A stretch of DNA of 64,000 bases. Origin: a virus (taxonomy: Duplodnaviria > Heunggongvirae > Uroviricota > Caudoviricetes). The stretch is taken from the IMG/VR virus record IMGVR_UViG_3300032030_000013. One strand, given 5' to 3'. A program made the translations under genes and the position numbers. The notes below the pieces were generated by a model, which had not been told where the DNA came from, searched no databases, and saw nothing but the letters and a program-made list of their open reading frames with translations. This document shows, piece by piece, positions 1 to 64,000 of this stretch. The number at the start of each line of letters is the position of its first letter. Position 1 is the first letter of the stretch.

Positions 1-504
1 ACCAATGTTGTTCTTACATAGAACTGTTGGTATGATTGGAAGATATGTCATTGGTTCAACATACTGTCCTTCTTCAAAAACAAAATCTAATAAGTCATAG
101 TCAGTTTTATAGATTAAGTCCATATATTTTGAATGCTTCACATAAAGATAACGAGGAGCACCAGCAGAATCAGGATCTCTCAATGAACCTACCTGAGAAT
201 CAGATTCTAATGGATTTAGATTGTCATTAAACCATTTGCACATATTAACGATTGTGCTATTTAATGAAATGTCGCCATGTGCGTAAAGTGATACTCGCAT
301 TGCATCTCCAGACAATGCTAACAACTTATATAACTTACCATCTTTTGTTGTACCTGATAAACTCGCATGCATGATCTTTCTTGCACCAGGTTTGAATCCA
401 TCAATAACTGAAGGAATTGCACGTTCCTCCAATACAGAAAATGCATAATTAAGATATTCTGTATTTAAAAAATTTGTTATAGTTCTCTTTTGTACTTTAT
501 CCAT
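1..504 (-). CDS. DNA topoisomerase II GyrA-like (T4 gp52-type) subunit, N-terminal part; CDS runs off the window start
   Basis: Not in the ORF track (no stop within window). Reverse strand from ATG at 504-502 reads MDKVQKRTITNFLNTEYLNYAFSVLEERAIPSVIDGFKPGARKIMHASL..., which carries the GyrA/ParC signature AIPxxxDGxKPxxRK. Open frame through position 1 (168 codons). Confidence 0.65.
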   Translation of the reverse strand, partial: MDKVQKRTITNFLNTEYLNYAFSVLEERAIPSVIDGFKPGARKIMHASLSGTTKDGKLYKLLALSGDAMRVSLYAHGDISLNSTIVNMCKWFNDNLNPLESDSQVGSLRDPDSAGAPRYLYVKHSKYMDLIYKTDYDLLDFVFEEGQYVEPMTYLPIIPTVLCKNNIG

Positions 505-539
505 ATAAATATAAATATTCTAAATATAATATAGAAAAC

Positions 540-652
540 AAAAGGAACTAATTTAATAGTTCCTTAATTTATTTTATTTTTAATTTACATATATTTAAAT
601 ATAGTTCAAAAATATAAAAAATACAAAAAGCTGTACATAAGTACAGCTTTTA
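540..652 (-). repeat. About 125-bp intergenic cassette, copy A: stem-loop AAGGAACTA/TAGTTCCTT (542-565), AT-rich spacer, terminator hairpin AGCTGTAC-ATAA-GTACAGCT (629-648) followed by a T-run on the minus strand
   Basis: About 90% identical by eye to 1749-1867. Sits between two minus-strand genes (stop at 680, next start at 504). Confidence 0.7.
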
Positions 653-679
653 ATTATTTATATCCTCCAACAATTTTTA

Positions 680-1690
680 TTAAAATTGCACGCATACCCA
701 TGCATAACCCATATCTCCAGAATCTATAACATATATTTTTCTATCATCTTTAGATTTAAATCTCATTAATCTTGAGTTATCCCCAAATCCTTCTTGTTCA
801 TATTCTGGTGTATAATCCCACCAACTTCCTTTTTTAAATATGGATTCTGAAGCTTCATCTGCGTCAGTATGACCTGATGAGTTTCCATCTAATTCTATAA
901 TGCCAAAATTATAATCATTTATATCTTTAAATAAATCTATTATTTGATTAACAGTAAACATTGGTTCATCACCCCATCCATTTTTAAATTCTTTAATTGC
1001 TGCTTTAATTAAAGCATCACCACCAAGTTCCTTATCATAGTAAAAATCATTTGGTATTTTTATTAAAGATGATTTTGTGTTATAAACTGGTTTTTTAGGT
1101 TTTAATTTTCTTTTTCTTTCCTTTTCTGCCTTTTTTTCTGCTTTTCGTTTTTCTTCATCAGCTTTTAATGTAGCTTTTTCAATTTCTTCAAATTCTGTTG
1201 TATCTAAATTTTCAATCCAATTACTAAATATTTCTTTATTTTCCTTACTTAATGCTATAACTGTAAAACCTTTACCCCAGTCACTGGTACTTGTAAGATA
1301 CAATATGCCTTCATTATCAACAGCATCTCCTTTTTTATAGTTAAACCATAAATCTCTGCAACCACGCCATTCTTCTAATAAACTAGGCATATAATCTTTT
1401 ATATGCTCTGGTACATTACTATATTCTTTAGCTGCATCCATTTTAAATGTTGCAGATGTATCTGATTGTACTATCTCTTTTACAATTAATTCATATTCGC
1501 CAATAACTTTTTGCTTATCATTATCAATATCTAATGCATAAACAGTAAAATTTTTCTTATTTAATATATCTTTAAAAGTAGTTTTTATTTGATTGCCACA
1601 ATCTCTGTCAAAAAGTTTAAATAACTCAGTAGCAGCATTACCCCACTGCATACTTAATTTTTCATTGATGTATGTTAATATGTTTTTCAT
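680..1690 (-). CDS. hypothetical protein, N-terminal MK-x-I-x-x-FI-x-E tag family (MKNILTYINE); K/E-rich basic stretch
   Basis: 336-aa ORF in a tight minus-strand array with a family N-terminus. No recognisable catalytic motif. Confidence 0.5.
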   Translation of the reverse strand: MKNILTYINEKLSMQWGNAATELFKLFDRDCGNQIKTTFKDILNKKNFTVYALDIDNDKQKVIGEYELIVKEIVQSDTSATFKMDAAKEYSNVPEHIKDYMPSLLEEWRGCRDLWFNYKKGDAVDNEGILYLTSTSDWGKGFTVIALSKENKEIFSNWIENLDTTEFEEIEKATLKADEEKRKAEKKAEKERKRKLKPKKPVYNTKSSLIKIPNDFYYDKELGGDALIKAAIKEFKNGWGDEPMFTVNQIIDLFKDINDYNFGIIELDGNSSGHTDADEASESIFKKGSWWDYTPEYEQEGFGDNSRLMRFKSKDDRKIYVIDSGDMGYAWVCVQF

Positions 1691-1748
1691 AACTTTACTT
1701 ATTTTTTTGTATTTATATAAAAATAAAAAAAAAATGATTTTATATAAA

Positions 1749-1867
1749 ACAAAAGGAACTTAATTTTAATAGTTCCTTAATTTATTTTATTTTTGATTTA
1801 CATATATTTAAATATAGTTAAGAATATATAAAAATACAAAAGCTGTACTTAATGTACAGCTTTTTTT
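1749..1867 (-). repeat. About 125-bp intergenic cassette, copy B (stem-loop 1753-1778; terminator hairpin 1841-1861 plus T-run)
   Basis: Near-identical to 540-652. Downstream of the stop of 1886..2515 and upstream of the start of 680..1690. Confidence 0.7.
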
Positions 1868-1885
1868 AATTATTATTTTAACTTA

Positions 1886-2515
1886 TTATTCTTCTTTTAA
1901 TGAAAATGTTATTGCATCTTTACCATTTTTAATAACTTTTGCAGGAATATTCTTTGTTTTTATTTCTGATAATGTATCACCTTTCCAACTTAATTTAATA
2001 GAATTAAATTTAATAACATTATCTGTAATTGAATAATCAACAAATATATATAAATCTACATCGTTCTTTTGATTATTAGATGAATATTTTACATTTTTAA
2101 TTTGTCCATCTTTATATGATTTTACTTCAATATTAATATTATTTGACTTATTTTCTTCATTATAATATCCAAAATCATAATGTGTTGTATTATCAGGTTC
2201 AATTTTACTCCAATTTTTACCTTCAGAATCTATTAATTCATCTGGCATATTTGATATAATCCAACCTTCTATTATTTGGTTTGCACATCGTTGAATTATT
2301 TTAGTAGATTGTTTTTTGTCGAATTTTGGAGTATTTATAATAATGTTTACTTCAATATGATTAGGATTTTCAGGACCTTTATATTTTTTTTCTTCTGTAT
2401 CAGGTCCATAATAAGTGCCACTTGCCCATTTAGCAGCTTCAGACAATGCATTAATAAATTCTTGTTCAATCTTACTATCGACTGATTCATTTATAAACAT
2501 TTTGAGTTGTTTCAT
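1886..2515 (-). CDS. hypothetical protein, tag family (MKQLKMFINE)
   Basis: 209-aa ORF with a family N-terminus. Confidence 0.5.
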   Translation of the reverse strand: MKQLKMFINESVDSKIEQEFINALSEAAKWASGTYYGPDTEEKKYKGPENPNHIEVNIIINTPKFDKKQSTKIIQRCANQIIEGWIISNMPDELIDSEGKNWSKIEPDNTTHYDFGYYNEENKSNNINIEVKSYKDGQIKNVKYSSNNQKNDVDLYIFVDYSITDNVIKFNSIKLSWKGDTLSEIKTKNIPAKVIKNGKDAITFSLKEE

Positions 2516-2703
2516 AGTTATATTAATTTTAATTTTCTTATTTTATTAAAAATAAAATAAATTAAGTAATATGTACAAATTAATTATTAAAATAAATCTA
2601 ACTCATTAGGAAAATGTATATAACTTATGGTTTCATTTATTCCATTTTTATATTTTCTTGATAATGTATTTAATATAAAAATAAAAATTTATTTATGATT
2701 TAT

Positions 2704-4596
2704 TTACGAATTCAACATTTGTTTACGTGTTTCAGAATCGCCCTTTGCAAACCATTTTCTAAACATACTATCTGCAGCTTCATCTTTTTTGAAATATAAG
2801 AATTTTGGTTCTTGATACATTTCCTTTGATTCTTGATTTGATAGACCACCAAGACCTTTCGCATATTTATGAGAATAACCTTTAAGTTTCTTTTCAGCTT
2901 CTTTAAATTCATCCATTGTATAGAATTTCTGACAGTCCTTTCCTTTTCTTGATATAATAATTGGAGATAGGCTTCTGCATACAATTCCTTTTTCAATAAG
3001 TTCAGGCCAATTATTAAAGAATAATAGAAGTAATGCCGCAATCTTATCACCATCAACATCAGCATCAGTAGATATAACAATCTTACCGAAGTTCAGATCA
3101 TTGATATTGAATTCTTTACCCCACTTAAGACCAAGAATTGTTACAATATCATTAAATACTTCATTTTTCATAACTTGAAGTGGTGTCATTCCATAACAAT
3201 TAGGTGGAACTCCTCGCATTGTATAGCCTGCCTGAAATTCTGGATTACGACCTCCTCTAAAGCCCGACTTTGCAGAGTCGCCTTCGAAGATCCATAGCTG
3301 TTTATTTGCTCTTACTTTTGAAGAACATGTTATATATTTATCAGGGCGTTTCAATCCTTTATTTGTTTCCCTATTGATTTTACGAAGTGCCTTTTCATCC
3401 TCAGCCGCAGATTTCTGTTTATACCAATCTCTTACTAATGCAACGATTTCTGACTTAATGATCTTATTTAAGAATTTTTCATTTACTTCCCACTTAAGTT
3501 TCTCATCTTTTGAGAACTTATCAATAGGAGTAGTCAACGTATCTTTAGTCTGTGAATCGAACGCAGGATTTGATACATTAATATCTATAAATACAGAATA
3601 CTTATTGTCGACTCCACGTGTAGTCAAATCCTTAAGTTTGTCTTTCTTTATAAGATAATCACACACAGCTTGATTGATTTCATTTCTAATTGCACGCATG
3701 TGAGTTCCTTTTGAACATTCTGCACCATTTACAAACCCAACATCAACAGAACTATCTGGGAATATCCATGCAGTACATAAATCATTTTCAAATGGAATCT
3801 TATCAGGAATATTCAATAAATTAGAATAAAGATCAATATATTCATCCAATTTCTTAAACTTCCATTCAATATCTTCACCACCACTATTGAATGTTACCTT
3901 AAGACCTGGATTAGCTGCAGCAGCATCAATGCATCTTTTATGAATTATATTAATGAAGTCATTATCAAAAGTTGTCAGTTCAGTTTCAAATCTACTAAAA
4001 TCTAATTTAAATCTCGTCTGTGTATAATGAGTTTTCTTTCCGCATTTTGTAACTTTAAGATCATTATTTAAAGTCTCCATATTATTAGACCAAGAACGAT
4101 GAAATTCATTCTTGCCATCTGCAGATTCAATTTCAAAATATGTAGAAAAAATGTTTGCTAGACTTGCTCCAACCCCATTCGTCCCTATAACGTTTCTATC
4201 TTCATTATCATCATAGTTTGAAGATGTACGTAATCGTCCAAATATAAATTCAGGAACATAGATACCTGCATCTTTATGTTTTACAATAGGAATACCACCA
4301 TTGTCTCTTACTACAATTTCTCCATTATCTTTATCAATCTTAACGTAAAGCTCAGTCAACCCCATGTTGTCTTTACGTCTAAATTCGTCAATAGAATTTG
4401 AAATGACTTCATCAGCAATTTTTAACATAGCAGGAATATAATTAACAATTTTCATTTCAAACTTTCCTGTCTTATAATTATAAATGAAGGCATCCTTTTC
4501 TTCATATTTTGTTGATCCTACCCACATTCCACTACGATGTAGAACATGTTGAACTTCTGATAACTCCTGGTATTTCTCTTCAATTTTCTTTGTCAT
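2704..4596 (-). CDS. DNA topoisomerase II large subunit (GyrB-like ATPase + Toprim; T4 gp39-type)
   Basis: HVLHRSGMWVGS matches the GyrB N-terminal motif. GTNGVGASLANIFS is the GHKL ATP-lid. WIFEGDSAKSG is the Toprim EGDSA motif. 630 aa. Confidence 0.85.
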   Translation of the reverse strand: MTKKIEEKYQELSEVQHVLHRSGMWVGSTKYEEKDAFIYNYKTGKFEMKIVNYIPAMLKIADEVISNSIDEFRRKDNMGLTELYVKIDKDNGEIVVRDNGGIPIVKHKDAGIYVPEFIFGRLRTSSNYDDNEDRNVIGTNGVGASLANIFSTYFEIESADGKNEFHRSWSNNMETLNNDLKVTKCGKKTHYTQTRFKLDFSRFETELTTFDNDFINIIHKRCIDAAAANPGLKVTFNSGGEDIEWKFKKLDEYIDLYSNLLNIPDKIPFENDLCTAWIFPDSSVDVGFVNGAECSKGTHMRAIRNEINQAVCDYLIKKDKLKDLTTRGVDNKYSVFIDINVSNPAFDSQTKDTLTTPIDKFSKDEKLKWEVNEKFLNKIIKSEIVALVRDWYKQKSAAEDEKALRKINRETNKGLKRPDKYITCSSKVRANKQLWIFEGDSAKSGFRGGRNPEFQAGYTMRGVPPNCYGMTPLQVMKNEVFNDIVTILGLKWGKEFNINDLNFGKIVISTDADVDGDKIAALLLLFFNNWPELIEKGIVCRSLSPIIISRKGKDCQKFYTMDEFKEAEKKLKGYSHKYAKGLGGLSNQESKEMYQEPKFLYFKKDEAADSMFRKWFAKGDSETRKQMLNS

Positions 4597-4640
4597 TATA
4601 ATTTCTATATATCTTATTTACATTTTTTTATATATCAAAA

Positions 4641-4680
4641 ATAAAAAGTTACATAACTAAAATAATATAGTTATGTAACC
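4641..4680 (-). terminator. rho-independent terminator (GTTACATAACT / AGTTATGTAAC stem, T-run on minus strand)
   Basis: 11-bp perfect inverted repeat immediately 3' of the gene 4714..5427. Confidence 0.5.
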
Positions 4681-4713
4681 TATGTTTTTCAATTTATTAA
4701 TAATATATTAGAT

Positions 4714-5427
4714 TTAAACATATTTCCAATCTGTCACAATTGCAGTCTCACCGTCAGCAATATACTGTCCAATCATTACCTGACGATTTTTAATTCTCTT
4801 GCCCTTTCCGTTATTATCACAAGGAAGACCGTAAGGGAATTCATGATAATAGTAAATATTGAAATTCTGGAACTTAACAGTAATACCGAGTGGCTCAACA
4901 AAATACTCACCTTCATTATTAAGGTTACGAGTAAAAGTAACAATAAATGGAATTCCCTTCTCCAATTTAGACTTACCATAATTGATCTTCTCCTGCTCCT
5001 TATTATATTCCTCTATGTCTTTCGGAGACTTTAGATAATCATCACCAGGAATATAACCGTATCCGTGCTCAATCAAAATAGGAACAAGATTTGATTTCTG
5101 TTCATCATTACAGCAATTATTTGCGAACCACATCATGTAGTCGTAATCATCAACATCTATGAACAATTTGTTGGCATACTTTCCAACATGGAACTTATTA
5201 TTATCAATAATACGAGAGGAAGTTGACCAAGAACCACGGCGACCAACCAAAGTTTCATCAAATACAGCTCCTGGGAACTTAGCAAATGCACGGTCCTTAT
5301 CAAATGAAAGATTATGACGGTATTTGTAACGCTTAACAAAGAACTTACCGCGAGATGTTTCCATTACTTCTTCGGAATACTCCCAAAGGGTGTAATACTT
5401 GTTTGCAAAACCAATTCTAAGTTCCAT
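4714..5427 (-). CDS. hypothetical protein
   Basis: 237-aa ORF in the operon. No motif recognised. Confidence 0.5.
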   Translation of the reverse strand: MELRIGFANKYYTLWEYSEEVMETSRGKFFVKRYKYRHNLSFDKDRAFAKFPGAVFDETLVGRRGSWSTSSRIIDNNKFHVGKYANKLFIDVDDYDYMMWFANNCCNDEQKSNLVPILIEHGYGYIPGDDYLKSPKDIEEYNKEQEKINYGKSKLEKGIPFIVTFTRNLNNEGEYFVEPLGITVKFQNFNIYYYHEFPYGLPCDNNGKGKRIKNRQVMIGQYIADGETAIVTDWKYV

Positions 5428-5486
5428 ATTATAAATTTTATTTGATAAATTAATATAGAACTTAGATTTAAAAATTCAAATAATAT

Positions 5487-5858
5487 TTATTTTTTATTAT
5501 TTAAATATTCTTCATATGCTTTTTCAAAATATTCATTCTCTTTGTCAAGAATGTATCTATTAAACATGTAATCCCATAGCCGATGTTTCTTATTGACTTC
5601 AACTTTATCCCATTCCCATCGGTCTTCTTTTCCTTGATATGTTATATGAAACATCATTGGAGCCCAGTCTTTCATACCAAGTAAGCAATTAAGACTATCA
5701 AAATTTCCAAAGTCTTCTAATCTATATATGCTTCTTTGTTTTTCTATGCATATACCGAATTCTATTAATTCTTCTGGAGTTGTTTCAAATGTATCTTTAT
5801 CTGACTTATTAGCCATAAACATCAATACTGTACCTGGATTAATTTCAATAAATGGCAT
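5487..5858 (-). CDS. hypothetical protein
   Basis: 123-aa ORF. Confidence 0.45.
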   Translation of the reverse strand: MPFIEINPGTVLMFMANKSDKDTFETTPEELIEFGICIEKQRSIYRLEDFGNFDSLNCLLGMKDWAPMMFHITYQGKEDRWEWDKVEVNKKHRLWDYMFNRYILDKENEYFEKAYEEYLNNKK

Positions 5859-5859
5859 A

Positions 5860-6387
5860 TTAGAATGTAGATGTTATATGTTTTTTATATTCTTTAAGAC
5901 CTAATGCTTTTTGCTTATATTTTATTGATTCTTCCATATATTTATTTACATAGAAATCACTAAGTTTTTTAAATGATTTAATAGCTTCTTTCTTTGTAAT
6001 ATAATATGTACCGCCTTTTATTGGTGAATATGATGTGTTATCTATTGGCGCATCAAATGAAGTCTCAATATTTGAATCATAAATAGATTCTAATTTGATT
6101 GTTATATGTTCTTCATCAGGTTCTTCTGCATATGATGTGCCAACTCCGTTTGGTCTATCACCAGACATTTTCATATATTGCACAGGCCATCTTCGTATAG
6201 CAGGATATTCTACATCTTTTACTTCAACTTCGCATATATCAATACCTTCTGTTATTACTTCAGGTTCTGTCATTAATGAAGCAAATATTTCTTGAATATT
6301 ACTTGTTGGTTTCTGTCCATTCAGCTTTTCATAGTCTTGAATAAAATATATCTTATCCCCAGACTTAATATCTTTAAACGTTTTCAT
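5860..6387 (-). CDS. hypothetical protein
   Basis: 175-aa ORF, tightly packed with its neighbours. Confidence 0.5.
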   Translation of the reverse strand: MKTFKDIKSGDKIYFIQDYEKLNGQKPTSNIQEIFASLMTEPEVITEGIDICEVEVKDVEYPAIRRWPVQYMKMSGDRPNGVGTSYAEEPDEEHITIKLESIYDSNIETSFDAPIDNTSYSPIKGGTYYITKKEAIKSFKKLSDFYVNKYMEESIKYKQKALGLKEYKKHITSTF

Positions 6388-7601
6388 CCTAACATTTCTT
6401 TAATAACTTTTTTATCCATAGCAGGCATATATTGTTCTATAGCTTTCAATGTATTAGATATGCTATATTTAACTTTATTTGGAGATATGCCTTCATTTTC
6501 TGCGATTTCATTTATAGACATTGGGAACGGTTTTTCAATTCCAAATTTCTTTTTGATAATTCTTCTGTCTAATGCAGATACGTTTCCTAATGCTCGTTCG
6601 ATCACTTCTTTAAATAGATTCTGGCGTTCCATGTTTTCCATTATCTCATCTTCTATAACGAACTCTTCATTAGCAACACGAGATATCTGATTATCATGAT
6701 ATGTATCTTCAGTATGTGGGTTCATACTATCTAATCGTAATACGTTTACTGGAGATATGCCTTTTTTCTGAGCAGACTTTGGAACTCTGATTATCTTACC
6801 TACCTTTCCAATTTCTGCTAATATCATTGCACGAATCCATGCAAATCCTATGGATGAAAATGATGCTTTCTTAACATTATTATTCGTCCATTCTATAAAA
6901 TCAAATTTTGAATTAAAACCATTATATGGAAGTTTCTTTAATGTTGGATCTAATATTTTAGAATACTTAAAATTCTTCCTTATAATTTGTTCTGCTTCTT
7001 CTAACGTAAACTCATTATTGGAAGATTCTTTAATGTCATTTAAAATATTATTTCTAAGATTTGATCTATCTGTATCGAATTTATTGAATGCCATCAGTAG
7101 TCCTTCATTACCTGCTTGTATCAAATCTTCTAATGGTAATCCGAGATTCTGATAACGTTTTGCACAATCAATAACAAGTTTTAAATTATTCTTTATGAAT
7201 ATATCTTTATTCTCTGGTACAAAAGCCATCTCATCAGACTCTCCCATAGGGTGCAAGATATATTCACGTTTTACTTCATTAAAATAAATATCTATATTGT
7301 TATCGAATGTAGCTTTAGATACATATTTGTTAGCTAAACGTTTTCTAGTTCTTTCTTTTAGATCATCATAAAATTTTTCGTAAATTTCAAATTCATATGC
7401 ATTTAAAAGTTTATTGCATTCTTCTATATAATAATCTACTATGACTGATTCTGAACAGTCTTTTAGCATTTTGACATCTTTAAATACAATGTCTTCGAAA
7501 TTATCAAAAAATTCGTGATCAATAATATTATTTTCTACAGAATCTAAAAAACTATCAATTTTATTTGAAGATACTTTACTTAAATTAAACTGTCTACTCA
7601 C
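6384..7601 (-). CDS. sigma-70 family RNA polymerase sigma factor (phage-encoded)
   Basis: LEDLIQAGNEGLLMAFNKFD is region-2-like. IGFAWIRAMILAEIGKVGKIIRVP is region 2.4/3-like. The C-terminal HTH INEIAENEGISPNKVKYSISNTLKAIEQ is region-4.2-like. Confidence 0.65.
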   Translation of the reverse strand: MSRQFNLSKVSSNKIDSFLDSVENNIIDHEFFDNFEDIVFKDVKMLKDCSESVIVDYYIEECNKLLNAYEFEIYEKFYDDLKERTRKRLANKYVSKATFDNNIDIYFNEVKREYILHPMGESDEMAFVPENKDIFIKNNLKLVIDCAKRYQNLGLPLEDLIQAGNEGLLMAFNKFDTDRSNLRNNILNDIKESSNNEFTLEEAEQIIRKNFKYSKILDPTLKKLPYNGFNSKFDFIEWTNNNVKKASFSSIGFAWIRAMILAEIGKVGKIIRVPKSAQKKGISPVNVLRLDSMNPHTEDTYHDNQISRVANEEFVIEDEIMENMERQNLFKEVIERALGNVSALDRRIIKKKFGIEKPFPMSINEIAENEGISPNKVKYSISNTLKAIEQYMPAMDKKVIKEMLG

Positions 7602-7743
7602 TTTATAATTAATCCCATGTATATATTTTTATATGTGGGATTTTAAAGTTAATAATAAAATATAGTAAAGTATTTCAAATAAAATTCAAAAAATATAAAA
7701 AAAAATTTACAAATATTTGAAAAATATCTATAAATTTTATATT

Positions 7744-7947
7744 TTATTCAGGATCTTTAACAAAATATCCTACTGGAACATCTTCATTCGTAAATACTAA
7801 ATGATCTGTATCTTCCCAGATATTACCATCTTTCATCTCAATAAACCAATAATCACAGTTCTGTTCAAGATTCTTAATCTCATCTAAATACACAGTCGCA
7901 TAATTGAAACGACCTAAAAATAATCTAACTTTTGTTCTTCTTCCCAT
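7744..7947 (-). CDS. hypothetical small protein
   Basis: 67-aa ORF. Confidence 0.35.
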   Translation of the reverse strand: MGRRTKVRLFLGRFNYATVYLDEIKNLEQNCDYWFIEMKDGNIWEDTDHLVFTNEDVPVGYFVKDPE

Positions 7948-7949
7948 AA

Positions 7950-8210
7950 CTATTTACCAATTATATAAATAATGCCTATCATAAATATTATAACAACAAA
8001 TATCATAAAAAATGTAAAACAACCAAGAAATGGATTTTCTGATTTAAGTTTATGTTCTGCATTAATATATCTTTTACATTGTTCAATCCATATTATAAAT
8101 TTATAATATGGTTTTTCATACCATGATGCAAATACTAATGCAAGCTTATAATTAGATTCTTTCTTACTAATTACTTTACCGAAAGACTTATATATTTCAT
8201 AATCACCCAT
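7950..8210 (-). CDS. hypothetical small membrane protein
   Basis: 86 aa with a C-terminal hydrophobic helix FTFFMIFVVIIFMIGIIYIIG. Confidence 0.4.
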   Translation of the reverse strand: MGDYEIYKSFGKVISKKESNYKLALVFASWYEKPYYKFIIWIEQCKRYINAEHKLKSENPFLGCFTFFMIFVVIIFMIGIIYIIGK

Positions 8211-9336
8211 TTATTAAACAATTTAAATCTATAACAAGGCATTCTGCATATAGTTCTTCTTCCTCCATAATATTGAATCTTATTGATGGAGCTCCAGCAC
8301 AATTAAACTGCCATGATGCATCAGAATCTTCAGGACACCAAAGACATTCAATAACGCAAGTTCCTTTATAGTTGTCTTTCTTAAGTTCTTCAAATTCTGA
8401 ATCTTCAATAGAAGTAAACATTGTTTCTTTAGCTTTCTGATATGTCTCTTCATATTCATCAACCAAATAGAAATCACCAGGCTTAACTAATTTAATAGTA
8501 ATACCTTCCCATGCTCCTATCTCATCATCAATAGCACCACGTAATTCTAAGTTATCATCAGAATATCCAAATACTACTACCCAGTTATTTTTTTTACAGA
8601 TTTCTTCTACATTAAGGTTATATTCATTACGAAGTTCATCTCCATATTCATTACCATCAAGCAGATTAGCAAGATCATCAATAGTTTCAATATTTCTTGG
8701 TTTGATCTTAGTCTTAATTTCTTCTAATAATGACTGTTTAATAGATTCAATCATTTTATCATCCCAACTATTATTAACACAATCAAAGAAATTCTGAGCA
8801 CCATATTTATTGATATTATAATCTATCCATTGCTTAATTGTAACACCTGAATCAATTATCAAGTCTCTTTTCTGTTCATCAGTCATAATCATAACTTTAC
8901 TATTTTTTATGTTATTATCTTGTTTATTCTTATAATCTTCATATTGAATATGATATTGTCTTTCAAGATCTTCCTTAAGATATTTAAATTTATTTAATGA
9001 ATTTATCAATGCTGAATATCTATTGCATTCTAAACAGCCAGATGCTAAACTTTTACCACATTCAGTACATTTCTGTCTTATGTCAAGCCATTTAATTTCT
9101 GCTTCTTCTGTTGATTTAATTAACTCTTCGCATTGATATGATATACCATAAGTCTTTTCATATTCATCTAAAGCCTCACGTAATACTTTTTGTAAATCGT
9201 AGTTCTTTTTAGCATCTTCACAACCACGACAGTCATCACAACCATTTCCAGGTCCACAATGAAGACATGGGCTTTCTTTATAATATTTATCCTGAGCTTC
9301 TTTAATCTTCTTAATATGATCTTCTTTAGTTTTCAT
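8203..9336 (-). CDS. hypothetical protein with N-terminal Cys-rich (multi CxxC) zinc-ribbon-like region
   Basis: CLHCGPGNGCDDCRGCED ... CTECGKSLASGCLECNRY. 377 aa. Confidence 0.5.
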   Translation of the reverse strand: MKTKEDHIKKIKEAQDKYYKESPCLHCGPGNGCDDCRGCEDAKKNYDLQKVLREALDEYEKTYGISYQCEELIKSTEEAEIKWLDIRQKCTECGKSLASGCLECNRYSALINSLNKFKYLKEDLERQYHIQYEDYKNKQDNNIKNSKVMIMTDEQKRDLIIDSGVTIKQWIDYNINKYGAQNFFDCVNNSWDDKMIESIKQSLLEEIKTKIKPRNIETIDDLANLLDGNEYGDELRNEYNLNVEEICKKNNWVVVFGYSDDNLELRGAIDDEIGAWEGITIKLVKPGDFYLVDEYEETYQKAKETMFTSIEDSEFEELKKDNYKGTCVIECLWCPEDSDASWQFNCAGAPSIRFNIMEEEELYAECLVIDLNCLING

Positions 9337-9456
9337 CTATATTCTTAATTTTTTTCCTGCTTATCTTATTAAAAAAGTTCACTCTTTTCAATTTATCATC
9401 AGTCTTGTTTGCATTTGCTAAATATGCATTCTTTGCTTTCTTCTTTTTATTTAGAC

Positions 9457-9798
9457 TTACCATATGTTCTGAAGTAAATATAATTGTGGCTTTCCTTTTG
9501 CATACTTACTAAATATCTTATCAATATCAGGATTCTTCTTAATAAAATCATTATATGATTTTGTTATCTTATTAATAAGTTTGTTATCAATAATTAATTC
9601 ATTTTCCTCATTAGAATCATAATGAGCTAGTATAGGACCAAAATAGATATACTTGCCACACATATGATCTTTAATAACTACATTTTGAGTATCATCAAAC
9701 CAATCTTCATTGATCTCATTCATAGCTTCTTCAAACTTATTGATTTTATCTCCGGTCAATTTCCAACCGTAAATTAAACTTGTGTAATTGTCTATCAT
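9457..9798 (-). CDS. hypothetical protein
   Basis: 113-aa ORF. Confidence 0.45.
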   Translation of the reverse strand: MIDNYTSLIYGWKLTGDKINKFEEAMNEINEDWFDDTQNVVIKDHMCGKYIYFGPILAHYDSNEENELIIDNKLINKITKSYNDFIKKNPDIDKIFSKYAKGKPQLYLLQNIW

Positions 9799-9815
9799 AA
9801 TATTAATATTTTTAT

Positions 9816-10277
9816 TTATTCATAAATTTCACATGTTATATCTATATCATTTAAATATTTTATCATAAGTGGTTTTACTTGTGTTTCCCAATCAAGTTTA
9901 CCATTTGCACATCCTAACTTAGGCCATGCTATTGATGCAATATTCCATTTTTTATAATTGTTTACAAAGTTTTGTAGTCCACGTTCTATCCATTCTATCT
10001 TTGATGGATATTGCCACATTACTTTTGTCGCAAAACAAAGTATCTTTCTTTGTTTGAACATATCTACATAATCCCAAATCCATATATCTCCACCATGTGA
10101 TAAATGATGTTCTCTTGTATTATTTTTGCATACATATCTGTATTCATTAAACATCTCAGGATATCGTTGCTTATATTGTAATGCGATGCCTTTTCCCATT
10201 ACACCCATACAATTAACAGTATTGACTAATGTCTGACATTCAGAATCAAATATATTACCCGTTTTGAATATTATCAT
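9816..10277 (-). CDS. macro domain protein, TARG1/OARD1/DarG-like (ADP-ribose binding or removal)
   Basis: GNIFDSECQTLVNTVNCMGVMGKGIALQYKQRYPEMF is the macro-domain core. The C-terminal PKLGCANGKLDWETQV...DIDITCEIYE parallels TARG1 PRIGCGLDRLQWENV...DIKITVYT (recall-based). Confidence 0.65.
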   Translation of the reverse strand: MIIFKTGNIFDSECQTLVNTVNCMGVMGKGIALQYKQRYPEMFNEYRYVCKNNTREHHLSHGGDIWIWDYVDMFKQRKILCFATKVMWQYPSKIEWIERGLQNFVNNYKKWNIASIAWPKLGCANGKLDWETQVKPLMIKYLNDIDITCEIYE

Positions 10278-10701
10278 GTTGCATTTTGATATAGTTTAAT
10301 TTTTCATTAAGTTCTATTAAGTTCTTTTTTCCTTTTTCTATAACTTCTTCTACATTTTTAATACTATCTTCTAATCCTTTTACATATTTATTCCAAAGTG
10401 CATCTTTATCAAAACAACACATTATAGATATTATATCTTTATCATTCCAATCACATTTTAATGTTGGCAATAAATCTGTCAACAAAGGAATATTATAATC
10501 ACGTCTTTTCCCAGTATCAAATAATGATATATATTTATCTGAACCATCAGGAAGCTTAACTGTCAAATCATAATATCCTGTCCAAAGTTGCTTCTTAATA
10601 TTGATATTTGTAACAATCAATGGAACCAACTGTGGCTTAACACCTTCAGATATAGTCCAAAGTATATCATTTACTTTAATGTCTTTTGCAAACTTACTCA
10701 T
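10255..10701 (-). CDS. hypothetical protein
   Basis: 148-aa ORF. Confidence 0.45.
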   Translation of the reverse strand: MSKFAKDIKVNDILWTISEGVKPQLVPLIVTNINIKKQLWTGYYDLTVKLPDGSDKYISLFDTGKRRDYNIPLLTDLLPTLKCDWNDKDIISIMCCFDKDALWNKYVKGLEDSIKNVEEVIEKGKKNLIELNEKLNYIKMQHDNIQNG

Positions 10702-11134
10702 AAATTTTATGATTTCTTCTAATGTTTTCTAAATCAGATATTTCATTCTTATAAGTTTCAATAATAGATTTATATTCATTAATTTTATTATCTATCATTA
10801 AATTAACTAATGAGCAAAGATATAATTTATCATCTATTGGTGATATAATGAAATCTCCATATTTAATTCTCAATTCACGAGCCCATTCTGTTTCTTTTGA
10901 TACAGGCAAATATGAAAAACTACATTTATTCTTATTGATTGGAAGATTAACTTTAATACGTTTTCCATTTTCATCAGTATATTTAAAAGTCAATCTATAT
11001 ATGAACTTATATTCTTTCATATTGATAACTTCTGTTTCCTGATATTTATATTCACATACTTGACCACATATAGGATATATAGGTATCAATAAATATAAGT
11101 TATCTCCCTTCTTTAAGTTTGACCAAAAATCCAT
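10694..11134 (-). CDS. hypothetical protein
   Basis: 146-aa ORF. Confidence 0.45.
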   Translation of the reverse strand: MDFWSNLKKGDNLYLLIPIYPICGQVCEYKYQETEVINMKEYKFIYRLTFKYTDENGKRIKVNLPINKNKCSFSYLPVSKETEWARELRIKYGDFIISPIDDKLYLCSLVNLMIDNKINEYKSIIETYKNEISDLENIRRNHKIYE

Positions 11135-11136
11135 AA

Positions 11137-11535
11137 TTATGCTGCTTCTTTAAGTTCTTTTTCATCTTTATTTTCTTTCTCTTCAAACATTGGAATATCC
11201 TTCTTAATTAATTGTGAATCTGATTCATCACAGAATATATCTAAATATCTTGTTACATGAGTTAATGTATTTTCAATATTCCACTTTCCTTCTGAATTAA
11301 TAAATCCTACTCTATATGAATATCTATATCCAAAAGTCATATCTAATGTAAGTATCTGACAAAGATATAATTTAGGCAATCCGTATTGATTCTTTTCTTT
11401 CTTTGGAATATCTTCTTTCCAATAAGGATTAAAATCTGCCCATTTTGCACCAGCTTCAAAAGACTCCTTATTTTTTGCTGAAGTATATTCTGCAGCATTT
11501 CTTATTTGTTCCTGTCTATTCTTACGTTTGTTCAT
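11137..11535 (-). CDS. hypothetical protein
   Basis: 132-aa ORF. Confidence 0.45.
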   Translation of the reverse strand: MNKRKNRQEQIRNAAEYTSAKNKESFEAGAKWADFNPYWKEDIPKKEKNQYGLPKLYLCQILTLDMTFGYRYSYRVGFINSEGKWNIENTLTHVTRYLDIFCDESDSQLIKKDIPMFEEKENKDEKELKEAA

Positions 11536-11840
11536 AATTTAAATTTTTCGATTATTTCACATTTACATTTATCTCCATAATGAACTTCATGCCAATCTTT
11601 GATGTAATTTTTCATTTCATCTAAAGTATGAGTTGTATGTTGGATTCTTTCTCCTTCATAACCACATTCATGTCCTACCTTATGCCAAAATCCAAATATA
11701 CGACCTTTACGTTTTACTTCATACCATTCGCTTCTTTCAATTGAAGTTTTTTCAGGTATATATTTTTCACTATCTGGAAATTTACCTGGGTGTGTAACTT
11801 TTAATGTCTTTGAATGCTTTTTGATTATTTTATATTTCAT
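11532..11840 (-). CDS. hypothetical protein (His/Cys-containing)
   Basis: 102-aa ORF. Confidence 0.4.
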   Translation of the reverse strand: MKYKIIKKHSKTLKVTHPGKFPDSEKYIPEKTSIERSEWYEVKRKGRIFGFWHKVGHECGYEGERIQHTTHTLDEMKNYIKDWHEVHYGDKCKCEIIEKFKL

Positions 11841-11855
11841 ATATTGTTTACCATA

Positions 11856-12107
11856 TCAATTTAATTTACTATACTGCTCTGATATACGTTCTAAAAACTT
11901 ATTACAATTTAATTCAAGTTCTTTTGCAATATTTCTTAATTTTATAATATCCGAAAAATCTTGTTCGTAACATCCTGTATTAAAGTAATCATTTGTTTCT
12001 TCACGTATTATTTTACGATGTCTAATATTAAGACGAACTTTTAATAACTCAATTAATCTTTTATTTAATCGTTTTTCAATAAACTTATCTATACAATTAC
12101 CTTTCAT
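11856..12107 (-). CDS. hypothetical small protein
   Basis: 83 aa. Confidence 0.35.
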   Translation of the reverse strand: MKGNCIDKFIEKRLNKRLIELLKVRLNIRHRKIIREETNDYFNTGCYEQDFSDIIKLRNIAKELELNCNKFLERISEQYSKLN

Positions 12108-12115
12108 AAGTTTTA

Positions 12116-12373
12116 CTATTTAAAATTAAGAACTTCTATGCGTTGTTTATCTTTATTATCTATTAATTTACAAGTTATACGAACAATTGATTTATCATAA
12201 AACTTATAATCTATTGATCCATCTTCATTACGGGTTTCATCAATTTTAAATGAGTAATCTGACCAATCTATGTTATGATAAATATATTCATTATTTTCAT
12301 CTATTCCTGGATAAAAATATAAATGCTTATAATTTTCTTTATCTATATATATTGAAACAAATCCTGGTATCAT
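12116..12373 (-). CDS. hypothetical small protein
   Basis: 85 aa. Confidence 0.35.
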   Translation of the reverse strand: MIPGFVSIYIDKENYKHLYFYPGIDENNEYIYHNIDWSDYSFKIDETRNEDGSIDYKFYDKSIVRITCKLIDNKDKQRIEVLNFK

Positions 12374-12813
12374 TGCGGAAAATTTGATGGGTCGTCATAT
12401 GATTTATATCTTCCTATATTACTATCTATAATTGGTGTTTTATTATTTTCTGTTGCTTTCTTAATTTCTGCTGCATGATATTTTTCCATATCTGAAAAAT
12501 CTTTAGGTTCCATACCTAATTTATTCATGCAATTGTCTTTTGTTCTATCATCAGCAAAATTAGCATACTTATTCTTAAACTTTTCAAATTCTTCTTGTAA
12601 ATGTTTTAAATCATTTTGAAGTTCATCTGCTATTAATACATCTTTATCGATACAATTAGCAAACATTTTATTAACCCGTAATCCTGGAAGAATATCTTCA
12701 TTTCTTAATAAAGATTTCATTATTTTACTTTCAGTATCAGGATTATATTCATCATAATATTCAACTTCTAAAAAGAACGGAACTTTTGCCTGATGCCATT
12801 GATTATTATCCAT
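12370..12813 (-). CDS. hypothetical protein
   Basis: 147 aa. Confidence 0.45.
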   Translation of the reverse strand: MDNNQWHQAKVPFFLEVEYYDEYNPDTESKIMKSLLRNEDILPGLRVNKMFANCIDKDVLIADELQNDLKHLQEEFEKFKNKYANFADDRTKDNCMNKLGMEPKDFSDMEKYHAAEIKKATENNKTPIIDSNIGRYKSYDDPSNFPQ

Positions 12814-12845
12814 TTAAATTTAAGTCTATATATTTATATCAAAAA

Positions 12846-12881
12846 TAGACAATACTTAGAAAAAGTTCTAAATATTGTCTA
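12846..12881 (-). terminator. putative terminator hairpin (TAGACAATA...TATTGTCTA plus T-run on minus strand)
   Basis: Extended imperfect inverted repeat 3' of 12905..13207. Confidence 0.35.
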
Positions 12882-12904
12882 ATATTATTAAAATTGTAAA
12901 TTAA

Positions 12905-13207
12905 TTATAAGTATTCTTTGAATTTTGGATTAATGCCAAAATCTGTTTCATTTTCATTATATTCTCTTGAAGATAAGACTCTATAATTGCCAGTATCTTC
13001 TAAATCATATATTTCATTATATTGAGCAACTATCCAATATTCTTTATCTTGGTTTTCTTTCTTAAGTTTTTGAATTTCATGTATGCATTTCACAAGATCA
13101 CCAGTGCCCCAATTTGATACTAATGATTCATCTGACATATCTATAATACAGAATCCACTTAAAACTTTATCTATTGCTTCATTAATAAAATTTACTATAT
13201 CTTTCAT
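12905..13207 (-). CDS. hypothetical protein, tag family (MKDIVNFINE)
   Basis: Family N-terminus. 100 aa. Confidence 0.5.
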   Translation of the reverse strand: MKDIVNFINEAIDKVLSGFCIIDMSDESLVSNWGTGDLVKCIHEIQKLKKENQDKEYWIVAQYNEIYDLEDTGNYRVLSSREYNENETDFGINPKFKEYL

Positions 13208-13336
13208 TATTTATTTTATATATGTTTGATATATAATCTTCTATTTTTAATAATTGACGTTTGATAGCATACCTATAAACACCACATTCAACGCATTCTT
13301 TAATAATATTATATTCTTTTATATAATTTTAAATAT

Positions 13337-13555
13337 TTACCAACCCATTTTATCAACTATTTCAATTGCTTGATCAATAACTACTTTAGTTGCACTGGTA
13401 GGTTTTTTTGATGCTACATACATTATTAAATCATATAAGATATTTTCATTACCATCTGAAACATTTGGTTTATTAAAATAAGTATCAAATATTTCTTTTA
13501 AAGAATATTCTGTATATCCTTTGTTTTCATTTATTTTACTTATAATGTCTTTCAT
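13337..13555 (-). CDS. hypothetical small protein, tag family (MKDIISKINE)
   Basis: 72 aa. Confidence 0.4.
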   Translation of the reverse strand: MKDIISKINENKGYTEYSLKEIFDTYFNKPNVSDGNENILYDLIMYVASKKPTSATKVVIDQAIEIVDKMGW

Positions 13556-13571
13556 TTTGCTATTTATTAAT

Positions 13572-14486
13572 TTATTTTGTAACAGATTTCATAAATTTGT
13601 CATCTTTAAGTTTATTCATTGCAGAACCTTCTTTATCAGGCAATGCAGAACTTTTATCATCTTTATCTGTACCACCTTTGAATACTTGTGGCATATTCTT
13701 TCTATCTGGTGCAGTATCAAATGGATAATTATTTGACTTAATATCTAATAGACGTTCAACTATATAATCAACAGTAGTATCATAGTCATAGCATTCTTTT
13801 ATTTTTTCTACATATTGATCTATTAAGTCTTCATCAAGATTATCTTCTATATATTTCTTAATTTTCTTTTTGTCAAATGATTCATCAAAGAAATTAGGAC
13901 CCTTTACATTATTTGATGGAAGTTTACCATTATTATTATTCTTATCAGCTTTAACTGCTGCTATAGTTCCTTGTACTGCCTTAAGCATCTGAATTGGAGA
14001 AATATCACCATCATAATTAAATGATAATATCTTTCCTTTTGGATTTAATGCTATAGCTTGTAACCATGTATGATGACCGTCTATAACGTAATTCTCTCTA
14101 AACGTAACAATAGGCTTATTGATTTCTATAGGATCATTAAAAGTCTTTAACATTGATTCTTTATCAGTCAATGCATATTTTAAAGACTTATCTAAATCTA
14201 TGTTTGCTTGTGTTGGCATTAATTGAGATACTGGAATTTCTTTAACTGAAAATGTTAATTTTGTATCTCCAAGTTCACCTCCAAAACCATCTTCTAATAA
14301 TGCAGCTGATTTTGGATCTTCAAGCATCTTATTTAAAGTTTCTACATAATCATCATACTTCTTATGTTTCAACCACTTCTCAAGCTCCTTACGACGTTGC
14401 TTATTAGAAGCGGTTGAAACTTCACGAGATTCAAATAAGAAACTAGATAAGTTTATATTATCTATGTAATTATTTATAGATTTCAT
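13572..14486 (-). CDS. hypothetical protein, tag family (MKSINNYIDN); weak ParB/Srx-fold-like stretch (YVIDGHHTW), unverified
   Basis: 304 aa. The functional assignment rests on motif resemblance only. Confidence 0.5.
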   Translation of the reverse strand: MKSINNYIDNINLSSFLFESREVSTASNKQRRKELEKWLKHKKYDDYVETLNKMLEDPKSAALLEDGFGGELGDTKLTFSVKEIPVSQLMPTQANIDLDKSLKYALTDKESMLKTFNDPIEINKPIVTFRENYVIDGHHTWLQAIALNPKGKILSFNYDGDISPIQMLKAVQGTIAAVKADKNNNNGKLPSNNVKGPNFFDESFDKKKIKKYIEDNLDEDLIDQYVEKIKECYDYDTTVDYIVERLLDIKSNNYPFDTAPDRKNMPQVFKGGTDKDDKSSALPDKEGSAMNKLKDDKFMKSVTK

Positions 14487-14502
14487 CTAAATATATAATT
14501 TT

Positions 14503-14787
14503 TTATATTTTATATGTTTTTAATTTAGATGCTTTATCTACAATTGCTTCAACTATTGATTTTACATCTTTCTTTTCAGGCTTACAATCTATACGATATA
14601 GAAATGTATATAGTTCATGAAGTGATTGTTCATCATCAAACCACTTATTGACTATTTCTCTGCATGGTACTTCTCCATCAACTTCATTTAATGATATAAT
14701 AGCATGTATGAAAGCATTTTGCCATGAATATGCAAATTTATCTTCATTAATCTGGGTTTCTAATAGTTTTTCTTTAATGTCTTTCAT
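14503..14787 (-). CDS. hypothetical protein (degenerate tag MKDIKEKLLE)
   Basis: 94 aa. Confidence 0.4.
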   Translation of the reverse strand: MKDIKEKLLETQINEDKFAYSWQNAFIHAIISLNEVDGEVPCREIVNKWFDDEQSLHELYTFLYRIDCKPEKKDVKSIVEAIVDKASKLKTYKI

Positions 14788-14792
14788 AATTA

Positions 14793-15152
14793 TTAATATT
14801 CAATTTCTCCACCAAAGTAATTAAGAGCATCACATTCAAATTCTTTACCATCTAATTTGAATGATATTGACCAGCAATTACCAATATCTGTTGATGTTAC
14901 TTTAATTTGTTTATCCCAGTTCTTTTTAAAGAATTCTGCAATTTCTTTACATCCTTTTTCTGGATCTGAATCATCAAAATTATCAAACCAACCATTATCT
15001 AAAAGTCCTTCACAGTCTTCTTGATTAATTATTGATTTATCTGCTTTACCATCTGGAGCTTCGCATCCACAATACCATTGATAAAAATCTGCTAATGTTG
15101 CAGTATCTACATGTTTCTTACCTTCTAAGATAAATTGCTTAATGTCTTTCAT
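14793..15152 (-). CDS. hypothetical protein, tag family (MKDIKQFILE)
   Basis: 119 aa. Confidence 0.5.
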   Translation of the reverse strand: MKDIKQFILEGKKHVDTATLADFYQWYCGCEAPDGKADKSIINQEDCEGLLDNGWFDNFDDSDPEKGCKEIAEFFKKNWDKQIKVTSTDIGNCWSISFKLDGKEFECDALNYFGGEIEY

Positions 15153-15178
15153 AATTATTAAAATATATATTTTTTTAT

Positions 15179-16126
15179 TTAAATTAATTTATCAATATTA
15201 AATGAATAATTTTTAAATTCTTTAATTTGAATATTATTACAAAGAATCTTTGGAACTAATTGATTAAATTTTTTATCAAATTTTTTCCATGATATATTTA
15301 ATTCTTTTTTTATTTCATTAAATGATTTATTACTTTCAAATAATGAATTATATTGTTTTTCTATATATTTTTTATTATCATTATTTATATTTTCTAATCC
15401 TATAATAAATGTTCCTAAATCAAAATATATTTTCCAAATATGATGATCTTTAATTGCTCTTTTAAATTTTTCGTAATCTAAATTATCTGCACTAATATGA
15501 TATTTTTTTATAATATCTTTAATACATAATTCTAAAGATGAAAAATATGCATTACGTTCTTGTGAATTAAAGAAATATTTACATCTACTTAAATATCTTT
15601 TAATATCATTAATATTATTTATATTAATATAAGATTTTTTATAATTTATATTCCAAAGATCAAATATGCCTTTTTTATTTGATGATTTTCTACAATAATC
15701 TTCATATCCATGTAACATTTCATGCAATATTAATTCTATATAATCATCAATATAATCAATAAATGTTTCTTTATCTAAACATAATATTTCAATTTCTAAA
15801 ACATCATTATCAATATTTAAATAACTTGCATTAATTAAATCTTTATTTATTATATCTATTTTAATTTTCTTAAAAAATACATCATAATTATCACAATTAA
15901 TTTCTTGTGAATTAAAATTAGATTTAAGTTCAGTAATTATATGATTTAATACTTTATGAGCATTTTTAAAATTTCCTAATGATTCTTTTAATTGAATATT
16001 TGGGATTATACCACTACCATATTTTGTATATACTATTATAGAAATATGATTGCATAATCTTTCTAATAATTCATTTTCATATAATTTATTAGTATTTTCT
16101 AATATGTAATTATTTAAATCTTTCAT
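15179..16126 (-). CDS. hypothetical protein with HExxH zinc-metallopeptidase-like motif, tag family (MKDLNNYILE)
   Basis: ELILHEMLHGYED contains HEMLH. 315 aa. Confidence 0.5.
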   Translation of the reverse strand: MKDLNNYILENTNKLYENELLERLCNHISIIVYTKYGSGIIPNIQLKESLGNFKNAHKVLNHIITELKSNFNSQEINCDNYDVFFKKIKIDIINKDLINASYLNIDNDVLEIEILCLDKETFIDYIDDYIELILHEMLHGYEDYCRKSSNKKGIFDLWNINYKKSYININNINDIKRYLSRCKYFFNSQERNAYFSSLELCIKDIIKKYHISADNLDYEKFKRAIKDHHIWKIYFDLGTFIIGLENINNDNKKYIEKQYNSLFESNKSFNEIKKELNISWKKFDKKFNQLVPKILCNNIQIKEFKNYSFNIDKLI

Positions 16127-16127
16127 A

Positions 16128-16667
16128 TTATTTTCTATACTCTAATGAGTCTTCATCAAATTTTATTTCAATAGGATAATCTTTATTTGCATCATTAGAT
16201 TCTGCTGCACGGAATATATCTTTAAGTTTTTCCTCAACATTATCATCAGTTACATCAACCATATCAAATCTATCAAAATTAATTATATACTTAAGATTTT
16301 TAATTTTAAAGTAATCTAATTTAACATCATCATTAGTTTTCTTAAGATCAAATTTTGAATCCCATTCGATGAATTCTTTTGGTTCTATATCAATATGCTC
16401 AAATGTATCATATTCAAAATGTACATCTGATATACTGTCATTATTTTTTCCAAAGAATTGTTCTGAATAATCTTGTCCTGATGGTAAAGAATTAAGCCAC
16501 ATATCATCCATATATTGTTGAATATCAGATTCTTGATATGTTTCTGGTGCTTGAAGTATAATTTCTTCAGGTTGAACTAAATATGTAGCTTCAACTTCAT
16601 TTAATCTATAAGCTTCAACAGCTTCAACTATATTATGTTCTAATATATAATTTCTAATATCTTTCAT
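16128..16667 (-). CDS. hypothetical acidic protein, tag family (MKDIRNYILE)
   Basis: 179 aa. Confidence 0.5.
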   Translation of the reverse strand: MKDIRNYILEHNIVEAVEAYRLNEVEATYLVQPEEIILQAPETYQESDIQQYMDDMWLNSLPSGQDYSEQFFGKNNDSISDVHFEYDTFEHIDIEPKEFIEWDSKFDLKKTNDDVKLDYFKIKNLKYIINFDRFDMVDVTDDNVEEKLKDIFRAAESNDANKDYPIEIKFDEDSLEYRK

Positions 16668-16696
16668 TATATTATCTTATATTTAATTGTAATCAC

Positions 16697-17056
16697 TTAT
16701 TTATCTATAGCATAAACACTGTTTAATCCATATCCACAGCAAAAAACAGTATGCCCAGATGTTTTACGTTTTATATATACAAACCATTCAAAATCTCCAA
16801 GCTCGTCTTCATCAAATTCATATAAATCTTTTTTAATGATATCACCTTTATCTTTAATTATCCTAATGTTTTCTGTATAACTTTTATCTTTTATAGATTT
16901 AAATGGTTTACCTATAATAGTTATATCTTCACCATTAGAATCTTTACCTGGAGTTTCTGGTCCTTTGATATTTTCAGGTTCTATATAATTTTTCTTAAAC
17001 TTAGTATTTTTATTTATAATAAGTTTTTCAAATATGAAATTATTTATATCTTTCAT
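16697..17056 (-). CDS. hypothetical protein, extended tag MKDINNFIFEKLIINKNTK
   Basis: Paralog of 17083..17451. Shared stretches ...YIEPE(N/D)I...ETPGKD... and C-terminal Y(G/T)xxxVY(A/G)(I/V)D. Confidence 0.5.
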   Translation of the reverse strand: MKDINNFIFEKLIINKNTKFKKNYIEPENIKGPETPGKDSNGEDITIIGKPFKSIKDKSYTENIRIIKDKGDIIKKDLYEFDEDELGDFEWFVYIKRKTSGHTVFCCGYGLNSVYAIDK

Positions 17057-17082
17057 TTTATATAACTATTATTTATATTTGA

Positions 17083-17451
17083 TTATTCATCTACCCCGTA
17101 AACACCTTCAGGGCCGTATGTATAACAGTTTAATTCTTTATCACCTTTATGAGCGGCATATACGAAATATGTATCATCATCATAATCATTTAAATTATCT
17201 ATATCTGCTAAATCGTTATATACTACATATTTTGATTTTCGTATATATCTAAGTGTTTCTAAATAATTTTGATCTTTTGGTTTTGTTGTAAATGGTTTTC
17301 CTACAATAACAACATCATCTCCAAAGTAATCTTTACCTGGAGTTTCCATATCTTCTATATCTTCTGGCTCTATATAATCTCTTTTAGATGATATTTTAGT
17401 GTTCTTATTGATGATTAGTTTTTCATTAATCGAATCAACTATTGATTTCAT
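17083..17451 (-). CDS. hypothetical protein, extended tag MKSIVDSINEKLIINKNTK; tandem paralog of 16697..17056
   Basis: 122 aa. Similar throughout to the neighbouring gene. Confidence 0.5.
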   Translation of the reverse strand: MKSIVDSINEKLIINKNTKISSKRDYIEPEDIEDMETPGKDYFGDDVVIVGKPFTTKPKDQNYLETLRYIRKSKYVVYNDLADIDNLNDYDDDTYFVYAAHKGDKELNCYTYGPEGVYGVDE

Positions 17452-17457
17452 ATTTAA

Positions 17458-17835
17458 TTATTCACCTTTATTTATAATTTCGTTTATAATATCATATGCG
17501 TGAATCCATAAAGCTTGAGCTATGTTTACTTCTTTACACTTATATTTATCATCATTAGCAATCATATCTAAAAATTTTTGTTCAAATGTTAAATAAGAAG
17601 GTAATTCTTCATTTTCATATGCTTGTTGTAAATCATCAATATCTTCATATCCTGATAATTCATCTAAAATTCTTTCTGGTTTTACTTTAGATTCTTTCAA
17701 TGCTTTCTTTGTGAACTTAATCATATCAGATTTAGAAATATCTTTACATGACCAATAATCTTCACCAGTACTGCTCATTTTAATATTTTTATTTATAATT
17801 AATTTTTCAGATATGAAATTATTAATATTTTTCAT
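17458..17835 (-). CDS. hypothetical protein, extended tag MKNINNFISEKLIINKNIK
   Basis: 125 aa. Confidence 0.5.
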   Translation of the reverse strand: MKNINNFISEKLIINKNIKMSSTGEDYWSCKDISKSDMIKFTKKALKESKVKPERILDELSGYEDIDDLQQAYENEELPSYLTFEQKFLDMIANDDKYKCKEVNIAQALWIHAYDIINEIINKGE

Positions 17836-18050
17836 TAAATATCTTTAAAATATTTTTTGAATTCTTTAGAAGATATACCTATTTGATCTATAAGCCACCA
17901 ATTATCATTAATTTTTGATGCTTTATATTCTGTATCAACTTTAAATGTCTTAGTTCCTGTCTTGCGTTCTATTGTAAGTTCTTTAATGCATTTAACATCA
18001 TGGCATTCTGAATAATCAGTTTGTTTTAAAGATTCAATAATATCTTTCAT
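17835..18050 (-). CDS. hypothetical small protein (degenerate tag MKDIIESLKQ)
   Basis: 71 aa. Confidence 0.4.
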   Translation of the reverse strand: MKDIIESLKQTDYSECHDVKCIKELTIERKTGTKTFKVDTEYKASKINDNWWLIDQIGISSKEFKKYFKDI

Positions 18051-18397
18051 AGTTTACGATTAATCATATATATTGTTTGTGCTAAAACTTCAATCATTGA
18101 TTGTTTTCCGATTGTAGCTAAACTGTATGTATTGATAACATCTCTTTGTGTTATTCCATTATCTCTTGTAAGAATATGATCTATAAGATAATTATTCATT
18201 GTATCCCATTGATCTTTCAAATCACCTTTCCACAAACGTTGTTCAATTTCTTCCATTGTGTAATTTGTATTATTATCTTTATCTATGGCATATTTTTTAA
18301 TCCATTCTTTATCTTCATCAGATAATTTTTTTACAAGAGATGCCCATTTATTGTGACAATCTTTACTTTCATTAATGAAGTTTGTAATATTTTTCAT
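18047..18397 (-). CDS. hypothetical protein, tag family (MKNITNFINE)
   Basis: 116 aa. Confidence 0.5.
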   Translation of the reverse strand: MKNITNFINESKDCHNKWASLVKKLSDEDKEWIKKYAIDKDNNTNYTMEEIEQRLWKGDLKDQWDTMNNYLIDHILTRDNGITQRDVINTYSLATIGKQSMIEVLAQTIYMINRKL

Positions 18398-18418
18398 TTA
18401 TATTATCAATATATTTAT

Positions 18419-18796
18419 TTACCAACCACATTTATCAGAATTATTATAGTCCCATTCAATCATATAATCCTCTTCTTCTTTTGTCAAGTCTTCACCTTCA
18501 TTACTTATTGTCTTAAGAAGATTACCAATAATAAACTTATAAAGACGTTTTCTATCATCAGTAGATAAATTTCCAGATTTAGCAGCCTTTAATGTTGCAG
18601 TTGCCAATTTAGATACAACTGATGATTTCTCAAGTGTTTCAATTTTAAAATCACCTGATTTATGTTTCTTTACAAGATTCTGTGCTAATGCCCAATATTG
18701 TTTATAAATATTTTCATTATTATCTAATTCCATGCAAGCATTGAATATAACATGATTTGCATTAGATTCCATTATGAATTCTTTAATATCTTTCAT
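18419..18796 (-). CDS. hypothetical protein, tag family (MKDIKEFIME)
   Basis: 125 aa. Confidence 0.5.
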   Translation of the reverse strand: MKDIKEFIMESNANHVIFNACMELDNNENIYKQYWALAQNLVKKHKSGDFKIETLEKSSVVSKLATATLKAAKSGNLSTDDRKRLYKFIIGNLLKTISNEGEDLTKEEEDYMIEWDYNNSDKCGW

Positions 18797-18798
18797 AA

Positions 18799-19059
18799 TT
18801 ATTTTAATTTTACATATATATTTACAGAATCCTCAAAACTTTCCATTGGTTTTAATTTTAAAACTTTTTCTGTTGCTTCTCCAAAGAAATCTTTATCTTT
18901 TTTAATTTCTTCAATAGTTGCAAATTCAATTATTTTATCTTCAATATTTATGATAAATATATCTGGATCTTTAATTCCTTTACAATCTGTAGACCAAATA
19001 GTATTTTTAATTTGTTCTTCAGAGTTCATTTCAGTTATAAAATTATTAATATCTTTCAT
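18799..19059 (-). CDS. hypothetical protein, tag family (MKDINNFITE)
   Basis: 86 aa. Confidence 0.45.
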   Translation of the reverse strand: MKDINNFITEMNSEEQIKNTIWSTDCKGIKDPDIFIINIEDKIIEFATIEEIKKDKDFFGEATEKVLKLKPMESFEDSVNIYVKLK

Positions 19060-19082
19060 TACTCTTCATCATATATATATTT

Positions 19083-20252
19083 TCATACTTCTTCTAATTC
19101 TATTTTTTCTTGGTGCTTAACTGCTTGAATATCATTAGATTCCCTGTCTGCTTCATTAAGGCATTCTTTCATAAGTTCATATGCATCTGAGAATAAGCTA
19201 AGTATCTTCTTATTCTTCTTAATGAAACTATTAATCTTAAAGCAGTAATATGTAATATTTGAATTTGCTACATTATATTTTTCAGCAATTTCCTTATTCT
19301 TCATTTTCTTGTGACCACGAAGACCATAGAATGAATACCAAACATCAAGAATCTTTGAATCAAATTCATCCTCAAGAACTTTCCAAATACGATTCCAAAG
19401 TTTCTCAAGATCTTCACTATCTAATTTCTTTCCTGCATCTGATGTTGATCCAATGAAATCAAACATTGTTTTTCCGCCTTCATCATCATGTCCTACAGCC
19501 TTATCACCAGATACTGATATGTTCTTTGTATTATGACCCTTTTGATCACGTTCCTTTTTCTGTTGTGAAGCAGGAATTCTTACAAGATGTGAATCATTAA
19601 CACCATTACCAATAATTTGATTACGCATACAATATGCTGCATACTGTCCAAAAGTATAAGATACTACAGCCTCATCAGTTGCAGTAGATTTCTTATTCTT
19701 TTTGCCATAAGTATTCATAGCATAAACCAAACCTTCTGAGCAGCAACCCAAAAGATCATTATAGCCAAGGTTAATCTTGCCAAGCCATTGCTTAGCAATC
19801 TTATGAATAAGTGGTTCATATTTCTTAGCAACAGCAGTACGTCCTGCTTCAGAATTCAAATCAAGTATAATTGCGTCAGGAGCCTGTTTCTTATTGATAA
19901 TTGATTCAAATTCTGCCTTTGTTTGGAACACTGGAATTTCCATATAACGTCCAGTCTTAATAAGAGTTCCAAGTAATTTATAAAGTTCTTTAAGATTATC
20001 CTTTGATGGAACACCAGCTTTATAAAATCCTGCTAAAGCATTCTCATCTAAATCATTAGATAATTCTGCAATATATGTATCATTATTTACAATAAGCCAA
20101 TTAATGATGTCTTTGGCTTCTGGAGAAATGAAATTATCAGCAATTTCTAAATACTTCTTGAGGTCAGCTTCCCCAATATAGTTTATAGAATTACTTTGTA
20201 CATCAAACTGAATTTTTGATTTTGCTTCTTTAATTTGAGTTAAACTTTTCAT
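19083..20252 (-). CDS. second sigma-70-family sigma factor (phage-encoded)
   Basis: CSEGLVYAMNTY...FGQYAAYCMRNQIIGNGVNDSHLVRIPASQQKK is region-2-like (YAxYxxRNxI...RIP). The C-terminal KNKEIAEKYNVANSNITYY is a region-4-like HTH. Confidence 0.6.
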   Translation of the reverse strand: MKSLTQIKEAKSKIQFDVQSNSINYIGEADLKKYLEIADNFISPEAKDIINWLIVNNDTYIAELSNDLDENALAGFYKAGVPSKDNLKELYKLLGTLIKTGRYMEIPVFQTKAEFESIINKKQAPDAIILDLNSEAGRTAVAKKYEPLIHKIAKQWLGKINLGYNDLLGCCSEGLVYAMNTYGKKNKKSTATDEAVVSYTFGQYAAYCMRNQIIGNGVNDSHLVRIPASQQKKERDQKGHNTKNISVSGDKAVGHDDEGGKTMFDFIGSTSDAGKKLDSEDLEKLWNRIWKVLEDEFDSKILDVWYSFYGLRGHKKMKNKEIAEKYNVANSNITYYCFKINSFIKKNKKILSLFSDAYELMKECLNEADRESNDIQAVKHQEKIELEEV

Positions 20253-20471
20253 ATTATATTTAAATTTTAGTTTTTACATCATACTTCAGCTAAATAGATA
20301 TTTAACTTTATTAAAAATAAATTTTTAAATCATATAATATTCATATATTTAATGATATATAAATATAGTATATATTATATAAAATTCAATAGTATATAAA
20401 TTTATTTTCTATTTATTTGAAATTAGTAAAATTTATTTACTATTTTTAATTAAAATTACATTTAACTATAT
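20253..20471. promoter_or_regulatory. About 220-bp AT-rich divergent intergenic region (strand-switch point; candidate divergent promoters or origin-like region)
   Basis: Lies between minus-strand gene start (20252) and plus-strand gene start (20472). Repeated TAGTATATA-like and TTTATTT words. No specific promoter consensus asserted. Confidence 0.4.
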
Positions 20472-20993
20472 ATGAAGTTTTTAAGAGATTTACTAGGTAA
20501 TCTTTTAATAGGTAGAATATGTAAAACAATAAGTTCTTTACGAGATTATCTTAAAGATTACGAATATATATCAGATTCTTTTTATAGTGATGCATTTAAA
20601 ACAGTAATAAAAGAATATTTGAATGTTAATATTCATAAAGATTGGTTGGGTAGATTATATGGAATTGCAAATCCAAATATAAGTAAAGAAGGTCAGTTTG
20701 ATATAACTAGAACAATAATTGAATTTGATGGAGACAATACAAATAATGAAGAATACGTAAAACATTGGGTTCATAAGCAATTGAATATAATAGGAGAAGT
20801 GTTTAAGATTGAAAAACTTTATCATTATATTAATTTGGAATTCAAACATGTTGGCCCAAAGGAAGCAGATAATTATTTATTAATATTTGATATTGTTTCA
20901 AGAAAGGAATTTGCTAAAAATTTTAAAGAGATGTTATTACATACATCAATATATGCAATAATTGGTTTGATAGTATTTTTTATAATTCTATAA
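20472..20993 (+). CDS. hypothetical protein with C-terminal transmembrane helix
   Basis: 173 aa. C-terminal IYAIIGLIVFFIIL. Confidence 0.5.
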   Translation: MKFLRDLLGNLLIGRICKTISSLRDYLKDYEYISDSFYSDAFKTVIKEYLNVNIHKDWLGRLYGIANPNISKEGQFDITRTIIEFDGDNTNNEEYVKHWVHKQLNIIGEVFKIEKLYHYINLEFKHVGPKEADNYLLIFDIVSRKEFAKNFKEMLLHTSIYAIIGLIVFFIIL

Positions 20994-21018
20994 TACAAAA
21001 ATATATAAACGTTTATAC

Positions 21019-21543
21019 ATGAATATAGAGGAAAAACAAAAGTTTTTGAAAGAGTATGAAGCTTCTATTGAAGGTAAGACTTTAGAAGAACTTCAAAACA
21101 TTGAAGCAGAATTGATTGCTGATGCTGAAGCAAATGATGAAAGAGTATCTAAACTTGAATTTGATTTGCCAAAGGATAATTATAAAGTAGTTGCTGAAGG
21201 AATTCGTATGCTATTAAATAAGCAGACCGTGCAATGGCAATATACATTAGGTCTTGTTGGTATGTACGATTTCTGGAACCCTGAAAAGAAAGCAAAGAAG
21301 ATTCCTTATGCACAGCTTGACAGTATTCTTCGTACATTAGGTTCAATGTCATTTACTGGTTATACAGAATGGTCTGCAGTTGTAGCAATCAATAAATATT
21401 TTGAGCCATTGCATAATGCTTATGTAGATGCTACTGAAGCTACATATGATATTGCTTCCAAACACGATATCGTTATTCGTAAGATGGAAACATTCAATAA
21501 AAAGGATGATGAAGATAAAGAAAAGAAGAAGCTTCCAAATTAA
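21019..21543 (+). CDS. hypothetical protein
   Basis: 174 aa. Followed by a terminator hairpin. Confidence 0.5.
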   Translation: MNIEEKQKFLKEYEASIEGKTLEELQNIEAELIADAEANDERVSKLEFDLPKDNYKVVAEGIRMLLNKQTVQWQYTLGLVGMYDFWNPEKKAKKIPYAQLDSILRTLGSMSFTGYTEWSAVVAINKYFEPLHNAYVDATEATYDIASKHDIVIRKMETFNKKDDEDKEKKKLPN

Positions 21544-21550
21544 TTTATAT

Positions 21551-21575
21551 AAGGTAGGTTACATACCTACCTTTT
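21551..21575 (+). terminator. rho-independent terminator (AAGGTAGGT / ACCTACCTT stem plus TTTT)
   Basis: Perfect 8-9 bp stem and T-run right after the stop of 21019..21543. Confidence 0.55.
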
Positions 21576-21576
21576 A

Positions 21577-21816
21577 TTGAATATGCCTAGAAAAAAGAAA
21601 GTTCAATTACAGCCAAAATCTAAACTTGGATTAAATGATCAAATTAAAATATGCTTTAATTGCATGTTTTACCAAAAAGATGGATTTTGCCCATGGGAAA
21701 ATGAATATAAAAACTATAATGATAAATGTGCAATCCATTTAAAGCATTGGCCGCATACATCTTTTAGATATAGATTAGATCTACCATATAAATTATTAGA
21801 CCCAACAAAAAAATAA
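21577..21816 (+). CDS. hypothetical small Cys-rich (zinc-ribbon-like) protein
   Basis: CFNCMFYQKDGFCPW...CAIH. 79 aa. Confidence 0.4.
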   Translation: MNMPRKKKVQLQPKSKLGLNDQIKICFNCMFYQKDGFCPWENEYKNYNDKCAIHLKHWPHTSFRYRLDLPYKLLDPTKK

Positions 21817-21824
21817 ATTATTTA

Positions 21825-22118
21825 TTGATTATGATTTTAACAACAGACATTTTATTAGCAAATGGATTCTATACAAATCATCCAGAAAAAGTATTAGGAT
21901 CATATAAAAAGACAGGATCAAATCCAGAATATTATATAGATGTACAATCAAAATATAAATCTTTATCAAATGAATATTGTTTTGATGTTGATTGCTGGAA
22001 ATGTAATAATGAAGGAGAAATAATCGAACGAACATTAAGATCTAATGTAAAGACTGTTGAAGACTTAAATGATATATTAACATATACACATATAGAAACT
22101 TTAAATTATAATTATTAA
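21825..22118 (+). CDS. hypothetical small protein (CWKCNNEG)
   Basis: 97 aa. Confidence 0.4.
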   Translation: MIMILTTDILLANGFYTNHPEKVLGSYKKTGSNPEYYIDVQSKYKSLSNEYCFDVDCWKCNNEGEIIERTLRSNVKTVEDLNDILTYTHIETLNYNY

Positions 22119-22137
22119 TTTTTGAAATATTAAATAG

Positions 22138-23913
22138 ATGATACATTTTGTTTTTTCTGATAGTGATCCAAGATATTTGTTTTTAAAATATGATTCTGAA
22201 TATGATGAAATTAATTTAAAGAAACTTAAGGATCATATCAATCTTACAGATCCTATATGTTATCTTTCAACATATCATGGACCACCATTTACTCAGGATT
22301 TCTTATATACATATGTCCAGCCTTCAGGTAATATCATATATTATTGTGCAATAGGTTTATGGCAAGAAATATATTTATTCTTTAAAGAAAATGATATTCC
22401 TTTTGATGGTTTATTAGATCATAGCGAAGTATTCAAAAGAAACATACCGCATACATTTGAACAATTTAAAGAAATTGTAGATAACTGGGGATTGAAGTTT
22501 TCACCAAGACCATATCAATATGAAGCTGCATATAAGATATTAAACTGGAAACAATCTGTATCTGAATTAGCTACTCGTGCAGGTAAGACATTGATAGCTT
22601 ATATGATATTTAGATATTGTATTGAATATCTTGGGGCTAAAAGGATATTAATGATTGTGCCTTCTATTCAGTTAGTAACACAAGGATATAATGATTTTTC
22701 AGAATATGCAGAATTCTTTAATACTGAATGTGTATGGGGCGGTGGTAAGTTAGTTGAATTTGCTAATCTTACAATAGGAACATTCCAATCATTAATTAAA
22801 TTCTTAGATAAAGGAACAAAATCAAAACCAAATAAAAAGTATAATCCAGATTTCTTTAATGGATATGATATAGTGTTTGTTGACGAGACACATAGAGCAA
22901 CTGCTAATCAAATTAAGACAATTATTAGTCAGCCATTTATGAAGGATGTTAAAATTGCTTTTGGTATGACTGGAACGATTCCTAAGAAAAAGACTATTGA
23001 ATATTACTGTCTTAAATCATTACTTGGTGCTACAATACAAGAGATTAAGCCAAAATATTTGATGGATGAAGGATATATATCAAAAGTAAATATTACACAA
23101 GTAAGACTTCATTATAAAGATTTAGAGAAATCTATTAATAATTATATATTATGCGCGGAATATGCATTATCTGAATTTGTAACAGAAGAAAGAATCAATC
23201 GTAATGGAAAGAAAGTACAAGAACGAATAAAATTAGATAATCCACAGTTTCAGATACAGTTCAAAAAGAAACTACCAATGGGTATTAATGAAATGAAATT
23301 GCAATTTTATGAAGATACTGATGAAGGAAAAAAGAATTGGATTCAAACATTAAAGACTTATATCAATATGTCAGAATCAACTAATTCATTAGTTGTTGAA
23401 AGAATGGTATCGCATTTTATGACAGAACGTATTGATTATCTTTGCAATAATATATTAGCGCAATGTGATAAGAATACATTGGTACTTGCGCATCATACAG
23501 AATATATTCATTATATAACAGATATCATTAAGAAACGTTTTCCAAATAAGCATATAGATACAATTACTGGAGCAGTATCACCAAAGAAACGTGATGAGAT
23601 TAAACAAATGCTTAAAGAAAATAATGATTGTATATTGATAGCATCTTATGGTACGTTATCAACGGGTATTACGTTATCAAATCTTTGTTATGGTGTTTTA
23701 TTTGAATCATTTAAGTCAGAAGTAATTAATATGCAATCAATAGGTCGTGGGTTGGGATTATCTGAACTTAAGGAAGAATTTATATTATTTGATGTAATTG
23801 ATTGTTTTGATAGAAAGATATTATCAAATAAAATATATCTACAAGGTTTAGCAAAATGTAGAAAATATGATGAAGAAAAATATCCATATAAAATTATAAA
23901 TGTAAATATATAA
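22138..23913 (+). CDS. superfamily-2 DNA/RNA helicase (DExH box)
   Basis: LATRAGKT (Walker A), IVFVDETHRA (DExH), MTGT (motif III), C-terminal helicase domain with QSIGRGLG. 591 aa. Confidence 0.7.
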   Translation: MIHFVFSDSDPRYLFLKYDSEYDEINLKKLKDHINLTDPICYLSTYHGPPFTQDFLYTYVQPSGNIIYYCAIGLWQEIYLFFKENDIPFDGLLDHSEVFKRNIPHTFEQFKEIVDNWGLKFSPRPYQYEAAYKILNWKQSVSELATRAGKTLIAYMIFRYCIEYLGAKRILMIVPSIQLVTQGYNDFSEYAEFFNTECVWGGGKLVEFANLTIGTFQSLIKFLDKGTKSKPNKKYNPDFFNGYDIVFVDETHRATANQIKTIISQPFMKDVKIAFGMTGTIPKKKTIEYYCLKSLLGATIQEIKPKYLMDEGYISKVNITQVRLHYKDLEKSINNYILCAEYALSEFVTEERINRNGKKVQERIKLDNPQFQIQFKKKLPMGINEMKLQFYEDTDEGKKNWIQTLKTYINMSESTNSLVVERMVSHFMTERIDYLCNNILAQCDKNTLVLAHHTEYIHYITDIIKKRFPNKHIDTITGAVSPKKRDEIKQMLKENNDCILIASYGTLSTGITLSNLCYGVLFESFKSEVINMQSIGRGLGLSELKEEFILFDVIDCFDRKILSNKIYLQGLAKCRKYDEEKYPYKIINVNI

Positions 23914-23915
23914 TT

Positions 23916-24113
23916 ATGAAAGAAAGATTCGGTTGTTTATTAGATCCAAACGATTATCCTAATATGTGTTATTCATGTGAACACTATAATGATTATGGAC
24001 CAGTTGCTGGCAGATTTAGTAAGTATAATGGCAAATGTAAATTTGATGGACATGAAACAGATGCATTAGTTAAATGTAAAATAAATCAATATAAGAAATT
24101 AAATCATGAATAA
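23916..24113 (+). CDS. hypothetical small Cys-rich protein
   Basis: CYSCEHYNDYG...CKFDGHETDALVKCK. 65 aa. Confidence 0.4.
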   Translation: MKERFGCLLDPNDYPNMCYSCEHYNDYGPVAGRFSKYNGKCKFDGHETDALVKCKINQYKKLNHE

Positions 24114-24480
24114 TATTAATATATTAAAAGAATATGAAGAGTTTATGCAGACGTCAAAGTTCTATCCACAAGATAAGTTGCCAATAACATATCCTGCATT
24201 AGGATTGAATGGAGAAGCTGGTGAAGTAGCAGAAAAAGTAAAGAAATGCTTGAGAGATAACAATGGTGTTTTTACTGAAGACATTAAGAAAGCAATACTT
24301 AAAGAACTTGCAGATACATTATGGTATATATGGGCATGTGCTGATGATATGGGATATGCATTACATGATGTATTAAGAGTTGGTATTGAAAAAGTTAAGA
24401 ATCGTAAAGAAACAAATACTGTGCATGGTTCTGGAGATAATAGAGAAGAAAAACAATTAGAATTTTTGAAAAATATTTAA
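24106..24480 (+). CDS. MazG-like nucleotide pyrophosphohydrolase
   Basis: All-alpha NTP-PPase signature GLNGEAGEVAEKVKK...ELADTLWYIWACADDMG. 124 aa. Confidence 0.6.
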   Translation: MNNINILKEYEEFMQTSKFYPQDKLPITYPALGLNGEAGEVAEKVKKCLRDNNGVFTEDIKKAILKELADTLWYIWACADDMGYALHDVLRVGIEKVKNRKETNTVHGSGDNREEKQLEFLKNI

Positions 24481-24489
24481 AAACGCATT

Positions 24490-24792
24490 ATGGACATTAA
24501 TGAATATCAAGCAAAAATACAAGAATATAAAAATTATCCTGAAGAAATAGGACCATATTCAACAATATTATCATTAACTAAAAACATAGGAAGATTATCT
24601 GAAAAACTTAATGATGTATTAATTAATGATCAAGGAAATTTTGACCAAAGAAAATCATTAAATGCAATTATAACATTAGGTGATATATTATTTGATATTA
24701 CACAAATGACGTCTGATTTAAAATATAATATGTCAGATGTAATATCTATTAATTTAATGAAACATGATAAAGAAAAGGAAGGTAAAAAATAA
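24490..24792 (+). CDS. hypothetical protein, possibly a second MazG-like all-alpha domain
   Basis: 100 aa. Weak resemblance (KNIGRLSEKLND...LGDILFDITQM). Confidence 0.4.
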   Translation: MDINEYQAKIQEYKNYPEEIGPYSTILSLTKNIGRLSEKLNDVLINDQGNFDQRKSLNAIITLGDILFDITQMTSDLKYNMSDVISINLMKHDKEKEGKK

Positions 24793-24820
24793 TTACATAA
24801 TTATTATCATAAATTAAGTG

Positions 24821-24910
24821 CTAGATATATCTAGAAAGCTTGCTAAGACCTTAGAATATTAAAATTTATAAACTATATATAAATTATATTCTAAGGTCTT
24901 AGCAAGCTTT
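24821..24910. terminator. long perfect inverted repeat between convergent genes (25-bp arms AAAGCTTGCTAAGACCTTAGAATAT, 24835-24859 and 24886-24910), preceded by the palindrome CTAGATATATCTAG (24821-24834); likely bidirectional terminator
   Basis: Read directly: perfect 25-bp arms with a 26-nt AT-rich loop. Confidence 0.55.
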
Positions 24911-24923
24911 AGAATGCATAATT

Positions 24924-25361
24924 TTAAATTATCTTATCTACAATTTCTTTTTTACCATTTTCATATTTTACCCAGTTTCCATTTACAAAATAATAATTTG
25001 CTTCTGTTTTACCTAAGTATTCCCATCTTTTATAAAATTCAGGATCTTTTGCATATAATCGTCTTTTGAAATTTGTATATAATTCATCACATAGAAAATT
25101 AGGTTGAATCAATTCTGCTTCTTTAGATAATTGTTTACATAATTCATAATCTTTATTTCTATATGCAATAAAGCATTCCTTATATTTTTTTACCCAGTCA
25201 ATATGGTCTTTATACATTAAATATGCAGGGTGATTAGAAGGTTTTGTTTTTCCTTCTGCCATATTTATAATCCATTGACATTCTACAATCTGCTTATTAA
25301 ATCTTTTTACATCAAGATCATTAGCAGTATCAGCAACAGTACCAGTTATAAAGATTGTCAT
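24924..25361 (-). CDS. hypothetical protein
   Basis: 145 aa. Confidence 0.45.
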   Translation of the reverse strand: MTIFITGTVADTANDLDVKRFNKQIVECQWIINMAEGKTKPSNHPAYLMYKDHIDWVKKYKECFIAYRNKDYELCKQLSKEAELIQPNFLCDELYTNFKRRLYAKDPEFYKRWEYLGKTEANYYFVNGNWVKYENGKKEIVDKII

Positions 25362-25363
25362 AA

Positions 25364-26194
25364 TTATTCTTCCTCCTCATTATCTGATTCTGCTTCTTTA
25401 GCATCCATCCATGGGTGTCTAACAGGATGTGGTTCAACTAATTCTACACTTAATCCAAATTCTTTATTAAGTTCATTTTGTTGTGTAAACTCATATTTAG
25501 TCATTAGATTAAATGCTTCATTATATCTATTGAATATCGACCAAAGTTTTGCAGGAGATGTTGGTGATGGGTATCCACCTTCTTTATAATGTTCCCAGTC
25601 TACAAGATTCTTAAACTTTGAATATGAAAGATCTAATTTTGTAATATATTCAGCAGCTTTTGCTAAAGTCTTGTAATGACCATAAAGTATTTTATTGATA
25701 TATTCACGTTTCTTTGCAGAATCTTCCATGATCCTTTCAAATTCTTCAGACTTATAATCTTCAAATGGCTTATATTCATAATTGTCTTGGTCAGTAATCT
25801 TAAGATCATTTCCTGACATATAAGATTCTAAGAATGAGTGACGAAGATTAGCAATCATTAATTTGTTTGAAAAATCATTCTCAAATTTAGCTATAGCCTT
25901 TTCCTTAAGTTTGTCATTATTTTTTAAAGCAGTAATATTTACAAAATCCAAATATGTCTTTTTATCAATATCAGTAATATCCTGTACCTTAAGTAAGTCA
26001 TCAATCTTAATAGAATCAGCTACTGAACAGATTTCACTTTGAATATCTGAACATGCCATTACAAGAGTATGAATCTGTTCATTAATAGGTTTACCTGCAA
26101 TATGTAATTCATTATCCGCTAATTCATAAGCAGATGCAAGTTTTGCAAGTTTCTTTTCTTTCTTTTGTTCTTCAGTTAATTGTTTCTTTGCCAT
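25364..26194 (-). CDS. hypothetical protein (adjacent to tail tube; possible tail assembly role)
   Basis: 276 aa. No motif recognised. Confidence 0.5.
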   Translation of the reverse strand: MAKKQLTEEQKKEKKLAKLASAYELADNELHIAGKPINEQIHTLVMACSDIQSEICSVADSIKIDDLLKVQDITDIDKKTYLDFVNITALKNNDKLKEKAIAKFENDFSNKLMIANLRHSFLESYMSGNDLKITDQDNYEYKPFEDYKSEEFERIMEDSAKKREYINKILYGHYKTLAKAAEYITKLDLSYSKFKNLVDWEHYKEGGYPSPTSPAKLWSIFNRYNEAFNLMTKYEFTQQNELNKEFGLSVELVEPHPVRHPWMDAKEAESDNEEEE

Positions 26195-26255
26195 ATTTAA
26201 TTAAATTTAAAGTTTATTAAAATATAAATAGTTAAATATAGGAAACAATTCAATA

Positions 26256-26288
26256 TACAAAAAAGGAACCCATTTCTGAGTTCCTTGT
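26256..26288 (-). terminator. rho-independent terminator (AAGGAAC...GTTCCTT plus T6 on minus strand)
   Basis: Immediately 3' of the tail tube gene. Confidence 0.5.
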
Positions 26289-26305
26289 TATGTTTATAAA
26301 TTATC

Positions 26306-26890
26306 TTATGATAATTCGTCTTCCCAATAGTCAGAACGTAATATAATAGATAATTTCATAGCTTCGTTATTAGCATAATCAAGATTTTCCAATCCTGTAA
26401 CGCTCTTAAGCATAACGTGGTGGAATATAGTACTTCTCCAGATATCACCATTACGAGTTGCAACAGCAATTCTTAAGTTATCTGAAATATATCCAACCTT
26501 AATTGAACGTGTACCATCAGCTAAATTATAAGAGAGATTTTCCCAAGCACGGAATACTTTCAATACAAAGTTATCAGTAACATTACGTAAGTTAAGATTA
26601 AGATCTATAGTAATGTCAGCTGCAGTTGTATCAAGAACAGGATTCAAATAAGAAACAGTAACACCATAGAATTTTTGTTCTCCAGTTTCTGTTGTCTTTT
26701 GTAATACGTCCAAACCTGCAACGTTTGTAACTTGTTCAGTTAAAAGTATTTCGTCTTCCTTAAATTGTTCTTGGATAGCTGCTGGCAATGTGAAATATAC
26801 TTCATATATAGAATTATGAACTGGGTCATATTTATTGATACCAGATTTAACATTCTTGATATGAGGTAAATGTGTTAATGTAGTAGCCAT
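26306..26890 (-). CDS. tail tube protein (T4 gp19-like)
   Basis: 194 aa directly downstream of the sheath. The C-terminus ...ILRSDYWEDELS parallels the T4 gp19 C-terminus ...LALDYWE (recall-based). Confidence 0.6.
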   Translation of the reverse strand: MATTLTHLPHIKNVKSGINKYDPVHNSIYEVYFTLPAAIQEQFKEDEILLTEQVTNVAGLDVLQKTTETGEQKFYGVTVSYLNPVLDTTAADITIDLNLNLRNVTDNFVLKVFRAWENLSYNLADGTRSIKVGYISDNLRIAVATRNGDIWRSTIFHHVMLKSVTGLENLDYANNEAMKLSIILRSDYWEDELS

Positions 26891-26972
26891 TATATTTTAA
26901 TATATCATATATTTTGTATTCTTCTTTTTAGAAGGATGGCACCGAAGTACCATCCCTTATATAATTATAATA

Positions 26973-29900
26973 TTAATCTATAATATTAGCAGTCATCTGG
27001 CCTGTTCTATATAAATGAAGTTCTTGTACCATCTTACCACAACCCATACCAGGTTCAATGTGAGTAGAGATAACAGCCATTTCATTATCAATAATTTCAG
27101 GAGTATTATTAGATTCGTCCATAATATTTCTGTAAGCTTGTATACCACCATTAGCAGCAGTTACAGCACAGATTTGATTAACCTTATCAAGGATTGCATC
27201 ACGTGTACGTTGGTTATTGAATTCCCATTGATAACGTTGAAGAACCTTTTCAATTTCATCCTGTAAGTATATGCATAATTCACGAACATTTACCTTAGAT
27301 AATGCAGAAACTGGAGTCTGCTTAGCAGTTTGGTTAGCGTTAATGAATGTACCGAAGTTTGGACGATAAACCATAACGTTTACACCAAATGGTTCAATTA
27401 TCTGAAGTTCATCTTGAGAATATTTGTAGTCAGGACCAACAAGACCTGCAGCAGAAATATTACCATAATTAGGACCAGCTACAATGTAGTATGGTTGACG
27501 TGACATATACTTTTCAATAAATAAGTTAGATACAAGACCTGCAGAAGGAACTATAGTATCAATATATCCATCAGTAAACTTAAGAGGTGTATAGAATGCG
27601 ATGAATGATGCTCCGTCTAATTCTGTTGGTAAACTAAACATTATAGCAGCAGCTTTCTTCTTGTTATATCCTTTAACAACGTATTCTACATTGAATACTC
27701 CCTTTGAATCAGTAAATGAAGTATATGGACACTTAACAAATGATTGTACTGATGGGAAGTTACCAATTGCAAATGCAGATTGTTTTTCTTTACATAAGTA
27801 AGAAAGTGTATTCTTAAGATTAGAAACTGGGAATGATTCAAATGTATCAATTACATAACGGTAATCAATTTCAGCCTTATTCAAAAGACCTGTACGAAGA
27901 CCCTTGTAATCAGTAATAGCAGAAAGTATGAATTCTTGCCATTTTACTTTAGCATACATATCAGTTCCAAGTGGACGATCATTCTTGTATGTATAACCTT
28001 CAAGATATTGAGGTTTCATTGTACCGATTTCTTGGTTAAGAGCAGCATCAATACGAACTAATGATTGGTTAGTAATTGAACCAGTTTCAGAATCTAATAT
28101 TTCGTATAAGAATGGCTCTGCAGAAAGAAGAACATAATAATATAAGAAATTACCATTTTCATCTAACTTAGTACCTGTTTCTTGTACATATACATTATCT
28201 TCAAATCCATCATTATCGTCATTTTCACCATTATCGTTATAATCAACAGTATTATCTTTAGCTAAGATACAATCACCCTTTTGAAGTACGTTAATCAATG
28301 AAGAATCATATTTAGCAGTACCAATTAATGCAGCTTGTGGAAGACCTGGAGTTATTTCAACGTCAGTTCTCCATTCCCAGTTATCATCACAGAAATCAAT
28401 GAATGAAACAGAAGAACCATAAACAGAATCAGCACCAACTGTATTAGTATTTAAGTATGTAAGATTAGTCTTGATTTGAACTGTCTTAAATGATGGCTTC
28501 ATGTTTTCATCTATATCAGTATAGATTTGACCATCAGCACCTTTATTTTCAAGACGAGATAATGCAGTAATAACCTTTTCAGGACCAGCTAATGGATTGC
28601 TTTCTTCAATAAATGCATTACCATTTTTCCAATATGTTCCTAAGCCATCAACAGGATTTCCTTCTTCATCATAAATAACACCTAATTTCTTAGCAGCTTC
28701 AACTGTCTTATTAGATTCACCATCATTAAAGAATGTCATTGTAACTTCTTGTTCAGTACCAACTTGAGAAAGTTTAATTTGATTAGAAGTAATTGTCTTA
28801 ACATATAATGTACCTGCAACACGAGTATTGCCAACAAAGATATCTTGTGCTGGAGTCTTTGTTTCAGGATCATATACATCAGTATGGAATTTAATCAAAT
28901 CAGCAATAACTGGTGAATTAATATTACCTAATACTGATGTTGTAGCAGTACCTGCATATATCTTATCAATATTTAATGATGAATTTAATTTATTAGGATT
29001 TTCAATTGTTGGGATAAACATACGACCTGAAAGATCAATGTTAGCAGCCAATTCTTCTTCTAATAAATCAGTATTGAATGACATCATTAAGTTATGAGTA
29101 TCAATATCACTATTGAATACAACGTTAAGACATGCATATGCACCTTGTTTATTCTTGAAGTAAGGTATTAATGATCCAATATAGTGACCTAATGCATTAG
29201 ATGTTTCATCTCTATACAATGCGTCAAGAGTATCAACTGAATCACCAAATGGATTAATTACTTTATCACGTAATTTAAGAACTTGGTTACCATTATCATC
29301 AAGTTCATTAGTGATAATGAAATAATCTTTAAGTGTATCAGAAGCTAATATCTGTTTTGCTTCGAACTTTCCTTTGAACACGTAAATTTCTGCAAAGAAG
29401 TCAGAAATTAAGTTATTTTTGTAAGGTTCCATAAATTCAGGCATATCTTCATCAGAATACCAATCGTTTACAGTAATGTTATATCCTGCAACTTTTGAAC
29501 CTGATGCTTTACGTATAAAATATGTTGCTGAATTTGCTTTTATATTAGTTGCAGAAATATTAATATATTGATCTAACAATGCACCTTCTACTGAACGTAA
29601 ATTATTTAAATGTTCTGCATCTAATGTCCAAAAACGAGTTGTGTCATATATATCCTCTATATTAAGCTTAACCTCATCAATAGGATTGAATTTAGGGTTA
29701 AAGTCTGTACTGATTGTAGCAGCACCTACTGTTTCATTATCAAACTTTTTAAGGTTAAGACATAAAATAGGACTTACCTTAAGCATTTGTAAAGCCAAAC
29801 GATGGAAGTATATGCCACGCTTTTCAAGCTTTTTAGATATGTCACCAAATAACAACTTAAATTCTTGTGGGTTACGAACGAATACTGGAACATTGAAAGG

Positions 29901-30029
29901 TCCTTTTTCTGAGTAACCAACAACTAATCTAAGAAGCTGTGTATCTTCATTCATTATTGTAGAATGGTCAAATACAACACGGTAAATACCTGCAGCTTTA
30001 AATTGTTGCAAATGTACTGGAATTGCCAT
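26973..30029 (-). CDS. contractile tail sheath protein (T4 gp18-like), 1018 aa
   Basis: C-terminus DESNNTPEIIDNEMAVISTHIEP parallels T4 gp18 DTTNNTPSVIDRNEFVATFYIQP. Lies between the MCP and the tube. Less AT-rich codon usage. Confidence 0.75.
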   Translation of the reverse strand: MAIPVHLQQFKAAGIYRVVFDHSTIMNEDTQLLRLVVGYSEKGPFNVPVFVRNPQEFKLLFGDISKKLEKRGIYFHRLALQMLKVSPILCLNLKKFDNETVGAATISTDFNPKFNPIDEVKLNIEDIYDTTRFWTLDAEHLNNLRSVEGALLDQYINISATNIKANSATYFIRKASGSKVAGYNITVNDWYSDEDMPEFMEPYKNNLISDFFAEIYVFKGKFEAKQILASDTLKDYFIITNELDDNGNQVLKLRDKVINPFGDSVDTLDALYRDETSNALGHYIGSLIPYFKNKQGAYACLNVVFNSDIDTHNLMMSFNTDLLEEELAANIDLSGRMFIPTIENPNKLNSSLNIDKIYAGTATTSVLGNINSPVIADLIKFHTDVYDPETKTPAQDIFVGNTRVAGTLYVKTITSNQIKLSQVGTEQEVTMTFFNDGESNKTVEAAKKLGVIYDEEGNPVDGLGTYWKNGNAFIEESNPLAGPEKVITALSRLENKGADGQIYTDIDENMKPSFKTVQIKTNLTYLNTNTVGADSVYGSSVSFIDFCDDNWEWRTDVEITPGLPQAALIGTAKYDSSLINVLQKGDCILAKDNTVDYNDNGENDDNDGFEDNVYVQETGTKLDENGNFLYYYVLLSAEPFLYEILDSETGSITNQSLVRIDAALNQEIGTMKPQYLEGYTYKNDRPLGTDMYAKVKWQEFILSAITDYKGLRTGLLNKAEIDYRYVIDTFESFPVSNLKNTLSYLCKEKQSAFAIGNFPSVQSFVKCPYTSFTDSKGVFNVEYVVKGYNKKKAAAIMFSLPTELDGASFIAFYTPLKFTDGYIDTIVPSAGLVSNLFIEKYMSRQPYYIVAGPNYGNISAAGLVGPDYKYSQDELQIIEPFGVNVMVYRPNFGTFINANQTAKQTPVSALSKVNVRELCIYLQDEIEKVLQRYQWEFNNQRTRDAILDKVNQICAVTAANGGIQAYRNIMDESNNTPEIIDNEMAVISTHIEPGMGCGKMVQELHLYRTGQMTANIID

Positions 30030-30187
30030 ATTTATATATCTTTGTATATTTATTATTTTTTTAATTGTAAATCTTTATAATCTAATGACTTAAAGTCATA
30101 ATAGATAAAAATACAATTTAAATAAAAATAAAAATTTTACAAACTAATTGTTTAAAAGTAAAGCTTGTAATTATTATTAATATCTTA

Positions 30188-30222
30188 ATCAAAATAAAAA
30201 AGGGTAACCTCTAAGGTTACCC
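30188..30222 (-). terminator. strong rho-independent terminator (GGGTAACCT-cta-AGGTTACCC plus T6ATTTTG on minus strand)
   Basis: 9-bp GC-containing perfect stem 3' of the MCP gene. Confidence 0.65.
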
Positions 30223-30281
30223 TTGATACTTTCACAAGTATCGATTTAATATATAGAGGCGAGTTATTGCTCGTATATATT

Positions 30282-32066
30282 TTAGATGATATCGAACTCT
30301 GAATCAACAACCATTGTGAAATATGCGAGTTCTGGGAAGAAGCCAGCTTCAGCGATTGCATAACGGCTGTTAACCAACATCTTAGGAGCCATAGTTCCTT
30401 CAGCAGTAATACTAATAGTATCTGCAAGAATATAAGGCATAAAGATTACACCAGGTTCGTTACCAGTACCCTTACGACCGATACAGATACGAGTATCATT
30501 CCAATCCATGTAAGGATCTACATAAACTTGGAGACCAGCAACAGTACCTGCGTGGTATAAGTTCTGAGTATTAGCTTGAGACATTGTGTTCAAGAATGGA
30601 GCTACAACGTAACCAGATACATCTTGTAATGCAGAAGCAATCTTACCGTTAGTAACGATCCATGTTGGACGGCCACGACGACCTACCAATTGGATTAAGT
30701 TAGCAGCAGCTAAGATACGGCTCATGATACGACGTTGACGTGTAGAAAGATTTTCAGCAGAAGTATTAACTTCTGAGTTCTTAATACCTGTCCAAGTTGG
30801 TTTGTGATCATATCCGTAGATATCTGTGAAGTGAGGTACACCAGCATAAGCTTGAGCCATAGAAATTGTAGAACCAGTCTTACCCATCCACAAGTTCAAA
30901 TCAACACCCTGACGAGCCTTTTGTTGAGCAGCATTAGTAACACCAAGTGCGAATACTCTTTCAAGGATACGTTGGTTGATATGTTGAGTGATTTCGTTTT
31001 GAAGAGCTTCCATAACTTTACCTACAGCATCTACGCCATATAATGGAAGATCTTGTAACTGTTGACGAGTAACAGTACCAGTTACTTCATAAGCACCCAT
31101 TTGGATCCACTTGCTGAATAAACGAAGACCGATTACATTACCTGTACCAGTTTCATTCTGAGCACGTGTCATTGAATTCTTAGAACCATCGAAGAAGTTT
31201 GCGAAACCATCTACTAAATCAACAGAAGTCTGTACGAAGTCAGCTTCAACCTTTTGAGCAGGAACACCTGTAGAAGCATTAGCAGCAGTAAGAGTGATAG
31301 TAACACTACCGATTACTACAGAAGTAGCAGCGTCGAATTCTTCACGGATTGAGTGATTAGCATCTGAACACTTAACAACTTTTACAAGTGGGCAAGCATC
31401 CATACGACCTAATGAAATGAACTTACCTTCAAATCCACCTACAGTTACAGTATCATCAGCTTTAACTGTTGGAGTTGCAGCTTCCATACCTTGACGGATT
31501 GTTTGGATCTGAGCAAGTGTAAGACCCTTGATCTTAACATAGATTGGTTTGTTTTCATTAAGATCACCCTTACCATCGAATGAAGTTTCGTTTACACGAC
31601 CTAACTTACCACCAGCATATGGGAAGTCCATGTAAGTTAACATAGCCCAAGGACCCTTAGCAGGGATAACTGGAACTAATTCAAGACCAATAGTTAACAA
31701 TGCAACGTTAAGAGCCATTGGTAATGTTGATACAGGAATATCACCTGAACCTGGAGTTTGACCCCAGAATGAACCTGTTGGATTAGCTTGGTTATATGGA
31801 GCTGTGCTCATTGGATCTAATTGACTTGGAGCAGCAATATTACCCATACCTGTAGTGTTCATTGGAGTAGTATAGATAGGACCAACACCTGGATAAGTTG
31901 TAGCGTTAGTAACTACTTGACCACCATTAATTCCAAGTTGAGATTCGTGAATTTCATGAATAGCTGCGTACTGAGACACCCAGTTAAGTTTTTCCTGGTC
32001 TGTAACATTGAAGTTTTCTTTCAACATCTTCTCCCATGTCTGTACACCATTTTGTTCATTAAACAT
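30282..32066 (-). CDS. major capsid protein (T4 gp23 family)
   Basis: C-terminal PTWIVTNGKIASALQDVSGYVVAPF...LQVYVDPYMD...GRKGTGNEPGVIFMPYILAD parallels T4 gp23 GNFIIASRNVVNVLASVDTGISYAAQG...YRVYIDQYAK...GYKGPNEMDAGIYYAPYVAL (recall-based). Higher GC. Follows the protease-scaffold gene. Confidence 0.8.
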   Translation of the reverse strand: MFNEQNGVQTWEKMLKENFNVTDQEKLNWVSQYAAIHEIHESQLGINGGQVVTNATTYPGVGPIYTTPMNTTGMGNIAAPSQLDPMSTAPYNQANPTGSFWGQTPGSGDIPVSTLPMALNVALLTIGLELVPVIPAKGPWAMLTYMDFPYAGGKLGRVNETSFDGKGDLNENKPIYVKIKGLTLAQIQTIRQGMEAATPTVKADDTVTVGGFEGKFISLGRMDACPLVKVVKCSDANHSIREEFDAATSVVIGSVTITLTAANASTGVPAQKVEADFVQTSVDLVDGFANFFDGSKNSMTRAQNETGTGNVIGLRLFSKWIQMGAYEVTGTVTRQQLQDLPLYGVDAVGKVMEALQNEITQHINQRILERVFALGVTNAAQQKARQGVDLNLWMGKTGSTISMAQAYAGVPHFTDIYGYDHKPTWTGIKNSEVNTSAENLSTRQRRIMSRILAAANLIQLVGRRGRPTWIVTNGKIASALQDVSGYVVAPFLNTMSQANTQNLYHAGTVAGLQVYVDPYMDWNDTRICIGRKGTGNEPGVIFMPYILADTISITAEGTMAPKMLVNSRYAIAEAGFFPELAYFTMVVDSEFDII

Positions 32067-32183
32067 ATTATTTAAGTTGAAATTTATTTGTTATTCTCTT
32101 TTGAGATAAATTAATTTTATATAAAAATAAATATTTTCTTTCCTAATAGAAAATATATGCAATTTCCTTATTAGTTATTAAAT

Positions 32184-33911
32184 TTAGCAATTTCTACGAA
32201 GAGCTTTCATCTTTGCAACAATTGAATTCTGATAAGCTTCCATAGGATTTTCCTTAGCTTCATTTACATAAACAGGATTTTGTTGATTGAAATCAACGTT
32301 AGCCCAGAACTTCTCAATTTGACCTTCCTTCATGAAGTCATACATACGAGAACTTCTAATAATTTCTTGTTGACGAGCTTCTGTAAGAAGTTCCCAAGAA
32401 GGACGATATTCAGCAGGCATGTTTTCTACAACATAAACTCCTTTATATTTATTGTTCTTTCCTTCTTCTTCAACAATTTTGTTAACTGATGCATTATCGT
32501 CATTTGCAATTGATTCAAGTAAACTATCAATTTCTTCTAAACGACCAGCCTTTTGAGATTCCATAAATGCAGAAACATTCTCATTTACTTTATTTTCAAT
32601 AGTTTGTGATTGTTCAGGAGCAAATTCTTCAGTAATCCATCCTTCTACTACTGGAGCAAATTCTTCAGTAATCCATCCTTGAATTTCAGGTGAGAATTCC
32701 TCTACGATCCAATTTTGTACTTCAGGTGAGAATTCTTCAACTACCCAGTTCTGAACTTCTGGAGCAAATTCTTCAACTACCCAGTTCTGAACTTCTGGAG
32801 CAAATTCTTCAACTATCCATTGTTGTACCATTGGAGCGAATTCTTCATTAACCCACTTTTGAACTTCAGGATTATATTCTTCATTAATCCAATTTTCTAC
32901 GCCTGTAGCAATAGTTTCCATTGATTCATTAACTTTAGTATCAATCTTTTCATCAATATCTTCGTTAATTTCATTAGATACTTCTTGCTTGAATTCTGGA
33001 GCAAATTCTTCCTTTACCCATTGTTCAATAGCTTCGTAATTAACTGGCTTAACTGATTCTCTAGTCTCTTCTAAACTTTCTTTTGCAACATGCAATTCAG
33101 CTTGGAGAGATTCTACTTTTTTAGCAAGCTCTTCAACAGCTTCTCTAAGTTTTTCCATATCGGTATTATCATTGCCATTATTTTTGTTATCTTCTTTATC
33201 ATTATCCTTATCTTTAGAGTCATCTTTATCCTTGTCATCTTCCTTAGGTTTATCCTTTGGTTTATCATCTTCCTTAGGTTCTTCTTTAGGTTCTTTATCT
33301 TTATCCTTATCATCATCATCAGATAAAAGATCATCAGAACCTTCAACGATTACCCAAGTTTCATTGTTACCTTCTTCTAAACCTTCATTAAGACATTCAA
33401 GTTTTTGATTCTCTTTAAGAGTAAGTTTGGCTTGACTAAAACCTGGAGTACCGACCAAATCGTAAGTCTTAATAGTAGATAACGTTACACGACCTTCATT
33501 AGTGATAGTACCTGCACCTCTTGAAGATATATACAATGGAAGACCGCCTTCTACAATTGCTTGAGCAATTTTTCCACTTGGAGTATTCAAAAGCAAGATA
33601 TCACCAGTGATGGTTCCATCTTCATTCATTTGAATAGATTCAATCTTGTGAGATACATTTTGTAAATTAATATTCATTGAGTTTGGGTGTTCCAATTCAC
33701 CAGGACAACCTGATTCTTTGATAACTTTTTGTAAAGACTCAACCATCTGCTTATAATTTTCTTTATCATAAACACGATTATTTTGATTCTTTATACCACA
33801 AACACCAAATACACCATGAAGACGCATACCGTTGCTACCTTTACTTTCAACGATTTCAAGATCTGAAACTTTACCAAGAGTCTCATAAATCAAGCAACGT
33901 TTATCTGTCAT
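32184..33911 (-). CDS. prohead protease - scaffold fusion protein
   Basis: N-terminal about 190 aa (LHGVFGVCGIKNQNNRVY ... LEHPNS ... ISSRGAG) resembles phage prohead serine protease domains. Then a D/K-rich low-complexity linker, then a coiled-coil and acidic repeat region. Immediately upstream of the MCP. Confidence 0.55.
   Translation of the reverse strand: MTDKRCLIYETLGKVSDLEIVESKGSNGMRLHGVFGVCGIKNQNNRVYDKENYKQMVESLQKVIKESGCPGELEHPNSMNINLQNVSHKIESIQMNEDGTITGDILLLNTPSGKIAQAIVEGGLPLYISSRGAGTITNEGRVTLSTIKTYDLVGTPGFSQAKLTLKENQKLECLNEGLEEGNNETWVIVEGSDDLLSDDDDKDKDKEPKEEPKEDDKPKDKPKEDDKDKDDSKDKDNDKEDNKNNGNDNTDMEKLREAVEELAKKVESLQAELHVAKESLEETRESVKPVNYEAIEQWVKEEFAPEFKQEVSNEINEDIDEKIDTKVNESMETIATGVENWINEEYNPEVQKWVNEEFAPMVQQWIVEEFAPEVQNWVVEEFAPEVQNWVVEEFSPEVQNWIVEEFSPEIQGWITEEFAPVVEGWITEEFAPEQSQTIENKVNENVSAFMESQKAGRLEEIDSLLESIANDDNASVNKIVEEEGKNNKYKGVYVVENMPAEYRPSWELLTEARQQEIIRSSRMYDFMKEGQIEKFWANVDFNQQNPVYVNEAKENPMEAYQNSIVAKMKALRRNC
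32625..32895 (-). repeat. in-frame tandem 36-nt repeats (about 7 copies) inside the scaffold gene, encoding W(I/V)(V/T)EEFAPEVQN
   Basis: Two copies are nucleotide-identical (32741-32776 and 32777-32812). Flanking copies are diverged. Confidence 0.75.
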
Positions 33912-34029
33912 ATTATTGGTTTACAATATTTTTGTTATAATATTTCAAATACAATTAAAAATAATATACTTTTTTTTAAATTAATATTAAAAAATACATA
34001 TTTTAATAAAAATAAATATTTTTTAAGAT

Positions 34030-34064
34030 CAAAATAAAAAGGAATTACTTTCATAATTCCTTTT
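34030..34064 (-). terminator. rho-independent terminator (GGAATTA...TAATTCC plus T-run on minus strand)
   Basis: 3' of the fibre gene 34077..35120. Confidence 0.55.
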
Positions 34065-34076
34065 ACATATATTCTT

Positions 34077-35120
34077 TTATTTAATTGTACCCATATCTTT
34101 ATATGTTTGTGGTAATTCTGATAATCCATATATTCCAGAAAGTCTAGGAAAGTTACTCCAAGCAGTTTGATATTCGGATATTAATTCATCTGGTACATAT
34201 ATTGTAGTATCAGCATCATGAAATCCATCAGTCCTTAATAATGTTGGCGGAGTTATAGCTTTACATGCCAAAACTATTTGTCCAGTACCACCAGATCTTT
34301 CATTCATATTTCGTCCCCAATGTTGTGCATCTATTTCTGTAACTGTTGTAGGTAATTCAATATATACACATTTTGTCGCACCAACAATAGCACCCATACA
34401 TGTAATACCTTCTGGAGCTATTATTTTTTCAACACCACTATTATTAAACATGTGTTCACTAATTTCATCACATCCTGGAGGCAATATTCCATCATACCAT
34501 TTTATTGATGAGCATTTATTATATAATCCAAAATATTTTCTATATTTATCTCCTCCAGTTATTGTACAATTATTCCAATTAACTTTTGTTAATGATGAGC
34601 AGTTATAAAATGGGCTATGATCATAATATCCTCTAGCCCAAGATGCAACAATTGGTGGCATAGTTACTTCTTTTAATGATGTGCAATTTTTAAATAAATC
34701 AGTAAGACCACTATTACTTGTAAAATATTTAAATTCATTAAAATATATTATTGAAGTTCCACTAATTTTTGTATTTGATGCAATTAAATTAATATTAGCT
34801 GCTTGTTCTGCAGTAATTCCTTCTTCAGTCCAATTAATTGCATTAAATAATATTTGTTTAGAATTTTCATCTTCAAATAATATATAATATCCATCTGCAT
34901 TTATATGTAACTGGTTGAATCTGTTTTTGATAATATTTATATATTCTTCATAAGTATATTCAGTATTGATTGTTCCAATTATATTAGTATTATTATCAAA
35001 TATTGTTTCACCATTATTTTCCCTGTTAACTAATTTATATAACTTGTTTATCAATGAAGGTGGAACATTATATTCAATTATACTTTCTTGTTGATTTACG
35101 TTTATATGTAAAGTTGACAT
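34077..35120 (-). CDS. tail fibre / receptor-binding protein paralog 3 with BspA-type leucine-rich repeats
   Basis: Shares the N-terminal module (M..HI.VNQ..NVP..LI.KLY.L ... YTYEEY ... GYYILFED) with 35245..37044 and 37073..39226. The C-terminal part is LRR_5-like. Confidence 0.6.
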   Translation of the reverse strand: MSTLHINVNQQESIIEYNVPPSLINKLYKLVNRENNGETIFDNNTNIIGTINTEYTYEEYINIIKNRFNQLHINADGYYILFEDENSKQILFNAINWTEEGITAEQAANINLIASNTKISGTSIIYFNEFKYFTSNSGLTDLFKNCTSLKEVTMPPIVASWARGYYDHSPFYNCSSLTKVNWNNCTITGGDKYRKYFGLYNKCSSIKWYDGILPPGCDEISEHMFNNSGVEKIIAPEGITCMGAIVGATKCVYIELPTTVTEIDAQHWGRNMNERSGGTGQIVLACKAITPPTLLRTDGFHDADTTIYVPDELISEYQTAWSNFPRLSGIYGLSELPQTYKDMGTIK

Positions 35121-35145
35121 ATTATATGTTCATATATTTATATTG

Positions 35146-35220
35146 ACCATGTTGGAGTTGAATCCCAGTTAATTGTTTCATTTGGACCTAATCCCATATA
35201 TTCTTCTATTAAATATTATT
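35146..35220 (-). pseudogene. orphan remnant of a fibre C-terminal module (encodes ..LIEEYMGLGPNETINWDSTPTWSI*) with no start codon
   Basis: Nucleotide and protein similarity to the 3' end of 37073..39226 (..LIEEYMGLLPGESINWDSTPTWGV*). Lies just downstream of the stop of 35245..37044, whose product ends LIEEYMNEK*. Confidence 0.5.
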
Positions 35221-35244
35221 TAATTTTATTTTTTAGTTTTATGT

Positions 35245-37044
35245 TTATTTTTCATTCATATATTCTTCTATTAGTCCAGCCATACCACCCATGCCTTGTT
35301 CAATAGTAATTCGTGGACATATACTTAAAGGTTTAATTTTATCTATAACACTTGAGAAATATGAAGTAGCTTTATATGTTTCTACTGCAGAATCTGGTAC
35401 ATAAATACCATCATTAATGATAGTAGTTCTAAACATATCTTCATTAAATAAGCATATTCCATTATCACCATCTCCAGTATCTACCCAATCACTCATTATT
35501 TCAAGTTGAGGAGGTGTTGCATTATTAAATATAAGTATATCTACAGTAAATCCTGCAAATGTACTAGCCTGTACTTTATTTAATTTTTTAAAATATAATG
35601 TTTTAATAGTTGAATGGTCATGATGTTGATTATGAACATTATTTGAAAATAATGTTATATATGGCATATATATCCTTTCACCAAAATATGATACTCTATT
35701 TCCTCTTGAATTATTAGATGCATATGAATCATGAATTTCAGTAATTTTTGGTAAATAAAAACTATAATTACCTATCATACCTATAAATGGAGCAGTAGAT
35801 CCATCATAATTAGATCCTCTTCCATGATTATATACACCACCAAATTTTATACAACGTGGTAAATAAAATACTTTATGTGTAAAATTAGTTTTATAAAAAG
35901 CATTTCCATCAATTATAGTAAGATTTTCTTGAAAATCACTAAAATTAACTGTAGTTAAATTTGTACAATTATAAAATATATGATATGATAAATTTGATAA
36001 ATTTACTGGTAATTCTACTTCTCTTAAATTAACGCAACTTTCAAACATACCATTACCATTATATGAAAAATCACCATCTATTTCAATAAATGTTCCAATT
36101 AATTTTGCTGTAATTAATTGTGTACATCCATAAAATGTTTTATTTCCACATAGTGTGTTTAAATTTTCTAAATTAACATATTTTATATTTGTTTGTTTAG
36201 TAAAAGTAGTATCTGCTACATATGTACAATTTGGTAAATCTAATAGTTCAATGTCTAATAATGTTACATAATTACCCGCGCCAAAAACGCCTGAATCACG
36301 ATTTCCAATAAATGTAGATATATTTTGTAAATCTTCATTTGTTAGAACTAATCCTGTTTGTCTTAAAGAGTCTTTATATAAACATGTAATATTTGATAAA
36401 TCTATTGAAGTTAATGAAGTACAACCAGAAAATGCAGATTCTCCAATATAACTGCATTTTGATAAACTACCTATTGAAGTTAATGATGTACAACCTTTAA
36501 ATGCATTATAAGGTACTGGAGCTGTTAAATTACTTAAGTCTATTGATTTTAAATTTGAATCTCTAAAACAAAAACTTCTATTATTACCAGGATTATTAGA
36601 TTGTGTATTTCTACTATTTAAATCAGAAAAATATTTAAATTCATTAAAATATTCTATTTCAGTTGATTTAAACATATCCCATGGATTAAACATAATATTT
36701 CTAGCTACATCTGTAGATATACCTGTACCATCACCGAATCCTTTGTCTAATAAAGTATTTAAAACAAAATCATCTTGAAATAAAATATAATATCCTTCAG
36801 CTTCTATAGTTAAAGTACCATCAAAATATTGATTTATTTTATCTACATATTCTTCATATGTATATCCTTTTGTTTTAAATGATCCTACTAATGCCGTATC
36901 TATTTTGCCTTCATCCATAGCATCCCATACTTCGTTTCCAGCTTCAGTACTTTTAATTAATCTATAAAGTTTGGTAATTAATTCAGAAGGAACATTAGTT
37001 TCTTGAACATTTATTTGATTAACTTTAATATGTTTTTTAGACAT
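35245..37044 (-). CDS. tail fibre / receptor-binding protein paralog 2 with BspA-type leucine-rich repeats
   Basis: Conserved N-terminal module. Central repeats of the type F.GCTSLTSI.L..I..I...AF. 599 aa. Confidence 0.6.
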   Translation of the reverse strand: MSKKHIKVNQINVQETNVPSELITKLYRLIKSTEAGNEVWDAMDEGKIDTALVGSFKTKGYTYEEYVDKINQYFDGTLTIEAEGYYILFQDDFVLNTLLDKGFGDGTGISTDVARNIMFNPWDMFKSTEIEYFNEFKYFSDLNSRNTQSNNPGNNRSFCFRDSNLKSIDLSNLTAPVPYNAFKGCTSLTSIGSLSKCSYIGESAFSGCTSLTSIDLSNITCLYKDSLRQTGLVLTNEDLQNISTFIGNRDSGVFGAGNYVTLLDIELLDLPNCTYVADTTFTKQTNIKYVNLENLNTLCGNKTFYGCTQLITAKLIGTFIEIDGDFSYNGNGMFESCVNLREVELPVNLSNLSYHIFYNCTNLTTVNFSDFQENLTIIDGNAFYKTNFTHKVFYLPRCIKFGGVYNHGRGSNYDGSTAPFIGMIGNYSFYLPKITEIHDSYASNNSRGNRVSYFGERIYMPYITLFSNNVHNQHHDHSTIKTLYFKKLNKVQASTFAGFTVDILIFNNATPPQLEIMSDWVDTGDGDNGICLFNEDMFRTTIINDGIYVPDSAVETYKATSYFSSVIDKIKPLSICPRITIEQGMGGMAGLIEEYMNEK

Positions 37045-37072
37045 TCGTTATTTACTTTATAATTTTATTATA

Positions 37073-39226
37073 TTATACTCCCCAAGTTGGAGTTGAATCC
37101 CAGTTAATTGACTCTCCTGGTAATAATCCCATGTATTCTTCTATTAGATATTCATTTTTACTATGTACTCCATCTGGCATATCTGGAGCAGCATCATATT
37201 CTGCTTTTGTTGCAAAATGCCCCATGCTTTCTAAAGCTATTATTCTATTTTCAGTAGCATCATTTGTAAACTTGGTAATATCAGTAAATTTTTGTCTATA
37301 CTCACTGTCTAAATTTGGTGAACTTAAATCAGGATTGATTGCATCCCAGTTTAAATATGTATTAATTGCAGATCTAGGTACAACCAAATAATGGAAAGTT
37401 TCATTAGATCCGCTCTCAGCTTTCATATATAATGATATACTACTAAATATACTGCCTCCATATTGATATGTTGATTGCCAATATTCTGGTGGTGTTGTAT
37501 TATTTATGACCAAATATTTTATATTTGCCCAAAGTACATTAGCTGCCCACTTGTCGATACGTTGCCCACGTTCTCCAAATGGTACCGCGCCTTTATATTC
37601 CTGTACCCAATTATTGTTTTCTCTACGTCTTCCTAGACCTTCATAGTTTGTATTATAATATAAGGTTCCATCCCATTCCGTTGCATATATGTCGGCGTAT
37701 GACTTACCACCAAATAGCCATCCATTTATTTTACGAATATTTTTTAGATAATAGATATCCATTGTTGATCCACACATTACTGTTCTATTTAATCTACCAA
37801 CACCTGGAGTATCATATCCACTAATACTGTTTGTATGTGTTATGTTAGGAAGATACATTGATCTAACATTTGAATCTTTAAATGGTCTATAACTACAAAC
37901 ATTAGCTTTTATGTATATAATTGATGGTAATGTTAATATACCTGTCATACAATCAGTATCAAAATATGTTATTCTATTTATGATATCATTGACACCTGTT
38001 AGATTGACACATCCCATAAACGCACTTTGACCTAATTTATTTGCACTTAATGGAATTGATACTGATGTTAGTGTTGTGCAATTTGTAAATCCAGTTACTG
38101 TTGTTACATTACCTAAGTTCGATACTGTTTTTATTTTACATCCTCTAAATGCATCTTCACTAATTTCTGTTAATTGTGGTAGACTTAAGTCATCTATTAC
38201 CAAATTTGTACAATATGCAAATGCCCCTTTATATATTTTTGTTATATTTTCTAATGCTTCTGGAGATATTGATGTTAATTTATCACAGTATTCAAATGTG
38301 TATTCACATATCGTACAGTTTCCCAATTCAGATATTTTCTTTATTTGTGTATTGCGAAATGCTTCATTTCCTATAGTTGTTATATTAGGCAATTTTAAGT
38401 CATTTATTATCAAGTTTTCACAGTATTGAAATGAATAATGTCCAATACGTGTAATTTGTTCTAATATGCCGTCTTCAATATATTCAAGTGAAATACAGTG
38501 TAAAAATATTCTATCTTGTATGACTGTACAGTTTCCTAAGTCATATATCTTTTTTACTTTAGGACCTCTCCATACATTATTTGTCTTTTCCCATTGAAAG
38601 ATTCCTCCAGAGAAACCGTTTGATTTAAGGTTAGGCAAACGTAAAGATCCTTTTTCTGAATTCTGTCCATTAAAGAATTCTAAATTAGAACAATATGCAA
38701 ATGCATTAATTCCAAATGTTTCAATATTTGTTAAATCTATGCTTGTTAATGATTGTGAACTAGCAAATTCACTTGTTGCTAATGCTTTCACATTTGTTAG
38801 TTTTGATAGCTCATCAAATGTTTGTATTTCATTATTGCCTTTAAATATTCGTCTAAATCCATAATAATCAGAATTACCTGAATTATTTACTTCTAAACCT
38901 GTAATAACTCCTTCATAATGTTTTTCTGGATATATTACATTAACTAATTGGTTTAATATTATTGATTCTACAACAGGATCTTCAAAATATACATAATATC
39001 CTTCAGATATAATATTAAGATTATTGAAGAATGAATGTAATGCTTCTACATATTTATCATATGTATATCCTGTCTTAAATGTTCCTTGTATAGAGTCTTC
39101 ATTACAGTCCCATGAATCCAATCCTTTTAATTGATTACTATATAATGTATATAGTTTTGTTATAAGTTGAGCAGGTACGTTATTTTCCTGCCCAACTGTT
39201 TGAGTTAATTTAATATGTTTTCCCAT
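37073..39226 (-). CDS. tail fibre / receptor-binding protein paralog 1 with BspA-type leucine-rich repeats
   Basis: Conserved N-terminal module. Multiple AF.YC.NL..I.LP.I..I...AF repeats. 717 aa. Confidence 0.6.
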   Translation of the reverse strand: MGKHIKLTQTVGQENNVPAQLITKLYTLYSNQLKGLDSWDCNEDSIQGTFKTGYTYDKYVEALHSFFNNLNIISEGYYVYFEDPVVESIILNQLVNVIYPEKHYEGVITGLEVNNSGNSDYYGFRRIFKGNNEIQTFDELSKLTNVKALATSEFASSQSLTSIDLTNIETFGINAFAYCSNLEFFNGQNSEKGSLRLPNLKSNGFSGGIFQWEKTNNVWRGPKVKKIYDLGNCTVIQDRIFLHCISLEYIEDGILEQITRIGHYSFQYCENLIINDLKLPNITTIGNEAFRNTQIKKISELGNCTICEYTFEYCDKLTSISPEALENITKIYKGAFAYCTNLVIDDLSLPQLTEISEDAFRGCKIKTVSNLGNVTTVTGFTNCTTLTSVSIPLSANKLGQSAFMGCVNLTGVNDIINRITYFDTDCMTGILTLPSIIYIKANVCSYRPFKDSNVRSMYLPNITHTNSISGYDTPGVGRLNRTVMCGSTMDIYYLKNIRKINGWLFGGKSYADIYATEWDGTLYYNTNYEGLGRRRENNNWVQEYKGAVPFGERGQRIDKWAANVLWANIKYLVINNTTPPEYWQSTYQYGGSIFSSISLYMKAESGSNETFHYLVVPRSAINTYLNWDAINPDLSSPNLDSEYRQKFTDITKFTNDATENRIIALESMGHFATKAEYDAAPDMPDGVHSKNEYLIEEYMGLLPGESINWDSTPTWGV

Positions 39227-39230
39227 TATA

Positions 39231-42200
39231 TTATGCCAAGAATTTATTTAATAGCTTAAACATTATCAAACTGTCTGTAGATGTTGATTTCAAATCAATA
39301 CTATTAACCAATGAGTTATCTGTTATTGTTACACCATTATTTGTTAAACTTGCACAGTCAGATATGTTTATTAAACTTGGTTTACCTAGACTTATTGTAG
39401 TTAATGCAGGATTATTTTTACAAATAAGACCAGCATTACAGTTTCCACTTAAGTCTAATTCTTGTATTGTTGAGCTATTCTCAATAAGTAGATCCATACT
39501 TGTTGCAGGACAGTCCTTTAATATCAGTTTATTTAATGATCTTAACTTTTTCATATTAAAGTATTGTTTTCCTTGTGTAGCAAAATCTTCAAAGTTATAT
39601 GTTAATCCTGTAAAGTCAAGTATCTGTATGTTAGGCATATAATTGAATATGCTTTCATTTTTACCAGATGCGATAAATGACTGTGCATCATTTGCCATAT
39701 CTATTGTGTTTCCTTGGTCATCTTTAAAATCTAATGTTCCGTTTAATACTGATAGGTCTGACTTATATAATGATGTTATAGGACTATAGTATTCTGTATT
39801 ATATTCCTTAAGCTTTCTTAATATAGGTGCGAATGCTTTAGAGCTTTGCGACAATATGAAGTTAGAATCATCATATAATATGATATTGCATGCATATGTA
39901 TGAGTGCCGATACTTGGAGAATTATATTTGACACTTCCATATAATGTAAAGTATTTCATATCTTCACAAGTGGTATTGAATAATGTTATGTCATCACATG
40001 TCTTAAACTTAATACTATTACGAACACCAGTCAATATGCCATTAACTACCTTCTTAGTACGATTGATATAACTATCGGCTGTTGTCAATACTTTAATTAA
40101 TTCTCCATCTGCTACTTCATTAGTAGTTACATAATATTCAGTTGAATCATTAACTGATAATTCATTTCCTGTCCATCCTGTTGATGCAGTTTCTCTGATA
40201 GGTAATGAGTTATTGATTGCCCCAATTCTGAAACTTACACTATGTATTGTAGCATCAAATTCTGTAGTAGTATCTAACTTAAATTCTTGTTGCATTCCAC
40301 CTTTAGGAATGATGAATATGTCTCTAAGCTGACCATTTACCATAGCATTATTTCCGAACATATTACGAGCAGTTACTTCGTCACATATGAATCGTCTAAC
40401 ATCACGACCGTTTACAGGTTCAAACTTAAAGTCACGAGCAGTTATTGTAGGATCTATATATACAATTACTGATGAATTAATTGATTGATCACCTATTTTT
40501 GTTGCAGTAATAGTAATAGTATATCTTTCAGGTTTTGTTGTTTGATCTAATATAAGATTTCTTGTAAATCCATCAGGAGCATTTTCGAATGTGTTTCCTT
40601 CAGCTCCATTGATTGTCCATACATAATTTTCAACACTTTCAGAAGAAAGTAAGAATGATGTACATTTAAATTTAATCAATGATCCTTCATTAGCAACGAT
40701 TATAGATTCACCGGTTGTTGTATCTGTTTCTATATGTATGTTTCCTGATACTGAAATCTGAGCATAGTTACTTTCTTGGTCAATAACTAAGTTAGAGTTA
40801 ATATTACTTAAAGTAAATACATTTTCACCAAATAAGTTAGATAATTCAGTTAATTGCGCAGGTTTCATATTCTCACCTTCAATTTTAACATATCCTTTTA
40901 ATGATGAATTTGTACCCCAGTTTACGCCAATTCCATTTTCATCAGGCATTCCGTTTAGGTATCCTAATCTTACTACATCTTTATATGTTATTGGTCTATA
41001 GTCAGGATCATTAAATGACTTATTATAGTTCCATCTAATATTATCTAATGATGCGGTGCAATTATTACCAATATATTCAAGTACTTTACGTTCTAATGCA
41101 TCTCCAGATAATTCAGGATTGTCTTGACTAACATAATATTCAATAGAATTAAACCAATCTAATACAAATTCTAATGTACATACATTATTAGCAGTAGATC
41201 CTTTGAATGTCAATGATTTAAATTCTTTAGGAATTCTATTCATCTTTTTAAATGTAGCTACAGTAGGATTTTCTATATATATGATATCTCCATTCTCATC
41301 TCTCTGTACTTCCCCATTAATTTCATAAGGAACTCTTTCAGTACCTGATGAGTTATATGATGTTTCCCAGAATGTTATGTTTTTCCATGATGTATTAGTA
41401 ACATTAATACTAATAACGCCAGGTGTTGTTTTTACAGTAGATCCAGTATTTTCTAAAGTTCTTCCTGGCAAATGGACGTTTTCATATACGTTTCCTAATG
41501 CAGAAGAAGTCAATGTTGTAAATCCAGTACCTATAGCATATATGTTCTTTAGTTTTGCTCTATTAGATTTTATTATATCACCATCCTTAAGGCCAAGTTG
41601 TCCTGTTATATTATATGTTATAATGTTTTCTAATGCATCTGGTGCTCCTTCAGAATCATCTTCAGAAGTTGTAGATGAAGAGTTTGTTATACTTGGAGCT
41701 ACCTTATGAATCCATCCAGTGAATTGCGTTCTACTTGGACTTTCTAAGTCTTCAGGCAATCTACTACCTATACTTAATTCTTTAATAGTTGCTCCTAATA
41801 CTGGGTCAACTGCATTTTGGAATGATAATACTTGTAATCCTTGTCCAAATACATCCAAGTCAATCTTCTCCATGAATAATGCACCAAATAAGTGTGATGG
41901 GTCTTTTGTAGAGAATGACCAGTTTGTAGCATCCCATCTTGCAGGAGAAGATTTGGTAGCTCTATATAATCCTCTATTTAATGTAGTATCCATCTGTGTC
42001 AATTTAAAATATGATTCAGATGTAGGCACAACTGTTATGATAGCTTCAGTTCCTTGAGGTTTATCAACAGCCATATATATTCTTGATGAATTAAACTGTC
42101 CACAAGTCCATTTAGAATCATAATAGTTCATTGATGTAGATATCCACCAGTGACGGTGTGAAGTACGAGATCCTTGTAACCAGTTAAGCCATGTAGCATC

Positions 42201-45200
42201 CTGAGCTTTTTCTACGTACTTATACATACCAGATTCATTATATACTAATTCTGCCCATTTATTAGCAAAATTGTTATCAAACATTTCTGTTATCTTATCG
42301 TATGTCAATCCACCTTCATATAATGCTTGTGCAGTTTCAGGAACAATTACATCTCTCCAATAATCCCATTTTTCTAAGCAATCCCATAGAACATTAGAAG
42401 TAGTTTTTGATCTTCCTGAATATGCATATGTCTGTGATGTAGCATCAAGCATTGTTGTACGGTCCATAGGAGGATCAAATGCAAGACCACCAGTATTCTT
42501 ATTACCTAATGCGATATCCATATCCCATGGCTCTAAGAACCAGTGTAATCCATCATATGTTTTATATTGAGCATTACGTTCTACAGAGTCAACAAGACCA
42601 AATCTTATGTAGAATATATAATAAGCAGCTAACTTATAAAGATCTAAGTGGTCATGTGCTTCAGATTTAAATTTATTTAATGCTGCTGTAGAAACATTGC
42701 CATTTATAATTGGGTTTCCTTGTGAATCTTTATTAAGCTGTCCTATTGAACAGATCCATCTCAAGAAATCTATCCATGGTTGTGCTTTCTTAATGAACTT
42801 AGATGTTCCTTCTGGCCATTTATAATTTGGATCTGCTGCTTGTTCTGGAGTCTTATGAACACCACTAAATTTATTTAAATTCTCAGCAGCATCATCTTCA
42901 GAAATATCATCTTCATCAGGGAATATCATTTCAAAATAGTCTTCCCAGTAATAGTTCAATGGTTTCTTATTACCATTTTCATCAAGTATGAATTCTCCAG
43001 TTGAAGGATCTGTTTCATATTTAATATCTGAAGCGGCATGATCATTTGTAAATGTTTGATCATCTTCAGTATTACCGTCTTTATCAATAACAATGTCATT
43101 AGGTACATTAAAATCCATGAATGATGTTAATGGAGTGTTAATAAGTACGCATTCAATTCTTAATACACGTTTATTATCCCAAACACAGAATTCATCTTGG
43201 TCATATCCTTTTTTAGTCTTACCATTTATAATTACTGGAGTATCTGCACCTTCTGTTGTCATACAGAATGGATCATTACCATCACCCCAAAGATAAATAG
43301 AACGTTCGCCAAATATATGATCTGATTTCTTATCATCCATTAATACGAATTGTCCTAAGAACTTTTTAGTAGGTATTGCTGAAGATGTATCAGTATAGAA
43401 TACAACAGCAGGACGTGAATCAGGAGCATTACGTAACTTATATGGGAATGCTGTTAGTTGTGCATTTCCAGTTTCAGCTATACGTAAGTCACCCCATGTA
43501 TGATTTTTTGCGCTTACTCCATTTATTTCTACATCAGTATTTCCATATCCATCAGTCCATACAGATGATCCAACTTCATTTAATAGTGTATCATTATGAA
43601 TAACTGTTTGGTTAGATGTAAATAACTGTGGAGAAGTTCTTAATTTATATTCTATTACACCATTTGATTTCTTAAATGGGGCATTATACCATGTTTCATT
43701 AATTAATCTAAGTAATCCTCCATTATGAACACCAGATGAGTCAGCATAGTTTGCTTGTAAAACATATTTATTAGAAGGAATTGAACCTATGTTAATAGGA
43801 TATCTATTCTTAACTAACCTTAAGTTTTTAACACCATCTTTAAATTCAACTTGTGGATTATTTTCACCCTTTGATTTGTTAAGCCAGAATTTAAATGAAG
43901 CAATAGGATAGTTCAATGTTGACTGACCATGTTTTCTCATTTTAACTGCGGTAGCATTGAATCCTAAATACTGACCATCTGAAGGCGTTGTATATAAAAT
44001 GTTAACTGGAGTTTCAGAATCTTCTTTATTAACACCAGGAGTCAATATATTATTAATGTTACCTGATATTAAGAATGTATCTATTTTTGATACGCATCTA
44101 TCATAATCAATTTCAGATGATCCAGAACCTTTTGTAATTGAGTTTCTAATAATGATTGATGATTTATTAGGAGCATCAAATAAGAAGTTTGTAAATGCAT
44201 CATAAACTGGCATATTTCTCCACCAAACTCTTATATTATATAAAGATATTTGAGAGTTTGTTCCACCAATTCTAATCCATCCATTTGCATTACTTATTGT
44301 TTGGTCACTTAAGTTAGCACCACGTTCAAGTACACCATTATTAACAATATAAACGTTTTTAGCATCTTTAATGGCAGTATTAGGCATAAATATGAATGTT
44401 AACTGAATACGTTCATTAGATTTATAGTTTGTCTTAATGACTTCAGTTGCACCTGAATACATAACCGCCTTTGTAGGATAAATATATATCGCAGGATTTG
44501 TACGAGTAGACCCTTCATAAGTTCTACTTGTTTCTCCGTTAGCACCTATTATAATCAATGGATCTTCATCGTTATTAACTGAACCTGACATAAAGTCAAT
44601 TTCTATTGTACGTCCATATTCACTTAATAAATATTGATTTCCACTTGGAAATGCATTAAAGTTAATTGTTCCAAAACATGTTTCTGAATTGAATGTCAAA
44701 CTATTATTTGACCATCCATTTGCAGAATCCCAAGGAATTGACGGAGAAAAATTCATTTGTGGAATATTTGCAGTATTCAATATTGTACCTGTTGGCATCC
44801 ATCTAGTTCTTGATGTTTCAGATTCACTGTTTGTACGGCCATAAGCATTTAATTTAAATACATATCCAGCCCATTCATTAAATTCAAATTCAAATGATGA
44901 TCTTTCAATAATAATTTGTCTATCGAATGCTTTATATCTACGTGGTTCTCCAGATTCAGAATCTTTAATATTACTTAATACAGTACCAACCAAATGCCAG
45001 TTTTCTGATTCTAGATAAGGTTGATCTGGAACAAATCTTAATGGCTCTGCAACCTGGTTTCTAATACCTGATAACGTAGCCAAATATGTTCTAGAATCTT
45101 CAATAACTTCGCCAGTTTCAGTATCATATTGACATAACTCCCATTCAACACTAATAGATGCATCAGTACCACCATTTGTGAAATATGCCCAGTCTAATAT

Positions 45201-46337
45201 AAACTCTTCATATTGAATACCAGTCAAATAAATTCCTTCCATACCATTTGATGTCTGTAAAGAACCAGCAGGTATAGATAGTTTAATGATTATAAAGTGG
45301 TTATTTAATTCTTCTTGTTCATCAGATTGAGTTATAAATTCATAAAGTAATGAATTAGAATCAAAGTTAATACTATTATCTGTTGTTGACATATTACCTT
45401 TGATTAATAGATAATGCTTAGGATGCATACTTTCTTCTGTACCAGATTGTGGCCAAACACATTCTCTAATAATATCGTTAGGAATTGTTAATGAAGTAGC
45501 AACACGTAATCCTTCAATATTTTTTGTTATTGTTCCTTTAGGATTAGAATAATCATCTATGTAATATGAAATTGTCTGTGAAACAGGAGTTGAAATACTT
45601 CTATTAACTATCATATTAATAGGAAGGTTAGAACCAATAGAAATTGGATCAAACCAATTAGATGTAGCATATTCTGCTGATATATTATAACTAATAATAT
45701 TAATAGGAATTTGTGGGTTAATTTTTTCTGCAGATATATCACCAGTTAATCTTATAGATAATGTTAATGTATTTGAACCTGTTTGCAAATAATCAAAACA
45801 GTCAAATAACTGTACGTCTGTTGTACTAGTACTATCATAAGTACGAACATCTTCGTATGTAACTTGATTATTAGGTCCTACAAGTTTAAATTTAACTTCA
45901 TAACTTGAGTTAAGTCCACTAGTTTTATCATCAATATATACTTTAAACTTAATCATTTGACGAGCACTACCACTTAAAATATTCATTGTTTTAAGTACTT
46001 CATCATTTTCCCCTACACAAATAATCTTATGAGGTGCAGGGATATCAAATTCAAGTAATACTAAATCTTTATATTTTTGAGCTATGGCATTTTCATTACC
46101 ACCCGCTTCTTCTACTGCTTTAAAATATCTAATCTTAGATTCTTCACTTGAGAACAATAGTTTTCTATTATTATCAATATCTTCGTGAACATAAAATGGC
46201 TTACGTAAATGACTCTGTAATAATTCACGAATTGATCCACCACTAATTGTGTCAACTATTGTTTTTCTATTAGTTATTATATCTCTATTAGATATCCAAT
46301 CAATAAATTCATTTAAACTTCCTGTATAAAGACCCAT
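39231..46337 (-). CDS. giant virion-associated protein (2368 aa; putative central fibre/adhesin or baseplate-associated)
   Basis: Single uninterrupted ORF, S/T/N/G-rich and beta-rich composition, located in the structural module upstream of the fibre genes. No catalytic motif recognised. Confidence 0.6.
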   Translation of the reverse strand: MGLYTGSLNEFIDWISNRDIITNRKTIVDTISGGSIRELLQSHLRKPFYVHEDIDNNRKLLFSSEESKIRYFKAVEEAGGNENAIAQKYKDLVLLEFDIPAPHKIICVGENDEVLKTMNILSGSARQMIKFKVYIDDKTSGLNSSYEVKFKLVGPNNQVTYEDVRTYDSTSTTDVQLFDCFDYLQTGSNTLTLSIRLTGDISAEKINPQIPINIISYNISAEYATSNWFDPISIGSNLPINMIVNRSISTPVSQTISYYIDDYSNPKGTITKNIEGLRVATSLTIPNDIIRECVWPQSGTEESMHPKHYLLIKGNMSTTDNSINFDSNSLLYEFITQSDEQEELNNHFIIIKLSIPAGSLQTSNGMEGIYLTGIQYEEFILDWAYFTNGGTDASISVEWELCQYDTETGEVIEDSRTYLATLSGIRNQVAEPLRFVPDQPYLESENWHLVGTVLSNIKDSESGEPRRYKAFDRQIIIERSSFEFEFNEWAGYVFKLNAYGRTNSESETSRTRWMPTGTILNTANIPQMNFSPSIPWDSANGWSNNSLTFNSETCFGTINFNAFPSGNQYLLSEYGRTIEIDFMSGSVNNDEDPLIIIGANGETSRTYEGSTRTNPAIYIYPTKAVMYSGATEVIKTNYKSNERIQLTFIFMPNTAIKDAKNVYIVNNGVLERGANLSDQTISNANGWIRIGGTNSQISLYNIRVWWRNMPVYDAFTNFLFDAPNKSSIIIRNSITKGSGSSEIDYDRCVSKIDTFLISGNINNILTPGVNKEDSETPVNILYTTPSDGQYLGFNATAVKMRKHGQSTLNYPIASFKFWLNKSKGENNPQVEFKDGVKNLRLVKNRYPINIGSIPSNKYVLQANYADSSGVHNGGLLRLINETWYNAPFKKSNGVIEYKLRTSPQLFTSNQTVIHNDTLLNEVGSSVWTDGYGNTDVEINGVSAKNHTWGDLRIAETGNAQLTAFPYKLRNAPDSRPAVVFYTDTSSAIPTKKFLGQFVLMDDKKSDHIFGERSIYLWGDGNDPFCMTTEGADTPVIINGKTKKGYDQDEFCVWDNKRVLRIECVLINTPLTSFMDFNVPNDIVIDKDGNTEDDQTFTNDHAASDIKYETDPSTGEFILDENGNKKPLNYYWEDYFEMIFPDEDDISEDDAAENLNKFSGVHKTPEQAADPNYKWPEGTSKFIKKAQPWIDFLRWICSIGQLNKDSQGNPIINGNVSTAALNKFKSEAHDHLDLYKLAAYYIFYIRFGLVDSVERNAQYKTYDGLHWFLEPWDMDIALGNKNTGGLAFDPPMDRTTMLDATSQTYAYSGRSKTTSNVLWDCLEKWDYWRDVIVPETAQALYEGGLTYDKITEMFDNNFANKWAELVYNESGMYKYVEKAQDATWLNWLQGSRTSHRHWWISTSMNYYDSKWTCGQFNSSRIYMAVDKPQGTEAIITVVPTSESYFKLTQMDTTLNRGLYRATKSSPARWDATNWSFSTKDPSHLFGALFMEKIDLDVFGQGLQVLSFQNAVDPVLGATIKELSIGSRLPEDLESPSRTQFTGWIHKVAPSITNSSSTTSEDDSEGAPDALENIITYNITGQLGLKDGDIIKSNRAKLKNIYAIGTGFTTLTSSALGNVYENVHLPGRTLENTGSTVKTTPGVISINVTNTSWKNITFWETSYNSSGTERVPYEINGEVQRDENGDIIYIENPTVATFKKMNRIPKEFKSLTFKGSTANNVCTLEFVLDWFNSIEYYVSQDNPELSGDALERKVLEYIGNNCTASLDNIRWNYNKSFNDPDYRPITYKDVVRLGYLNGMPDENGIGVNWGTNSSLKGYVKIEGENMKPAQLTELSNLFGENVFTLSNINSNLVIDQESNYAQISVSGNIHIETDTTTGESIIVANEGSLIKFKCTSFLLSSESVENYVWTINGAEGNTFENAPDGFTRNLILDQTTKPERYTITITATKIGDQSINSSVIVYIDPTITARDFKFEPVNGRDVRRFICDEVTARNMFGNNAMVNGQLRDIFIIPKGGMQQEFKLDTTTEFDATIHSVSFRIGAINNSLPIRETASTGWTGNELSVNDSTEYYVTTNEVADGELIKVLTTADSYINRTKKVVNGILTGVRNSIKFKTCDDITLFNTTCEDMKYFTLYGSVKYNSPSIGTHTYACNIILYDDSNFILSQSSKAFAPILRKLKEYNTEYYSPITSLYKSDLSVLNGTLDFKDDQGNTIDMANDAQSFIASGKNESIFNYMPNIQILDFTGLTYNFEDFATQGKQYFNMKKLRSLNKLILKDCPATSMDLLIENSSTIQELDLSGNCNAGLICKNNPALTTISLGKPSLINISDCASLTNNGVTITDNSLVNSIDLKSTSTDSLIMFKLLNKFLA

Positions 46338-46369
46338 ATATCTTATTTATTTAATTTATTTCTTATATT

Positions 46370-46558
46370 TTAATCTTTCCATATAGCATCATCAAGCCAT
46401 GGTAATGTATCTATCCATGTACCACCGCTAAAACATGCTAGTGCACCACTACCACCCCAGATCATTTCACCTTTATGATAAACTGCACTAATATTTTCTA
46501 AAATTTCATTCTTATAAATTTTTATAAGACCAATATTATCTCCATTAATTACTATCAT
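46370..46558 (-). CDS. hypothetical small protein
   Basis: 62 aa between two large structural genes. Confidence 0.35.
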   Translation of the reverse strand: MIVINGDNIGLIKIYKNEILENISAVYHKGEMIWGGSGALACFSGGTWIDTLPWLDDAIWKD

Positions 46559-46561
46559 TGT

Positions 46562-48937
46562 TTAAAAATCAACTACATTTTTAGATTCATCTGTTGGATC
46601 AACTTCATTAAGTATTCTTGGAGAACCAGTTAATGGAATAGGATTTTGAATAGTATCATTTGATTTAATAATTTCATTATAATATAATCTTTTTGCACTA
46701 CCCATATTAATTGTAGAAACAGAACACATTGATCCAGTTATACATACACCAACTAATTCTAAAGTTGTAAATCCAATAATACCTCTTGTAGCTTTACCAT
46801 TTCTTCCATATATATCAGCAAAACCACTATTTTTCTTATCAGTATCAGATAAACCATTTGCTATTTCTGGCATAAATACTTTACAATTATTCTTAACATA
46901 ACATATACCATCAAATGTAGTATATTTTATTTGATCTGTTGGATTTAATCTATTATGTTCTTCAACAAATTCTTTTGTGTAATATTGTTCAATATTGCTC
47001 TTTAATGATATATTTGCATCAGGTCCAATAACAACTGCATTACCTTTTATACCACGTTGACCACATTTTGTTATAATTATGTTTCCTTTAGAATCAGTAA
47101 TTTTAGTTTCACCACCATCTAATCCATCAGCTTTTAACGATGATATATACAAATATGAGTTATTCTTAAGTTCAATTTCTAAGTTATTTTCAGATTTTAC
47201 ACAATCACTTTCAAAATTAATGGCATCAATTCCTGTAGATGTATAATTATTTCTAATAACATTTATAGAATCTTGAACTGCCATTATTTTTATATTTGAT
47301 CCTTCTGAAGAATAATAAACAGATGGTACATTACCACCATTACTTAAATCTGGATTATTATATGTATCTATAAATGCATTATTTAAATATAATGTTACAT
47401 TATCTCCATTTTGATTACCATAGCCATCAAATTGTATTGGTTTATTAATATATCCTGTTGCTAAAATATATTTTCCTTTATTTCCTTTAGTATTAGAAAT
47501 TATATAAGTATCTGTAGCTTCATCTAATTCTATTGGAGTTCCTGTTGTATTTTCATCATAATCAAAATCTGGTTGACCTGGTAATAATTGAATAGATCCA
47601 GTTATATTTCCAAATATTGATTTATAATTTTGTTCAGATAATAAATACATATTATTACAGCTTTGTAATTGTGCTGATGTTAATAAATCTTCTGAGAAAT
47701 ATAATCCTTTGTTTTTACTATCTATAATATTTTGTTTTAAATTACTTGTATATAATATGCCATCATAGAATAATACTCTACCAGAATTGCTAGTACCAAT
47801 TGCATCATTACACCCATTCATGCTATATACACCGCCAATTATATGTATATCTCTACCATGTATACCATCATGTGGTGAATTGATCCAAATATGAGGACCA
47901 CCTAAATTAAGAACATCAGCACGAATACCATGACCTGATTTGGTCTTAATTGATAAATAACCTGCGCCTTGAATGTTAAGATTATTCATTGAATATATTG
48001 CACCAGGTTGATCATCTGTATTTTCTGCAGTTAATGTGCAATATATATAGTTTTCAACATTAGGTGATAATGTTATCTTAAGTGATTTCTGAGCTTTTGC
48101 ATTTTCAGGTATCTTATATAAAATTGCATTATCTGTATCTGATAATATACGTACATTATTTAATATAAGTTCAGTATCATTATTAACTTTAGATAATGAT
48201 GATGTGTCAATTTCAATTGATCCAATTAATGTTCCTTCTAATGTATAAGACTTTTGTGGCGCTAATGATATCTTACCATCTGTTGTGTATATAGTTTCTT
48301 GTATATCTCCATTTTCATCAACATAAGAAACATTTAAGTTTGTACTAATATCTTCAAATGGATCTGTAGGTACAGGAGTTGGCGGTGGTGTTGGAACTCC
48401 ATCATCAATAACCATATATAAAGCATCTTCTTCATATTCTTCTAATGCTTCATATTCTTCTTGTGTTAATATAATATGCTTATAAGTCTCTTTAGGACCT
48501 ATTTGATTAACAATTTCTTCAACACGTTCATTAAATTCTGTTGTTGATATTTTTTCATTAATTGATTGCTGTAATCTACGATCTGCATTATCAACATTTT
48601 CTGCTAATGTACCTAAAGATTCTTCAACTTCACTTGTATGATCCGATAAATTATTTAAACCAGTTTCTAATTCTTGTGTTTTTCTTACTAATTGTTTTGA
48701 TGTTTCATTAATATTACCAATAGTACTTAAGAACATTGCTGTTGAAATAATGTCATCATCCAATCCAGGAACTTCAGCGTTATTCCAATCAATATCAATT
48801 GCATTTATAATTAATTGGGGATTTTTGATATTTCCATTTTCATACTTATATGGTGCTTTATTTATTTTTTGGCCACCAGTGTTCAAACCAGCGGTAACAT
48901 TTTTAAATAAGACACCATTAGATTCATAATTAGGCAT
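46562..48937 (-). CDS. putative tail fibre/spike protein with N-terminal coiled coil, Pro/Thr linker (PTPPPTPVPTDP) and beta-rich C-terminal domain
   Basis: 791 aa. Domain organisation inferred from composition only. Confidence 0.5.
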   Translation of the reverse strand: MPNYESNGVLFKNVTAGLNTGGQKINKAPYKYENGNIKNPQLIINAIDIDWNNAEVPGLDDDIISTAMFLSTIGNINETSKQLVRKTQELETGLNNLSDHTSEVEESLGTLAENVDNADRRLQQSINEKISTTEFNERVEEIVNQIGPKETYKHIILTQEEYEALEEYEEDALYMVIDDGVPTPPPTPVPTDPFEDISTNLNVSYVDENGDIQETIYTTDGKISLAPQKSYTLEGTLIGSIEIDTSSLSKVNNDTELILNNVRILSDTDNAILYKIPENAKAQKSLKITLSPNVENYIYCTLTAENTDDQPGAIYSMNNLNIQGAGYLSIKTKSGHGIRADVLNLGGPHIWINSPHDGIHGRDIHIIGGVYSMNGCNDAIGTSNSGRVLFYDGILYTSNLKQNIIDSKNKGLYFSEDLLTSAQLQSCNNMYLLSEQNYKSIFGNITGSIQLLPGQPDFDYDENTTGTPIELDEATDTYIISNTKGNKGKYILATGYINKPIQFDGYGNQNGDNVTLYLNNAFIDTYNNPDLSNGGNVPSVYYSSEGSNIKIMAVQDSINVIRNNYTSTGIDAINFESDCVKSENNLEIELKNNSYLYISSLKADGLDGGETKITDSKGNIIITKCGQRGIKGNAVVIGPDANISLKSNIEQYYTKEFVEEHNRLNPTDQIKYTTFDGICYVKNNCKVFMPEIANGLSDTDKKNSGFADIYGRNGKATRGIIGFTTLELVGVCITGSMCSVSTINMGSAKRLYYNEIIKSNDTIQNPIPLTGSPRILNEVDPTDESKNVVDF

Positions 48938-48984
48938 TATCTACATATCAAATATATTTTCTTATATTTAAAAATAATATTAAA

Positions 48985-49629
48985 TTAATTGGTTTGATTT
49001 ATGATTTCTGTACTTTGATTTTCGGATTCTTCCTTAGATTGTATCTTCATTCCAGTTAAAGAATTTGTAATTTCCTTAATAAAGTCACGTGAACCGCGAA
49101 CAACCATAGAGCCATCTTCTGATGTTTCTTTTTCTTTTTCCTGGAATGTCTTATCGCAATTATCTTGCATTTCTTTAAAGATGTTTTCAAGATTTGCCGT
49201 TAATGAATTTAATTGTGATTGCATCTGTAACATTGAATTTTGTAAGGAAGTTAATGAAGAATATAAAGTACCTTTAGCCATATTGCCTGCTATAGACATA
49301 ATCAAAGTATCTTGTGCCTTTTCATTAACTGATAACATTTTCAAAAGACGTCTGATGTTATCAATTTCTTGTGTTATCTTTGAAGTAACATAAGGGTGAT
49401 TATCAATATATCTTTGATCAAAATAATAAGCTGCCAATTTGTTAATTATTAATGTGGCACGTTCTAAAGTCTTTTTATCTAATTCGTCCATATCAATAAT
49501 TAACATAGGAGTCTGTAATGCTTCATCTGTATCTGCTAAATCTGGAGCATTACTTTTTATAAATAAATTTTCTAAAGCATCCCCTTTATCTTGAGGATCT
49601 TCTGTTCCAAATTTGCCTTCGTAATTCAT
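48985..49629 (-). CDS. hypothetical coiled-coil protein
   Basis: 214 aa, heptad-like composition. Confidence 0.45.
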   Translation of the reverse strand: MNYEGKFGTEDPQDKGDALENLFIKSNAPDLADTDEALQTPMLIIDMDELDKKTLERATLIINKLAAYYFDQRYIDNHPYVTSKITQEIDNIRRLLKMLSVNEKAQDTLIMSIAGNMAKGTLYSSLTSLQNSMLQMQSQLNSLTANLENIFKEMQDNCDKTFQEKEKETSEDGSMVVRGSRDFIKEITNSLTGMKIQSKEESENQSTEIINQTN

Positions 49630-49684
49630 ATTTTATATCATTTATACTTTATTTATTATAAATAAAAATAAAAATATAAATTTA

Positions 49685-49719
49685 TATAACAACAAAAGGT
49701 TGCCAATATTGGCAACCTT
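49685..49719 (-). terminator. rho-independent terminator (AGGTTGCCA-atat-TGGCAACCT plus T-rich run on minus strand)
   Basis: 3' of 49750..50610. Confidence 0.5.
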
Positions 49720-49749
49720 ATATATGAATATTTTATTAATAATTTTAAG

Positions 49750-50610
49750 TTAACAATTTTTAAGCATACCAATTAATTTATCCTGTTGTTTTTTAGATAA
49801 TTCATTCCATGCAGAAAGACAATCATCATAAGTCATATCATCACTCCATGACCAATTATGTGGAATAACATCATCATATGTCTCATCTTCTATATGAGCA
49901 GAACATAAGAACCAATATTTTCCACTCATAAACACATCATTTACACTGTTTATTAATTTAGGAATTACAGGATATAATTCATAATCTAATAAATCATCAT
50001 GATATATACCAAAATATGTATTTGCATTTTTATCATTTAATGCATTTTGAACATCATCTTTAATATCTTTAAAATCTACTGGAGTTTTTTCAAATGGTTT
50101 CATCAACTTAGAATACTTATCATATATTTTATCACTGTCTTCATCATATCCTTGTTGAATCTTTTCCATTTCATCATCTTTTATACATATACGATATTCC
50201 CCATATTTAACATAACTATTATCAATAACATAATCTATGTTATTTTTTTCTAAATAATCTGTAATTTTATTAATTGTTTCATCATCAGTATTATTTATAT
50301 GTATATTAAAATTATATTCTTCATGTTTTTGTTTTTTAGAATCATAATAATTTACATAACCTGCACTACAACCAAAGAAATCATGTTCATTATTTATATC
50401 ACCATTAATTTTTATATTTTTAACTTCTTTTGATAATGGTTTAATATATTTATTATTAAGTAATGTTAATAATTTTTTATAATATTTATTTTCCCATGCC
50501 CAGTGTTCTTTATCTCTTTTAAAAGCAAGATCACCTAATTTACCATCAGCATAACTATTACGTTCGTGTGGGAATTTTGATTCAAATATAAAATCTATAA
50601 TATTTTTCAT
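49750..50610 (-). CDS. hypothetical protein, tag family (MKNIIDFIFE)
   Basis: 286 aa. Confidence 0.5.
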   Translation of the reverse strand: MKNIIDFIFESKFPHERNSYADGKLGDLAFKRDKEHWAWENKYYKKLLTLLNNKYIKPLSKEVKNIKINGDINNEHDFFGCSAGYVNYYDSKKQKHEEYNFNIHINNTDDETINKITDYLEKNNIDYVIDNSYVKYGEYRICIKDDEMEKIQQGYDEDSDKIYDKYSKLMKPFEKTPVDFKDIKDDVQNALNDKNANTYFGIYHDDLLDYELYPVIPKLINSVNDVFMSGKYWFLCSAHIEDETYDDVIPHNWSWSDDMTYDDCLSAWNELSKKQQDKLIGMLKNC

Positions 50611-50654
50611 CTTTATATATTATTTAATATTTTTAATATCATTATATATAAAAA

Positions 50655-50688
50655 TAATAAAAAAAGGATACTATTAAATAGTATCCTT
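50655..50688 (-). terminator. rho-independent terminator (GGATACTATT-taa-AATAGTATCC plus T7 on minus strand)
   Basis: 3' of the SPFH gene. Confidence 0.55.
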
Positions 50689-50715
50689 TCTTTATATAGT
50701 TAACGCTTTAACTAT

Positions 50716-52740
50716 TTACTTAACTTCCTCGAAGTTATCAGTTTTCTTATTTCTCTTTTTCTTATCTTCATTAATCTGTTGCTCTTCTGGTGCATTAAGC
50801 TCCTTCTTATCATCGGTCATTCCCAAAAGATTCTTGATAGGAGTCTTCATACCAGTTGAGATCATATCAATAGCAGGAGTTACGTTAGCCATAAGATCCT
50901 TAATAAACTTACCACCAGTAGAAGAATCACCATATACCATAACGTGGCCCAAAGATATTTTTGATAAAGCTTCGGCCTGAGCACCAGCGATACCTTCAAG
51001 ATGATCAACAGTCTTCCATTGTACAGCCAAATCTGGGCGACCACCTGCAACCTCTACCATTTTCTCAAATGCCATAGCAGGTGCCAATTCCTTCTGCTGT
51101 AATGCTTCCGCCTCAGCCATCAAACTTGCTCTCTTACCTTCAGCCTCAGCCATTAACTTATTCTTAATACCTTCTGCCTCAGCATTTAACTTAATACGAG
51201 TTGCTTCAGCCTCAGCCTCAGCCTTTCTCAATAATTGAGCTTTAACAGCTTCAGCCTCAAGTTCTGCCTTACGTTTAATTGCCTCAGCCTCAATAACTGC
51301 CTTCTCCTTAGCTTTCTGAGCAGGTACGATTTCAGTAGCATTTAATTGCTCCTCTGCAGCAGCAGCCTGTGCCTTGTTAACTTCCAACTGTCTCTCTTGC
51401 TTGGTTTTAGCAACCGACATCTCTGCATCAACCATAGCAGTTTCCTTCACCTTCTTAGCATCAGCTTCCGCCTTACCTGCCTTAGCAGTAGCCTCAGCAA
51501 CTTCAATCTTTGCAATCTGTTCTGCGACACCAGCTTTCTTATCAGCTTCTGCCTTACGCTTACGTTTCTCAGATTCATATTCTGCAGCCTTAGATTCCTT
51601 TTCCTGTATTGCCTTAATAGTTTCTGCTTCCTTCTCCTGATTAGCCTTAGCAACACGAATCAACTTCTGTGCTTCCTGTTCATTCTTGGTAGCTTCAGCA
51701 TCTGCCTCATACTTAGCGATATTCTTCATCTGTTCTGCCTCAGAACCTGCCTTATTTGATTCTGCTTCAGCCTGTGCCTTAGCTACAGCTGAAATCTGAC
51801 GAGCCTTAGCAGTTGCTTTCTTTGATTCTGCATCAGCCTGTGCCTCAGCAATATTAGCAGCCTTTTCAGCTTCTTGAGTTGCAATACCAGACTCACGTTC
51901 CTTAGCAGCCTCAGCAAGTTTAATTTCCTTATCTCTTTGAATCTCTGCAACTCGAACTTCCTGCTCCTGTTTTGTTTCATTAACAGTTACCTCCTGCTCC
52001 TTAGTAGCTGCAGCAACCTGAATTTCCTCTTCCTTCTTAGTGTTTGCGATCTTAACATTACCTTGCTTCCTCTGTTCAGCAATATCTGCCTCAGCGTTAG
52101 CCTGTGCCTTAGTAGCAGCCTTCTGACCTAAGTTCTTAATGTAATTAGCATCATCAGTAATTTCTGAAATGTTAATGTTAGTAACATCATAACCAACCTT
52201 AGCCAACTCCTGCTCAAGTGATCCACGAACCTTATTCAAGAACTTATCACGTTCTGCGTTAATTTCCTCAATAAGCATTGTTGCCATAATAGCACGTGTC
52301 TCACCAACAAGGATTTCAGATACCTGCTTGTGAATTTCCTCAGATTTAGCACTTAAGAATCTTGTTGCAGCGTTCTGTTGAATTTCCTTATCCCTACTAA
52401 TAGCTGTAGTCAATACAACAGGCAAGTGCATAGGAATAGCCTGAGAATCAATACCGTCAACAGTTACCTTAATCTGAATAGGTGCCATTGACATCTTTTT
52501 GTAATCTTGAATGATAGGCCATACAAATGCACCACCACCCTGAATAATCTTAGATGGAACTACAATAGTCTTCTCCTTACCATCTTCACCTTCAACCTTC
52601 ATCTTTCCAGATTTACCGAACACAACCAAAAGTTCATCTGGTGCAGAACGACGATATCTAGAAAGAATCGCCCAAATGGTAATAATACCGAGCAATACAG
52701 CTCCACCAATCAAAATCAATGTAAATAATTGTTCACTCAT
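50716..52740 (-). CDS. SPFH/band-7 (flotillin/YqiK-like) membrane protein with long Ala/Glu/Lys coiled coil
   Basis: N-terminal TM helix (LFTLILIGGAVLLGIITIWAIL), SPFH core (IQGGGAFVWPIIQDYKKMSMAPIQIKV...), an about 300-aa AEAEA/KAQ-rich coiled coil, and a flotillin-like C-terminus. Confidence 0.8.
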   Translation of the reverse strand: MSEQLFTLILIGGAVLLGIITIWAILSRYRRSAPDELLVVFGKSGKMKVEGEDGKEKTIVVPSKIIQGGGAFVWPIIQDYKKMSMAPIQIKVTVDGIDSQAIPMHLPVVLTTAISRDKEIQQNAATRFLSAKSEEIHKQVSEILVGETRAIMATMLIEEINAERDKFLNKVRGSLEQELAKVGYDVTNINISEITDDANYIKNLGQKAATKAQANAEADIAEQRKQGNVKIANTKKEEEIQVAAATKEQEVTVNETKQEQEVRVAEIQRDKEIKLAEAAKERESGIATQEAEKAANIAEAQADAESKKATAKARQISAVAKAQAEAESNKAGSEAEQMKNIAKYEADAEATKNEQEAQKLIRVAKANQEKEAETIKAIQEKESKAAEYESEKRKRKAEADKKAGVAEQIAKIEVAEATAKAGKAEADAKKVKETAMVDAEMSVAKTKQERQLEVNKAQAAAAEEQLNATEIVPAQKAKEKAVIEAEAIKRKAELEAEAVKAQLLRKAEAEAEATRIKLNAEAEGIKNKLMAEAEGKRASLMAEAEALQQKELAPAMAFEKMVEVAGGRPDLAVQWKTVDHLEGIAGAQAEALSKISLGHVMVYGDSSTGGKFIKDLMANVTPAIDMISTGMKTPIKNLLGMTDDKKELNAPEEQQINEDKKKRNKKTDNFEEVK

Positions 52741-52802
52741 TTTTTAAAAAAATTAAAATTAAACGTTTAAAATTATATATTAATACTCTCTTAATTCAAT
52801 TA

Positions 52803-52994
52803 TTAATATATAGAATATGAATTCGGATATCTTTTATAATTAATTTGTTTTTTCTGTTCCTCTTCCTGTTCTAATTTATTAATTTCATATCTTATATTAT
52901 CACACAAATTATTAACTCCATTTTGAATTTCCAATTTAGTTACAGGAATTTCTAATTCATTCCAAATATAATCAAATAATTCCCTTAGCTTCAT
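52803..52994 (-). CDS. hypothetical small protein
   Basis: 63 aa. Confidence 0.3.
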   Translation of the reverse strand: MKLRELFDYIWNELEIPVTKLEIQNGVNNLCDNIRYEINKLEQEEEQKKQINYKRYPNSYSIY

Positions 52995-53003
52995 ATAATT
53001 TAT

Positions 53004-53150
53004 TTATATTTTTTTATTAATATTTTTTAAATATTTTAATACTTTATAATCATATACCATTTTACAAGTTAATGATCCTACCCATAAAATTAATGGTACA
53101 GTTACAACTGTTCCTAATCCTTTAATACCAAAAATATCTTTTACTTTCAT
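53004..53150 (-). CDS. possible 48-aa small membrane peptide (MKVKDIFGIKGLGTVVTVPLILWVGSLTCKMVYDYKVLKYLKNINKKI)
   Basis: Found by hand translation (below the ORF-track size cut-off). Start overlaps the stop of 53147..53695. Confidence 0.3.
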   Translation of the reverse strand: MKVKDIFGIKGLGTVVTVPLILWVGSLTCKMVYDYKVLKYLKNINKKI

Positions 53151-53695
53151 TTATCTATACAAGAAATTAAAATCTTATCGCCTTCTTTATTTAACTTTAC
53201 TTCAGTTCCAATTTCCAAATCATCTGAAGTGTAAAATGCATCCACATTCGTAGTTCCTGCTACAGTATGAGCTTCAACAGAATATTGTCCATTACCAAGA
53301 TTTAAATAAATATTACCTACACATCCATTAATATTATCTTGAGGTAATGTTGGAGTACAATTAGCTTTCATTGCAGTTTTATAACATAAGAATAAAAGAA
53401 TCATTAAAACTGCTCCGCATAAACCAGCAATAAAATAATCCCAAAAACTAAATGTTACATAACCATTATCTGTAGTTAAATTAATAGGATATAAATAAAC
53501 TCTTCCGCAAAGATAAGCACTAAATCCCATTAAGAAATGCAATACTCCCTTAAATGAAAACGCACTTGATGTATCACAATCTGAATCTCCGTCAAAATCT
53601 ACATCCAAATCAAAATCTCCAGCAAATACTGAAATCAAAAGCTTAACAATAAATATGGCAAAAGTTGCCACAAATAAAATTAAATACCAATTCAT
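53147..53695 (-). CDS. NfeD-like membrane protein (partner of SPFH proteins)
   Basis: 2-3 predicted TM helices, then a C-terminal beta-rich, OB-fold-like segment (VGNIYLNLGNGQYSVEAHTVAG...IGTEVKLNKEGDKILIS). Synteny with the SPFH gene as in bacterial yqiJ-yqiK / stomatin-NfeD operons. Confidence 0.5.
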   Translation of the reverse strand: MNWYLILFVATFAIFIVKLLISVFAGDFDLDVDFDGDSDCDTSSAFSFKGVLHFLMGFSAYLCGRVYLYPINLTTDNGYVTFSFWDYFIAGLCGAVLMILLFLCYKTAMKANCTPTLPQDNINGCVGNIYLNLGNGQYSVEAHTVAGTTNVDAFYTSDDLEIGTEVKLNKEGDKILISCIDK

Positions 53696-53754
53696 TATAA
53701 TTATTTTTATATTAGATTTAATATATAAATAGATTATTAAGGTTAATTATTCAA

Positions 53755-54258
53755 TTATTGCTTAATTAGTTTCAAATCTGAATCCAATAAGCATTTAACT
53801 TGTGAATAAATTTGATATGAACTAAATTTAACATTTTCAACATCTGTTAAATCTTCTTTGGCATAATTAACCCATTTAAGTAATCGTTTATACGTATCCT
53901 TAGTAAAAAGATCATTTTTTAAAGAAGATTTATACTTAAGAAATTTTACATCAGGATTAATAAAATTATATATAGAAGACATTCGAAGTATCATATCATC
54001 TACTTCGTTAATATCCCAATTTAAAGAATTATTAAATACATCATTTTTTATTAATGCATTATAACATACATCCCAAAGTTCTGGAGTGTGTAATATACGA
54101 TCAATACGAAGCAGGTCAACTACAATACGCCCATCTTCAGTTTCACGTCCAGCTTTCTTTAATGTCTTTTCATCAATATCAAACTTAGCACAAATTTCAT
54201 CTTTACGATCTTGTGTTAAGTTCTTAAACCATTGTTTATTTCTAAAATTTTCTGCCAT
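53755..54258 (-). CDS. hypothetical protein
   Basis: 167 aa. Confidence 0.45.
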   Translation of the reverse strand: MAENFRNKQWFKNLTQDRKDEICAKFDIDEKTLKKAGRETEDGRIVVDLLRIDRILHTPELWDVCYNALIKNDVFNNSLNWDINEVDDMILRMSSIYNFINPDVKFLKYKSSLKNDLFTKDTYKRLLKWVNYAKEDLTDVENVKFSSYQIYSQVKCLLDSDLKLIKQ

Positions 54259-54263
54259 CTTAT

Positions 54264-54497
54264 TTATGGGATTAGTTCAATATCATCAAAATGAAGATAA
54301 ATGATTTCAAAATTATCTGGGTCACAAATATATTCATTATATATTGTTGAATGATTTCTACGAAGCCAATCTAAAAAATTATGAGTTAATTTATAATTGT
54401 CATCATAAATATCTCTTCGTAGATGATTTGTCTTAAAATGATATTCTGAATAATCAGAATCATAATATTTACCAGTCTTAATCTCTACTATATTCAT
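54264..54497 (-). CDS. hypothetical small protein
   Basis: 77 aa. Confidence 0.35.
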   Translation of the reverse strand: MNIVEIKTGKYYDSDYSEYHFKTNHLRRDIYDDNYKLTHNFLDWLRRNHSTIYNEYICDPDNFEIIYLHFDDIELIP

Positions 54498-54678
54498 ATC
54501 TTAAATATCATATTCGTTTGCTACAGAATCACAAAACTTATCAATTTGATCATTTGTGAAATAATTCAAAAACTCAGTAAATACAGTTTCATCGCCAAGG
54601 ATTTCTCTCAACTGTTCTAATTTTTCGTATGGCTGTTTCATATTCTATTGTAAGTATGTTATATTTACAAAATTAACA

Positions 54679-55116
54679 TTAATCTTTTACTAAATGTATA
54701 AATGATAAATCACGTTCTCCATAAGGCTTATTACATTCCTCAATGTACTTATTGATAATTTCCATTGTTGCAATAACTGTTGTACCACCTTTTATAAAAA
54801 CACCTTTCCAAGAAGTATGAGTGAAATTGAAATCTTCATTAATAGTAAACTCTTCATCTACCAAATTCCACTTCTTGTTTTTTGCTGCTTTATATGCAAC
54901 CTGTAAAGCTTTACGACGGTTATCTTCCTCGTCAAAAAATGAAACACAACCGGAGCTCTTACGACGAATTGATTTAACCTTATCAAGACCTAATTCTTTA
55001 GTAAGCCATTCTCCGCGACTCATTCCCTTTGGACATCCTTTAGCTTTACCGAAAGTAGCCTCAGTAACTTCATTGATTAACTCCTGATTTGATAAATCTT
55101 CCTTTGTATATTCCAT
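54679..55116 (-). CDS. hypothetical protein
   Basis: 145 aa. Confidence 0.45.
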   Translation of the reverse strand: MEYTKEDLSNQELINEVTEATFGKAKGCPKGMSRGEWLTKELGLDKVKSIRRKSSGCVSFFDEEDNRRKALQVAYKAAKNKKWNLVDEEFTINEDFNFTHTSWKGVFIKGGTTVIATMEIINKYIEECNKPYGERDLSFIHLVKD

Positions 55117-55162
55117 ATTTTATTTGTTTGATATTATAATATAGAATAAAATAAATAATATT

Positions 55163-55196
55163 CAAAAAAGAGTACTAAAATATTTTAGTACTCCTT
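55163..55196 (-). terminator. rho-independent terminator (GAGTACTAAAATA/TATTTTAGTACTC plus T6 on minus strand)
   Basis: 3' of 55215..55472. Confidence 0.5.
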
Positions 55197-55214
55197 TATA
55201 TATATTTGATTATA

Positions 55215-55472
55215 TTATCCCATTACAATATCAAACTCAGAATCAGTATTGTTATACTTCTTACCAGTTACATGGTACTTATCTGTGTAAGGCATTGCAG
55301 GTGCGACATACTTGAGAGTTCCCTGCTCACCAATACGGTTTCGTGGAGTTACCTGTACCAGCATGCGACCGTCAGAACACATTGTAATGAACTTAACAGG
55401 ATTACCCAACTTGGTTGTTGCATTACCACCATTCTTGAACTTCTCGAAATTGAAATTGTTTGTCTGCTTCAT
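55215..55472 (-). CDS. hypothetical protein
   Basis: 85 aa. Confidence 0.4.
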   Translation of the reverse strand: MKQTNNFNFEKFKNGGNATTKLGNPVKFITMCSDGRMLVQVTPRNRIGEQGTLKYVAPAMPYTDKYHVTGKKYNNTDSEFDIVMG

Positions 55473-55520
55473 TTTATTTGAATATTTAAATTAATTATTA
55501 TTTGTATATAATATAGTAAA

Positions 55521-55648
55521 AGCTCAGAATAATTCAATATTCTGAGCTAAAATTTTGAATAATATTTATAATTCAATATTCTGAGCTAAAATTTTGAATA
55601 ATATTTATAATTCAATATTCTGAGCTAAAAATTTAAATATTATTTAAA
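55521..55648. repeat. three tandem direct repeats of a 39-bp unit (ATTCAATATTCTGAGCTAAAATTTTGAATAATATTTATA; copies at 55532-55570, 55571-55609, 55610-about 55648), the first forming a hairpin with upstream AGCTCAGAAT (55521-55530)
   Basis: Read directly. Copies 1 and 2 identical, copy 3 diverged. Intergenic between two minus-strand genes. Confidence 0.75.
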
Positions 55649-55650
55649 AT

Positions 55651-56016
55651 TTAACTTTCTTTTTGTTTATTTGAATTCAATATTAATGCTACACACATTG
55701 ATATTTCTGAAGGATGTATGTCATTTACATCAGGTATAAATTGCTTCCAACCAAAATGATCAACAATTTCTTCAAAATCCTTTTGATTTAATTCTTGTAC
55801 ATAATCAAATAAGAACTGTCCTGCACCTTTCCAAAGATCTGCGTCTTTACCAGACCATGCATCTTTTTCTTTATCATATTTACAATCATTATGTTTAGAT
55901 AATTCATCTAAAATTGATTGTATCATATTTACTGCAGGATTTCTATGCAAAGGTTTTCTATCACCTAATCCTGGCGCAGCTCCGCGTTCAACTATATAGT
56001 TATTTAAATCTTTCAT
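55651..56016 (-). CDS. hypothetical protein, tag family (MKDLNNYIVE)
   Basis: 121 aa. Confidence 0.5.
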   Translation of the reverse strand: MKDLNNYIVERGAAPGLGDRKPLHRNPAVNMIQSILDELSKHNDCKYDKEKDAWSGKDADLWKGAGQFLFDYVQELNQKDFEEIVDHFGWKQFIPDVNDIHPSEISMCVALILNSNKQKES

Positions 56017-56048
56017 TATTACTTATATATGTTTTTTAAAATAAATAT

Positions 56049-56573
56049 TTAGTATCTATCTGTTATAATGATAGTATCTTTATTGTCTTTAAATATTTTC
56101 TTAACTTTATTGATTCCTAATTCCATATCATCAATTACTTTCTCAGGTATGCAATCATTTCTACGTTTCTTGCAAACATCTTTAGGAGTATCTATAATGA
56201 CTATCTTAACATTAGCACCAGCTTTATTTAACTTACTATAATAGTTTTCAACACGTCCTGCTTTAACATTTGTATTATCAATAACAAAATCTTTGCGTTG
56301 TCTTATAAGTTCATTAATACGTTCATCATTAATTCTAGTCACTTCCTTTTCTTGTTCTTTATCACCTATAGCTTTATGATCATCATCTTTCATAATTCCA
56401 AGTTCAACTCTTATTGAATCTTGATTAATAATTTCAATATTTTTTGGAAGTTCTTCTTTAATATATGTAGACTTACCTGAACCTGGAAGACCAACCATTA
56501 TCCAAACATTAAAAGGATTTTGTTTTTCAAATATATTTAATGATTCTTTTATGTATGTTAAAATTGATTTCAT
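56049..56573 (-). CDS. polynucleotide 5'-kinase (T4 Pnk kinase-domain-like P-loop kinase), tag family N-terminus (MKSILTYIKE)
   Basis: MVGLPGSGKSTYIKEEL, then INQDSIR, then VIDNTNVK, arranged like the T4 PNK kinase domain (GCPGSGKST...NRDDYR...ISDTNLN; recall-based). 174 aa. Confidence 0.55.
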   Translation of the reverse strand: MKSILTYIKESLNIFEKQNPFNVWIMVGLPGSGKSTYIKEELPKNIEIINQDSIRVELGIMKDDDHKAIGDKEQEKEVTRINDERINELIRQRKDFVIDNTNVKAGRVENYYSKLNKAGANVKIVIIDTPKDVCKKRRNDCIPEKVIDDMELGINKVKKIFKDNKDTIIITDRY

Positions 56574-56992
56574 TTCTTATTGATAATATCTTTGTATTTT
56601 TCAAATAATTCTTTATATGATAATTTAATATTTCTATCATATTTAAGTGTTATAGTATATCCATTTATAATATTTTGAATTGCCTTTTTATCATTACTTA
56701 TTATTCTCCAAACATTACCTTTTTTAATTTTGCCTTCATCATAATCAATATTCTTATATTCAAAAACATCATTAAGAATATCTATAATGTCGTTATATTG
56801 AATTCTAACTAATGTCTTTTTAAATGTTGGGCCTTCTATATAAGAAGAATTTTTCATTATAGATATAACTGCAGCTTTATAAATATTACATATATCTTCA
56901 GGATTATCATAATCAATATCCTTATAAGATTCAACTTTAGTATTCTTATTGATTATAAGTTTCTCTGATATAATGTCTTTTAGGTTCTTCAT
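56570..56992 (-). CDS. hypothetical protein, extended tag MKNLKDIISEKLIINKNTK
   Basis: 140 aa. Overlaps the upstream gene by about 47 nt. Confidence 0.5.
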   Translation of the reverse strand: MKNLKDIISEKLIINKNTKVESYKDIDYDNPEDICNIYKAAVISIMKNSSYIEGPTFKKTLVRIQYNDIIDILNDVFEYKNIDYDEGKIKKGNVWRIISNDKKAIQNIINGYTITLKYDRNIKLSYKELFEKYKDIINKK

Positions 56993-57281
56993 CCTTTAAA
57001 TCATTTGTATTTATAAATTTCTGAACTTGTTCTAAACTAAAATTATGACGTCCAATAACCATTTCTATATATGCTGCAAATTCTGCTGTACATCTATTAT
57101 CATCTAAACATTGATCTAAATAATCATTTATGTCAGCCGCTTTTAATGAATCTACTTTATCTTTAATGAACTTATAAAAGATGCCATTCTTATTCCACAT
57201 ATCTTTCATAATCTTTCCAATTTCTTGTTCGGAAAAATATGTATTTTGAGATTCATAAATATATTCATTAATTGATTTCAT
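56946..57281 (-). CDS. hypothetical protein, tag family (MKSINEYIYE)
   Basis: 111 aa. Confidence 0.45.
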   Translation of the reverse strand: MKSINEYIYESQNTYFSEQEIGKIMKDMWNKNGIFYKFIKDKVDSLKAADINDYLDQCLDDNRCTAEFAAYIEMVIGRHNFSLEQVQKFINTNDLKDEEPKRHYIRETYNQ

Positions 57282-57284
57282 AAT

Positions 57285-58751
57285 TTATTTACCTGCTAAT
57301 ATAATTATGTGTTTGCCGCTTTCAAGCATTTCAATTACTTGTTTATATGTATAATAATTTTTCTGACTCGAATAAAGATATCTATAATTTGGTTGATAAT
57401 CATTTATTGAATAACTTTGTTTTGTATTTGTTACCCATTTGTCATCTTCAATATTACAAACAAGTATTCTACTATATTTCATTAAATTAAAACGACGTAA
57501 TTGAAGTACAAAACTTTCAAATTTTTTCCATGATTCAGTATCTTCAGCAACTTTTTTAATGACTTCTATTTTCTTACCAGTATTTGTTGAATATACTACT
57601 GTATTAATTTTTGTATCTTTATTAATTTTTAATTTTTCATCAATAAAATATTCACCAAATGATTTAATGTTTCTTCTCATATATTGAGAAAGTTTAGATT
57701 CATTTATTTTTTGAAGTCTTTCGATTACTTTATTGACATTTAATTGGAATTCTTTAGATATAAAATAGTTACGTTTCTTTTGTTTGAAAAATACTTGTAA
57801 ATATTTTTCATATAAGAACTTCATATTGTCACCATACTCTTTGATGATATCTTGTATTTCTTTAGATGCTTTATTAATCTGTAATGTAAAGAAATCTTTA
57901 AACTTAGGTTGTAATGTATCTATTATATCTTCATATTTAGATTTGAATTCTTCATTATTAATCATATTAATAAAATTAGCATCTAAATTCTTAATCCAAT
58001 TATCATTCTCATGTTTGCCAATTTTATTAATAGTTTCATATATCAATTCATATAAGTTAATGTATTCTTCTATTTCTTTCTTATAATCTTCATTTCCTTG
58101 TTTGATTTCTTTATCATGACGAGTCTTAAATGCAGGATTAATTATCTTATACTGCGATATTGCATTATCTATATTCCATGTCAATACAATACCTTCAACT
58201 TCATCTCCGACTAAAAATTTCTGATAGTCACCTTTACCAAATATATTAGTAAGATATTCTTTATATACATCATTAGAAGTTTCTGATTCTAATGTCATCA
58301 TTGACATTAATGATTCAATCTGTTCTTTATTTAATTTACCTTCAAATAATATAGGAACACAATCTATGCCTAATGATTTTGATATTTCTTCTAACTTATT
58401 TCTATCATCTATTATATTATTATCATTATCTATAACAGTCAAAAGAATATAAGAATCGTTGAACATTTCAATAGCATAAAATTTATACTTCTTAACAGCT
58501 TCCTTTTTAGATTCAAAATAATCAATAGCATCATTAATGTTCTTTCTCATTAATTGAGTATATTCATCAATAATAGGACCTAATGATTTTGAAGAACCAC
58601 CACGCTTATGATATGTTATATTATCATTTTCTTTATCATAAGATATCTGAAATGCAGCGCCATCAACTTTTAAAGATATACTTACTTCTTTTGTAAATAA
58701 ATCTTTAACTACTTCAGGCTTCTTTAAATATCTATCTATTAAATGTTCCAT
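57285..58751 (-). CDS. ATP-dependent RNA ligase-like nucleotidyltransferase (KxDG motif)
   Basis: The N-terminal SISLKVDGAAFQ contains the ligase motif I K-x-D-G without the Arg typical of DNA ligases, as in T4 Rnl2 KIDG. 488 aa. Confidence 0.5.
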   Translation of the reverse strand: MEHLIDRYLKKPEVVKDLFTKEVSISLKVDGAAFQISYDKENDNITYHKRGGSSKSLGPIIDEYTQLMRKNINDAIDYFESKKEAVKKYKFYAIEMFNDSYILLTVIDNDNNIIDDRNKLEEISKSLGIDCVPILFEGKLNKEQIESLMSMMTLESETSNDVYKEYLTNIFGKGDYQKFLVGDEVEGIVLTWNIDNAISQYKIINPAFKTRHDKEIKQGNEDYKKEIEEYINLYELIYETINKIGKHENDNWIKNLDANFINMINNEEFKSKYEDIIDTLQPKFKDFFTLQINKASKEIQDIIKEYGDNMKFLYEKYLQVFFKQKKRNYFISKEFQLNVNKVIERLQKINESKLSQYMRRNIKSFGEYFIDEKLKINKDTKINTVVYSTNTGKKIEVIKKVAEDTESWKKFESFVLQLRRFNLMKYSRILVCNIEDDKWVTNTKQSYSINDYQPNYRYLYSSQKNYYTYKQVIEMLESGKHIIILAGK

Positions 58752-58784
58752 TTAATTATCAAATTATCTTTATAATATTTTTTA

Positions 58785-59396
58785 TTATTTCTTGTACCAT
58801 TTAGGTGGATTCTTTTCTAATGGAGAACCTTTAAACATTTTATATATATTTGTATCGCGACTTATATTCCATTTAGAAATGTTTCCACTGAACTTAGAAT
58901 CATTAAACATATATGACATAAATTCAACATTACTTACATCCCAATTAGATATATCTCCATTTTTACCAGTAAATTTAGATTCAGCAAACATTGATGCCAT
59001 ATTTGTAACATTACTTACATCCCATTTACTTAAATCTCCATCAAATTTAGAACTATTAAACATAAATAACATATTTTTAACATTACTTACATCCCATTCA
59101 GATATATCACCGTTAAAATCAGAATTAAGAAATATACCTGACATATCTTTGACATTACTTATATCCCATTTTGATATATCTCCATTAAAATCTGAATCTT
59201 CAAATAAATTTGACATGTCTGTTATCTGTGATGTATCAATATCATTCAAATTTGCTTCATTTCCACGTTCTTTAATTAATTTTTCAATAAGATCTTTTAA
59301 TTCTTTATTATCTATAGGATGATAATGATACTTATCAACTTTAATATTCTTATTTATAATAAGTTTCTCATTTATAAAATTATTTATTTGTTTCAT
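58785..59396 (-). CDS. DUF285 / 26-residue-repeat protein with extended tag MKQINNFINEKLIINKNIK
   Basis: Five tandem repeats of the type F(N/D)GDIS.WDVSNV..M..MF. Confidence 0.55.
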   Translation of the reverse strand: MKQINNFINEKLIINKNIKVDKYHYHPIDNKELKDLIEKLIKERGNEANLNDIDTSQITDMSNLFEDSDFNGDISKWDISNVKDMSGIFLNSDFNGDISEWDVSNVKNMLFMFNSSKFDGDLSKWDVSNVTNMASMFAESKFTGKNGDISNWDVSNVEFMSYMFNDSKFSGNISKWNISRDTNIYKMFKGSPLEKNPPKWYKK

Positions 59397-59399
59397 AAT

Positions 59400-64000: not shown

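Follow-up and report, generated by a model that had tools for sequence, protein, structure and literature searches.

A stand-alone DarG-type macrodomain gene as a candidate orphan anti-DarT2 factor in an uncultivated phage

The gene under study (the macro gene) lies within the window, the whole 64-kb stretch of DNA that was analysed, and is listed with its neighbours and active-site codons in Table 1. Its product (the macro protein) reads MIIFKTGNIFDSECQTLVNTVNCMGVMGKGIALQYK...AWPKLGCANGKLDWETQVKPLMIKYLNDIDITCEIYE in the ORF listing, and the two motif strings quoted in the initial annotation, GNIF...LVNTVNCMGVMGKGIA and PKLGCANGKLDWETQV, were both found verbatim in this translation. The protein matched Pfam Macro (PF01661, E 1.8e-11) and PHROG 335 (E 2e-35), with 458 homologues at E<=1e-5 in a word-indexed search and 8490 representatives at E<=1e-3 in an exhaustive search. 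These matches are far above chance, and the product is confidently predicted from its sequence and modelled structure to be a macrodomain. The macro gene gave dN/dS values of 0.10-0.19 against three orthologues, and values among the orthologues spanned 0.08-0.19, indicating that the macro gene is real and under purifying selection. Close relatives of the protein (60-88% identity) sit on phage contigs of 118-468 kb, and the window itself encodes the phage hallmarks gp23-like capsid, sheath, topoisomerase II and a sigma factor. No DNA near-identical to window positions 8000-12000 was found among GenBank phages, so the phage is not represented there. The carrier belongs to a lineage of large, AT-rich, uncultivated phages whose source is apparently gut or rumen-type communities.

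Table 1. Positions of the macro gene, its active-site codons and other features of the 64-kb window
Feature	Position	Strand	Detail
Stand-alone DarG-type macrodomain gene (AdfM-like orphan antitoxin candidate)	9816..10277	minus	ATG start, 153 aa
Stop codon of macro gene	9816-9818	minus	
Asn22 codon (AAT)	10212..10214	minus	equivalent to T. aquaticus DarG (TaqDarG) N22 and PhiKZ AdfM N23
Lys85 codon (AAA)	10023..10025	minus	equivalent to catalytic Lys80 of TaqDarG, Lys84 of TARG1 and Lys78 of PhiKZ AdfM
L121-G-C-A-N-G126 codons	9900..9917	minus	phosphate-binding loop closing on ADP-ribose; equivalent to TaqDarG L116-G117-A-G119-N120-G121
ORF upstream of macro gene	10255..10701	minus	148 aa; last 23 nt overlap macro start
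ORF downstream of macro gene	9457..9798	minus	113 aa; 17 nt past macro stop
Phage sigma-70-family factor	6384..7601	minus	405 aa; Pfam Sigma70_r2 4.4e-6; PHROG 351 2.5e-18
RNA ligase	57285..58751		Pfam RNA_ligase; about 46 kb from macro gene
AAA_33 kinase (PNK-like)	56049..56573		about 46 kb from macro gene

The overlap of the upstream ORF with the macro start suggests that the two genes are probably co-transcribed and translationally coupled. This 148-aa ORF had no Pfam or PADLOC match and one weak PHROG match (phrog_20012, a family of unknown function, E 9.7e-5). It also precedes the identical macro gene at two other loci (L001 and L002), but other small ORFs take its place upstream of an 85%-identical macro gene (L004); it is treated as context only, with a role in macro function that is putative at most. 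The downstream ORF had no Pfam, PHROG or PADLOC DarG match, and a gene of similar size (113-116 aa) occupies this position in relatives, in which the order macro gene, 113-116 aa gene, 377-417 aa gene and sigma gene was found (L004 and L005). In phiEco32, the macrodomain gene gp37 likewise lies immediately upstream of the sigma gene gp36. The sigma factor near the macro gene is here considered as context for the macro protein only. A split DarG with a detached C-terminal domain was rejected, as the 113-, 148- and 377-aa neighbours showed no PADLOC DarG match, which also ruled out the 113-aa ORF as that domain. A scan of positions 7500-13600 returned 53 promoter-like sites where chance alone would give 56, an uninformative result in such AT-rich DNA, and one terminator-like hairpin at 12881-12846.

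The macro protein matched the DarG profiles over their N-terminal part: PADLOC DarG (PDLC02990, E 9.9e-53) over profile positions 1-144 of 329, and NCBIfam DarG (NF048014, E 3.9e-52) over positions 1-147 of 338, with a score of 177.6 bits that lies below the curated equivalog cut-off of 250 bits. Among solved structures, the M. tuberculosis DarG macrodomain (5m3i, E 2.3e-31) matched best by sequence, ahead of its T. aquaticus counterpart (5m31/5m3e, E 3.6e-26) and the T. africanus DarTG fusion (7omu, E 1.7e-22). A structure prediction with fold search and an alignment of catalytic residues had been proposed as checks in the initial annotation, and both pointed to DarG. The AlphaFold (AF2) model (pLDDT 92.3, pTM 0.88) gave Foldseek TM values of 0.91, 0.89 and 0.88 to 5m3e, 7omu and 5m3i, respectively, ahead of TARG1 at 0.77-0.79, and the DarG catalytic residues were present in the alignment. 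Human TARG1/OARD1 (PDB 4j5q-s) belongs to the same ALC1/TARG1-like class and has the catalytic Lys in common with the macro protein; its sequence similarity is marginal (E 0.018) and confined to residues 78-151, the C-terminal half. In the HMMER alignment to 4j5r, Lys84 of the TARG1 Lys84/Asp125 dyad corresponds to K85, whereas Asp125 corresponds to Gly126. The clade assignment made earlier, to TARG1 and DarG together, thus held for DarG, which gave the best sequence and structure matches; the TARG1-like reading was dropped because the Asp is absent, the E-value marginal and the TM below that of DarG. On sequence and model, the macro protein is assigned specifically to the DarG type, with TARG1 as a distant relative. 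The ADP-ribose that DarT attaches to thymidine can also be removed by TARG1 (PMC9411070). Other substrates are accessible to macrodomains of the ALC1/TARG1/DarG class, and TARG1 and SCO6735 also de-ADP-ribosylate proteins (PMC9411070).

Asn22 and Lys85 were invariant in the family alignment of 33 sequences (A1), as were L121, G122, C123, N125 and G126 of the loop. Lys85 lies within an F-A-T-K-x-x-W motif, of which W88 corresponds to DarG W83. In the alignments, TaqDarG N8, T20, N22, K29 and Q34 corresponded to the same-numbered residues of the macro protein, and T79, K80, W83, G117, N120 and G121 to T84, K85, W88, G122, N125 and G126; the TaqDarG, MtbDarG and T. africanus sequences used were the aligned portions of the structure matches and are slightly truncated. 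The roles of these ADP-ribose contact and catalytic residues in TaqDarG were taken from PMC5179494, in which the K80A variant is inactive; mutation of the substrate-positioning Asn (TaqDarG N22 or PhiKZ AdfM N23) lowers activity (PMC5179494, PMC13309987). The sole difference in a contact residue is A124 in place of TaqDarG G119, which is common to the active PhiKZ AdfM (LGCANG); Ala or Thr at this position is the family norm. The substitution G119E impairs TaqDarG, and it is this Gly that A124 replaces. Position 126 is Gly, as in DarG, at the site where TARG1 has its catalytic Asp125.

A DarT gene was present in 72 of the 80 best bacterial and archaeal loci (41-53% identity to the macro protein), mostly on the same strand with DarT-macro gaps of -25 to +17 nt, and in 73 of these 80 the macro ORF exceeded 200 aa, the long two-domain form of DarG. 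Two DarT-macro fusions (P0133 and P0209) showed 49-52% identity to the window protein. No DarT was found in the six-frame translation of the 64-kb window with a profile built from 110 DarT sequences (best E 0.21), nor was a second macrodomain found in the window or a DarT at the loci of four close relatives (L088-L091). Among viral-contig relatives, 33 of 80 were complete DarT and DarG pairs, indicating that phages and prophages do carry DarT; 42 of the 44 stand-alone viral versions (<=200 aa) were without DarT within 6 kb on either side. A neighbour-joining tree of 162 macrodomains was built with 200 bootstraps; its TARG1 outgroup sequence, which also served in alignment A3, was entered by hand and not drawn from a database, and the HMMER alignment to 4j5r confirmed the Asp-to-Gly correspondence independently of it. 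The inner clade of the window family received 66-86% bootstrap and the deeper nodes about 0%. Derivation from DarG2 is therefore argued from the similarity ranking and not from a supported tree, and the topology is not used to claim independent DarG2 captures by the window family, PhiKZ AdfM and phiEco32 gp37.

The reading favoured here, with a probability of roughly 70%, is that the macro protein is an orphan, enzyme-only DarG2 macrodomain of the AdfM type that removes DarT2-derived ADP-ribose from the thymidines of phage DNA. Upon infection of a host with DarTG2, the DarT2 toxin would be freed and would ADP-ribosylate thymidines of single-stranded phage DNA at TNTC-type motifs, a modification expected to block phage replication or packaging. 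The phage macrodomain would then bind ADP-ribosyl-thymidine, and Lys85 together with Asn22 would hydrolyse the ribose-thymine bond, so that ADP-ribose would be released, the base restored and the phage allowed to escape. Because the macro protein has no DarT-binding domain, its mode of action would be catalysis on the modified product, with no sequestration of the toxin. The substrate, thymidine-linked ADP-ribose on DNA, is an inference, as are the defence that would be countered and the timing of expression. The T. aquaticus DarG macrodomain is by itself sufficient as an antitoxin (PMC5179494), and PhiKZ gp104 AdfM clears DNA of the ADP-ribose added by DarT2 and confers protection against DarTG2 (PMC13309987).

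It is unlikely, though worth weighing, that the macro protein is a de-ADP-ribosylase for a target other than DarT2-modified thymidine, perhaps one tied to transcription takeover. Candidate targets would be ADP-ribosylated proteins or RNA arising from another ADP-ribosyltransferase (ART) defence, such as CmdTAC-type mRNA ADP-ribosylation, or from phage Alt/Mod-like ADP-ribosyltransferases. TARG1 and SCO6735, of the same class, take both protein and DNA substrates (PMC9411070), jumbo phages commonly encode macrodomains as well as ARTs (PMC9503650), and the neighbourhood of macrodomain and sigma genes recurs here, in relatives and in the unrelated phiEco32 (gp37-gp36). The macro protein, however, is nearest to DarT-linked DarG2 and not to TARG1 or SCO6735; DarG is reportedly inactive on proteins (PMC9411070) and DarG2 macrodomains reportedly counter DNA ADP-ribosylation exclusively (PMC13309987). 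Moreover, the Asp of the TARG1 Lys/Asp dyad, used for protein substrates, is missing, and neither a scan of about 55 window ORFs nor the DarT profile turned up an ART domain.

A functional link between the macrodomain and the sigma factor, in which ADP-ribosylation connected with transcription takeover would be edited, for example on RNA polymerase or on transcribed ssDNA bubbles, is improbable. The macro protein would then be more than a general eraser of DarT2 marks. The two genes are neighbours in the jumbo-phage lineage studied here and, as a separate case, in podoviruses of the phiEco32 type, but this adjacency may reflect just common early or middle expression. A less far-reaching variant, also doubtful, is that an uncultivated megaphage lineage acquired a DarG2 macrodomain of the Clostridia type recently and independently; in that case, the macro protein would be the phage AdfM most like a bona fide DarG2.

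Equally doubtful is a phage-borne DarT-macro pair in split form, with the protein as its antitoxin half giving self-protection against the phage's own DarT encoded elsewhere in the genome, a toxin that might damage host or competitor DNA. The window covers 64 kb of a genome that is probably several hundred kb long, so that a DarT or another ADP-ribosyltransferase may be encoded outside it; relatives sit on contigs of 118-468 kb, and 33 of the 80 viral-contig relatives are complete pairs, as noted above. Where a locus carries DarT, however, DarG is long and nearly always its direct neighbour. The stand-alone viral versions, with two exceptions among 44, have no DarT within the 6-kb flanks; no DarT was found in the window, and both validated AdfMs, from PhiKZ and from T4, are orphans.

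The initial annotation had also offered a role on ADP-ribose-1''-phosphate (Appr-1''-p) in RNA repair, naming an RNA ligase, a PNK and a HAD phosphatase; the ligase and a PNK-like kinase were recovered, but the ORF next to the kinase (56570..56992) had no Pfam match that would make it the HAD phosphatase. Appr-1''-p is produced by the Tpt1/KptA 2'-phosphotransferase step of the fungal/plant-type tRNA ligation pathway and is not known to be made by the T4-type kinase and ligase pathway. That the macro protein is an Appr-1''-p phosphatase or an O-acetyl-ADP-ribose deacetylase, clearing small-molecule by-products together with these enzymes, is very improbable. In favour of such a role are the ligase and kinase in the window, the labels 'phosphatase' (PHROG 335) and 'Appr-1-p processing enzyme family' (GenBank homologues), and a weak similarity to yeast Poa1p (6lft) that covers only residues 4-52 (E 6.7e-4; Foldseek TM 0.79 query-normalised and 0.73 target-normalised, 17% identity). 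The labels, however, are generic legacy macrodomain annotations, the ligase and kinase are far off and show no synteny with the macro gene in relatives, no Tpt1/KptA domain was found by Pfam or PHROGs in the ~55 window ORFs scanned, and the DarG-specific features (Lys85, W88 and DarT-linked nearest relatives) would be left unexplained.

If the anti-DarT2 reading is correct, the AdfM strategy, in which a phage retains the catalytic half of a host antitoxin without its other half and uses it to erase DNA ADP-ribosylation, would reach beyond the Pseudomonas/Erwinia chimalliviruses and T4. It would also give a functional label to a family still called 'phosphatase' or 'Appr-1-p processing enzyme', with 321 phage records in GenBank and metagenomic proteins in the thousands, and the macro protein could serve as an indirect marker of DarTG2 use by the hosts of the phage.

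Compared with known systems, the macro protein shows 39-40% identity to the DarG2 proteins of T. aquaticus and M. tuberculosis, with which it shares the fold, both catalytic residues (Lys and Asn) and the contacts to ADP-ribose; for DarT-linked DarG2 proteins from Clostridia and further bacterial groups, identity rises to 51-55%. It differs from DarG2, a type II/IV antitoxin, in length (153 aa against about 290-370 aa), in having no C-terminal DarT-binding domain, and in its origin, since DarG2 belongs to a cellular toxin-antitoxin locus whereas the macro protein comes from a lytic-type large phage with no adjoining DarT.

PhiKZ gp104 AdfM (Morgan et al., Cell Rep 2026, PMC13309987) is 34% identical to the macro protein (E 6e-22). 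Both are phage stand-alone proteins of about 150-160 aa without a DarT partner or the DarG C-terminal domain, the N/K active-site pair and the LGCANG loop are identical between them, and in each case the match to the DarG profiles stops at about profile position 145. PhiKZ AdfM scored 132.9 and 137.8 bits on PADLOC DarG and NCBIfam DarG, respectively, with the macro protein higher on both, and it carries an insertion ahead of the loop as well as a tail at its C-terminus. It is imported into the chimallivirus nucleus, whereas the 64-kb window, which encodes sigma factors and a gp23-like capsid protein, holds no signs of nucleus formation.

The phiEco32 gp37 group (Kuravirus, Chaseviridae and jumbo phages; PHROG 335) is also stand-alone and DarG-like, with 43-47% identity to the macro protein and 144 bits on the DarG model, and gp37 adjoins a phage sigma factor as the macro gene neighbours one. 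These proteins come from phage lineages and hosts other than those of the window's phage, are labelled 'Appr-1-p processing enzyme family' in GenBank, and have a function that is only predicted. T4 Tk.4, a 155-aa stand-alone phage macrodomain also termed AdfM, is reportedly needed for T4 growth on DarTG2-expressing E. coli (HIDEN-SEQ preprint, bioRxiv 10.1101/2025.11.20.689424). Its identity to the macro protein is only 19-21% (E 1e-6), it scored 30 bits on the DarG model, and in the alignment made here the T-K catalytic motif is not kept, with 'NLY' at its place; these differences place it in another macrodomain subfamily.

The principle of an orphan phage macrodomain was recently established by experiment in PhiKZ and T4, and the macro protein would be a further example that reveals no new mechanism. 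It is much nearer to cellular DarG2 than to PhiKZ AdfM and nearer to DarT-linked DarG2 than either validated AdfM, which makes it a good test case for retained DarG2 specificity in orphan phage copies.

The macro gene, which opens with ATG and belongs to an extended run of closely spaced leftward genes, encodes a 153-residue window protein containing both strings quoted in the initial annotation, GNIF...LVNTVNCMGVMGKGIA (residues 7-32) and PKLGCANGKLDWETQV (residues 119-134). The protein matched Pfam Macro (E 1.8e-11; cut-off 22 bits) and PHROG 335 (E 2e-35), and its AlphaFold2 model, built from 33 homologues, showed the alternating beta/alpha layout expected for a macrodomain (mean pLDDT 92.3, pTM 0.88), indicating that it is unquestionably a macrodomain, as first proposed. 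Pairwise dN/dS against three orthologues was 0.10-0.19 (0.08-0.19 for all pairs), and the gene is therefore under purifying selection.

A sequence search covering all PDB chains matched the DarG macrodomains of M. tuberculosis (5m3i, E 2.3e-31) and T. aquaticus (5m31/5m3e, E 3.6e-26), the Thermosipho africanus DarT-DarG fusion (7omu, E 1.7e-22), Poa1p (6lft, E 6.7e-4, N-terminal 50 residues only) and TARG1 (4j5r, E 0.018, C-terminal half only). The same order was observed when the predicted model was searched with Foldseek (DarG, TM 0.88-0.91 and rmsd 1.7-2.2 Å; TARG1, TM 0.77-0.79; SCO6735, 0.75). Asp125, the second catalytic residue of TARG1, aligned with Gly126 of the window protein, as it does in DarG; therefore, the "DarG-like" part of the initial annotation is right, whereas "TARG1-like" is accurate for the broader class alone. 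The PADLOC DarG profile (E 9.9e-53) was covered at positions 1-144 of 329, and the score against the NCBI DarG equivalog NF048014 (E 3.9e-52; 177.6 bits) fell below the 250-bit full-length cut-off because only positions 1-147 of 338 were matched. Judged by profile coverage, the window protein is the predicted enzymatic half of DarG without the C-terminal DarT-binding half.

In T. aquaticus DarG (TaqDarG), hydrogen bonds to ADP-ribose are made by N8, L9, T20, N22, V31, Q34, T79, G117, G119, N120 and G121 (Jankevicius et al., PMC5179494); K80A abolishes activity, N22A, K29E and G119E strongly impair it, and W83 was proposed to stack on thymine (PMC5179494). HMMER and MAFFT alignments placed N8, I9, T20, N22, I31, Q34, T84, G122, A124, N125 and G126 of the window protein at the former positions, and K85, K29 and W88 at K80, K29 and W83. 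All ADP-ribose and catalytic residues were identical or conservatively replaced with the sole exception of G119 (A124), and the LGCANG loop is also found in the catalytically active PhiKZ gp104 (PMC13309987). N22, T84, K85, W88, G122, N125 and G126 were invariant in the 33-member family alignment.

We consider the window protein, with a probability of about 70%, to be an orphan antitoxin against DarT2 of a host DarTG2 system. Host DarT2 would ADP-ribosylate thymidines of single-stranded phage DNA, and the macrodomain would hydrolyse the ADP-ribose-thymidine linkage via its DarG-type Lys85/Asn22 site; lacking the C-terminal domain, it should act catalytically, not by toxin sequestration. The inference is short because the TaqDarG macrodomain alone is enough to neutralise DarT (PMC5179494), the stand-alone DarG2-like macrodomain PhiKZ gp104 ("AdfM", anti-DarT factor macro), 34% identical to the window protein, strips DarT2 ADP-ribose off DNA in vitro, relieves the toxicity of DarT2 and is needed for growth on DarTG2 hosts (PMC13309987), and the more distant macrodomain T4 Tk.4 is conditionally essential on DarTG2 (bioRxiv 10.1101/2025.11.20.689424). 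The anti-DarT idea of the initial annotation is sound, and was published biology as of 2025-2026. Action on another ADP-ribosylated substrate is unlikely.

An exhaustive representative search returned 8490 relatives at E<=1e-3. The nearest outside the phage family (45-55% identity) were mostly 230-440 aa with the macrodomain N-terminal, and two were fusions of DarT with a macrodomain, as matches to Pfam DarT (PF14487) confirmed. DarT linkage was scored with a profile from an iterative search seeded with the DarT domain of homologue P0133 (110 hits), at the 80 best bacterial and archaeal loci (one genome per species) and the 80 best from IMG/VR. Cellular loci (41-53% identity) contained DarT in 72 cases, usually on the same strand as the macro gene with a gap of -25 to +17 nt, and a macro ORF >200 aa in 73; four of the seven stand-alone ORFs (<=200 aa) were without DarT. 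On viral contigs the respective counts were 35 and 36, and 42 of the 44 stand-alone ORFs, mostly on large contigs, were without DarT. Long DarG occurred together with DarT in 33 of the 80 viral loci, presumably prophage-borne defence systems. A DarT carried by the phage beyond the window, with the macrodomain providing self-immunity, is quite improbable: the profile found no DarT in the six-frame translation of the 64-kb window (best E 0.21), nor was any found in the neighbourhoods of close relatives examined (contigs up to 179 kb). No second macrodomain was found in the 64-kb window. In the metagenomic protein P0174 (634 aa) three domains are fused, a DarG-like macrodomain (51% identity to the window protein), NADAR and a DprA/SLOG-like domain; it joins erasers of DNA ADP-ribosylation on thymidine (DarT2) and on guanine (DarT1).

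At E<=1e-5 a word-indexed search matched 458 proteins, of which the top 120 were mostly 148-157 aa with 56-88% identity; a few were fragments or up to 180 aa, and several lay on 300-468 kb contigs. Relatives on contigs up to 179 kb kept the order macro gene, 113-116 aa gene, 377-417 aa gene and 405-aa sigma factor. The 377-aa protein, 417 aa in relatives, has a Cys-rich N-terminal half (CLHCGPGNGCDDCRGC...; CTECGKSLASGCLECN). Sigma-like factor 1 lies three genes downstream of the macro gene, and in the unrelated podovirus phiEco32 macrodomain gp37 is directly upstream of sigma factor gp36 (L168, 2995..4102); this proximity may be a coincidence of early/middle gene clustering or a functional connection. 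The hairpin listed below is the sole terminator-like site within 7.5-13.6 kb and possibly marks where the transcription unit holding the macro gene begins.

Features of the window and its macro gene neighbourhood
Feature	Coordinates	Strand	Remarks
Topoisomerase II large subunit	2704..4596
Sigma-like factor 1	6384..7601	-	sigma-70 family, PHROG 351 E 2.5e-18
377-aa protein	8203..9336	-	C-terminal half: PHROG 25176, function not assigned, E 3.9e-18
Downstream ORF	9457..9798	-	starts 17 nt past macro gene stop
Macro gene	9816..10277	-	153 aa
Upstream ORF, 148 aa	10255..10701	-	23-nt overlap with macro gene start
ORF	12370..12813
Terminator-like hairpin	12846..12881	-	16 bp, perfect-looking, T-run after; just upstream of preceding ORF
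Sigma-like factor 2	19083..20252	-	sigma-70 family, PHROG 351 E 2.1e-13
Helicase	22138..23913
MazG-like nucleotide pyrophosphohydrolase	24106..24480	+
DenV-like pyrimidine-dimer DNA glycosylase	24924..25361	-
Tail sheath	26973..30029
gp23-like major capsid protein	30282..32066
Three consecutive BspA-type leucine-rich-repeat proteins	34077..39226	-	347, 599, 717 aa
2368-aa ORF	39231..46337	-	adjoins BspA-type genes
SPFH-domain protein, 674 aa	50716..52740	-	N-terminal SPFH/Band 7, Pfam E 1.4e-21
AAA_33 P-loop kinase	56049..56573	-	E 1.8e-20
140-aa ORF	56570..56992	-	overlaps kinase; no Pfam match
RNA ligase, 488 aa	57285..58751	-	RNA ligase domain E 1.9e-6, long C-terminal extension
DUF285 ("Mycoplasma") repeat protein	58785..59396	-

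The window (28% G+C) had no close counterpart among GenBank phages and is best regarded as a segment of a large, uncultivated myovirus. The MazG gene is among several plus-strand genes at 20.4-24.5 kb, the rest being mostly on the minus strand, and the SPFH/Band 7 protein is unusual for a phage structural or late region. Surface-protein-like repeats of the BspA and DUF285 kinds typify Firmicutes, Mollicutes and gut anaerobes; the proteins encoded here may act in host recognition and give a clue to the host. Several of the most similar cellular DarG2 proteins came from rumen/herbivore-gut Clostridia MAGs (L010, L015, L024 and L038, from Lachnospiraceae RUI374 and RUG170, reindeer and roe-deer rumen bins), with 48-51% identity by tblastn and up to 55% over the macrodomain. 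This origin fits, without proving, a Firmicute of the gut or rumen as host and donor. In a neighbour-joining tree (200 bootstraps) support was 66-86% for the phage family's inner clade and about 0% for deeper nodes; we therefore infer the direction and number of transfers from similarity ranks.

The RNA-repair genes invoked initially do exist, as an RNA-repair-like cluster (56049..58751) including the RNA ligase and AAA_33 kinase, but 46 kb separate them from the macro gene and they fall outside its conserved neighbourhood. Scanning about 55 window ORFs revealed no domain of the ADP-ribosyltransferase, NADAR, Tpt1/KptA or NAD-salvage type, and no tRNA gene was found in the 64-kb window. An Appr-1''-p or small-molecule role is very improbable.

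Identity to the window protein over the macrodomain was 51-55% for DarT-linked DarG2 (top, Lachnospiraceae MAG locus L010), 44% for phiEco32 gp37, 39-40% for M. tuberculosis and T. aquaticus DarG, 35% for PhiKZ AdfM and about 20% for T4 Tk.4 and TARG1. The window protein resembles bona fide DarG2 more closely than do the two validated AdfMs. T4 Tk.4 (gene tk.4; L170, 4926..5390, minus strand), also named AdfM in a 2025 preprint (bioRxiv 10.1101/2025.11.20.689424), had 19-21% identity to it, scored 30 bits on the DarG model and carried "NLY" at the catalytic "TK" of DarG, PhiKZ AdfM and the window protein, a tentative correspondence at such low identity. The two AdfMs thus represent separate macrodomain subfamilies, and their chemistry may differ. 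The window protein is a marker of a large phage lineage from metagenomes, and its family still carries the wrong label, "phosphatase" or "Appr-1-p processing", in 321 phage records of GenBank. ICP1 AdfB binds DarT (PMC11481870), whereas the window protein is expected to be catalytic. It is predicted to work like the DarG2 macrodomain, but does not belong to the DarG2 antitoxin family proper, since the defining C-terminal domain and DarT linkage are both missing; with the AdfM class it agrees on every computationally testable feature.

What the first reader, a model, noticed from the sequence alone, without database searches (positions are those of the whole stretch)
12905..19059. At least 27 unrelated small genes share a 10-residue N-terminal tag M-K-x-(I/L)-x-x-(F/Y)-I-x-E, resembling the T4 capsid-targeting sequence
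Almost every ORF in the 12.9-19.1 kb cluster starts this way: MKDIVNFINE, MKDIKQFILE, MKDLNNYILE, MKDIRNYILE, MKDINNFIFE, MKNINNFISE, MKNITNFINE, MKDIKEFIME, MKDINNFITE and others. The same tag heads genes elsewhere in the window, including 680, 1886 and 49750; the 55.6-62.9 kb cluster is listed in a later finding. The downstream domains are unrelated: a kinase, NTases, an HExxH peptidase, DUF285 repeats and acidic proteins. Codons under the tag differ synonymously between copies, so selection acts on the peptide rather than on a DNA or RNA element. A subset extends to EKLIINKNTK. From memory, the T4 internal proteins IPI-III and Alt carry a 10-residue capsid-targeting sequence (MKTYQEFIAE) that directs packaging into the prohead and is removed by the gp21 protease after (L/I)-x-E. 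The tag here has the same skeleton, M-K-xxxx-F-I-x-E, ending in I-x-E. The phage has T4-family capsid, sheath and tube genes and a prohead protease. Inference: an unusually large arsenal of capsid-packaged, co-injected proteins, likely carrying anti-defence and host-takeover functions.
Basis: partly seen in the sequence, partly recalled or inferred. Interest (0 to 1): 0.85.

Follow-up and report, generated by a model that had tools for sequence, protein, structure and literature searches.

The report
T4-like capsid-targeting tag on many genes
About two dozen unrelated small genes of this uncultured huge phage begin with the same 10-residue peptide, which matches the phage T4 "capsid targeting sequence" position for position, so the phage probably loads an unusually large and fast-changing set of proteins into its head for injection with its DNA.

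Summary
Of 77 predicted genes, 18 start with M-K-x-[ILVM]-x-x-[FYW]-[ILVM]-x-E and 6 more match four of the five positions. The full motif occurs once in 18,320 internal windows. Conservation acts on the peptide: all four Phe/Tyr codons are used and the upstream DNA is not conserved. The cargo parts are unrelated (P-loop kinase, Pol-beta-fold nucleotidyltransferase, DUF285, ORFans).

The conserved positions 4, 7, 8 and 10 are the ones T4 mutagenesis mapped to targeting (4, 7) and processing (8, 10). A matrix built only from the window's tags ranks T4 ipIII, ipII and ipI 3rd, 4th and 6th among 1,219 candidate T4 starts.

The phage has a gp23-family capsid protein and a gp21-type prohead protease with the catalytic His and Ser. 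The protease is fused to a scaffold made of 12-residue repeats that each contain W-[VI]-x-E.

Relatives keep the tag while swapping cargo at syntenic positions. A distant huge phage (LR756500) carries a longer variant with the same F-[LIV]-x-E ending on about 27 genes.

Packaging and cleavage are inferred, not shown. Verdict: a new, greatly expanded variant of the T4 CTS/internal-protein system. Confidence 0.65, interest 0.72.

The parts
12905..13207 (-). Tagged gene, 100 aa, MKDIVNFINE (full motif). The tag is the first 10 codons, at the high-coordinate end.
13337..13555 (-). Tagged gene, 72 aa, MKDIISKINE (4 of 5; position 7 is K).
13572..14486 (-). Tagged gene, 304 aa, MKSINNYIDN (4 of 5; no Glu10). 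Weak, sub-threshold ParB-like nuclease hit.
14503..14787 (-). Tagged gene, 94 aa, MKDIKEKLLE (4 of 5).
14793..15152 (-). Tagged gene, 119 aa, MKDIKQFILE. Acidic.
15179..16126 (-). Tagged gene, 315 aa, MKDLNNYILE. HExxH with E/D is invariant in its family. Fold not recognised.
16128..16667 (-). Tagged gene, 179 aa, MKDIRNYILE. Very acidic (charge about -25).
16697..17056 (-). Tagged gene, 119 aa, long tag MKDINNFIFEKLIINKNTK. Paralogue of 17083.
17083..17451 (-). Tagged gene, 122 aa, long tag MKSIVDSINEKLIINKNTK (4 of 5).
17458..17835 (-). Tagged gene, 125 aa, long tag MKNINNFISEKLIINKNIK.
17835..18050 (-). Weakly tagged gene, 71 aa, MKDIIESLKQ (3 of 5).
18047..18397 (-). Tagged gene, 116 aa, MKNITNFINE.
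18419..18796 (-). Tagged gene, 125 aa, MKDIKEFIME.
18799..19059 (-). Tagged gene, 86 aa, MKDINNFITE.
680..1690 (-). Tagged gene, 336 aa, MKNILTYINE. Preceded by an exact copy of the promoter-like 15-mer at 1712-1726.
1886..2515 (-). Tagged gene, 209 aa, MKQLKMFINE. A 1-mismatch copy of the 15-mer lies at 2670-2684.
49750..50610 (-). Tagged gene, 286 aa, MKNIIDFIFE, inside the structural module. An exact copy of the 15-mer lies at 50643-50657.
55215..55472 (-). Weakly tagged gene, 85 aa, MKQTNNFNFE (3 of 5).
55651..56016 (-). Tagged gene, 121 aa, MKDLNNYIVE.
56049..56573 (-). Tagged P-loop kinase, 174 aa, MKSILTYIKE. The Pfam AAA_33 domain starts at residue 23, so the tag is an N-terminal add-on.
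56570..56992 (-). Tagged gene, 140 aa, long tag MKNLKDIISEKLIINKNTK (4 of 5).
56946..57281 (-). Tagged gene, 111 aa, MKSINEYIYE.
58785..59396 (-). Tagged DUF285-repeat protein, 203 aa, long tag MKQINNFINEKLIINKNIK.
59400..60284 (-). Tagged Pol-beta-fold nucleotidyltransferase, 294 aa, MKSFKNYILE. In the AF2 model the tag is a helix (residues 4-14), residues 12-17 have pLDDT below 50, and a globular domain follows.
60287..60592 (-). Tagged gene, 101 aa, MKSIKDFILE. Its slot holds an unrelated tagged 133-aa gene in the closest relative.
61617..62864 (-). Tagged gene, 415 aa, MKHLRDYIFE. An exact copy of the 15-mer lies at 62894-62908. Its slot holds an unrelated tagged 407-aa gene in the closest relative.
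32184..33911 (-). Prohead protease-scaffold fusion, 575 aa. Residues 1-170 form a gp21-type protease domain with GELEHP (His) and ISSRGAG (Ser). The protein's own N-terminus is MTDKRCLIYE. The C-terminal half carries about 9 copies of a 12-residue repeat, W-[VI]-x-E-E-F-A-P-E-V-Q-N.
30282..32066 (-). Major capsid protein, gp23 family, 594 aa. The N-terminal region has an invariant L15-x-E17 and a conserved [IM]-x-E41, which are candidate maturation sites.
32116..32130 (-). Promoter-like 15-mer TTATTTTTATATAAA upstream of the capsid gene. The same element lies upstream of tagged genes 680, 49750 and 61617.

Best explanation
The 10-residue N-terminus M-K-x-(I/L)-x-x-(F/Y)-I-x-E is a capsid-targeting propeptide of the T4 type.

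Proposed mechanism, all of it inferred:
- The tag forms a short amphipathic helix, with its hydrophobic face at residues 4, 7 and 8. The helix is tethered by a flexible linker to cargo domains of any fold.
- During prohead assembly it docks the cargo onto the scaffolding core. Here the core is the repeat-rich C-terminal half of the protease-scaffold protein.
- After shell completion, the gp21-type prohead protease cuts after Glu10 (P3 = Ile, P1 = Glu). The same (I/V/L)-x-E motif recurs in every scaffold repeat and in the capsid-protein propeptide.
- The freed cargo stays in the head and enters the host with the DNA.

The phage has expanded this address label to at least 24 unrelated genes in 64 kb. 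The genes lie in clusters whose cargo turns over quickly between close relatives while the label is kept.

Shown here: the motif and its statistics; peptide-level selection; modularity; statistical equivalence to the T4 CTS; presence of the protease, scaffold and capsid components; cargo turnover; and a lineage-specific variant in a distant relative.

Inferred: docking, cleavage, packaging, injection and the role of the cargo.
For: 1. The motif occurs at 18 + 6 of 77 N-termini, against 1 and 49 of 18,320 internal windows.
2. Information content is confined to positions 1, 2, 4, 7, 8 and 10 and stops at residue 10. In T4, residues 4 and 7 govern targeting and 8 and 10 govern processing (PMC9026906).
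3. Blind test: a PSSM built from 24 window tags ranks T4 ipIII, ipII and ipI at 3, 4 and 6, and gp24 at 19, of 1,219 T4 starts. Only 0.3-0.8% of starts in T4 and in three other phages reach the T4 CTS score.
4. The protease is 29% identical to T4 gp21, with E=1e-8 for the pairwise comparison. The best PDB hit is gp21 (5JBL). The catalytic His and Ser are conserved. It matches phrog_207 at 6e-40.
5. The scaffold half of the protease carries 12 [FYW][ILVM]xE motifs, or 20.9 per 1,000 aa against about 2 elsewhere. They recur every 12 residues and are conserved in 11 relatives. The capsid propeptide has an invariant L-x-E17 and a conserved [IM]-x-E41.
6. The tag is modular. The kinase domain starts at residue 23. 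In the AF2 model the tag helix is separated from the nucleotidyltransferase domain by a low-confidence linker. Cargo proteins are unrelated to one another.
7. 168 distinct tagged ORFs were found in related metagenomic phage contigs. The family of 59400 keeps positions 2, 4, 7, 8 and 10 while the other tag positions vary.
8. In the closest relative (capsid protein 96% identical), two syntenic slots hold unrelated cargo with the same tag. This resembles the variable IP loci of T-even phages.
9. LR756500 (capsid protein 37% identical) carries a 13-residue variant, MKYI[KL]EYxEF[LIV]xE, on about 27 of 638 genes. It has the same aromatic-aliphatic-x-Glu ending.
10. The 15-mer TTATTTTTATATAWA has four exact hits, all intergenic and on the coding strand. 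One is upstream of the capsid gene and three are upstream of tagged genes. In relatives it precedes the capsid, sheath, tube and protease genes and 15 tagged genes.
Against: - There are no virion data. Packaging and cleavage are not demonstrated for any member of this clade.
- Most cargo proteins are acidic, whereas T4 internal proteins are basic and lie within the DNA.
- The number of tagged species is far larger than in any characterised phage.
- Some cargo looks like cytoplasmic enzymes. The tagged kinase sits close to an untagged RNA ligase, which is odd if the two act together.
- The main 12.9-19.1 kb cluster has no exact copy of the structural-gene promoter element. It may be transcribed with the upstream sigma-factor-like gene, so its timing is unknown.
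- The promoter element could be a general promoter rather than a late one.
- The absolute PSSM score of the T4 CTS is low: 4.8, against 18.7-29.1 for the window tags.
- Related cultured phage PTm1 (75 kb examined) and Lak-A2 (100 kb examined) show no such gene set. There is therefore no proteome to lean on.
Confidence: 0.65

Rival explanations
1. The tag is a docking helix for a common partner other than the prohead. Candidates are a phage chaperone or hub, a phage-built intracellular compartment, or a shared host target. The likeness to the T4 CTS would then be convergence on a generic amphipathic helix.
For: - The tag is an amphipathic helix on a flexible linker.
- The cargo is acidic and enzyme-like.
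- Timing of expression of the main cluster is unknown.
Against: - This does not explain the near-invariant Glu at position 10, the sharp end of conservation there, or the shared [aromatic]-[aliphatic]-x-Glu ending in the LR756500 variant. That ending is the T4 gp21 cleavage motif.
- It does not explain why the PSSM picks out the T4 internal proteins.
- No compartment-forming genes were seen in the window.
Confidence: 0.13
2. The tag is a protease-removable propeptide with no targeting role. It would keep the effectors inactive, or mark them for turnover, until the prohead protease or another Glu-specific protease removes it.
For: - The I-x-E ending matches the gp21-type cleavage motif.
- In the HExxH family some homologues keep positions 2-8 but lose Glu10. 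The N-terminal part and the cleavage site can therefore be separated.
Against: - A 10-residue helix on a flexible linker is unlikely to inhibit folds as different as a kinase, a nucleotidyltransferase and DUF285 repeats.
- Positions 4 and 7, which in T4 affect targeting and not cleavage, are as conserved as 8 and 10.
- T4 gp21 is active only inside proheads (established knowledge of T4 assembly).
Confidence: 0.08
3. All tagged genes descend from one rapidly diverging paralogue family, and the N-terminus is the only part still recognisable.
For: - The genes are clustered, small and tandem. One pair (16697 and 17083) is paralogous.
- There are DUF285 duplicates in the relative.
Against: - The cargo includes clearly different folds with their own families: AAA_33 P-loop, Pol-beta nucleotidyltransferase, DUF285, and an all-helical HExxH protein.
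- The Pfam kinase domain begins only after the tag.
- Even under common descent, retention of just these 10 residues would need selection for a function.
Confidence: 0.06
4. The conserved 5' end works at the nucleic-acid level. It could be a translation-initiation or operator element, or a recombination cassette that shuffles genes, like the PeSLs of T4-type phages.
For: - Codon 2 is AAA in 23 of 24 tags, against 69% genome-wide. Position 8 prefers ATA.
- Most genes lack a Shine-Dalgarno sequence.
- Hairpin-plus-promoter cassettes flank some tagged genes.
- Cargo is exchanged between relatives.
- PeSL-mediated shuffling is known (PMC2839356).
Against: - All synonymous and conservative codon alternatives are used at the conserved residues. 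Phe/Tyr is encoded by TTT, TTC, TAT and TAC, and Ile/Leu by six codons. The upstream DNA does not align.
- Synonymous usage is mostly genomic.
- 53 untagged genes in the same window are presumably translated without it.
- The variant in LR756500 keeps the amino-acid pattern, not the nucleotide sequence.
Confidence: 0.04

Closest known systems
[quoted passage not shown]
   Same: - A 10-residue extreme N-terminal label, M-K-x-(hydrophobic)-x-x-F-I-x-E. Five of ten residues are identical to the consensus here.
- The functional positions 4, 7, 8 and 10 coincide.
- A subset carries a longer 17-19-residue form; T4 propeptides are 10-19 residues.
- A gp21-family protease and a gp23-family shell are present.
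- Cargo proteins are otherwise unrelated, and the loci vary between close relatives.
   Different: - Scale: at least 24 tagged genes in 64 kb, against three or four in all of T4.
- The cargo is mostly acidic and includes enzymes, not small basic DNA-associated proteins.
- Protease and scaffold are fused in one 575-aa protein with 12-residue W-[VI]-x-E repeats.
- The phage is only distantly related to T4. The capsid protein is about 21% identical over part of its length.
- There is no experimental evidence here.
N-terminal propeptides of head and ejection proteins in giant phages phiKZ, 201phi2-1 and SPN3US (PMC5694885, PMC7411985, PMC10052503)
   Same: - Many head-internal proteins are processed by a gp21-related protease with Glu at P1.
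- The propeptides are inferred to target proteins into the prohead.
- These are huge phages with complex heads.
   Different: - Those propeptides are mostly longer than 100 residues, are not a shared short label, and use an A/S/G-x-E motif.
- Here there is a uniform 10-residue label with I-x-E, as in T4.
Encapsulin cargo-loading peptides
   Same: A short conserved terminal peptide on unrelated cargo proteins directs them into an HK97-fold shell. This is an analogy drawn from general knowledge.
   Different: They are usually C-terminal, bind the shell directly, are not removed by a protease, and involve no DNA or injection. Not tested here.
Variant tag of uncultured huge phage LR756500
   Same: - A shared N-terminal label on about 27 otherwise different genes, ending in F-[LIV]-x-E.
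- The same protease-scaffold-capsid gene order.
   Different: - It is 13 residues (MKYI[KL]EYxEF[LIV]xE), one helical turn longer.
- Its scaffold repeats differ in sequence (Y-[VI]-A-x-E type).

Membership tests
T4-type CTS / internal-protein system | Short peptide (10-19 aa) at the extreme N-terminus, shared by otherwise unrelated proteins | tested here: met
   18 full plus 6 near matches at N-termini. Cargo proteins are unrelated beyond residue 20.
T4-type CTS / internal-protein system | Functional residues at positions 4 and 7 (targeting) and 8 and 10 (processing), ending in (L/I)-x-E | tested here: met
   Information content peaks at positions 2, 4, 7, 8 and 10 and drops after 10. T4 mapping is from PMC9026906.
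T4-type CTS / internal-protein system | Sequence likeness to the T4 CTS beyond chance | tested here: met
   The window-derived PSSM ranks ipIII, ipII and ipI at 3, 4 and 6 of 1,219 T4 starts. In T4 and three other phages, 0.3-0.8% of starts reach that score.
T4-type CTS / internal-protein system | gp21-family prohead protease with catalytic His and Ser | tested here: met
   phrog_207 at 6e-40; best PDB hit 5JBL; 29% identity to gp21 with GELEHP and SSRGAG aligned to GELNHP and SSRGLG.
T4-type CTS / internal-protein system | Scaffold core and gp23-family shell protein carrying the same cleavage motif | tested here: inconclusive
   Pfam Gp23 at 5.5e-29. L-x-E17 is invariant and [IM]-x-E41 is conserved. 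Scaffold repeats contain W-[VI]-x-E. The motifs are present, but cleavage has not been shown.
T4-type CTS / internal-protein system | Tagged proteins physically present in the capsid | not testable with these tools
   Needs the virion proteome of a clade member. None is cultured, and no such paper was found.
T4-type CTS / internal-protein system | Tag removed by the prohead protease after Glu10 | not testable with these tools
   Needs N-terminal sequencing, semi-tryptic MS, or an in vitro cleavage assay.
T4-type CTS / internal-protein system | Expression overlapping head assembly | tested here: inconclusive
   The shared 15-mer lies upstream of the capsid gene and of tagged genes 680, 49750 and 61617. 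Near-copies lie upstream of the sheath and of 46562, 48985 and 1886, and it is conserved in relatives. A TATATAA-like octamer is enriched upstream of tagged genes (p=0.003 and 0.009), but that pattern was chosen post hoc. The main cluster has no exact copy.
T4-type CTS / internal-protein system | Cargo loci hypervariable between close relatives | tested here: met
   Two syntenic slots hold unrelated tagged genes, while flanking genes are 74-95% identical.
T4 internal proteins proper (IPI-III) | Small, basic, DNA-associated cargo | tested here: not met
   19 of 26 cargo parts have pI below 6.5 and several are strongly acidic. The label works like the T4 CTS, but the cargo proteins are not IP homologues.
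phiKZ/SPN3US-type head propeptides | Long (often more than 100 aa) individual propeptides with an A/S/G-x-E cleavage motif | tested here: not met
   The label is 10 (to 19) residues, uniform, and has Ile at P3.
PeSL-like DNA shuffling cassette or mRNA operator | Conservation at the nucleotide level, including non-coding flanks | tested here: not met
   Upstream DNA is not conserved, and synonymous and conservative codon alternatives are used.

The most novel reading that the evidence does not exclude
The T4 'address label' for head-internal proteins is ancient and portable. Uncultured huge phages have expanded it so that dozens of unrelated, rapidly exchanged proteins per genome are pre-loaded into the capsid and delivered with the DNA. 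Counts are at least 24 in this 64-kb window and about 27 with a lineage-specific variant in LR756500. The tag would then be a simple sequence handle for listing the injected effector proteome of uncultured phages, and a ready-made cargo-loading signal for engineering large capsids.
Probability: 0.55. Interest if true: 0.85.

Novelty: new variant of a known kind. Interest (0 to 1): 0.72.

Why it matters
Huge phages carry hundreds of genes of unknown function, and none of this clade is cultured. If the tag is a capsid-loading signal, a 10-residue motif marks roughly a third of the genes in this window as proteins delivered ready-made into the host, which is where immediate counter-defence or takeover factors are expected to act. 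That would turn an undifferentiated set of ORFans into a defined candidate list.

It would also show that the T4 targeting code, with its functional positions 4, 7, 8 and 10, survives across very deep divergence of the head module. The code appears to be tuned by lineage, as in the 13-residue LR756500 variant.

Cross-packaging experiments in T4 become an obvious test. Practically, the tag offers a cargo-loading signal for large capsids. T4 gene 61.1 also emerges as an unnoticed candidate CTS-bearing protein.

Tried and rejected
- Megablast of the cluster, and tblastn of a 25-aa tag peptide, against GenBank phages found nothing. The tag cannot be traced in cultured phages this way.
- Related cultured and named phages were scanned for a shared N-terminus: PTm1 (75 kb) and Lak-A2 (100 kb). 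No multi-gene tag was found, only one Lak pair, M(N/I)K.IK.L.ESLFD. No virion proteome is therefore available as support. PAU was not scanned.
- I suspected that the tagged nucleotidyltransferase 59400 has an orthologue in LR756500 carrying that phage's own tag (L058:17941). BLASTP shows similarity only over the tag and the following 'EGG', so I dropped the claim.
- The idea that the tag is a copy of one scaffold repeat (N-W-V-x-E-E-F against N-F-I-x-E-K-L) is suggestive. However, LR756500 and PTm1 have different repeats with no clear match to their tags. I keep it only as speculation.
- I looked by eye for depletion of internal cleavage motifs in the cargo. The numbers are too small to say anything.
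- Literature searches for a description of such tags in huge, jumbo or Lak/Jug phages found none.

Full report
**What is in the window.** The window is 24-38% G+C. Almost all genes are on the minus strand, apart from a short plus-strand block at 20.4-24.8 kb. It comes from an uncultured huge phage.
- The 594-aa protein at 30282-32066 is a gp23-family major capsid protein (Pfam Gp23, 5.5e-29).
- Its nearest GenBank relatives are the 462-kb metagenomic phage LR756500 (36.6% identity), Sphingomonas phage PAU, Tenacibaculum phages pT24 and PTm1, and the Lak megaphages.
- IMG/VR holds closer relatives on contigs of up to 435 kb, with capsid identity of 56-96%.
- Other genes include a sheath, a tube, topoisomerase II, a helicase, two sigma-factor-like proteins and an RNA ligase.

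Of 77 predicted genes, 18 begin with M-K-x-[ILVM]-x-x-[FYW]-[ILVM]-x-E. Six more match four of the five scored positions, and two match three. In 12905-19059 there are 14 genes: 9 full, 4 near and 1 weak.
- In 18,320 internal windows of the same proteins, the full motif occurs once and four-of-five matches occur 49 times. The motif is therefore specific to N-termini and far beyond chance.
- Information content peaks at positions 1, 2, 4, 7, 8 and 10 and collapses after residue 10.
- Five genes carry a longer form, ...E-K-L-I-I-N-K-N-(T/I)-K.

**Selection acts on the peptide.**
- Position 7 uses TTT, TTC, TAT and TAC (7, 5, 5 and 4 times). Positions 4 and 8 use six Ile/Leu codons. The 70 nt upstream do not align.
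- Synonymous usage under the tag is close to genomic usage. The exceptions are AAA at codon 2, ATA at codon 8, and a mild excess of C-ending codons at positions 3 and 7.

**The tag is modular.**
- Beyond residue 20, only one pair of tagged proteins is similar.
- The cargo includes an AAA_33 P-loop kinase whose Pfam domain begins at residue 23, and a DUF285-repeat protein.
- It also includes a Pol-beta-fold nucleotidyltransferase. In its AF2 model (pLDDT 88), the tag is a helix at residues 4-14. Residues 12-17 have pLDDT below 50. A globular domain follows that matches Pol beta and Pol lambda.
- One all-helical protein has an invariant HExxH, but I could not assign it to any peptidase family or fold.
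- Most cargo proteins are acidic.

**Comparison with T4.**
- The T4 CTS is MKTYQEFIAE (PMC8442874). It targets IPs and foreign proteins into the scaffolding core and is removed by gp21 (PMC3012670, PMC5694885).
- Suppressor mutagenesis of the IPIII CTS placed targeting mainly at residues 4 and 7 and processing at residues 8 and 10. T4 propeptides are 10-19 residues long (PMC9026906). These are the conserved positions here, and the two lengths also correspond.
- As a blind test, I built a position matrix from 24 window tags. I then scored every ATG followed by at least 50 open codons in T4 positions 1-150,000, which gave 1,219 starts.
- Rank 1 was T4 gene 61.1 (MKTFKEFIKE). Ranks 3 and 4 were ipIII and ipII. 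Rank 6 was ipI, and rank 19 was gp24.
- In PTm1, Lak-A2 and LR756500, only 0.6-0.8% of starts reach the T4 CTS score and none reaches 15. In the window, 25 starts do.
- The T4 CTS scores far lower than the window's own tags. Still, picking two independent IP labels (ipII and ipIII share one) into the top six has a chance probability of about 2e-5.

**The processing machinery is present.**
- The 575-aa protein at 32184-33911 matches the head-maturation-protease family (phrog_207, 6e-40).
- Its N-terminal 170 residues are 29% identical to T4 gp21, with GELEHP and ISSRGAG aligned to the catalytic GELNHP and VSSRGLG.
- Its own N-terminus is MTDKRCLIYE, with I-Y-E at positions 8-10. This recalls LIE-9 of gp21.
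- The C-terminal half is a scaffold-like region with about nine 12-residue repeats, W-[VI]-x-E-E-F-A-P-E-V-Q-N.
- It holds 12 [FYW][ILVM]xE motifs, or 20.9 per 1,000 residues against about 2 elsewhere. The repeat is conserved in 11 relatives.
- The capsid protein's N-terminal region has an invariant L15-x-E17 and a conserved [IM]-x-E41 in eight relatives.
- A non-significant local alignment places I-H-E41|S opposite the known T4 gp23 site L-T-E65|A.
- So the ending of the tag is the motif that recurs where a gp21-type protease is expected to cut. Cleavage itself has not been shown.

**Evolutionary behaviour.**
- The tag is kept throughout the clade. I found 168 distinct tagged ORFs in related IMG/VR loci, with consensus MKNLNNYIIEKLHLNKDIK. 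That consensus is biased towards the long form by the search pattern.
- In the 205-member family of the 59400 nucleotidyltransferase, positions 2, 4, 7, 8 and 10 are held while positions 3, 5, 6 and 9 vary.
- In the HExxH family, some distant members lose Glu10 but keep positions 2-8.
- The closest relative has a capsid protein 96% identical, and flanking genes are 74-95% identical. Even so, the tagged 415-aa and 101-aa genes are replaced at the same positions by unrelated tagged genes of 407 and 133 aa. This mirrors the variable IP loci of T-even phages.
- LR756500 was scanned over about 440 of its 462 kb. About 27 of 638 genes there start with a different shared label, MKYI[KL]EYxEF[LIV]xE. 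It is three residues longer but ends in the same aromatic-aliphatic-x-Glu.
- Its protease-scaffold and capsid genes are arranged in the same way, with different scaffold repeats.
- PTm1 (75 kb) and Lak-A2 (100 kb) showed no such gene set.

**Expression.**
- The 15-mer TTATTTTTATATAWA has four exact hits, all intergenic and on the coding strand. One is upstream of the capsid gene and three are upstream of tagged genes 680, 49750 and 61617.
- One-mismatch copies precede the sheath, two other structural-module genes, and tagged gene 1886.
- In relatives it precedes the capsid, sheath, tube and protease genes and 15 tagged genes.
- A TATATAA-like octamer is enriched upstream of tagged genes in both the window (p=0.003) and LR756500 (p=0.009). 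That pattern was chosen after looking at the data.
- This fits co-expression with head genes but does not prove late timing. The main cluster may instead be transcribed with the sigma-factor-like gene at 19083-20252.

**Interpretation.** The best-supported reading is a T4-type capsid-targeting propeptide. An amphipathic helix docks diverse cargo onto the scaffold core, is cut after Glu10 by the gp21-type protease, and leaves the cargo in the head for co-injection.
- Points against: there are no virion data, the cargo is acidic and numerous, cytoplasmic-type enzymes are among the cargo, and the main cluster's timing is uncertain.
- The rivals are a docking helix for another partner, a mere pro-peptide, a single divergent paralogue family, and a nucleic-acid element. 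Each explains fewer observations, and the last is contradicted by the codon data.
- I found no published description of such tags in huge phages.
- I classify it as a new and greatly expanded variant of a known kind.

Noticed in passing
L062 (T4 NC_000866) 18966-19130, minus strand: T4 gene 61.1 (54 aa, annotated hypothetical) starts MKTFKEFIKE. It is the top-scoring T4 start under the window-derived tag matrix, above the known internal proteins. It may be an unrecognised CTS-bearing, capsid-targeted T4 protein.
   Followed up: no
window 32184-33911 (-), residues about 290-440: The prohead protease is fused to a scaffold-like region made of about nine 12-residue repeats, W-[VI]-x-E-E-F-A-P-E-V-Q-N (36-nt DNA period). 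An acidic, Lys-rich linker precedes them. The repeat is conserved in 11 relatives. PTm1 and LR756500 have different repeats at the same place.
   Followed up: partly
window 34077-35120, 35245-37044, 37073-39226 (-): Three consecutive proteins in the structural module share an N-terminal domain of about 80 residues (about 40% identity; M-x-K-H-I-K-V-N-Q...N-V-P..L-I-T-K-L-Y) and then diverge. This looks like a common attachment domain on different fibre or decoration proteins.
   Followed up: partly
window 55529-55660: Three tandem direct copies (39-nt spacing; 100%, 100% and 87% identity to the reference copy) of an AT-rich unit lie in the intergenic region upstream of the weakly tagged gene 55215-55472.
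   Followed up: partly
window 56049-56573 and 57285-58751 (-): A tagged AAA_33 (polynucleotide-kinase-like) protein lies two genes away from an untagged protein with a weak RNA-ligase hit. This may be an RNA-repair pair like T4 PseT/RnlA, but only the kinase carries the tag.
   Followed up: no
window 6384-7469 and 19083-20252 (-): There are two sigma-factor-like genes (phrog_351). The second lies directly upstream of the main tagged cluster, with no intervening promoter-like 15-mer.
   Followed up: no
window-wide; examples at 1691-1885, 50611-50715, 62865-62973: Most genes lack a Shine-Dalgarno-like sequence. Several intergenic regions combine a G+C-rich hairpin and T-run with the 15-mer TTATTTTTATATAWA just downstream. 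This is a terminator-plus-promoter cassette reminiscent of the T4-type PeSLs.
   Followed up: partly
L052 (Lak-A2) 5455-6153 and 13970-15355, minus strand: Two Lak-A2 genes share an N-terminus, M(N/I)K.IK.L(M/L)ESLFD(E/D), that contains L-x-E. This may be a different, much smaller tag set in Lak phages.
   Followed up: no
window 39231-46337 (-): The 2,368-aa protein in the structural module starts MGLYTGSLNE, with L-N-E at positions 8-10 and Tyr at position 4, as in the T4 CTS. Together with the protease's LIYE-10, this may mean that bona fide head proteins carry a degenerate form of the label. The count is not statistically significant.
   Followed up: no

What the first reader, a model, noticed from the sequence alone, without database searches (positions are those of the whole stretch)
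30282..33911. Capsid N-terminus and scaffold repeats carry (I/V)-x-E protease-site motifs, consistent with T4-like prohead processing
The MCP N-terminus has AAIHEIHESQ near residues 33-41, with two I-x-E in a row where T4 gp23 is clipped after L-x-E (recall-based). The scaffold half of 32184..33911 is built from about 7 tandem 12-residue repeats W(I/V)(V/T)EEFAPEVQN (32625-32895; two DNA copies identical), each containing I-V-E, V-V-E or I-T-E. This would let the prohead protease chop the scaffold into small acidic peptides. It also supports tag cleavage at FI-x-E in the tag family.
Basis: partly seen in the sequence, partly recalled or inferred. Interest (0 to 1): 0.6.

Follow-up and report, generated by a model that had tools for sequence, protein, structure and literature searches.

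The report
T4-style head protease cutting sites
A huge low-GC phage encodes a T4-type head-maturation protease fused to its scaffold, and its capsid protein and scaffold carry conserved hydrophobic-x-Glu motifs of the kind this protease family cuts in T4, which is well supported but expected biology rather than a new kind of system.

Summary
The gp23-family capsid protein (30282..32066, minus strand) has I36-H37-E38-I39-H40-E41. The neighbouring 575-aa protein (32184..33911, minus strand) has 8 tandem copies and 1 isolated copy of W-[VI]-x-E-E-[FY]-x-P-E.

- The first ~167 residues are a Peptidase_S77 (T4 gp21) domain. His, Ser and Asp align with T4 His85, Ser140 and Asp168.
- Characterised relatives cut after Glu; T4 cuts after L/I-x-E.
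- The second I-x-E is invariant in close homologues. It is the commonest position of a hydrophobic-x-Glu motif in 70 diverse capsid proteins.
- It is the last Glu before the capsid core in 100 of 107 homologues.
- The related phage PAU loses about 65 N-terminal residues, ending at or next to L-M-E64.
- Hydrophobic-x-Glu is about 2-fold enriched in this scaffold, in T4 gp22 and in four related scaffolds; 1.5-fold in MA9V-2.
- Unrelated tandem repeats in relatives also keep the motif.
- Twenty-one window ORFs start with a tag resembling the T4 capsid-targeting sequence MKTYQEFIAE.

This is a new member of a known kind. The strict conservation of W, E-E-F and P suggests the repeat also has a structural or docking role.

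The parts
30282..32066 (-). Major capsid protein, 594 aa, T4 gp23 family
   Evidence: Pfam Gp23 PF07068, E 5.5e-29. phrog_28442, E 3.9e-108. 2395 homologues in metagenomes.
31944..32066 (-). Predicted MCP N-terminal propeptide, aa 1-41. It carries the T4-like W11-x-x-M-L-K-E17 motif and the W29-V-S-Q-Y-A34 anchor.
   Evidence: Aligns with the T4 gp23 propeptide segment KWKPLLEGEG and with PAU, pT24, PTm1 and megaphage MCPs. No Glu occurs between E41 and the core motif IGLELVP.
31944..31961 (-). Candidate cleavage motifs I36-H37-E38 and I39-H40-E41. The predicted mature N-terminus is S42.
   Evidence: H-E-I-[HY]-E is invariant in the full-length homologues listed. E41 is the last Glu before the core in 100 of 107 homologues. 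It is also the modal position (+7 from the anchor, 32 of 70) of a hydrophobic-x-Glu motif in diverse representatives.
32184..33911 (-). Prohead protease-scaffold fusion protein, 575 aa
   Evidence: phrog_207 'head maturation protease' matches over the full length, E 6.1e-40. The best full-length phage match is the Tenacibaculum phage pT24 'prohead core scaffold'.
33411..33911 (-). Peptidase_S77 (T4 gp21-like) protease domain, aa 1-167. It is flanked by I8-Y9-E10 and L165-K166-E167.
   Evidence: PF03420 scores 42.1 bits against a cut-off of 27; PF20034 (S80) scores 29.3 bits. phmmer hits T4 gp21 structure 5JBL. The N-terminal motif aligns with T4 L-I-E9. The C-terminal boundary motif aligns with T4 P-K-E184, PAU L-M-E and pT24 V-M-E.
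33687..33689 (-). His75 codon, in GELEHP; predicted catalytic His
   Evidence: Invariant column that aligns with T4 gp21 His85.
33525..33527 (-). Ser129 codon, in ISSRGAG; predicted catalytic Ser
   Evidence: Invariant column that aligns with T4 gp21 Ser140.
33459..33461 (-). Asp151 codon, in TYDLVG; predicted third triad residue
   Evidence: Invariant column that aligns with Asp168 of the T4 gp21 translation.
33162..33341 (-). Asp/Lys-rich low-complexity linker, about aa 191-250. It has no hydrophobic-x-Glu motif.
   Evidence: Sequence. Short DNA repeats at 33235..33311. It would form a single 67-residue fragment with net charge -13 if every motif were cut. AlphaFold2 pLDDT is below 40 here.
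32985..33020 (-). Isolated repeat copy WVKEEFAPEFKQ, aa 298-309
   Evidence: W298, E301 and E302 are invariant in homologues.
32604..32891 (-). Eight tandem 12-residue repeats W-[VI]-x-E-E-[FY]-x-P-E-x-x-x, aa 341-436
   Evidence: Tandem Repeats Finder period 36; unit coordinates. In 1026 units from 120 homologues, position 2 is V/I/L in 99.6%, position 4 is E in 99.7% and position 5 is E in 100%. Copy number ranges from 5 to 11, apart from one outlier (P0188) with a single copy.
32187..32603 (-). Conserved C-terminal scaffold region, aa 437-575, ending in a basic tail
   Evidence: [ILV]-x-E occurs 8 times against 3.4 expected, p 0.007. Many columns are invariant. The last predicted fragment, aa 552-575, has net charge +3.

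Best explanation
The two genes are the core of a T4-type prohead maturation system in a huge phage that probably infects Bacteroidota.

The 575-aa protein is a gp21-like serine protease (S77, His75/Ser129/Asp151). It is fused through a charged linker to an acidic, helical scaffold.

Inferred steps:
1. The fusion protein co-assembles with the gp23-like capsid protein into a prohead.
2. The protease then cuts after Glu in hydrophobic-x-Glu motifs.
3. It frees itself at I-Y-E10 and L-K-E167.
4. It removes the first 41 (or 38) residues of the capsid protein at I-H-E, leaving S42 as the mature N-terminus.
5. It degrades the scaffold half at about 30 sites, at least one in every 12-residue W-[VI]-x-E-E-F-x-P-E repeat. 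The products would have a median length of 11 residues and a net charge of about -60 in all, and could leave the shell or stay as internal peptides.
6. It probably also clips the M-K-x-I-x-x-[FY]-I-x-E tags from many cargo proteins.

Shown here: family membership, catalytic residues, motif conservation and motif enrichment. Inferred: every cleavage event and its exact position.
For: Protease:
- PF03420 scores above its cut-off when the domain is scanned alone.
- His, Ser and Asp align with T4 gp21.
- Hydrophobic-x-Glu motifs at the N-terminus and at the C-terminal boundary of the protease domain are conserved across T4, PAU, pT24 and the window protein. The N-terminal motif also appears in PTm1, LR756500 and LR756502.
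- Characterised relatives cut after Glu. T4 uses L/I-x-E, and phiKZ and SPN3US use A/S/G-x-E (PMC9026906 and PMC5694885).

Capsid protein:
- H-E-I-[HY]-E is invariant in close homologues.
- E41 is the last Glu before the core in 100 of 107 homologues, followed by a Glu-free stretch of up to 89 residues.
- Megaphage relatives have L-Y-E, L-N-E, I-N-E or M-N-E in the same alignment column.
- All 70 diverse representatives that carry the anchor have a hydrophobic-x-Glu motif after it. The modal offset is +7, which equals E41. P3 is L, I, V or M and P1' is mostly S or N.
- PAU MCP (35% identical) goes from 585 to 520 residues by N-terminal sequencing (PMC5646251). That places the mature N-terminus at or next to L-M-E64.

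Scaffold:
- [ILV]-x-E is enriched 2.3-fold here, and 2.0-fold outside the repeats.
- The same figure is 1.96-fold in T4 gp22, 2.2 in pT24, 2.5 in PTm1, 2.1 in LR756500, 1.95 in LR756502 and 1.5 in MA9V-2.
- Other spacings (h-E, h-x-x-E, h-x-x-x-E), h-x-D and h-x-K show no comparable enrichment.
- LR756502 has 10 unrelated 14-residue repeats, Y-x-E-Y-[IL]-A-E..., each with [IL]-A-E.

Tags:
- 21 ORFs start with M-K-x-[IL]-x-x-[FY]-I-x-E, compared with T4 IPII and IPIII MKTYQEFIAE.
- PAU gp149, gp150, gp152, gp153 and gp154 start MKT[LI]xxL[YF]E.
Against: - There are no proteomic or biochemical data for this phage or its close relatives.
- The experimentally supported PAU cut lies 15-20 residues downstream of the aligned window motif. 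PAU has L-N-D in that column, so the position is not strictly conserved.
- In the repeats, W, E-E, F/Y and P are as strongly conserved as the [VIL] at position 2. The motif could therefore be a by-product of a structural or binding repeat.
- pT24's degenerate copies read W-V-I-K-E-F and W-T-V-N-E-F. There the first Glu is lost and only the second is kept.
- P1' in the repeats would be Glu or Phe, unlike the S/N/A seen at the MCP and tag sites.
- In the non-repeat scaffold, the reverse pattern E-x-h is as enriched as h-x-E. Part of the signal may therefore come from helix amphipathicity.
- The AlphaFold2 model is poor (pLDDT 52.5).
Confidence: 0.68

Rival explanations
1. The W-[VI]-x-E-E-F-x-P-E repeat is mainly a structural or docking module. 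It could be a Pro-kinked helical array that binds the inner capsid surface or the tagged cargo, or that sets scaffold length. On this reading the [VI]-x-E inside it is incidental. The scaffold is removed by cuts elsewhere or leaves largely intact.
For: W, E4, E5, F/Y6 and P8 are 99-100% conserved in 1026 units, which is more than a three-residue protease motif needs. Copy number varies from 5 to 11 among close relatives, as would be expected of a length-setting or avidity module. pT24 keeps W...E-F-A-P but not the first Glu. AlphaFold2 places the repeats in one long helix (low confidence).
Against: Position 2 is V, I or L in 99.6% of units and Glu4 is present in 99.7%. Unrelated repeats in LR756502 and PTm1 also carry a hydrophobic-x-Glu motif in each unit. 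The enrichment is specific to this spacing and matches T4 gp22, a known substrate. The two roles are not mutually exclusive.
Confidence: 0.2
2. The protease has a phiKZ/SPN3US-like preference for a small P3 residue ([SAG]-x-E) rather than a hydrophobic one. The relevant repeat sites would then be [AS]-P-E9, and the MCP would be cut at a different Glu.
For: The domain also scores above the cut-off for Peptidase_S80 (29.3 bits against 23.4). [SAG]-x-E is mildly enriched in the scaffold half (16 against 10.2 expected, z 2.3), all of it from the repeats.
Against: The S77 score is higher (42.1 bits). [SAG]-x-E is not enriched outside the repeats or in the related scaffolds. The MCP N-terminus has no [SAG]-x-E. 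The tags have an invariant I8 and E10. A Pro at P2 would be unusual.
Confidence: 0.07
3. The conserved A-A-I-H-E-I-H-E segment is a structural element of the capsid N-arm or of a scaffold-binding helix that is kept in the mature protein. The MCP would be either uncut or cut only further upstream, for example at L-K-E17.
For: Conservation alone does not prove cleavage. L-K-E17 (or L-T-E) is also conserved and aligns with T4 L-L-E18. The PAU cut does not align with E41.
Against: PAU and T4 both remove about 65 residues, including the segment homologous to aa 1-41. The sequence after E41 is variable in length and composition and is Glu-free, which is the pattern expected just downstream of a maturation site. 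P1' is S or N in most of the diverse homologues.
Confidence: 0.1

Closest known systems
Bacteriophage T4 prohead maturation: gp21 protease (MEROPS/Pfam S77), gp22 scaffold, gp23 capsid protein and the internal-protein capsid-targeting sequence
   Same: The MCP is gp23-family and the protease is gp21-family, with aligned His, Ser and Asp. The MCP has an N-terminal propeptide with the W-x-x-h-h-x-E motif. The scaffold is acidic and helical, with a 2-fold enrichment of hydrophobic-x-Glu. There are hydrophobic-x-Glu motifs at the protease N-terminus (T4 L-I-E9, window I-Y-E10). The N-terminal tags match MKTYQEFIAE at positions 1, 2, 7, 8 and 10.
   Different: Protease and scaffold are one polypeptide here, whereas T4 has separate gp21 and gp22. 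The scaffold half has no detectable sequence similarity to gp22. It contains 8+1 tandem 12-residue W-repeats and an Asp/Lys linker. The predicted propeptide is 41 residues rather than 65, followed by a much longer Glu-free N-arm. There are 21 tagged ORFs in 64 kb; for comparison, one search shows T4 ipII and ipIII carrying this tag.
Sphingomonas (Sphingobacterium) phage PAU gp151 protease, gp152 scaffold and gp156 MCP
   Same: The MCP is 35% identical and the protease domain 45% identical in the five-sequence alignment. N-terminal sequencing shows the PAU MCP is shortened by about 65 residues, ending next to L-M-E64 (PMC5646251). The head-gene neighbours gp149-154 carry MKT[LI]xxL[YF]E tags.
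   Different: Protease and scaffold are separate genes in PAU. The PAU scaffold has no W-repeats. The PAU cut lies 15-20 residues downstream of the column aligned with window E41.
Tenacibaculum phages pT24 and PTm1 'prohead core scaffolding protein and protease' fusions; megaphage LR756500 and LR756502 homologues
   Same: They share the S77 protease-scaffold fusion architecture and the gene order protease-scaffold then MCP. Their scaffold halves are enriched about 2-fold in hydrophobic-x-Glu. pT24 has 2-3 degenerate W-x-x-x-E-F-A-P copies.
   Different: The repeat families differ. PTm1 has W-containing units of about 17 residues. LR756502 has ten 14-residue Y-x-E-Y-[IL]-A-E units. LR756500 has only degenerate repeats. 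Whole-protein identity is only about 32% (to pT24).
phiKZ gp175 and SPN3US gp245 prohead proteases (Peptidase_S80)
   Same: These are distant homologues that also cut after Glu. They process many head proteins, and they auto-process their C-terminus.
   Different: They prefer small P3 residues (A/S/G-x-E). No gp22-like scaffold has been confirmed in those phages (PMC5694885). The window protein scores better against S77 than S80.

Membership tests
Peptidase_S77 (T4 gp21 prohead core protease) | Sequence match to the family profile above the curated threshold | tested here: met
   PF03420 gives E 8.5e-11 and 42.1 bits against a cut-off of 27 when aa 1-170 are scanned alone. It was not listed at E<=0.01 when the whole 575-aa protein was scanned. 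Close homologues carry precomputed PF03420 hits.
Peptidase_S77 (T4 gp21 prohead core protease) | Conserved catalytic His, Ser and Asp | tested here: met
   H75, S129 and D151 are invariant in 57 homologues. They align with T4 gp21 His85, Ser140 and Asp168. That T4 gp21 has a catalytic triad is taken from PMC5694885. The assignment of these particular T4 residue numbers to the triad rests on my own recollection and the alignment, not on a paper read here.
Peptidase_S77 (T4 gp21 prohead core protease) | Cleavage C-terminal to Glu in L/I-x-E | not testable with these tools
   Only indirect evidence is available: conserved and enriched hydrophobic-x-Glu motifs in the presumed substrates.
Peptidase_S77 (T4 gp21 prohead core protease) | Encoded in the head-gene module next to the scaffold and MCP genes | tested here: met
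   The gene lies directly upstream of the MCP gene on the same strand and is followed by tail sheath and tail tube genes.
T4 gp23-family major capsid protein | Sequence match to Pfam Gp23 (PF07068) | tested here: met
   E 5.5e-29 and 102 bits against a cut-off of 24.4, over aa 125-577.
T4 gp23-family major capsid protein | N-terminal propeptide removed by the prohead protease | not testable with these tools
   This is shown for T4 (65 residues) and for PAU (about 65 residues). For the window protein it is inferred from motif conservation.
T4 gp22-type scaffold (core) protein | Sequence homology to gp22 | tested here: not met
   The scaffold half has no Pfam or solved-structure hit other than chance-level matches. 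It is filed as a functional analogue, not a family member.
T4 gp22-type scaffold (core) protein | Acidic, helical protein densely set with protease motifs | tested here: met
   Net charge is about -61 over 409 residues. AlphaFold2 predicts it as all-helical, at low confidence. [ILV]-x-E is enriched 2.3-fold, against 1.96-fold in gp22.
T4 capsid-targeting sequence (the tag family cited by the finding) | An N-terminal tag of about 10 residues with a hydrophobic residue at 4, an aromatic at 7, Ile at 8 and Glu at 10, shared by otherwise unrelated proteins | tested here: met
   21 ORFs match. 21 of the 22 six-frame occurrences of the pattern lie at ORF starts. I8 and E10 are invariant and position 7 is F or Y in 19 of 21. 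The T4 sequence was confirmed. The roles of residues 4, 7, 8 and 10 are from PMC9026906.
T4 capsid-targeting sequence (the tag family cited by the finding) | Tagged proteins are packaged into the head and the tag is clipped | not testable with these tools
   There are no proteomic data. The only support is that PAU gp154, which carries a similar tag, is annotated 'internal capsid protein' in its GenBank record.

The most novel reading that the evidence does not exclude
The 12-residue W-[VI]-x-E-E-F-x-P-E units might be the docking sites on the scaffold for the M-K-x-I-x-x-[FY]-I-x-E tags carried by dozens of cargo proteins. The 21 tagged ORFs in this 64-kb window include a P-loop kinase and a DUF285 protein. 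On this reading, repeat copy number (5-11) would set cargo capacity, and cutting each unit would release the cargo inside the head. That would amount to a modular, tunable protein-packaging system far larger than T4's.
Probability: 0.1. Interest if true: 0.7.

Novelty: new member of a known kind. Interest (0 to 1): 0.33.

Why it matters
The finding extends the T4 rule of head maturation to an abundant, uncultured clade of huge low-GC phages. That rule is a Glu-specific S77 protease, hydrophobic-x-Glu sites, a disposable scaffold and clipped N-terminal tags. More than 2000 metagenomic homologues exist, on contigs up to about 467 kb.

It gives concrete, testable predictions:
- the mature capsid N-terminus at S42;
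- protease release at E10 and E167;
- scaffold peptides of 11-12 residues.

It also yields a simple sequence rule, hydrophobic-x-Glu enrichment plus the MK..I..FI.E tag. That rule could be used to predict head-internal, possibly injected, proteins in megaphage genomes, where most genes have no annotation.

The comparison of unrelated scaffold repeats that all keep the motif is modest new support for the idea that scaffolds evolve under selection to be degradable.

Tried and rejected
- **Whole-protein Pfam scan.** The S77 domain was not listed at E<=0.01. Scanning the domain alone recovered it.
- **AlphaFold2.** The fusion protein was modelled with a 57-sequence alignment. Mean pLDDT was 52.5, and the protease domain scored about 30-60. 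I therefore ran no fold search and use only the helical trend of the model.
- **Literature on PTm1, pT24, PAU and megaphages.** The only relevant result was the PAU N-terminal sequencing in PMC5646251. No paper in the top listings of these searches linked capsid-targeting sequences to megaphages.
- **Exact PAU cut.** The reported mass and length are compatible with a start at residue 65 or 66. This places the cut within one residue of L-M-E64 but does not prove a cut after Glu.
- **Helix amphipathicity as the sole cause of the enrichment.** Other spacings, h-x-D and h-x-K show no comparable enrichment. However, E-x-h is equally enriched in the non-repeat part of the window scaffold and more enriched in LR756502. 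This explanation is reduced but not excluded.
- **Jug gut phage clade.** I considered whether the window belongs to it. GC content and genome size are similar, but I did not test membership.

Full report
**Context**

The window has about 27% G+C. The region around the finding is a head-tail module on the minus strand. In order of transcription it contains:
- a 2368-aa protein;
- three BspA-type leucine-rich-repeat paralogues;
- the 575-aa protein at 32184..33911;
- the 594-aa protein at 30282..32066;
- a 1018-aa tail sheath;
- a tail tube.

The 594-aa protein is a T4 gp23-family major capsid protein (PF07068, E 5.5e-29). Its nearest relatives among deposited phages are only 29-37% identical. 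They are metagenomic megaphage LR756500, Sphingomonas phage PAU, Tenacibaculum phages pT24 and PTm1, Prevotella Lak phages and Chryseobacterium phage MA9V-2. PAU's host was later reassigned to Sphingobacterium (PMC3738902).

Metagenome collections hold 2395 homologues at E<=1e-10. Homologues of the neighbouring protease-scaffold gene sit on contigs up to 467 kb. The exact protein occurs on a 142-kb ENA contig and a JGI contig. The window therefore comes from an uncultured huge phage, probably of a Bacteroidota host.

**Observation**

The capsid N-terminus reads ...W29-V-S-Q-Y-A-A-I36-H-E38-I39-H-E41-S-Q-L-G.

The 575-aa protein carries a 36-bp tandem array. It resolves into eight 12-residue units at aa 341-436 (window 32604..32891) and one isolated unit at aa 298-309. 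Two adjacent units are 35/36 nt identical and share a 49-nt exact repeat. Every unit has [IV]-x-E at positions 2-4.

**The protease**

- Scanned alone, aa 1-170 match Peptidase_S77 above the curated cut-off (42.1 bits against 27). They match Peptidase_S80 more weakly.
- phmmer finds the T4 gp21 structure 5JBL.
- In an alignment with wild-type T4 gp21, PAU gp151, pT24 and PTm1, the invariant columns include H75, S129 and D151. These correspond to T4 His85, Ser140 and Asp168.
- According to the literature read here, gp21 is a serine protease that cuts after L/I-x-E. It fragments gp22, gp67 and gp68, and it removes N-terminal propeptides of 7-65 residues (PMC9026906).
- Its phiKZ, 201phi2-1 and SPN3US homologues also cut only after Glu, with a small residue at P3 (PMC5694885).
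- Two flanking motifs are conserved. I8-Y9-E10 aligns with T4 L-I-E9, which the review notes as a likely autocleavage site. L165-K166-E167 sits at the protease-scaffold boundary and aligns with T4 P-K-E184, PAU L-M-E and pT24 V-M-E.
- The same N-terminal motif is present in PTm1, LR756500 and LR756502.

**The capsid site**

- Among the 120 closest homologues (66-98% identity), the full-length sequences read Y-A-[AS]-[IVLNT]-H-E-I-[HY]-E-[SAN]. The first motif varies at P3, while the second I-x-E is invariant.
- In 100 of 107 homologues this Glu is the last one before the conserved core motif IGL[ED]LVP. It is followed by a Glu-free stretch of up to 89 residues that varies in length and sequence.
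- Distant megaphage MCPs have L-Y-E, L-N-E, I-N-E or M-N-E in the same alignment column.
- I also searched cluster representatives at 50% identity. Of 105 full-length proteins, 70 carry the W-M-S-x-Y-A anchor.
- All 70 have a hydrophobic-x-Glu motif within 30 residues after the anchor. The mode is at +7 (32 of 70), exactly the position of E41.
- At these sites P3 is L, I, V, M or F, and P1' is S or N in 42 of 70.
- The N-terminal W-x-x-h-h-x-E motif (window W11...L15-K-E17) also aligns with T4 gp23 K-W-K-P-L-L-E18.
- T4 gp23 reads F-L-T-E65|A66.

**Evidence from PAU**

The one experimental anchor in the clade is PAU. Its MCP goes from 585 to 520 residues by N-terminal sequencing (PMC5646251). 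That places the mature end at or next to A-L-M-E64. pT24 (I-L-E|S-Y-G) and PTm1 (I-N-E|S-Y-G) have the matching motif.

In PAU this site lies 15-20 residues downstream of the column aligned with window E41, where PAU has L-N-D. The exact position therefore shifts between lineages, while the rule of a cut after hydrophobic-x-Glu ahead of the N-arm holds.

**The scaffold**

- The scaffold half (aa 171-575) has 31 [ILV]-x-E against 13.4 expected (2.3-fold). Without the repeats it has 14 against 6.9.
- The same test gives 1.96-fold for T4 gp22, which is the known substrate.
- It gives 2.2 for pT24, 2.5 for PTm1, 2.1 for LR756500, 1.95 for LR756502 and 1.5 for MA9V-2.
- h-E, h-x-x-E, h-x-x-x-E, h-x-D and h-x-K show no comparable enrichment. 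In the window scaffold and in T4 gp22, h-x-x-x-E and h-x-D are depleted.
- The reverse pattern E-x-h is enriched in the non-repeat part of the window scaffold and in LR756502. Helix amphipathicity therefore contributes something.
- Across 1026 repeat units in 120 homologues, position 2 is V/I/L in 99.6%, position 4 is E in 99.7% and position 5 is E in 100%. Copy number ranges from 5 to 11, apart from one outlier (P0188) with a single copy.
- Relatives carry different repeats in the same place. PTm1 has W-containing units of about 17 residues with L-S-E or I-x-E.
- LR756502 has ten 14-residue units, Y-x-E-Y-[IL]-A-E-x-L-D-x-x-I-x, each with [IL]-A-E.
- MA9V-2 has 15 dispersed x-N-E-[SA] motifs, 12 of them with a hydrophobic residue (I, L or F) before the Asn.
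- Unrelated repeats that all retain the motif are the best comparative argument that the motif itself is under selection.
- If every motif were cut, the scaffold half would give 32 fragments. Their median length would be 11 residues and their summed charge -60.

**Limits**

- W, E-E, F/Y and P are conserved as tightly as the putative P3 residue.
- pT24's degenerate copies keep W...E-F-A-P but lose the first Glu.
- The repeat therefore very probably also has a structural or binding role. Which Glu is cut (E4, E5 or E9) cannot be decided.
- The AlphaFold2 model is of low confidence (pLDDT 52.5) and only suggests an all-helical scaffold.

**The tag family cited by the finding**

- Twenty-one ORFs in the window start M-K-[DSN]-[IL]-x-[ND]-[FY]-I-x-E. 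Twenty-one of the 22 six-frame occurrences of the pattern are at ORF starts.
- T4 IPII and IPIII start MKTYQEFIAE. In that capsid-targeting sequence, residues 4 and 7 serve targeting and residues 8 and 10 serve processing (PMC9026906).
- PAU gp149, gp150, gp152 (scaffold), gp153 and gp154 ('internal capsid protein') start MKT[LI]xxL[YF]E.
- The ORF just upstream of the MA9V-2 protease starts MKTFTYFINE.
- This independently points to I/L-x-E specificity for the clade's protease.

**Verdict**

It is a new member of the T4-type maturation system. It has a fused protease-scaffold, which is already annotated in pT24 and PTm1, and a lineage-specific, copy-number-variable repeat. It is expected rather than surprising biology. 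The accompanying tag family is the more interesting lead.

Noticed in passing
window, minus strand: 680..1690, 1886..2515, 12905..13207, 14793..15152, 15179..16126, 16128..16667, 16697..17056, 17083..17451, 17458..17835, 18047..18397, 18419..18796, 18799..19059, 49750..50610, 55651..56016, 56049..56573, 56570..56992, 56946..57281, 58785..59396, 59400..60284, 60287..60592, 61617..62864: Twenty-one ORFs begin with M-K-[DSN]-[IL]-x-[ND]-[FY]-I-x-E, which closely resembles the T4 capsid-targeting sequence MKTYQEFIAE. Cargo includes a P-loop kinase (AAA_33, 56049..56573) and a DUF285 protein (58785..59396). The other eight tagged proteins scanned had no Pfam hit.
   Followed up: partly
window 16697..17056, 17083..17451, 17458..17835, 56570..56992, 58785..59396 (minus strand): Five of the tagged ORFs continue with the same second block, K-L-I-I-N-K-N-[TI]-K, directly after the Glu. 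This defines a sub-family with a longer shared leader.
   Followed up: no
window 34077..35120, 35245..37044, 37073..39226 (minus strand): Three BspA-type leucine-rich-repeat paralogues (Pfam LRR_5 for two of them; the third matches the same PHROG families as one of those) share an N-terminal module of about 30 residues...H-I-K-V-N-Q...N-V-P-x-x-L-I-x-K-L-Y-x-L. They lie between a 2368-aa protein and the protease gene, an unusual insert in a head module.
   Followed up: no
L006 (LR756502.1) ORF starting at locus position 3806, aa 303-442: The 699-aa protease-scaffold homologue of this 642-kb metagenomic phage has ten tandem 14-residue repeats, Y-S-E-Y-[IL]-A-E-N-L-D-K-N-I-x. They are unrelated to the window's W-repeats, but each carries [IL]-A-E.
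   Followed up: partly
L007 (Chryseobacterium phage MA9V-2) 1958..5581: The annotated 'prohead core protein serine protease' is 1207 aa long. It contains 15 dispersed x-N-E-[SA] motifs, 12 of them with I, L or F before the Asn. The small ORF just upstream (1666..1914) starts MKTFTYFINE.
   Followed up: partly
L003 (Tenacibaculum phage PTm1) 3147 versus annotated start 3222: The PTm1 protease-scaffold ORF can start 75 nt upstream of its annotated start. This gives MKKLIVEVWKNSG..., which restores the conserved N-terminal L-I-x-E motif seen in T4 gp21 and the window protein. The deposited start is probably too short.
   Followed up: partly
L002 (phage PAU) gp149, gp150, gp152, gp153, gp154: Five consecutive small head-module proteins start MKT[LI]xxL[YF]E. 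They include the annotated scaffold and the 'internal capsid protein'. This is a 9-residue variant of the capsid-targeting tag.
   Followed up: partly
window 33162..33341 (minus strand; aa 191-250 of the fusion protein): An Asp/Lys/Pro-rich low-complexity linker with short DNA repeats (33235..33311). It contains no hydrophobic-x-Glu motif. It would survive as one 67-residue fragment of net charge -13 if all motifs were cut.
   Followed up: no
window 19083..20252 (minus strand) and 22138..23913 (plus strand): A sigma-factor-like protein (phrog_351) and a DNA helicase (phrog_16) flank a short plus-strand island (about 20.4-24.8 kb) where the GC skew changes sign.
   Followed up: no

What the first reader, a model, noticed from the sequence alone, without database searches (positions are those of the whole stretch)
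34077..39226. Three paralogous BspA-type LRR receptor-binding proteins with shared N- and C-terminal modules, plus a recombination-scar remnant
The ORFs 37073..39226, 35245..37044 and 34077..35120 share an about 100-aa N-terminal module (M.KHIK..Q...NVP..LITKLY.L ... YTY(E/D)(E/K)Y ... GYY(I/V)(L/Y)F(E/Q)D), likely for tail attachment. Their LRR_5-type middles are completely different. A conserved C-terminal peptide LIEEYMGL.P.E.INWDSTPTW ends the first gene. It reappears as an orphan, start-less fragment at 35146-35220, just after the second gene, which ends LIEEYMNEK*. This looks like a scar of cassette exchange. Multiple exchangeable receptor-binding proteins suggest a broad or switchable host range against BspA-bearing (Bacteroidota/Treponema-like) surfaces.
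Basis: seen in the sequence. Interest (0 to 1): 0.6.

Follow-up and report, generated by a model that had tools for sequence, protein, structure and literature searches.

The report
Shuffled LRR adhesin genes in megaphage
A very large gut or rumen phage carries three related leucine-rich-repeat genes next to its tail-fibre-like gene, and comparison with relatives shows these genes are swapped, fused and deleted as cassettes, which left a small dead gene fragment behind.

Summary
ORFs A (37073-39226), B (35245-37044) and C (34077-35120), all on the minus strand, are Pfam LRR_5 proteins. They share a significant ~95-aa N-terminal module. A start-less 25-codon copy of A's C-terminal peptide lies at 35141-35215, between B and C.

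Related megaphage contigs show that the fragment, the spacer and the start of C are colinear with "A-type 3' end, spacer, next gene". So the fragment is the 3' stump of an A-type gene, left when the B cassette came to lie between A and C. B's own end (LIEEYMNEK*) is native. Relatives carry 1 to at least 5 such genes, N-modules paired with unrelated LRR bodies, an intragenic A/B chimera, and a mirror-image 5' stump.

The array lies in a late structural gene block: Cthe_2159 protein, 2368-aa giant protein, LRR genes, prohead protease, capsid, sheath, tube. The giant protein is homologous to the Hankyphage DGR-targeted putative tail fibre. The pair "giant protein plus N-module-LRR protein" recurs in Crassvirales cr272_1/cr273_1.

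A role in host recognition on the virion is therefore plausible but unproven. The claims about "BspA-bearing host surfaces" and "completely different middles" are not supported. I rate it a new variant of a known kind, of moderate interest.

The parts
39231..46337 (-). Giant 2368-aa protein, probably the tail-fibre or adhesin scaffold. Its stop lies 4 nt before the start of A.
   Evidence: ORF. Residues 491-1525 are 24% identical (E 1e-19) to the Hankyphage p00 ORF 31489-38226, which carries the DGR variable repeat and follows the tape measure, baseplate hub and minor tail genes. It is 34% identical over its full length to cr272_1 gp54 and its cr273_1 counterpart. It has no Pfam family and no PDB sequence match.
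37073..39226 (-). LRR_5 paralog A (717 aa), the conserved 'core' type. It has the N-module (38942-39226), an LRR_5 solenoid, a conserved C module (IIALESMGHFATKAEYD...EYLIEEYM) and an 18-aa tail (GLLPGESINWDSTPTWGV).
   Evidence: LRR_5 at 4e-41. The AF2 model has pLDDT 90.5 and pTM 0.84. It matches LRR_5 crystal structures 4fs7, 4h09 and 4gt6. Orthologs at 39-85% identity occur in the megaphage loci that carry an A-type gene. The C module is the most conserved segment, at 68% mean pairwise identity.
35245..37044 (-). LRR_5 paralog B (599 aa), a rare accessory cassette that ends LIEEYMNEK*.
   Evidence: LRR_5 at 3e-23. The only close relative is the mosaic protein P0013, at 64% identity over 73% of B, with the same ending. 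B's N-module is 72.5% identical to that of the third gene in L001.
35138..35221 (-). Orphan 3' stump of an A-type gene: (Y)LIEEYMGLGPNETINWDSTPTWSI*. It has no start codon and is out of frame with B.
   Evidence: It is colinear with the A-type 3' ends of L003 and L001, and the next gene follows in each case. It is 82-85% identical at the nucleotide level to A-type tails, with 4-6 synonymous and 3-5 non-synonymous codon differences and no frame disruption. The 29 nt between B's stop and the stump show no detectable homology.
34077..35120 (-). LRR_5 paralog C (347 aa), a short accessory cassette that has lost the LIEEYM ending.
   Evidence: LRR_5 at 1.8e-11. Its N-module is 89% identical to that of the second gene in L003, while the bodies are only 29% identical. 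Its body is 86% identical to that of the third gene in L001.
34063..34080 (-). Second scar: an out-of-frame trace IKEYM* that overlaps C's stop codon. It is the fourth copy of the LIEEYM-coding 17-mer.
   Evidence: translation; repeat family D7: 34066-34082, 35195-35211, 35257-35273, 37130-37146. Homology to L003 resumes here, at the LIEEYM* of its second gene.
34034..34062 (-). Hairpin followed by a T-run at the end of the array, probably a terminator. It was read by eye and the consensus scanner did not call it.
   Evidence: Sequence. Equivalent hairpins follow the last LRR gene in L003 and L012. It was not reported by the scan, because the stem is AT-rich.

Best explanation
**What it is.** The locus is a copy-number-variable tandem array of paralogous LRR_5 genes. 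It belongs to the late structural gene block of a contractile-tailed megaphage, directly downstream of a giant tail-fibre-like protein.

**Protein architecture.** Each protein has three parts:
- a conserved ~95-aa alpha/beta N-module;
- a variable LRR_5 solenoid;
- in some types, a conserved C module ending LIEEYM, with or without a 16-19-aa tail.

**Most likely function (inferred).** The proteins are virion-borne adhesins or receptor-binding subunits. They would dock on the fibre apparatus built by the giant protein through their conserved ends, and present different LRR surfaces to the host or its surroundings.

**How it evolves (shown).** Whole cassettes and half-cassettes are exchanged between related phages. 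Preferred breakpoints are the N-module/LRR boundary (GYYILFED) and the 3' end of the gene. The orphan at 35138-35221 is the leftover 3' end of an A-type gene that once directly preceded C. B and its 3' flank now sit between A and that stump, and the left junction is non-homologous. The stump is probably not translated (inferred).
For: **Paralogy and domains:**

**Scar**
- In both L003 and L001, an A-type 3' end, the 17-nt spacer and the next gene's N-module are contiguous. They align with the window's orphan, spacer and C at 89.5% over 353 nt (L003) and 82% over 1185 nt (L001).
- B's ending NEK* is shared with P0013, where a terminator follows it.

**Cassette shuffling**
- N-module and body identities are decoupled: C versus L003 gene 2 is 89% against 29%, and C versus L001 gene 3 is 48% against 86%.
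- P0013 is an A-type N-terminal half joined to a B-type C-terminal half.
- The array holds 1, 2, 3, 3 and at least 5 genes in L007, L003, the window, L001 and L009.
- L001 carries a mirror-image 40-codon 5' stump of a P0013-type gene. The deletion runs from about codon 41 to the stop.

**Structural and fibre context**
- Gene order is Cthe_2159, giant protein, LRR genes, protease, Gp23-like capsid, sheath, tube.
- The giant protein is homologous to the Hankyphage DGR target, which PMC12135933 calls the putative tail fibre.
- The same pair of giant and N-module-LRR genes, overlapping by 4 nt, occurs in Crassvirales cr272_1. Its gp53 has the N-module (56 bits) and ends IIKEYM*.
- In the 55 N-module proteins fetched, the module sits at or within about 15 residues of the N-terminus of LRR_5 proteins in all but six. 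In those six (P0124, P0145, P0255, P0165, P0236, P0142) a partial module lies further in.
- The three proteins have no signal peptide and no transmembrane segment, so they are not exported BspA-like surface proteins.
Against: - There is no direct evidence that these proteins are in the virion or bind anything.
- LRR solenoids are not the usual trimeric fibre or spike fold of phage receptor-binding proteins.
- The genes lie immediately upstream of the prohead protease, a position also compatible with head-internal proteins.
- Among A-type orthologs the LRR region is no more variable than the N-module (50% against 40% mean identity). A is therefore a conserved component rather than a fast-evolving specificity tip.
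- The order of events cannot be resolved: either B was inserted, or an intervening A-type gene was deleted.
Confidence: 0.62

Rival explanations
1. The LRR proteins are head-internal or ejected proteins. The N-module would be a capsid-targeting or scaffold-binding domain. After injection, the LRR domains would bind host proteins, for example for takeover or anti-defence.
For: The genes lie directly upstream of the prohead protease and the Gp23-like capsid gene. In L001 the protease hits Peptidase_S77, the T4 gp21 type. LRRs are classic protein-protein interaction modules. The motif LIE|EY and the near-invariant E14 resemble T4-type L/I-x-E cleavage sites; this is my own reading and was not tested.
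Against: The genes are linked to a giant protein homologous to a putative tail fibre, with a 4-nt gap or overlap, in two unrelated phage lineages. Nearby is a Cthe_2159 carbohydrate-binding protein. E14 lies inside a predicted beta-strand of a folded domain, unlike a short targeting peptide. The candidate cleavage context is not conserved across paralogs.
Confidence: 0.13
2. The proteins are on the virion but serve environmental adhesion, not primary host-receptor binding. They could tether the phage to mucus, plant fibre, host-animal matrix or non-host bacteria, as proposed for Ig-like decoration proteins. This would fit the matrix-binding and co-aggregation roles of bacterial BspA-type proteins.
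For: The LRR_5 domain matches bacterial cell-surface adhesin-type structures (4fs7, 4gt6, PcpA, TpLRR). Copy number varies from 1 to at least 5, accessory copies are lost easily, and C looks decayed. This suggests the accessory copies are dispensable. The A type is conserved rather than hypervariable.
Against: Nothing here distinguishes this from host-receptor binding. The genes sit in the fibre gene block, not beside capsid decoration genes.
Confidence: 0.15
3. The orphan is functional. Either it is joined to B by translational bypassing or frameshifting across the 62-nt gap (as in T4 gene 60), or it is translated as a 19-aa micro-ORF (MGLGPNETINWDSTPTWSI).
For: Identical 17-mers (TAATAGAAGAATATATG) provide matched take-off and landing codons 62 nt apart. 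The stump keeps an open frame and the ancestral stop. It contains an in-frame ATG.
Against: B's ending NEK* recurs in P0013, with a terminator and no landing site downstream. The stop lies three codons after the putative take-off codon, not adjacent to it. The stump, spacer and next gene together form an ordinary gene junction in L003 and L001. Several N-module proteins end naturally at LIEEYM.
Confidence: 0.04
4. The array is a programmed switching system, such as a shufflon, an invertase-type tail-fibre switch or site-specific cassette integration, rather than the product of sporadic recombination.
For: A conserved 17-mer lies at the 3' end of every cassette. Cassette content differs between near-identical phage backgrounds: L012 and L001 are 96.6% identical across the A 3' end and the start of the next gene.
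Against: All genes are co-oriented. There are no significant inverted repeats; the longest are AT-rich and of low complexity. The junction at the orphan is not at the 17-mer, and B is not fused in frame. The 17-mer is explained by conservation of the LIEEYM peptide, including in cr272_1, where it reads IIKEYM. Only the structural ORFs between 25364 and 58751 were scanned and none is a recombinase; the rest of the window was not checked.
Confidence: 0.04

Closest known systems
Multi-RBP phages with conserved N-terminal anchor modules, such as Ackermannviridae CBA120 TSP1-4 and the 'anchor-branch' depolymerase sets of Klebsiella phages including the jumbo phage PhiK64-1 (from my own knowledge)
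   Same: Several paralogous proteins are encoded in tandem. Each has a conserved N-terminal part and a divergent distal part. They evolve by swapping modules at the boundary. The genes lie in the tail-fibre region.
   Different: Here the distal module is a BspA-type LRR_5 solenoid, not a trimeric beta-helix spike. A conserved C-terminal module (LIEEYM, with or without a tail) is also present. Attachment and oligomeric state are unknown. No sequence or fold similarity to those anchors was found.
DUF7941 proteins of Chimalliviridae phage Goslar (bioRxiv 10.64898/2026.04.21.720040)
   Same: A phage-specific N-terminal module is followed by LRR/beta-helix, carbohydrate-binding or glycosidase domains. 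Many paralogs occur per genome. They are proposed to be host-recognition elements. Predicted head-to-tail docking of a C-terminal region onto the next N-domain offers a model for why both ends are conserved here.
   Different: Pfam gave no DUF7941 hit for A, B or C. The phage lineage is different, with a T4-like Gp23 capsid. Head-to-tail assembly was not tested here. L007 keeps the C tail although it has only one LRR gene.
Hankyphage (Bacteroides phage p00) DGR-diversified putative tail fibre (PMC6199706, PMC12135933)
   Same: The middle of the window's giant protein (residues 491-1525) is homologous to the DGR target ORF. In Hankyphage that ORF sits in the tail module.
   Different: Hankyphage diversifies one C-terminal variable repeat by retrohoming. 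This phage has no homologous C-terminus and instead carries a downstream array of exchangeable LRR genes. I did not search the window for DGR components.
Bacterial BspA-type LRR_5 surface proteins (Tannerella BspA, Treponema LrrA/TpLRR, pneumococcal PcpA, Bacteroides and Eubacterium structural-genomics proteins)
   Same: The LRR_5 repeat fold and its C-terminal cap motif (...IYVPxxxVxxYKxxxxW...PLSE) are shared.
   Different: The phage proteins have no signal peptide, no Ig-like, T9SS, dockerin or choline-binding anchoring domains, and a phage-specific N-module and C module.
Mosaic tail-fibre genes of T-even and lambdoid phages (gp37/gp38, stf/tfa), which recombine at conserved linker motifs (from my own knowledge)
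   Same: Short conserved segments flank variable receptor-binding segments and act as recombination points. Gene stumps and chimeras are common.
   Different: The protein fold is different. Here the conserved segments are whole terminal domains of separate tandem genes.

Membership tests
Pfam LRR_5 (PF13306, BspA-type leucine-rich repeat) | Profile match above the curated gathering score (27.7 bits) | tested here: met
   A scores 140.3, B 82.5 and C 44.5 bits.
Pfam LRR_5 (PF13306, BspA-type leucine-rich repeat) | Fold similarity to solved LRR_5 structures | tested here: met
   The model of A (pLDDT 90.5) matches 4fs7, 4h09, 4gt6, 4fd0, 4cp6 and 6mlx at Foldseek E 9e-8 to 1e-4. The A-type profile matches 4fs7 at 2e-40. 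B and C were not modelled.
BspA-like bacterial cell-surface proteins (full architecture) | N-terminal secretion signal or lipoprotein signal | tested here: not met
   No hydrophobic N-terminal segment: the highest Kyte-Doolittle 19-residue window starting within the first 40 residues is 0.4 or less. No dedicated signal-peptide predictor was available.
BspA-like bacterial cell-surface proteins (full architecture) | Cell-surface anchoring or accessory domains (Big_2, T9SS CTD, dockerin, choline-binding) | tested here: not met
   Pfam finds only LRR families in A, B and C, apart from one weak sub-threshold DUF3834 match in B.
Phage receptor-binding or tail-fibre proteins with a conserved N-terminal anchor | Conserved N-terminal module with a divergent distal domain among co-encoded paralogs | tested here: met
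   N-modules are 41-48% identical and bodies 24-34% identical among A, B and C.
Phage receptor-binding or tail-fibre proteins with a conserved N-terminal anchor | Encoded in the tail or fibre gene block | tested here: met
   The genes lie adjacent to a homolog of the Hankyphage putative tail fibre and near a Cthe_2159 protein. Sheath and tube genes are in the same block. The prohead protease and capsid genes are also adjacent, so the position is not exclusive to the tail.
Phage receptor-binding or tail-fibre proteins with a conserved N-terminal anchor | Physical presence on the virion tail and binding to a host receptor | not testable with these tools
   The phage is uncultured. No proteomic or structural data were found.
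Phage receptor-binding or tail-fibre proteins with a conserved N-terminal anchor | Trimeric fibre or spike fold | tested here: inconclusive
   The single-chain model is an LRR solenoid. Oligomeric state could not be predicted.
DUF7941 module proteins (Chimalliviridae) | Sequence match to the DUF7941 N-terminal module | tested here: inconclusive
Translational bypass element (T4 gene 60 type) | Matched take-off and landing codons, a stop adjacent to the take-off codon, and the coding gap conserved in relatives | tested here: not met
   Matched 17-mers exist. However, the stop is three codons downstream, and the relative P0013 has the same NEK* followed by a terminator with no landing site.
Invertible or shufflon-type tail-fibre switches | Inverted repeats flanking segments, and a nearby site-specific recombinase | tested here: not met
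   All cassettes are co-oriented and only AT-rich chance-like inverted repeats were found. No recombinase was seen among the ORFs scanned, but the whole window was not scanned.
DGR-diversified tail fibre (Hankyphage type) | Template and variable repeat pair and a reverse transcriptase next to the target gene | not tested
   Only the homology of the giant protein's middle region was established.

The most novel reading that the evidence does not exclude
The conserved N-module and the conserved C module or tail may be complementary docking elements. If so, the LRR paralogs would assemble head-to-tail, or onto the giant protein, into a heteromeric and easily re-composed 'adhesin chain' on the tail. 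This LRR_5-based receptor-binding apparatus would be a distinct and previously undescribed class. It would be shared by horizontal transfer between Lak-like megaphages and some Crassvirales that infect Bacteroidota, and it would serve as an alternative to the DGR-diversified tip of the homologous Hankyphage fibre.
Probability: 0.2. Interest if true: 0.75.

Novelty: new variant of a known kind. Interest (0 to 1): 0.5.

Why it matters
How uncultured gut and rumen megaphages and many crAss-like phages recognise their hosts is essentially unknown. This locus supplies a concrete candidate apparatus that can be recognised from sequence: a giant fibre-like protein followed by N-module-LRR_5 proteins. 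It occurs in two unrelated phage orders and is linked by homology to the Hankyphage DGR-targeted fibre. It also shows in sequence how such an apparatus is re-tooled, through cassette gain, loss and fusion at conserved ends that leave datable stumps. The N-module profile could be used to find candidate host-recognition genes in metagenomic phages. The individual LRR domains are small, monomer-like and easy to express for binding screens against Prevotella or Bacteroides isolates.

Tried and rejected
1. **Nucleotide search against GenBank phages.** blastn of the locus found no match.
2. **IMG/VR scan with protein A.** It found no relatives. Relatives came instead from the protein cluster database and contig look-ups.
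3. **Word-indexed search with the N-module profile.** It returned only 4 fragments.
4. **Exhaustive HMMER job.** This was largely wasted. My alignment A4 let LRR columns into the profile, so the hits are dominated by generic LRR_5 proteins. I rescued it by re-scanning the returned proteins with an N-module-only HMM.
6. **Translational bypass or frameshift joining B to the orphan.** Rejected, because P0013 shares NEK* followed by a terminator.
7. **Homology of the 29 nt between B's stop and the stump to A-type coding sequence.** Not significant: 804-961 of 1000 shuffles scored as well. The left junction is therefore non-homologous or too decayed to read.
8. **Promoter and terminator scan.** Uninformative: it found fewer sigma-70-like sites than in shuffled sequence.
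9. **Literature searches for BspA/LRR_5 phage receptor-binding proteins.** These found only the Goslar preprint, as an analogue, and an annotation in Vibrio jumbo phage pir03.
10. **Giant protein as a crAss-type virion RNA polymerase.** Considered, but there is no PDB sequence match at all, and its homology to a temperate siphovirus tail-module ORF argues against it.


Full report
**1.

All three exceed the Pfam LRR_5 (PF13306) gathering score, with E-values of 4e-41, 3e-23 and 1.8e-11.

The shared N-terminal region is statistically solid:
- Pairwise BLASTP gives A-B 1.7e-22, A-C 8e-14 and B-C 8e-23.
- The first 110 residues of each protein recover the other two in a six-frame search of the window at 6e-19 to 7e-14, with nothing else below 0.05.

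The orphan peptide YLIEEYMGLGPNETINWDSTPTWSI* is at 35141-35215, with its stop at 35138-35140. This is 5 nt from the stated coordinates.
- It is 80% identical to A's last 25 residues (E 1e-10).
- It scores 46.6 bits against a profile of A-type C-termini.
- It has no start codon and is out of frame with B. The 17-mer TAATAGAAGAATATATG, which encodes (L)IEEYM, occurs at 35257-35273 (the end of B) and 35195-35211 (the orphan), 62 nt apart.

The same sequence, with 0 mismatches over 7 kb, occurs in ENA contig k141_2243798. The window extends about 8 kb beyond the start of that contig, so it comes from a different record. An assembly artefact is therefore unlikely.

**2. What the phage is**

The window has 23-38% G+C. 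It encodes a T4 Gp23-like major capsid protein. The best database relatives of that protein, at 31-37% identity, are an uncultured 462-kb phage, Sphingomonas phage PAU, Tenacibaculum jumbo phages and Lak megaphages. An ortholog of A lies on a 439-kb contig.

Read in the direction of transcription, the genes are:
- an SPFH protein and two unknown genes;
- a Cthe_2159 carbohydrate-binding protein;
- a giant 2368-aa protein;
- A, B, the orphan and C;
- the prohead protease;
- the capsid protein;
- the tail sheath and the tail tube.

This is the late structural gene block of a contractile-tailed megaphage. None of the 37 long ORFs has a Shine-Dalgarno-like motif, and none ends in TAG. Both features fit the Lak/crAss-like world of phages that infect Bacteroidota. 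That link is an inference from general knowledge of translation initiation in that phylum.

**3. What the orphan is**

I fetched related loci through orthologs of A. In L003 (A ortholog 83% identical) the gene order is giant protein, A, a 439-aa LRR gene, protease. In L001 (85% identical) it is giant protein, a 727-aa A-type gene, A, a 354-aa LRR gene, a 40-codon ORF, protease.

- Window 35221..34870 covers the orphan, a 17-nt spacer and C's N-module. It aligns with L003 12070-12422 at 89.5% over 353 nt. That L003 stretch is the last 85 nt of A, the spacer and the next gene's N-module.
- Window 35221..34077 aligns with the equivalent L001 stretch at 82% over 1185 nt.

So the orphan is the 3' end of an A-type gene that once directly preceded C. 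In this phage, B and its 3' flank now sit between A and that stump.

The 29 nt between B's stop and the stump show no detectable homology to A-type sequence. The left junction is therefore non-homologous or decayed.

B was not truncated by this event. The mosaic protein P0013 ends with the same ...GLIEEYMNEK* and is followed there by a hairpin terminator and the protease gene.

The stump differs from A-type tails by 4-6 synonymous and 3-5 non-synonymous codon changes. Its frame is intact and it keeps the ancestral stop. It is most simply a fairly young remnant. The two copies are only about 78-82% identical. The structure therefore arose by recombination between diverged genomes, not by a recent internal duplication.

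**4. Cassette exchange is shown directly by the relatives**

- *Copy number varies.* There is 1 LRR gene in L007, 2 in L003, 3 in the window and L001, and at least 5 in L009.
- *N-modules and LRR bodies are decoupled.* The pattern is below. The switch point is at GYYILFED|ENSKQ.

| Comparison | N-module identity | LRR body identity |
|---|---|---|
| Window C vs L003 gene 2 | 89% | 29% |
| Window C vs L001 gene 3 | 48% | 86% |
| Window B vs L001 gene 3 | 72.5% | 34% |

- *Recombination also occurs inside the LRR.* P0013 is an A-type N-terminal half fused to a B-type C-terminal half.
- *L001 has a mirror-image scar.* A 40-codon 5' stump of a P0013-type gene scores 29.7 bits against the N-module HMM. 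The deletion runs from about codon 41 to the stop. The flanks match L012 at 88-90%.
- *C carries a second trace.* An out-of-frame IKEYM* at 34063-34080 is the fourth copy of the 17-mer, and a terminator-like hairpin follows it. Homology to L003 resumes exactly there, at the LIEEYM* of its second gene.

**5. Protein anatomy**

An HMM of the N-module finds it in 55 of the proteins fetched. In all but six it sits at or within about 15 residues of the N-terminus, and these are LRR_5 proteins of roughly 340-1000 aa plus a few fragments. In P0124, P0145, P0255, P0165, P0236 and P0142 a partial module lies further in.

AlphaFold2 models the N-module as a small beta-alpha-beta-alpha-beta-alpha domain. 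The pLDDT is 82 when modelled alone and about 67-89 within full-length A. It has no informative structural neighbour:
- in BFVD the only hit below E 0.001 is a Siphoviridae LRR protein, and the next (E 9e-3) is the cr273_1 LRR protein.

Full-length A models confidently (pLDDT 90.5, pTM 0.84), including its C-terminal 60 residues. It matches BspA-type LRR_5 crystal structures.

The C-termini of N-module proteins fall into four classes:
- LIEEYM plus a 16-19-aa tail (...I[NQ]WD..PTW..), the A type;
- LIEEYM as the last residues;
- LIEEYM plus NEK (B and P0013);
- no such extension, ending soon after the generic LRR_5 cap ...PLSE.. (C-like).

Among the A-type orthologs, the C module (residues 656-698) is the most conserved segment. 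Its mean pairwise identity is 68%, against 38-51% elsewhere and 40% for the N-module. A is therefore a conserved core component, while B and C are accessory.

None of the three proteins has a signal peptide or a transmembrane segment. They are not exported like bacterial BspA proteins.

**6. Evidence bearing on function**

The giant protein encoded 4 nt upstream of A is homologous over residues 491-1525 (24% identity, E 1e-19) to the Hankyphage ORF that carries the DGR variable repeat. That ORF follows the tape measure, baseplate hub and minor tail genes. The literature calls it the putative tail fibre (PMC12135933; PMC6199706).

The giant protein is also 34% identical over its full length to gp54 of the Crassvirales phage cr272_1. 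In that phage the next gene, gp53, overlaps gp54 by 4 nt. gp53 is an N-module-LRR_5 protein (56 bits) that ends IIKEYM*.

So the pair 'giant protein plus N-module-LRR protein' is a unit that has moved between unrelated phage orders. Together with the neighbouring Cthe_2159 protein, this makes a host-recognition or adhesion apparatus the best-supported reading. The LRR proteins would dock on the fibre through their conserved termini. The docking and any binding activity are inferred, not shown.

The closest functional analogue in the literature is the DUF7941 family of phage Goslar. There an N-terminal module is followed by LRR, CBM or GH domains, with predicted head-to-tail docking. I could not test such docking here. 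L007 keeps the C tail although it has a single LRR gene. If the tail is a docking element, its partner is therefore not necessarily another paralog.

**7. Rivals**

- *Head-internal or ejected proteins.* This is suggested by the position next to the prohead protease and cannot be excluded. The linkage to the fibre homolog in two lineages argues against it.
- *Environmental adhesion rather than receptor binding.* The data are equally compatible with this.
- *Translational bypass or a micro-ORF for the orphan.* Rejected on comparative grounds, as set out in section 3.
- *A programmed invertase or shufflon-type switch.* Rejected. All genes are co-oriented, there are no meaningful inverted repeats, and the junction is not at the repeat.

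**8.

The observation and the 'scar of cassette exchange' reading are right, and comparative data now support them. The 'receptor-binding protein with a tail-attachment module' reading is reasonable but rests on context.

Three statements should be dropped:
- that hosts are 'BspA-bearing';
- that the LRR middles are 'completely different';
- that B's end is a truncation.

**9. Novelty and interest**

Modular multi-RBP sets with conserved anchors, and mosaic fibre genes with stumps, are well known. Three things appear to be new:
- the use of a BspA-type LRR_5 solenoid flanked by a dedicated N-module and C module;
- its pairing with a giant fibre-like protein shared among megaphages and Crassvirales, and in part with Hankyphage;
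- the clear record of cassette turnover.

I rate it a new variant of a known kind, with interest about 0.5.

Noticed in passing
window, all 37 ORFs of 150 aa or more; L011:3-11653; L017:5465-13563: TAG is never used as a stop codon in the window's long ORFs (TAA 32, TGA 5, TAG 0). The related locus L011 has 16-30 in-frame TAG codons per gene, and cr272_1 gp53 and gp54 have 3-4. This suggests TAG reassignment in relatives and possible avoidance or partial recoding here. Stretches without long ORFs (for example 10277-13572, 16667-19083, 54258-56049) were not checked for TAG-interrupted genes.
   Followed up: partly
window, 25 nt upstream of the 37 long ORFs: No Shine-Dalgarno-like motif (GGAG, GAGG or AGGA) occurs upstream of any of the 37 ORFs. 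This is consistent with a host that does not use SD-led initiation, such as Bacteroidota.
   Followed up: partly
window 32184-33911 (-): The prohead protease gene (phrog_207) encodes a long acidic low-complexity stretch (DDDDKDKDKEPKEEPKEDDK...). It also encodes about eight tandem copies of a motif like W(V/I)xEEF(A/S)PEVQNW. This may be a fused scaffold-like region.
   Followed up: no
L001:13279-13401: A 40-codon ORF is the 5' stump of a P0013-type LRR gene. The rest of the gene is deleted up to its terminator. It is the mirror image of the window's 3' stump.
   Followed up: yes
L015:1096-1320: In one relative, the C-terminal 57 residues of the A-type gene lie in a separate 69-codon ORF. The cause is a frameshift or an assembly error near the 3' end.
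   Followed up: no
window 39231-39600 (-), C-terminus of the giant protein: The last ~120 residues of the giant protein look LRR-like by eye (LDLSGNCNAGLICKNNPALTTISLGKPSLINISDCASLTNNGVTITDN...). The cr272_1 homolog has a similar end. Pfam did not call any family.
   Followed up: no
window 50716-52740 (-): A 674-aa protein with an SPFH/Band 7 domain (1.4e-21) is encoded within the structural gene block. This is unusual for a phage late region.
   Followed up: no
window 35121-35149 (-): The last codons of the stump (TGGTCA) and the spacer form a sigma-70-like -35/-10 pair (TGGTCA, 17 nt, TATAAT) just upstream of C. The same arrangement is present at the A-to-next-gene junction in L003. It is probably chance in AT-rich DNA, because the scan found fewer such sites than in shuffled sequence. 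It could, however, explain why the stump is retained.
   Followed up: no
P0145 (1910 aa), residues 1494-1542: Half of the N-module (HMM positions 43-90) occurs internally, just before an LRR_5 domain, in a large protein. That protein also shares weak similarity (E 2e-8) with the window's giant protein. In some phages, fibre and LRR may therefore be fused in one polypeptide.
   Followed up: partly
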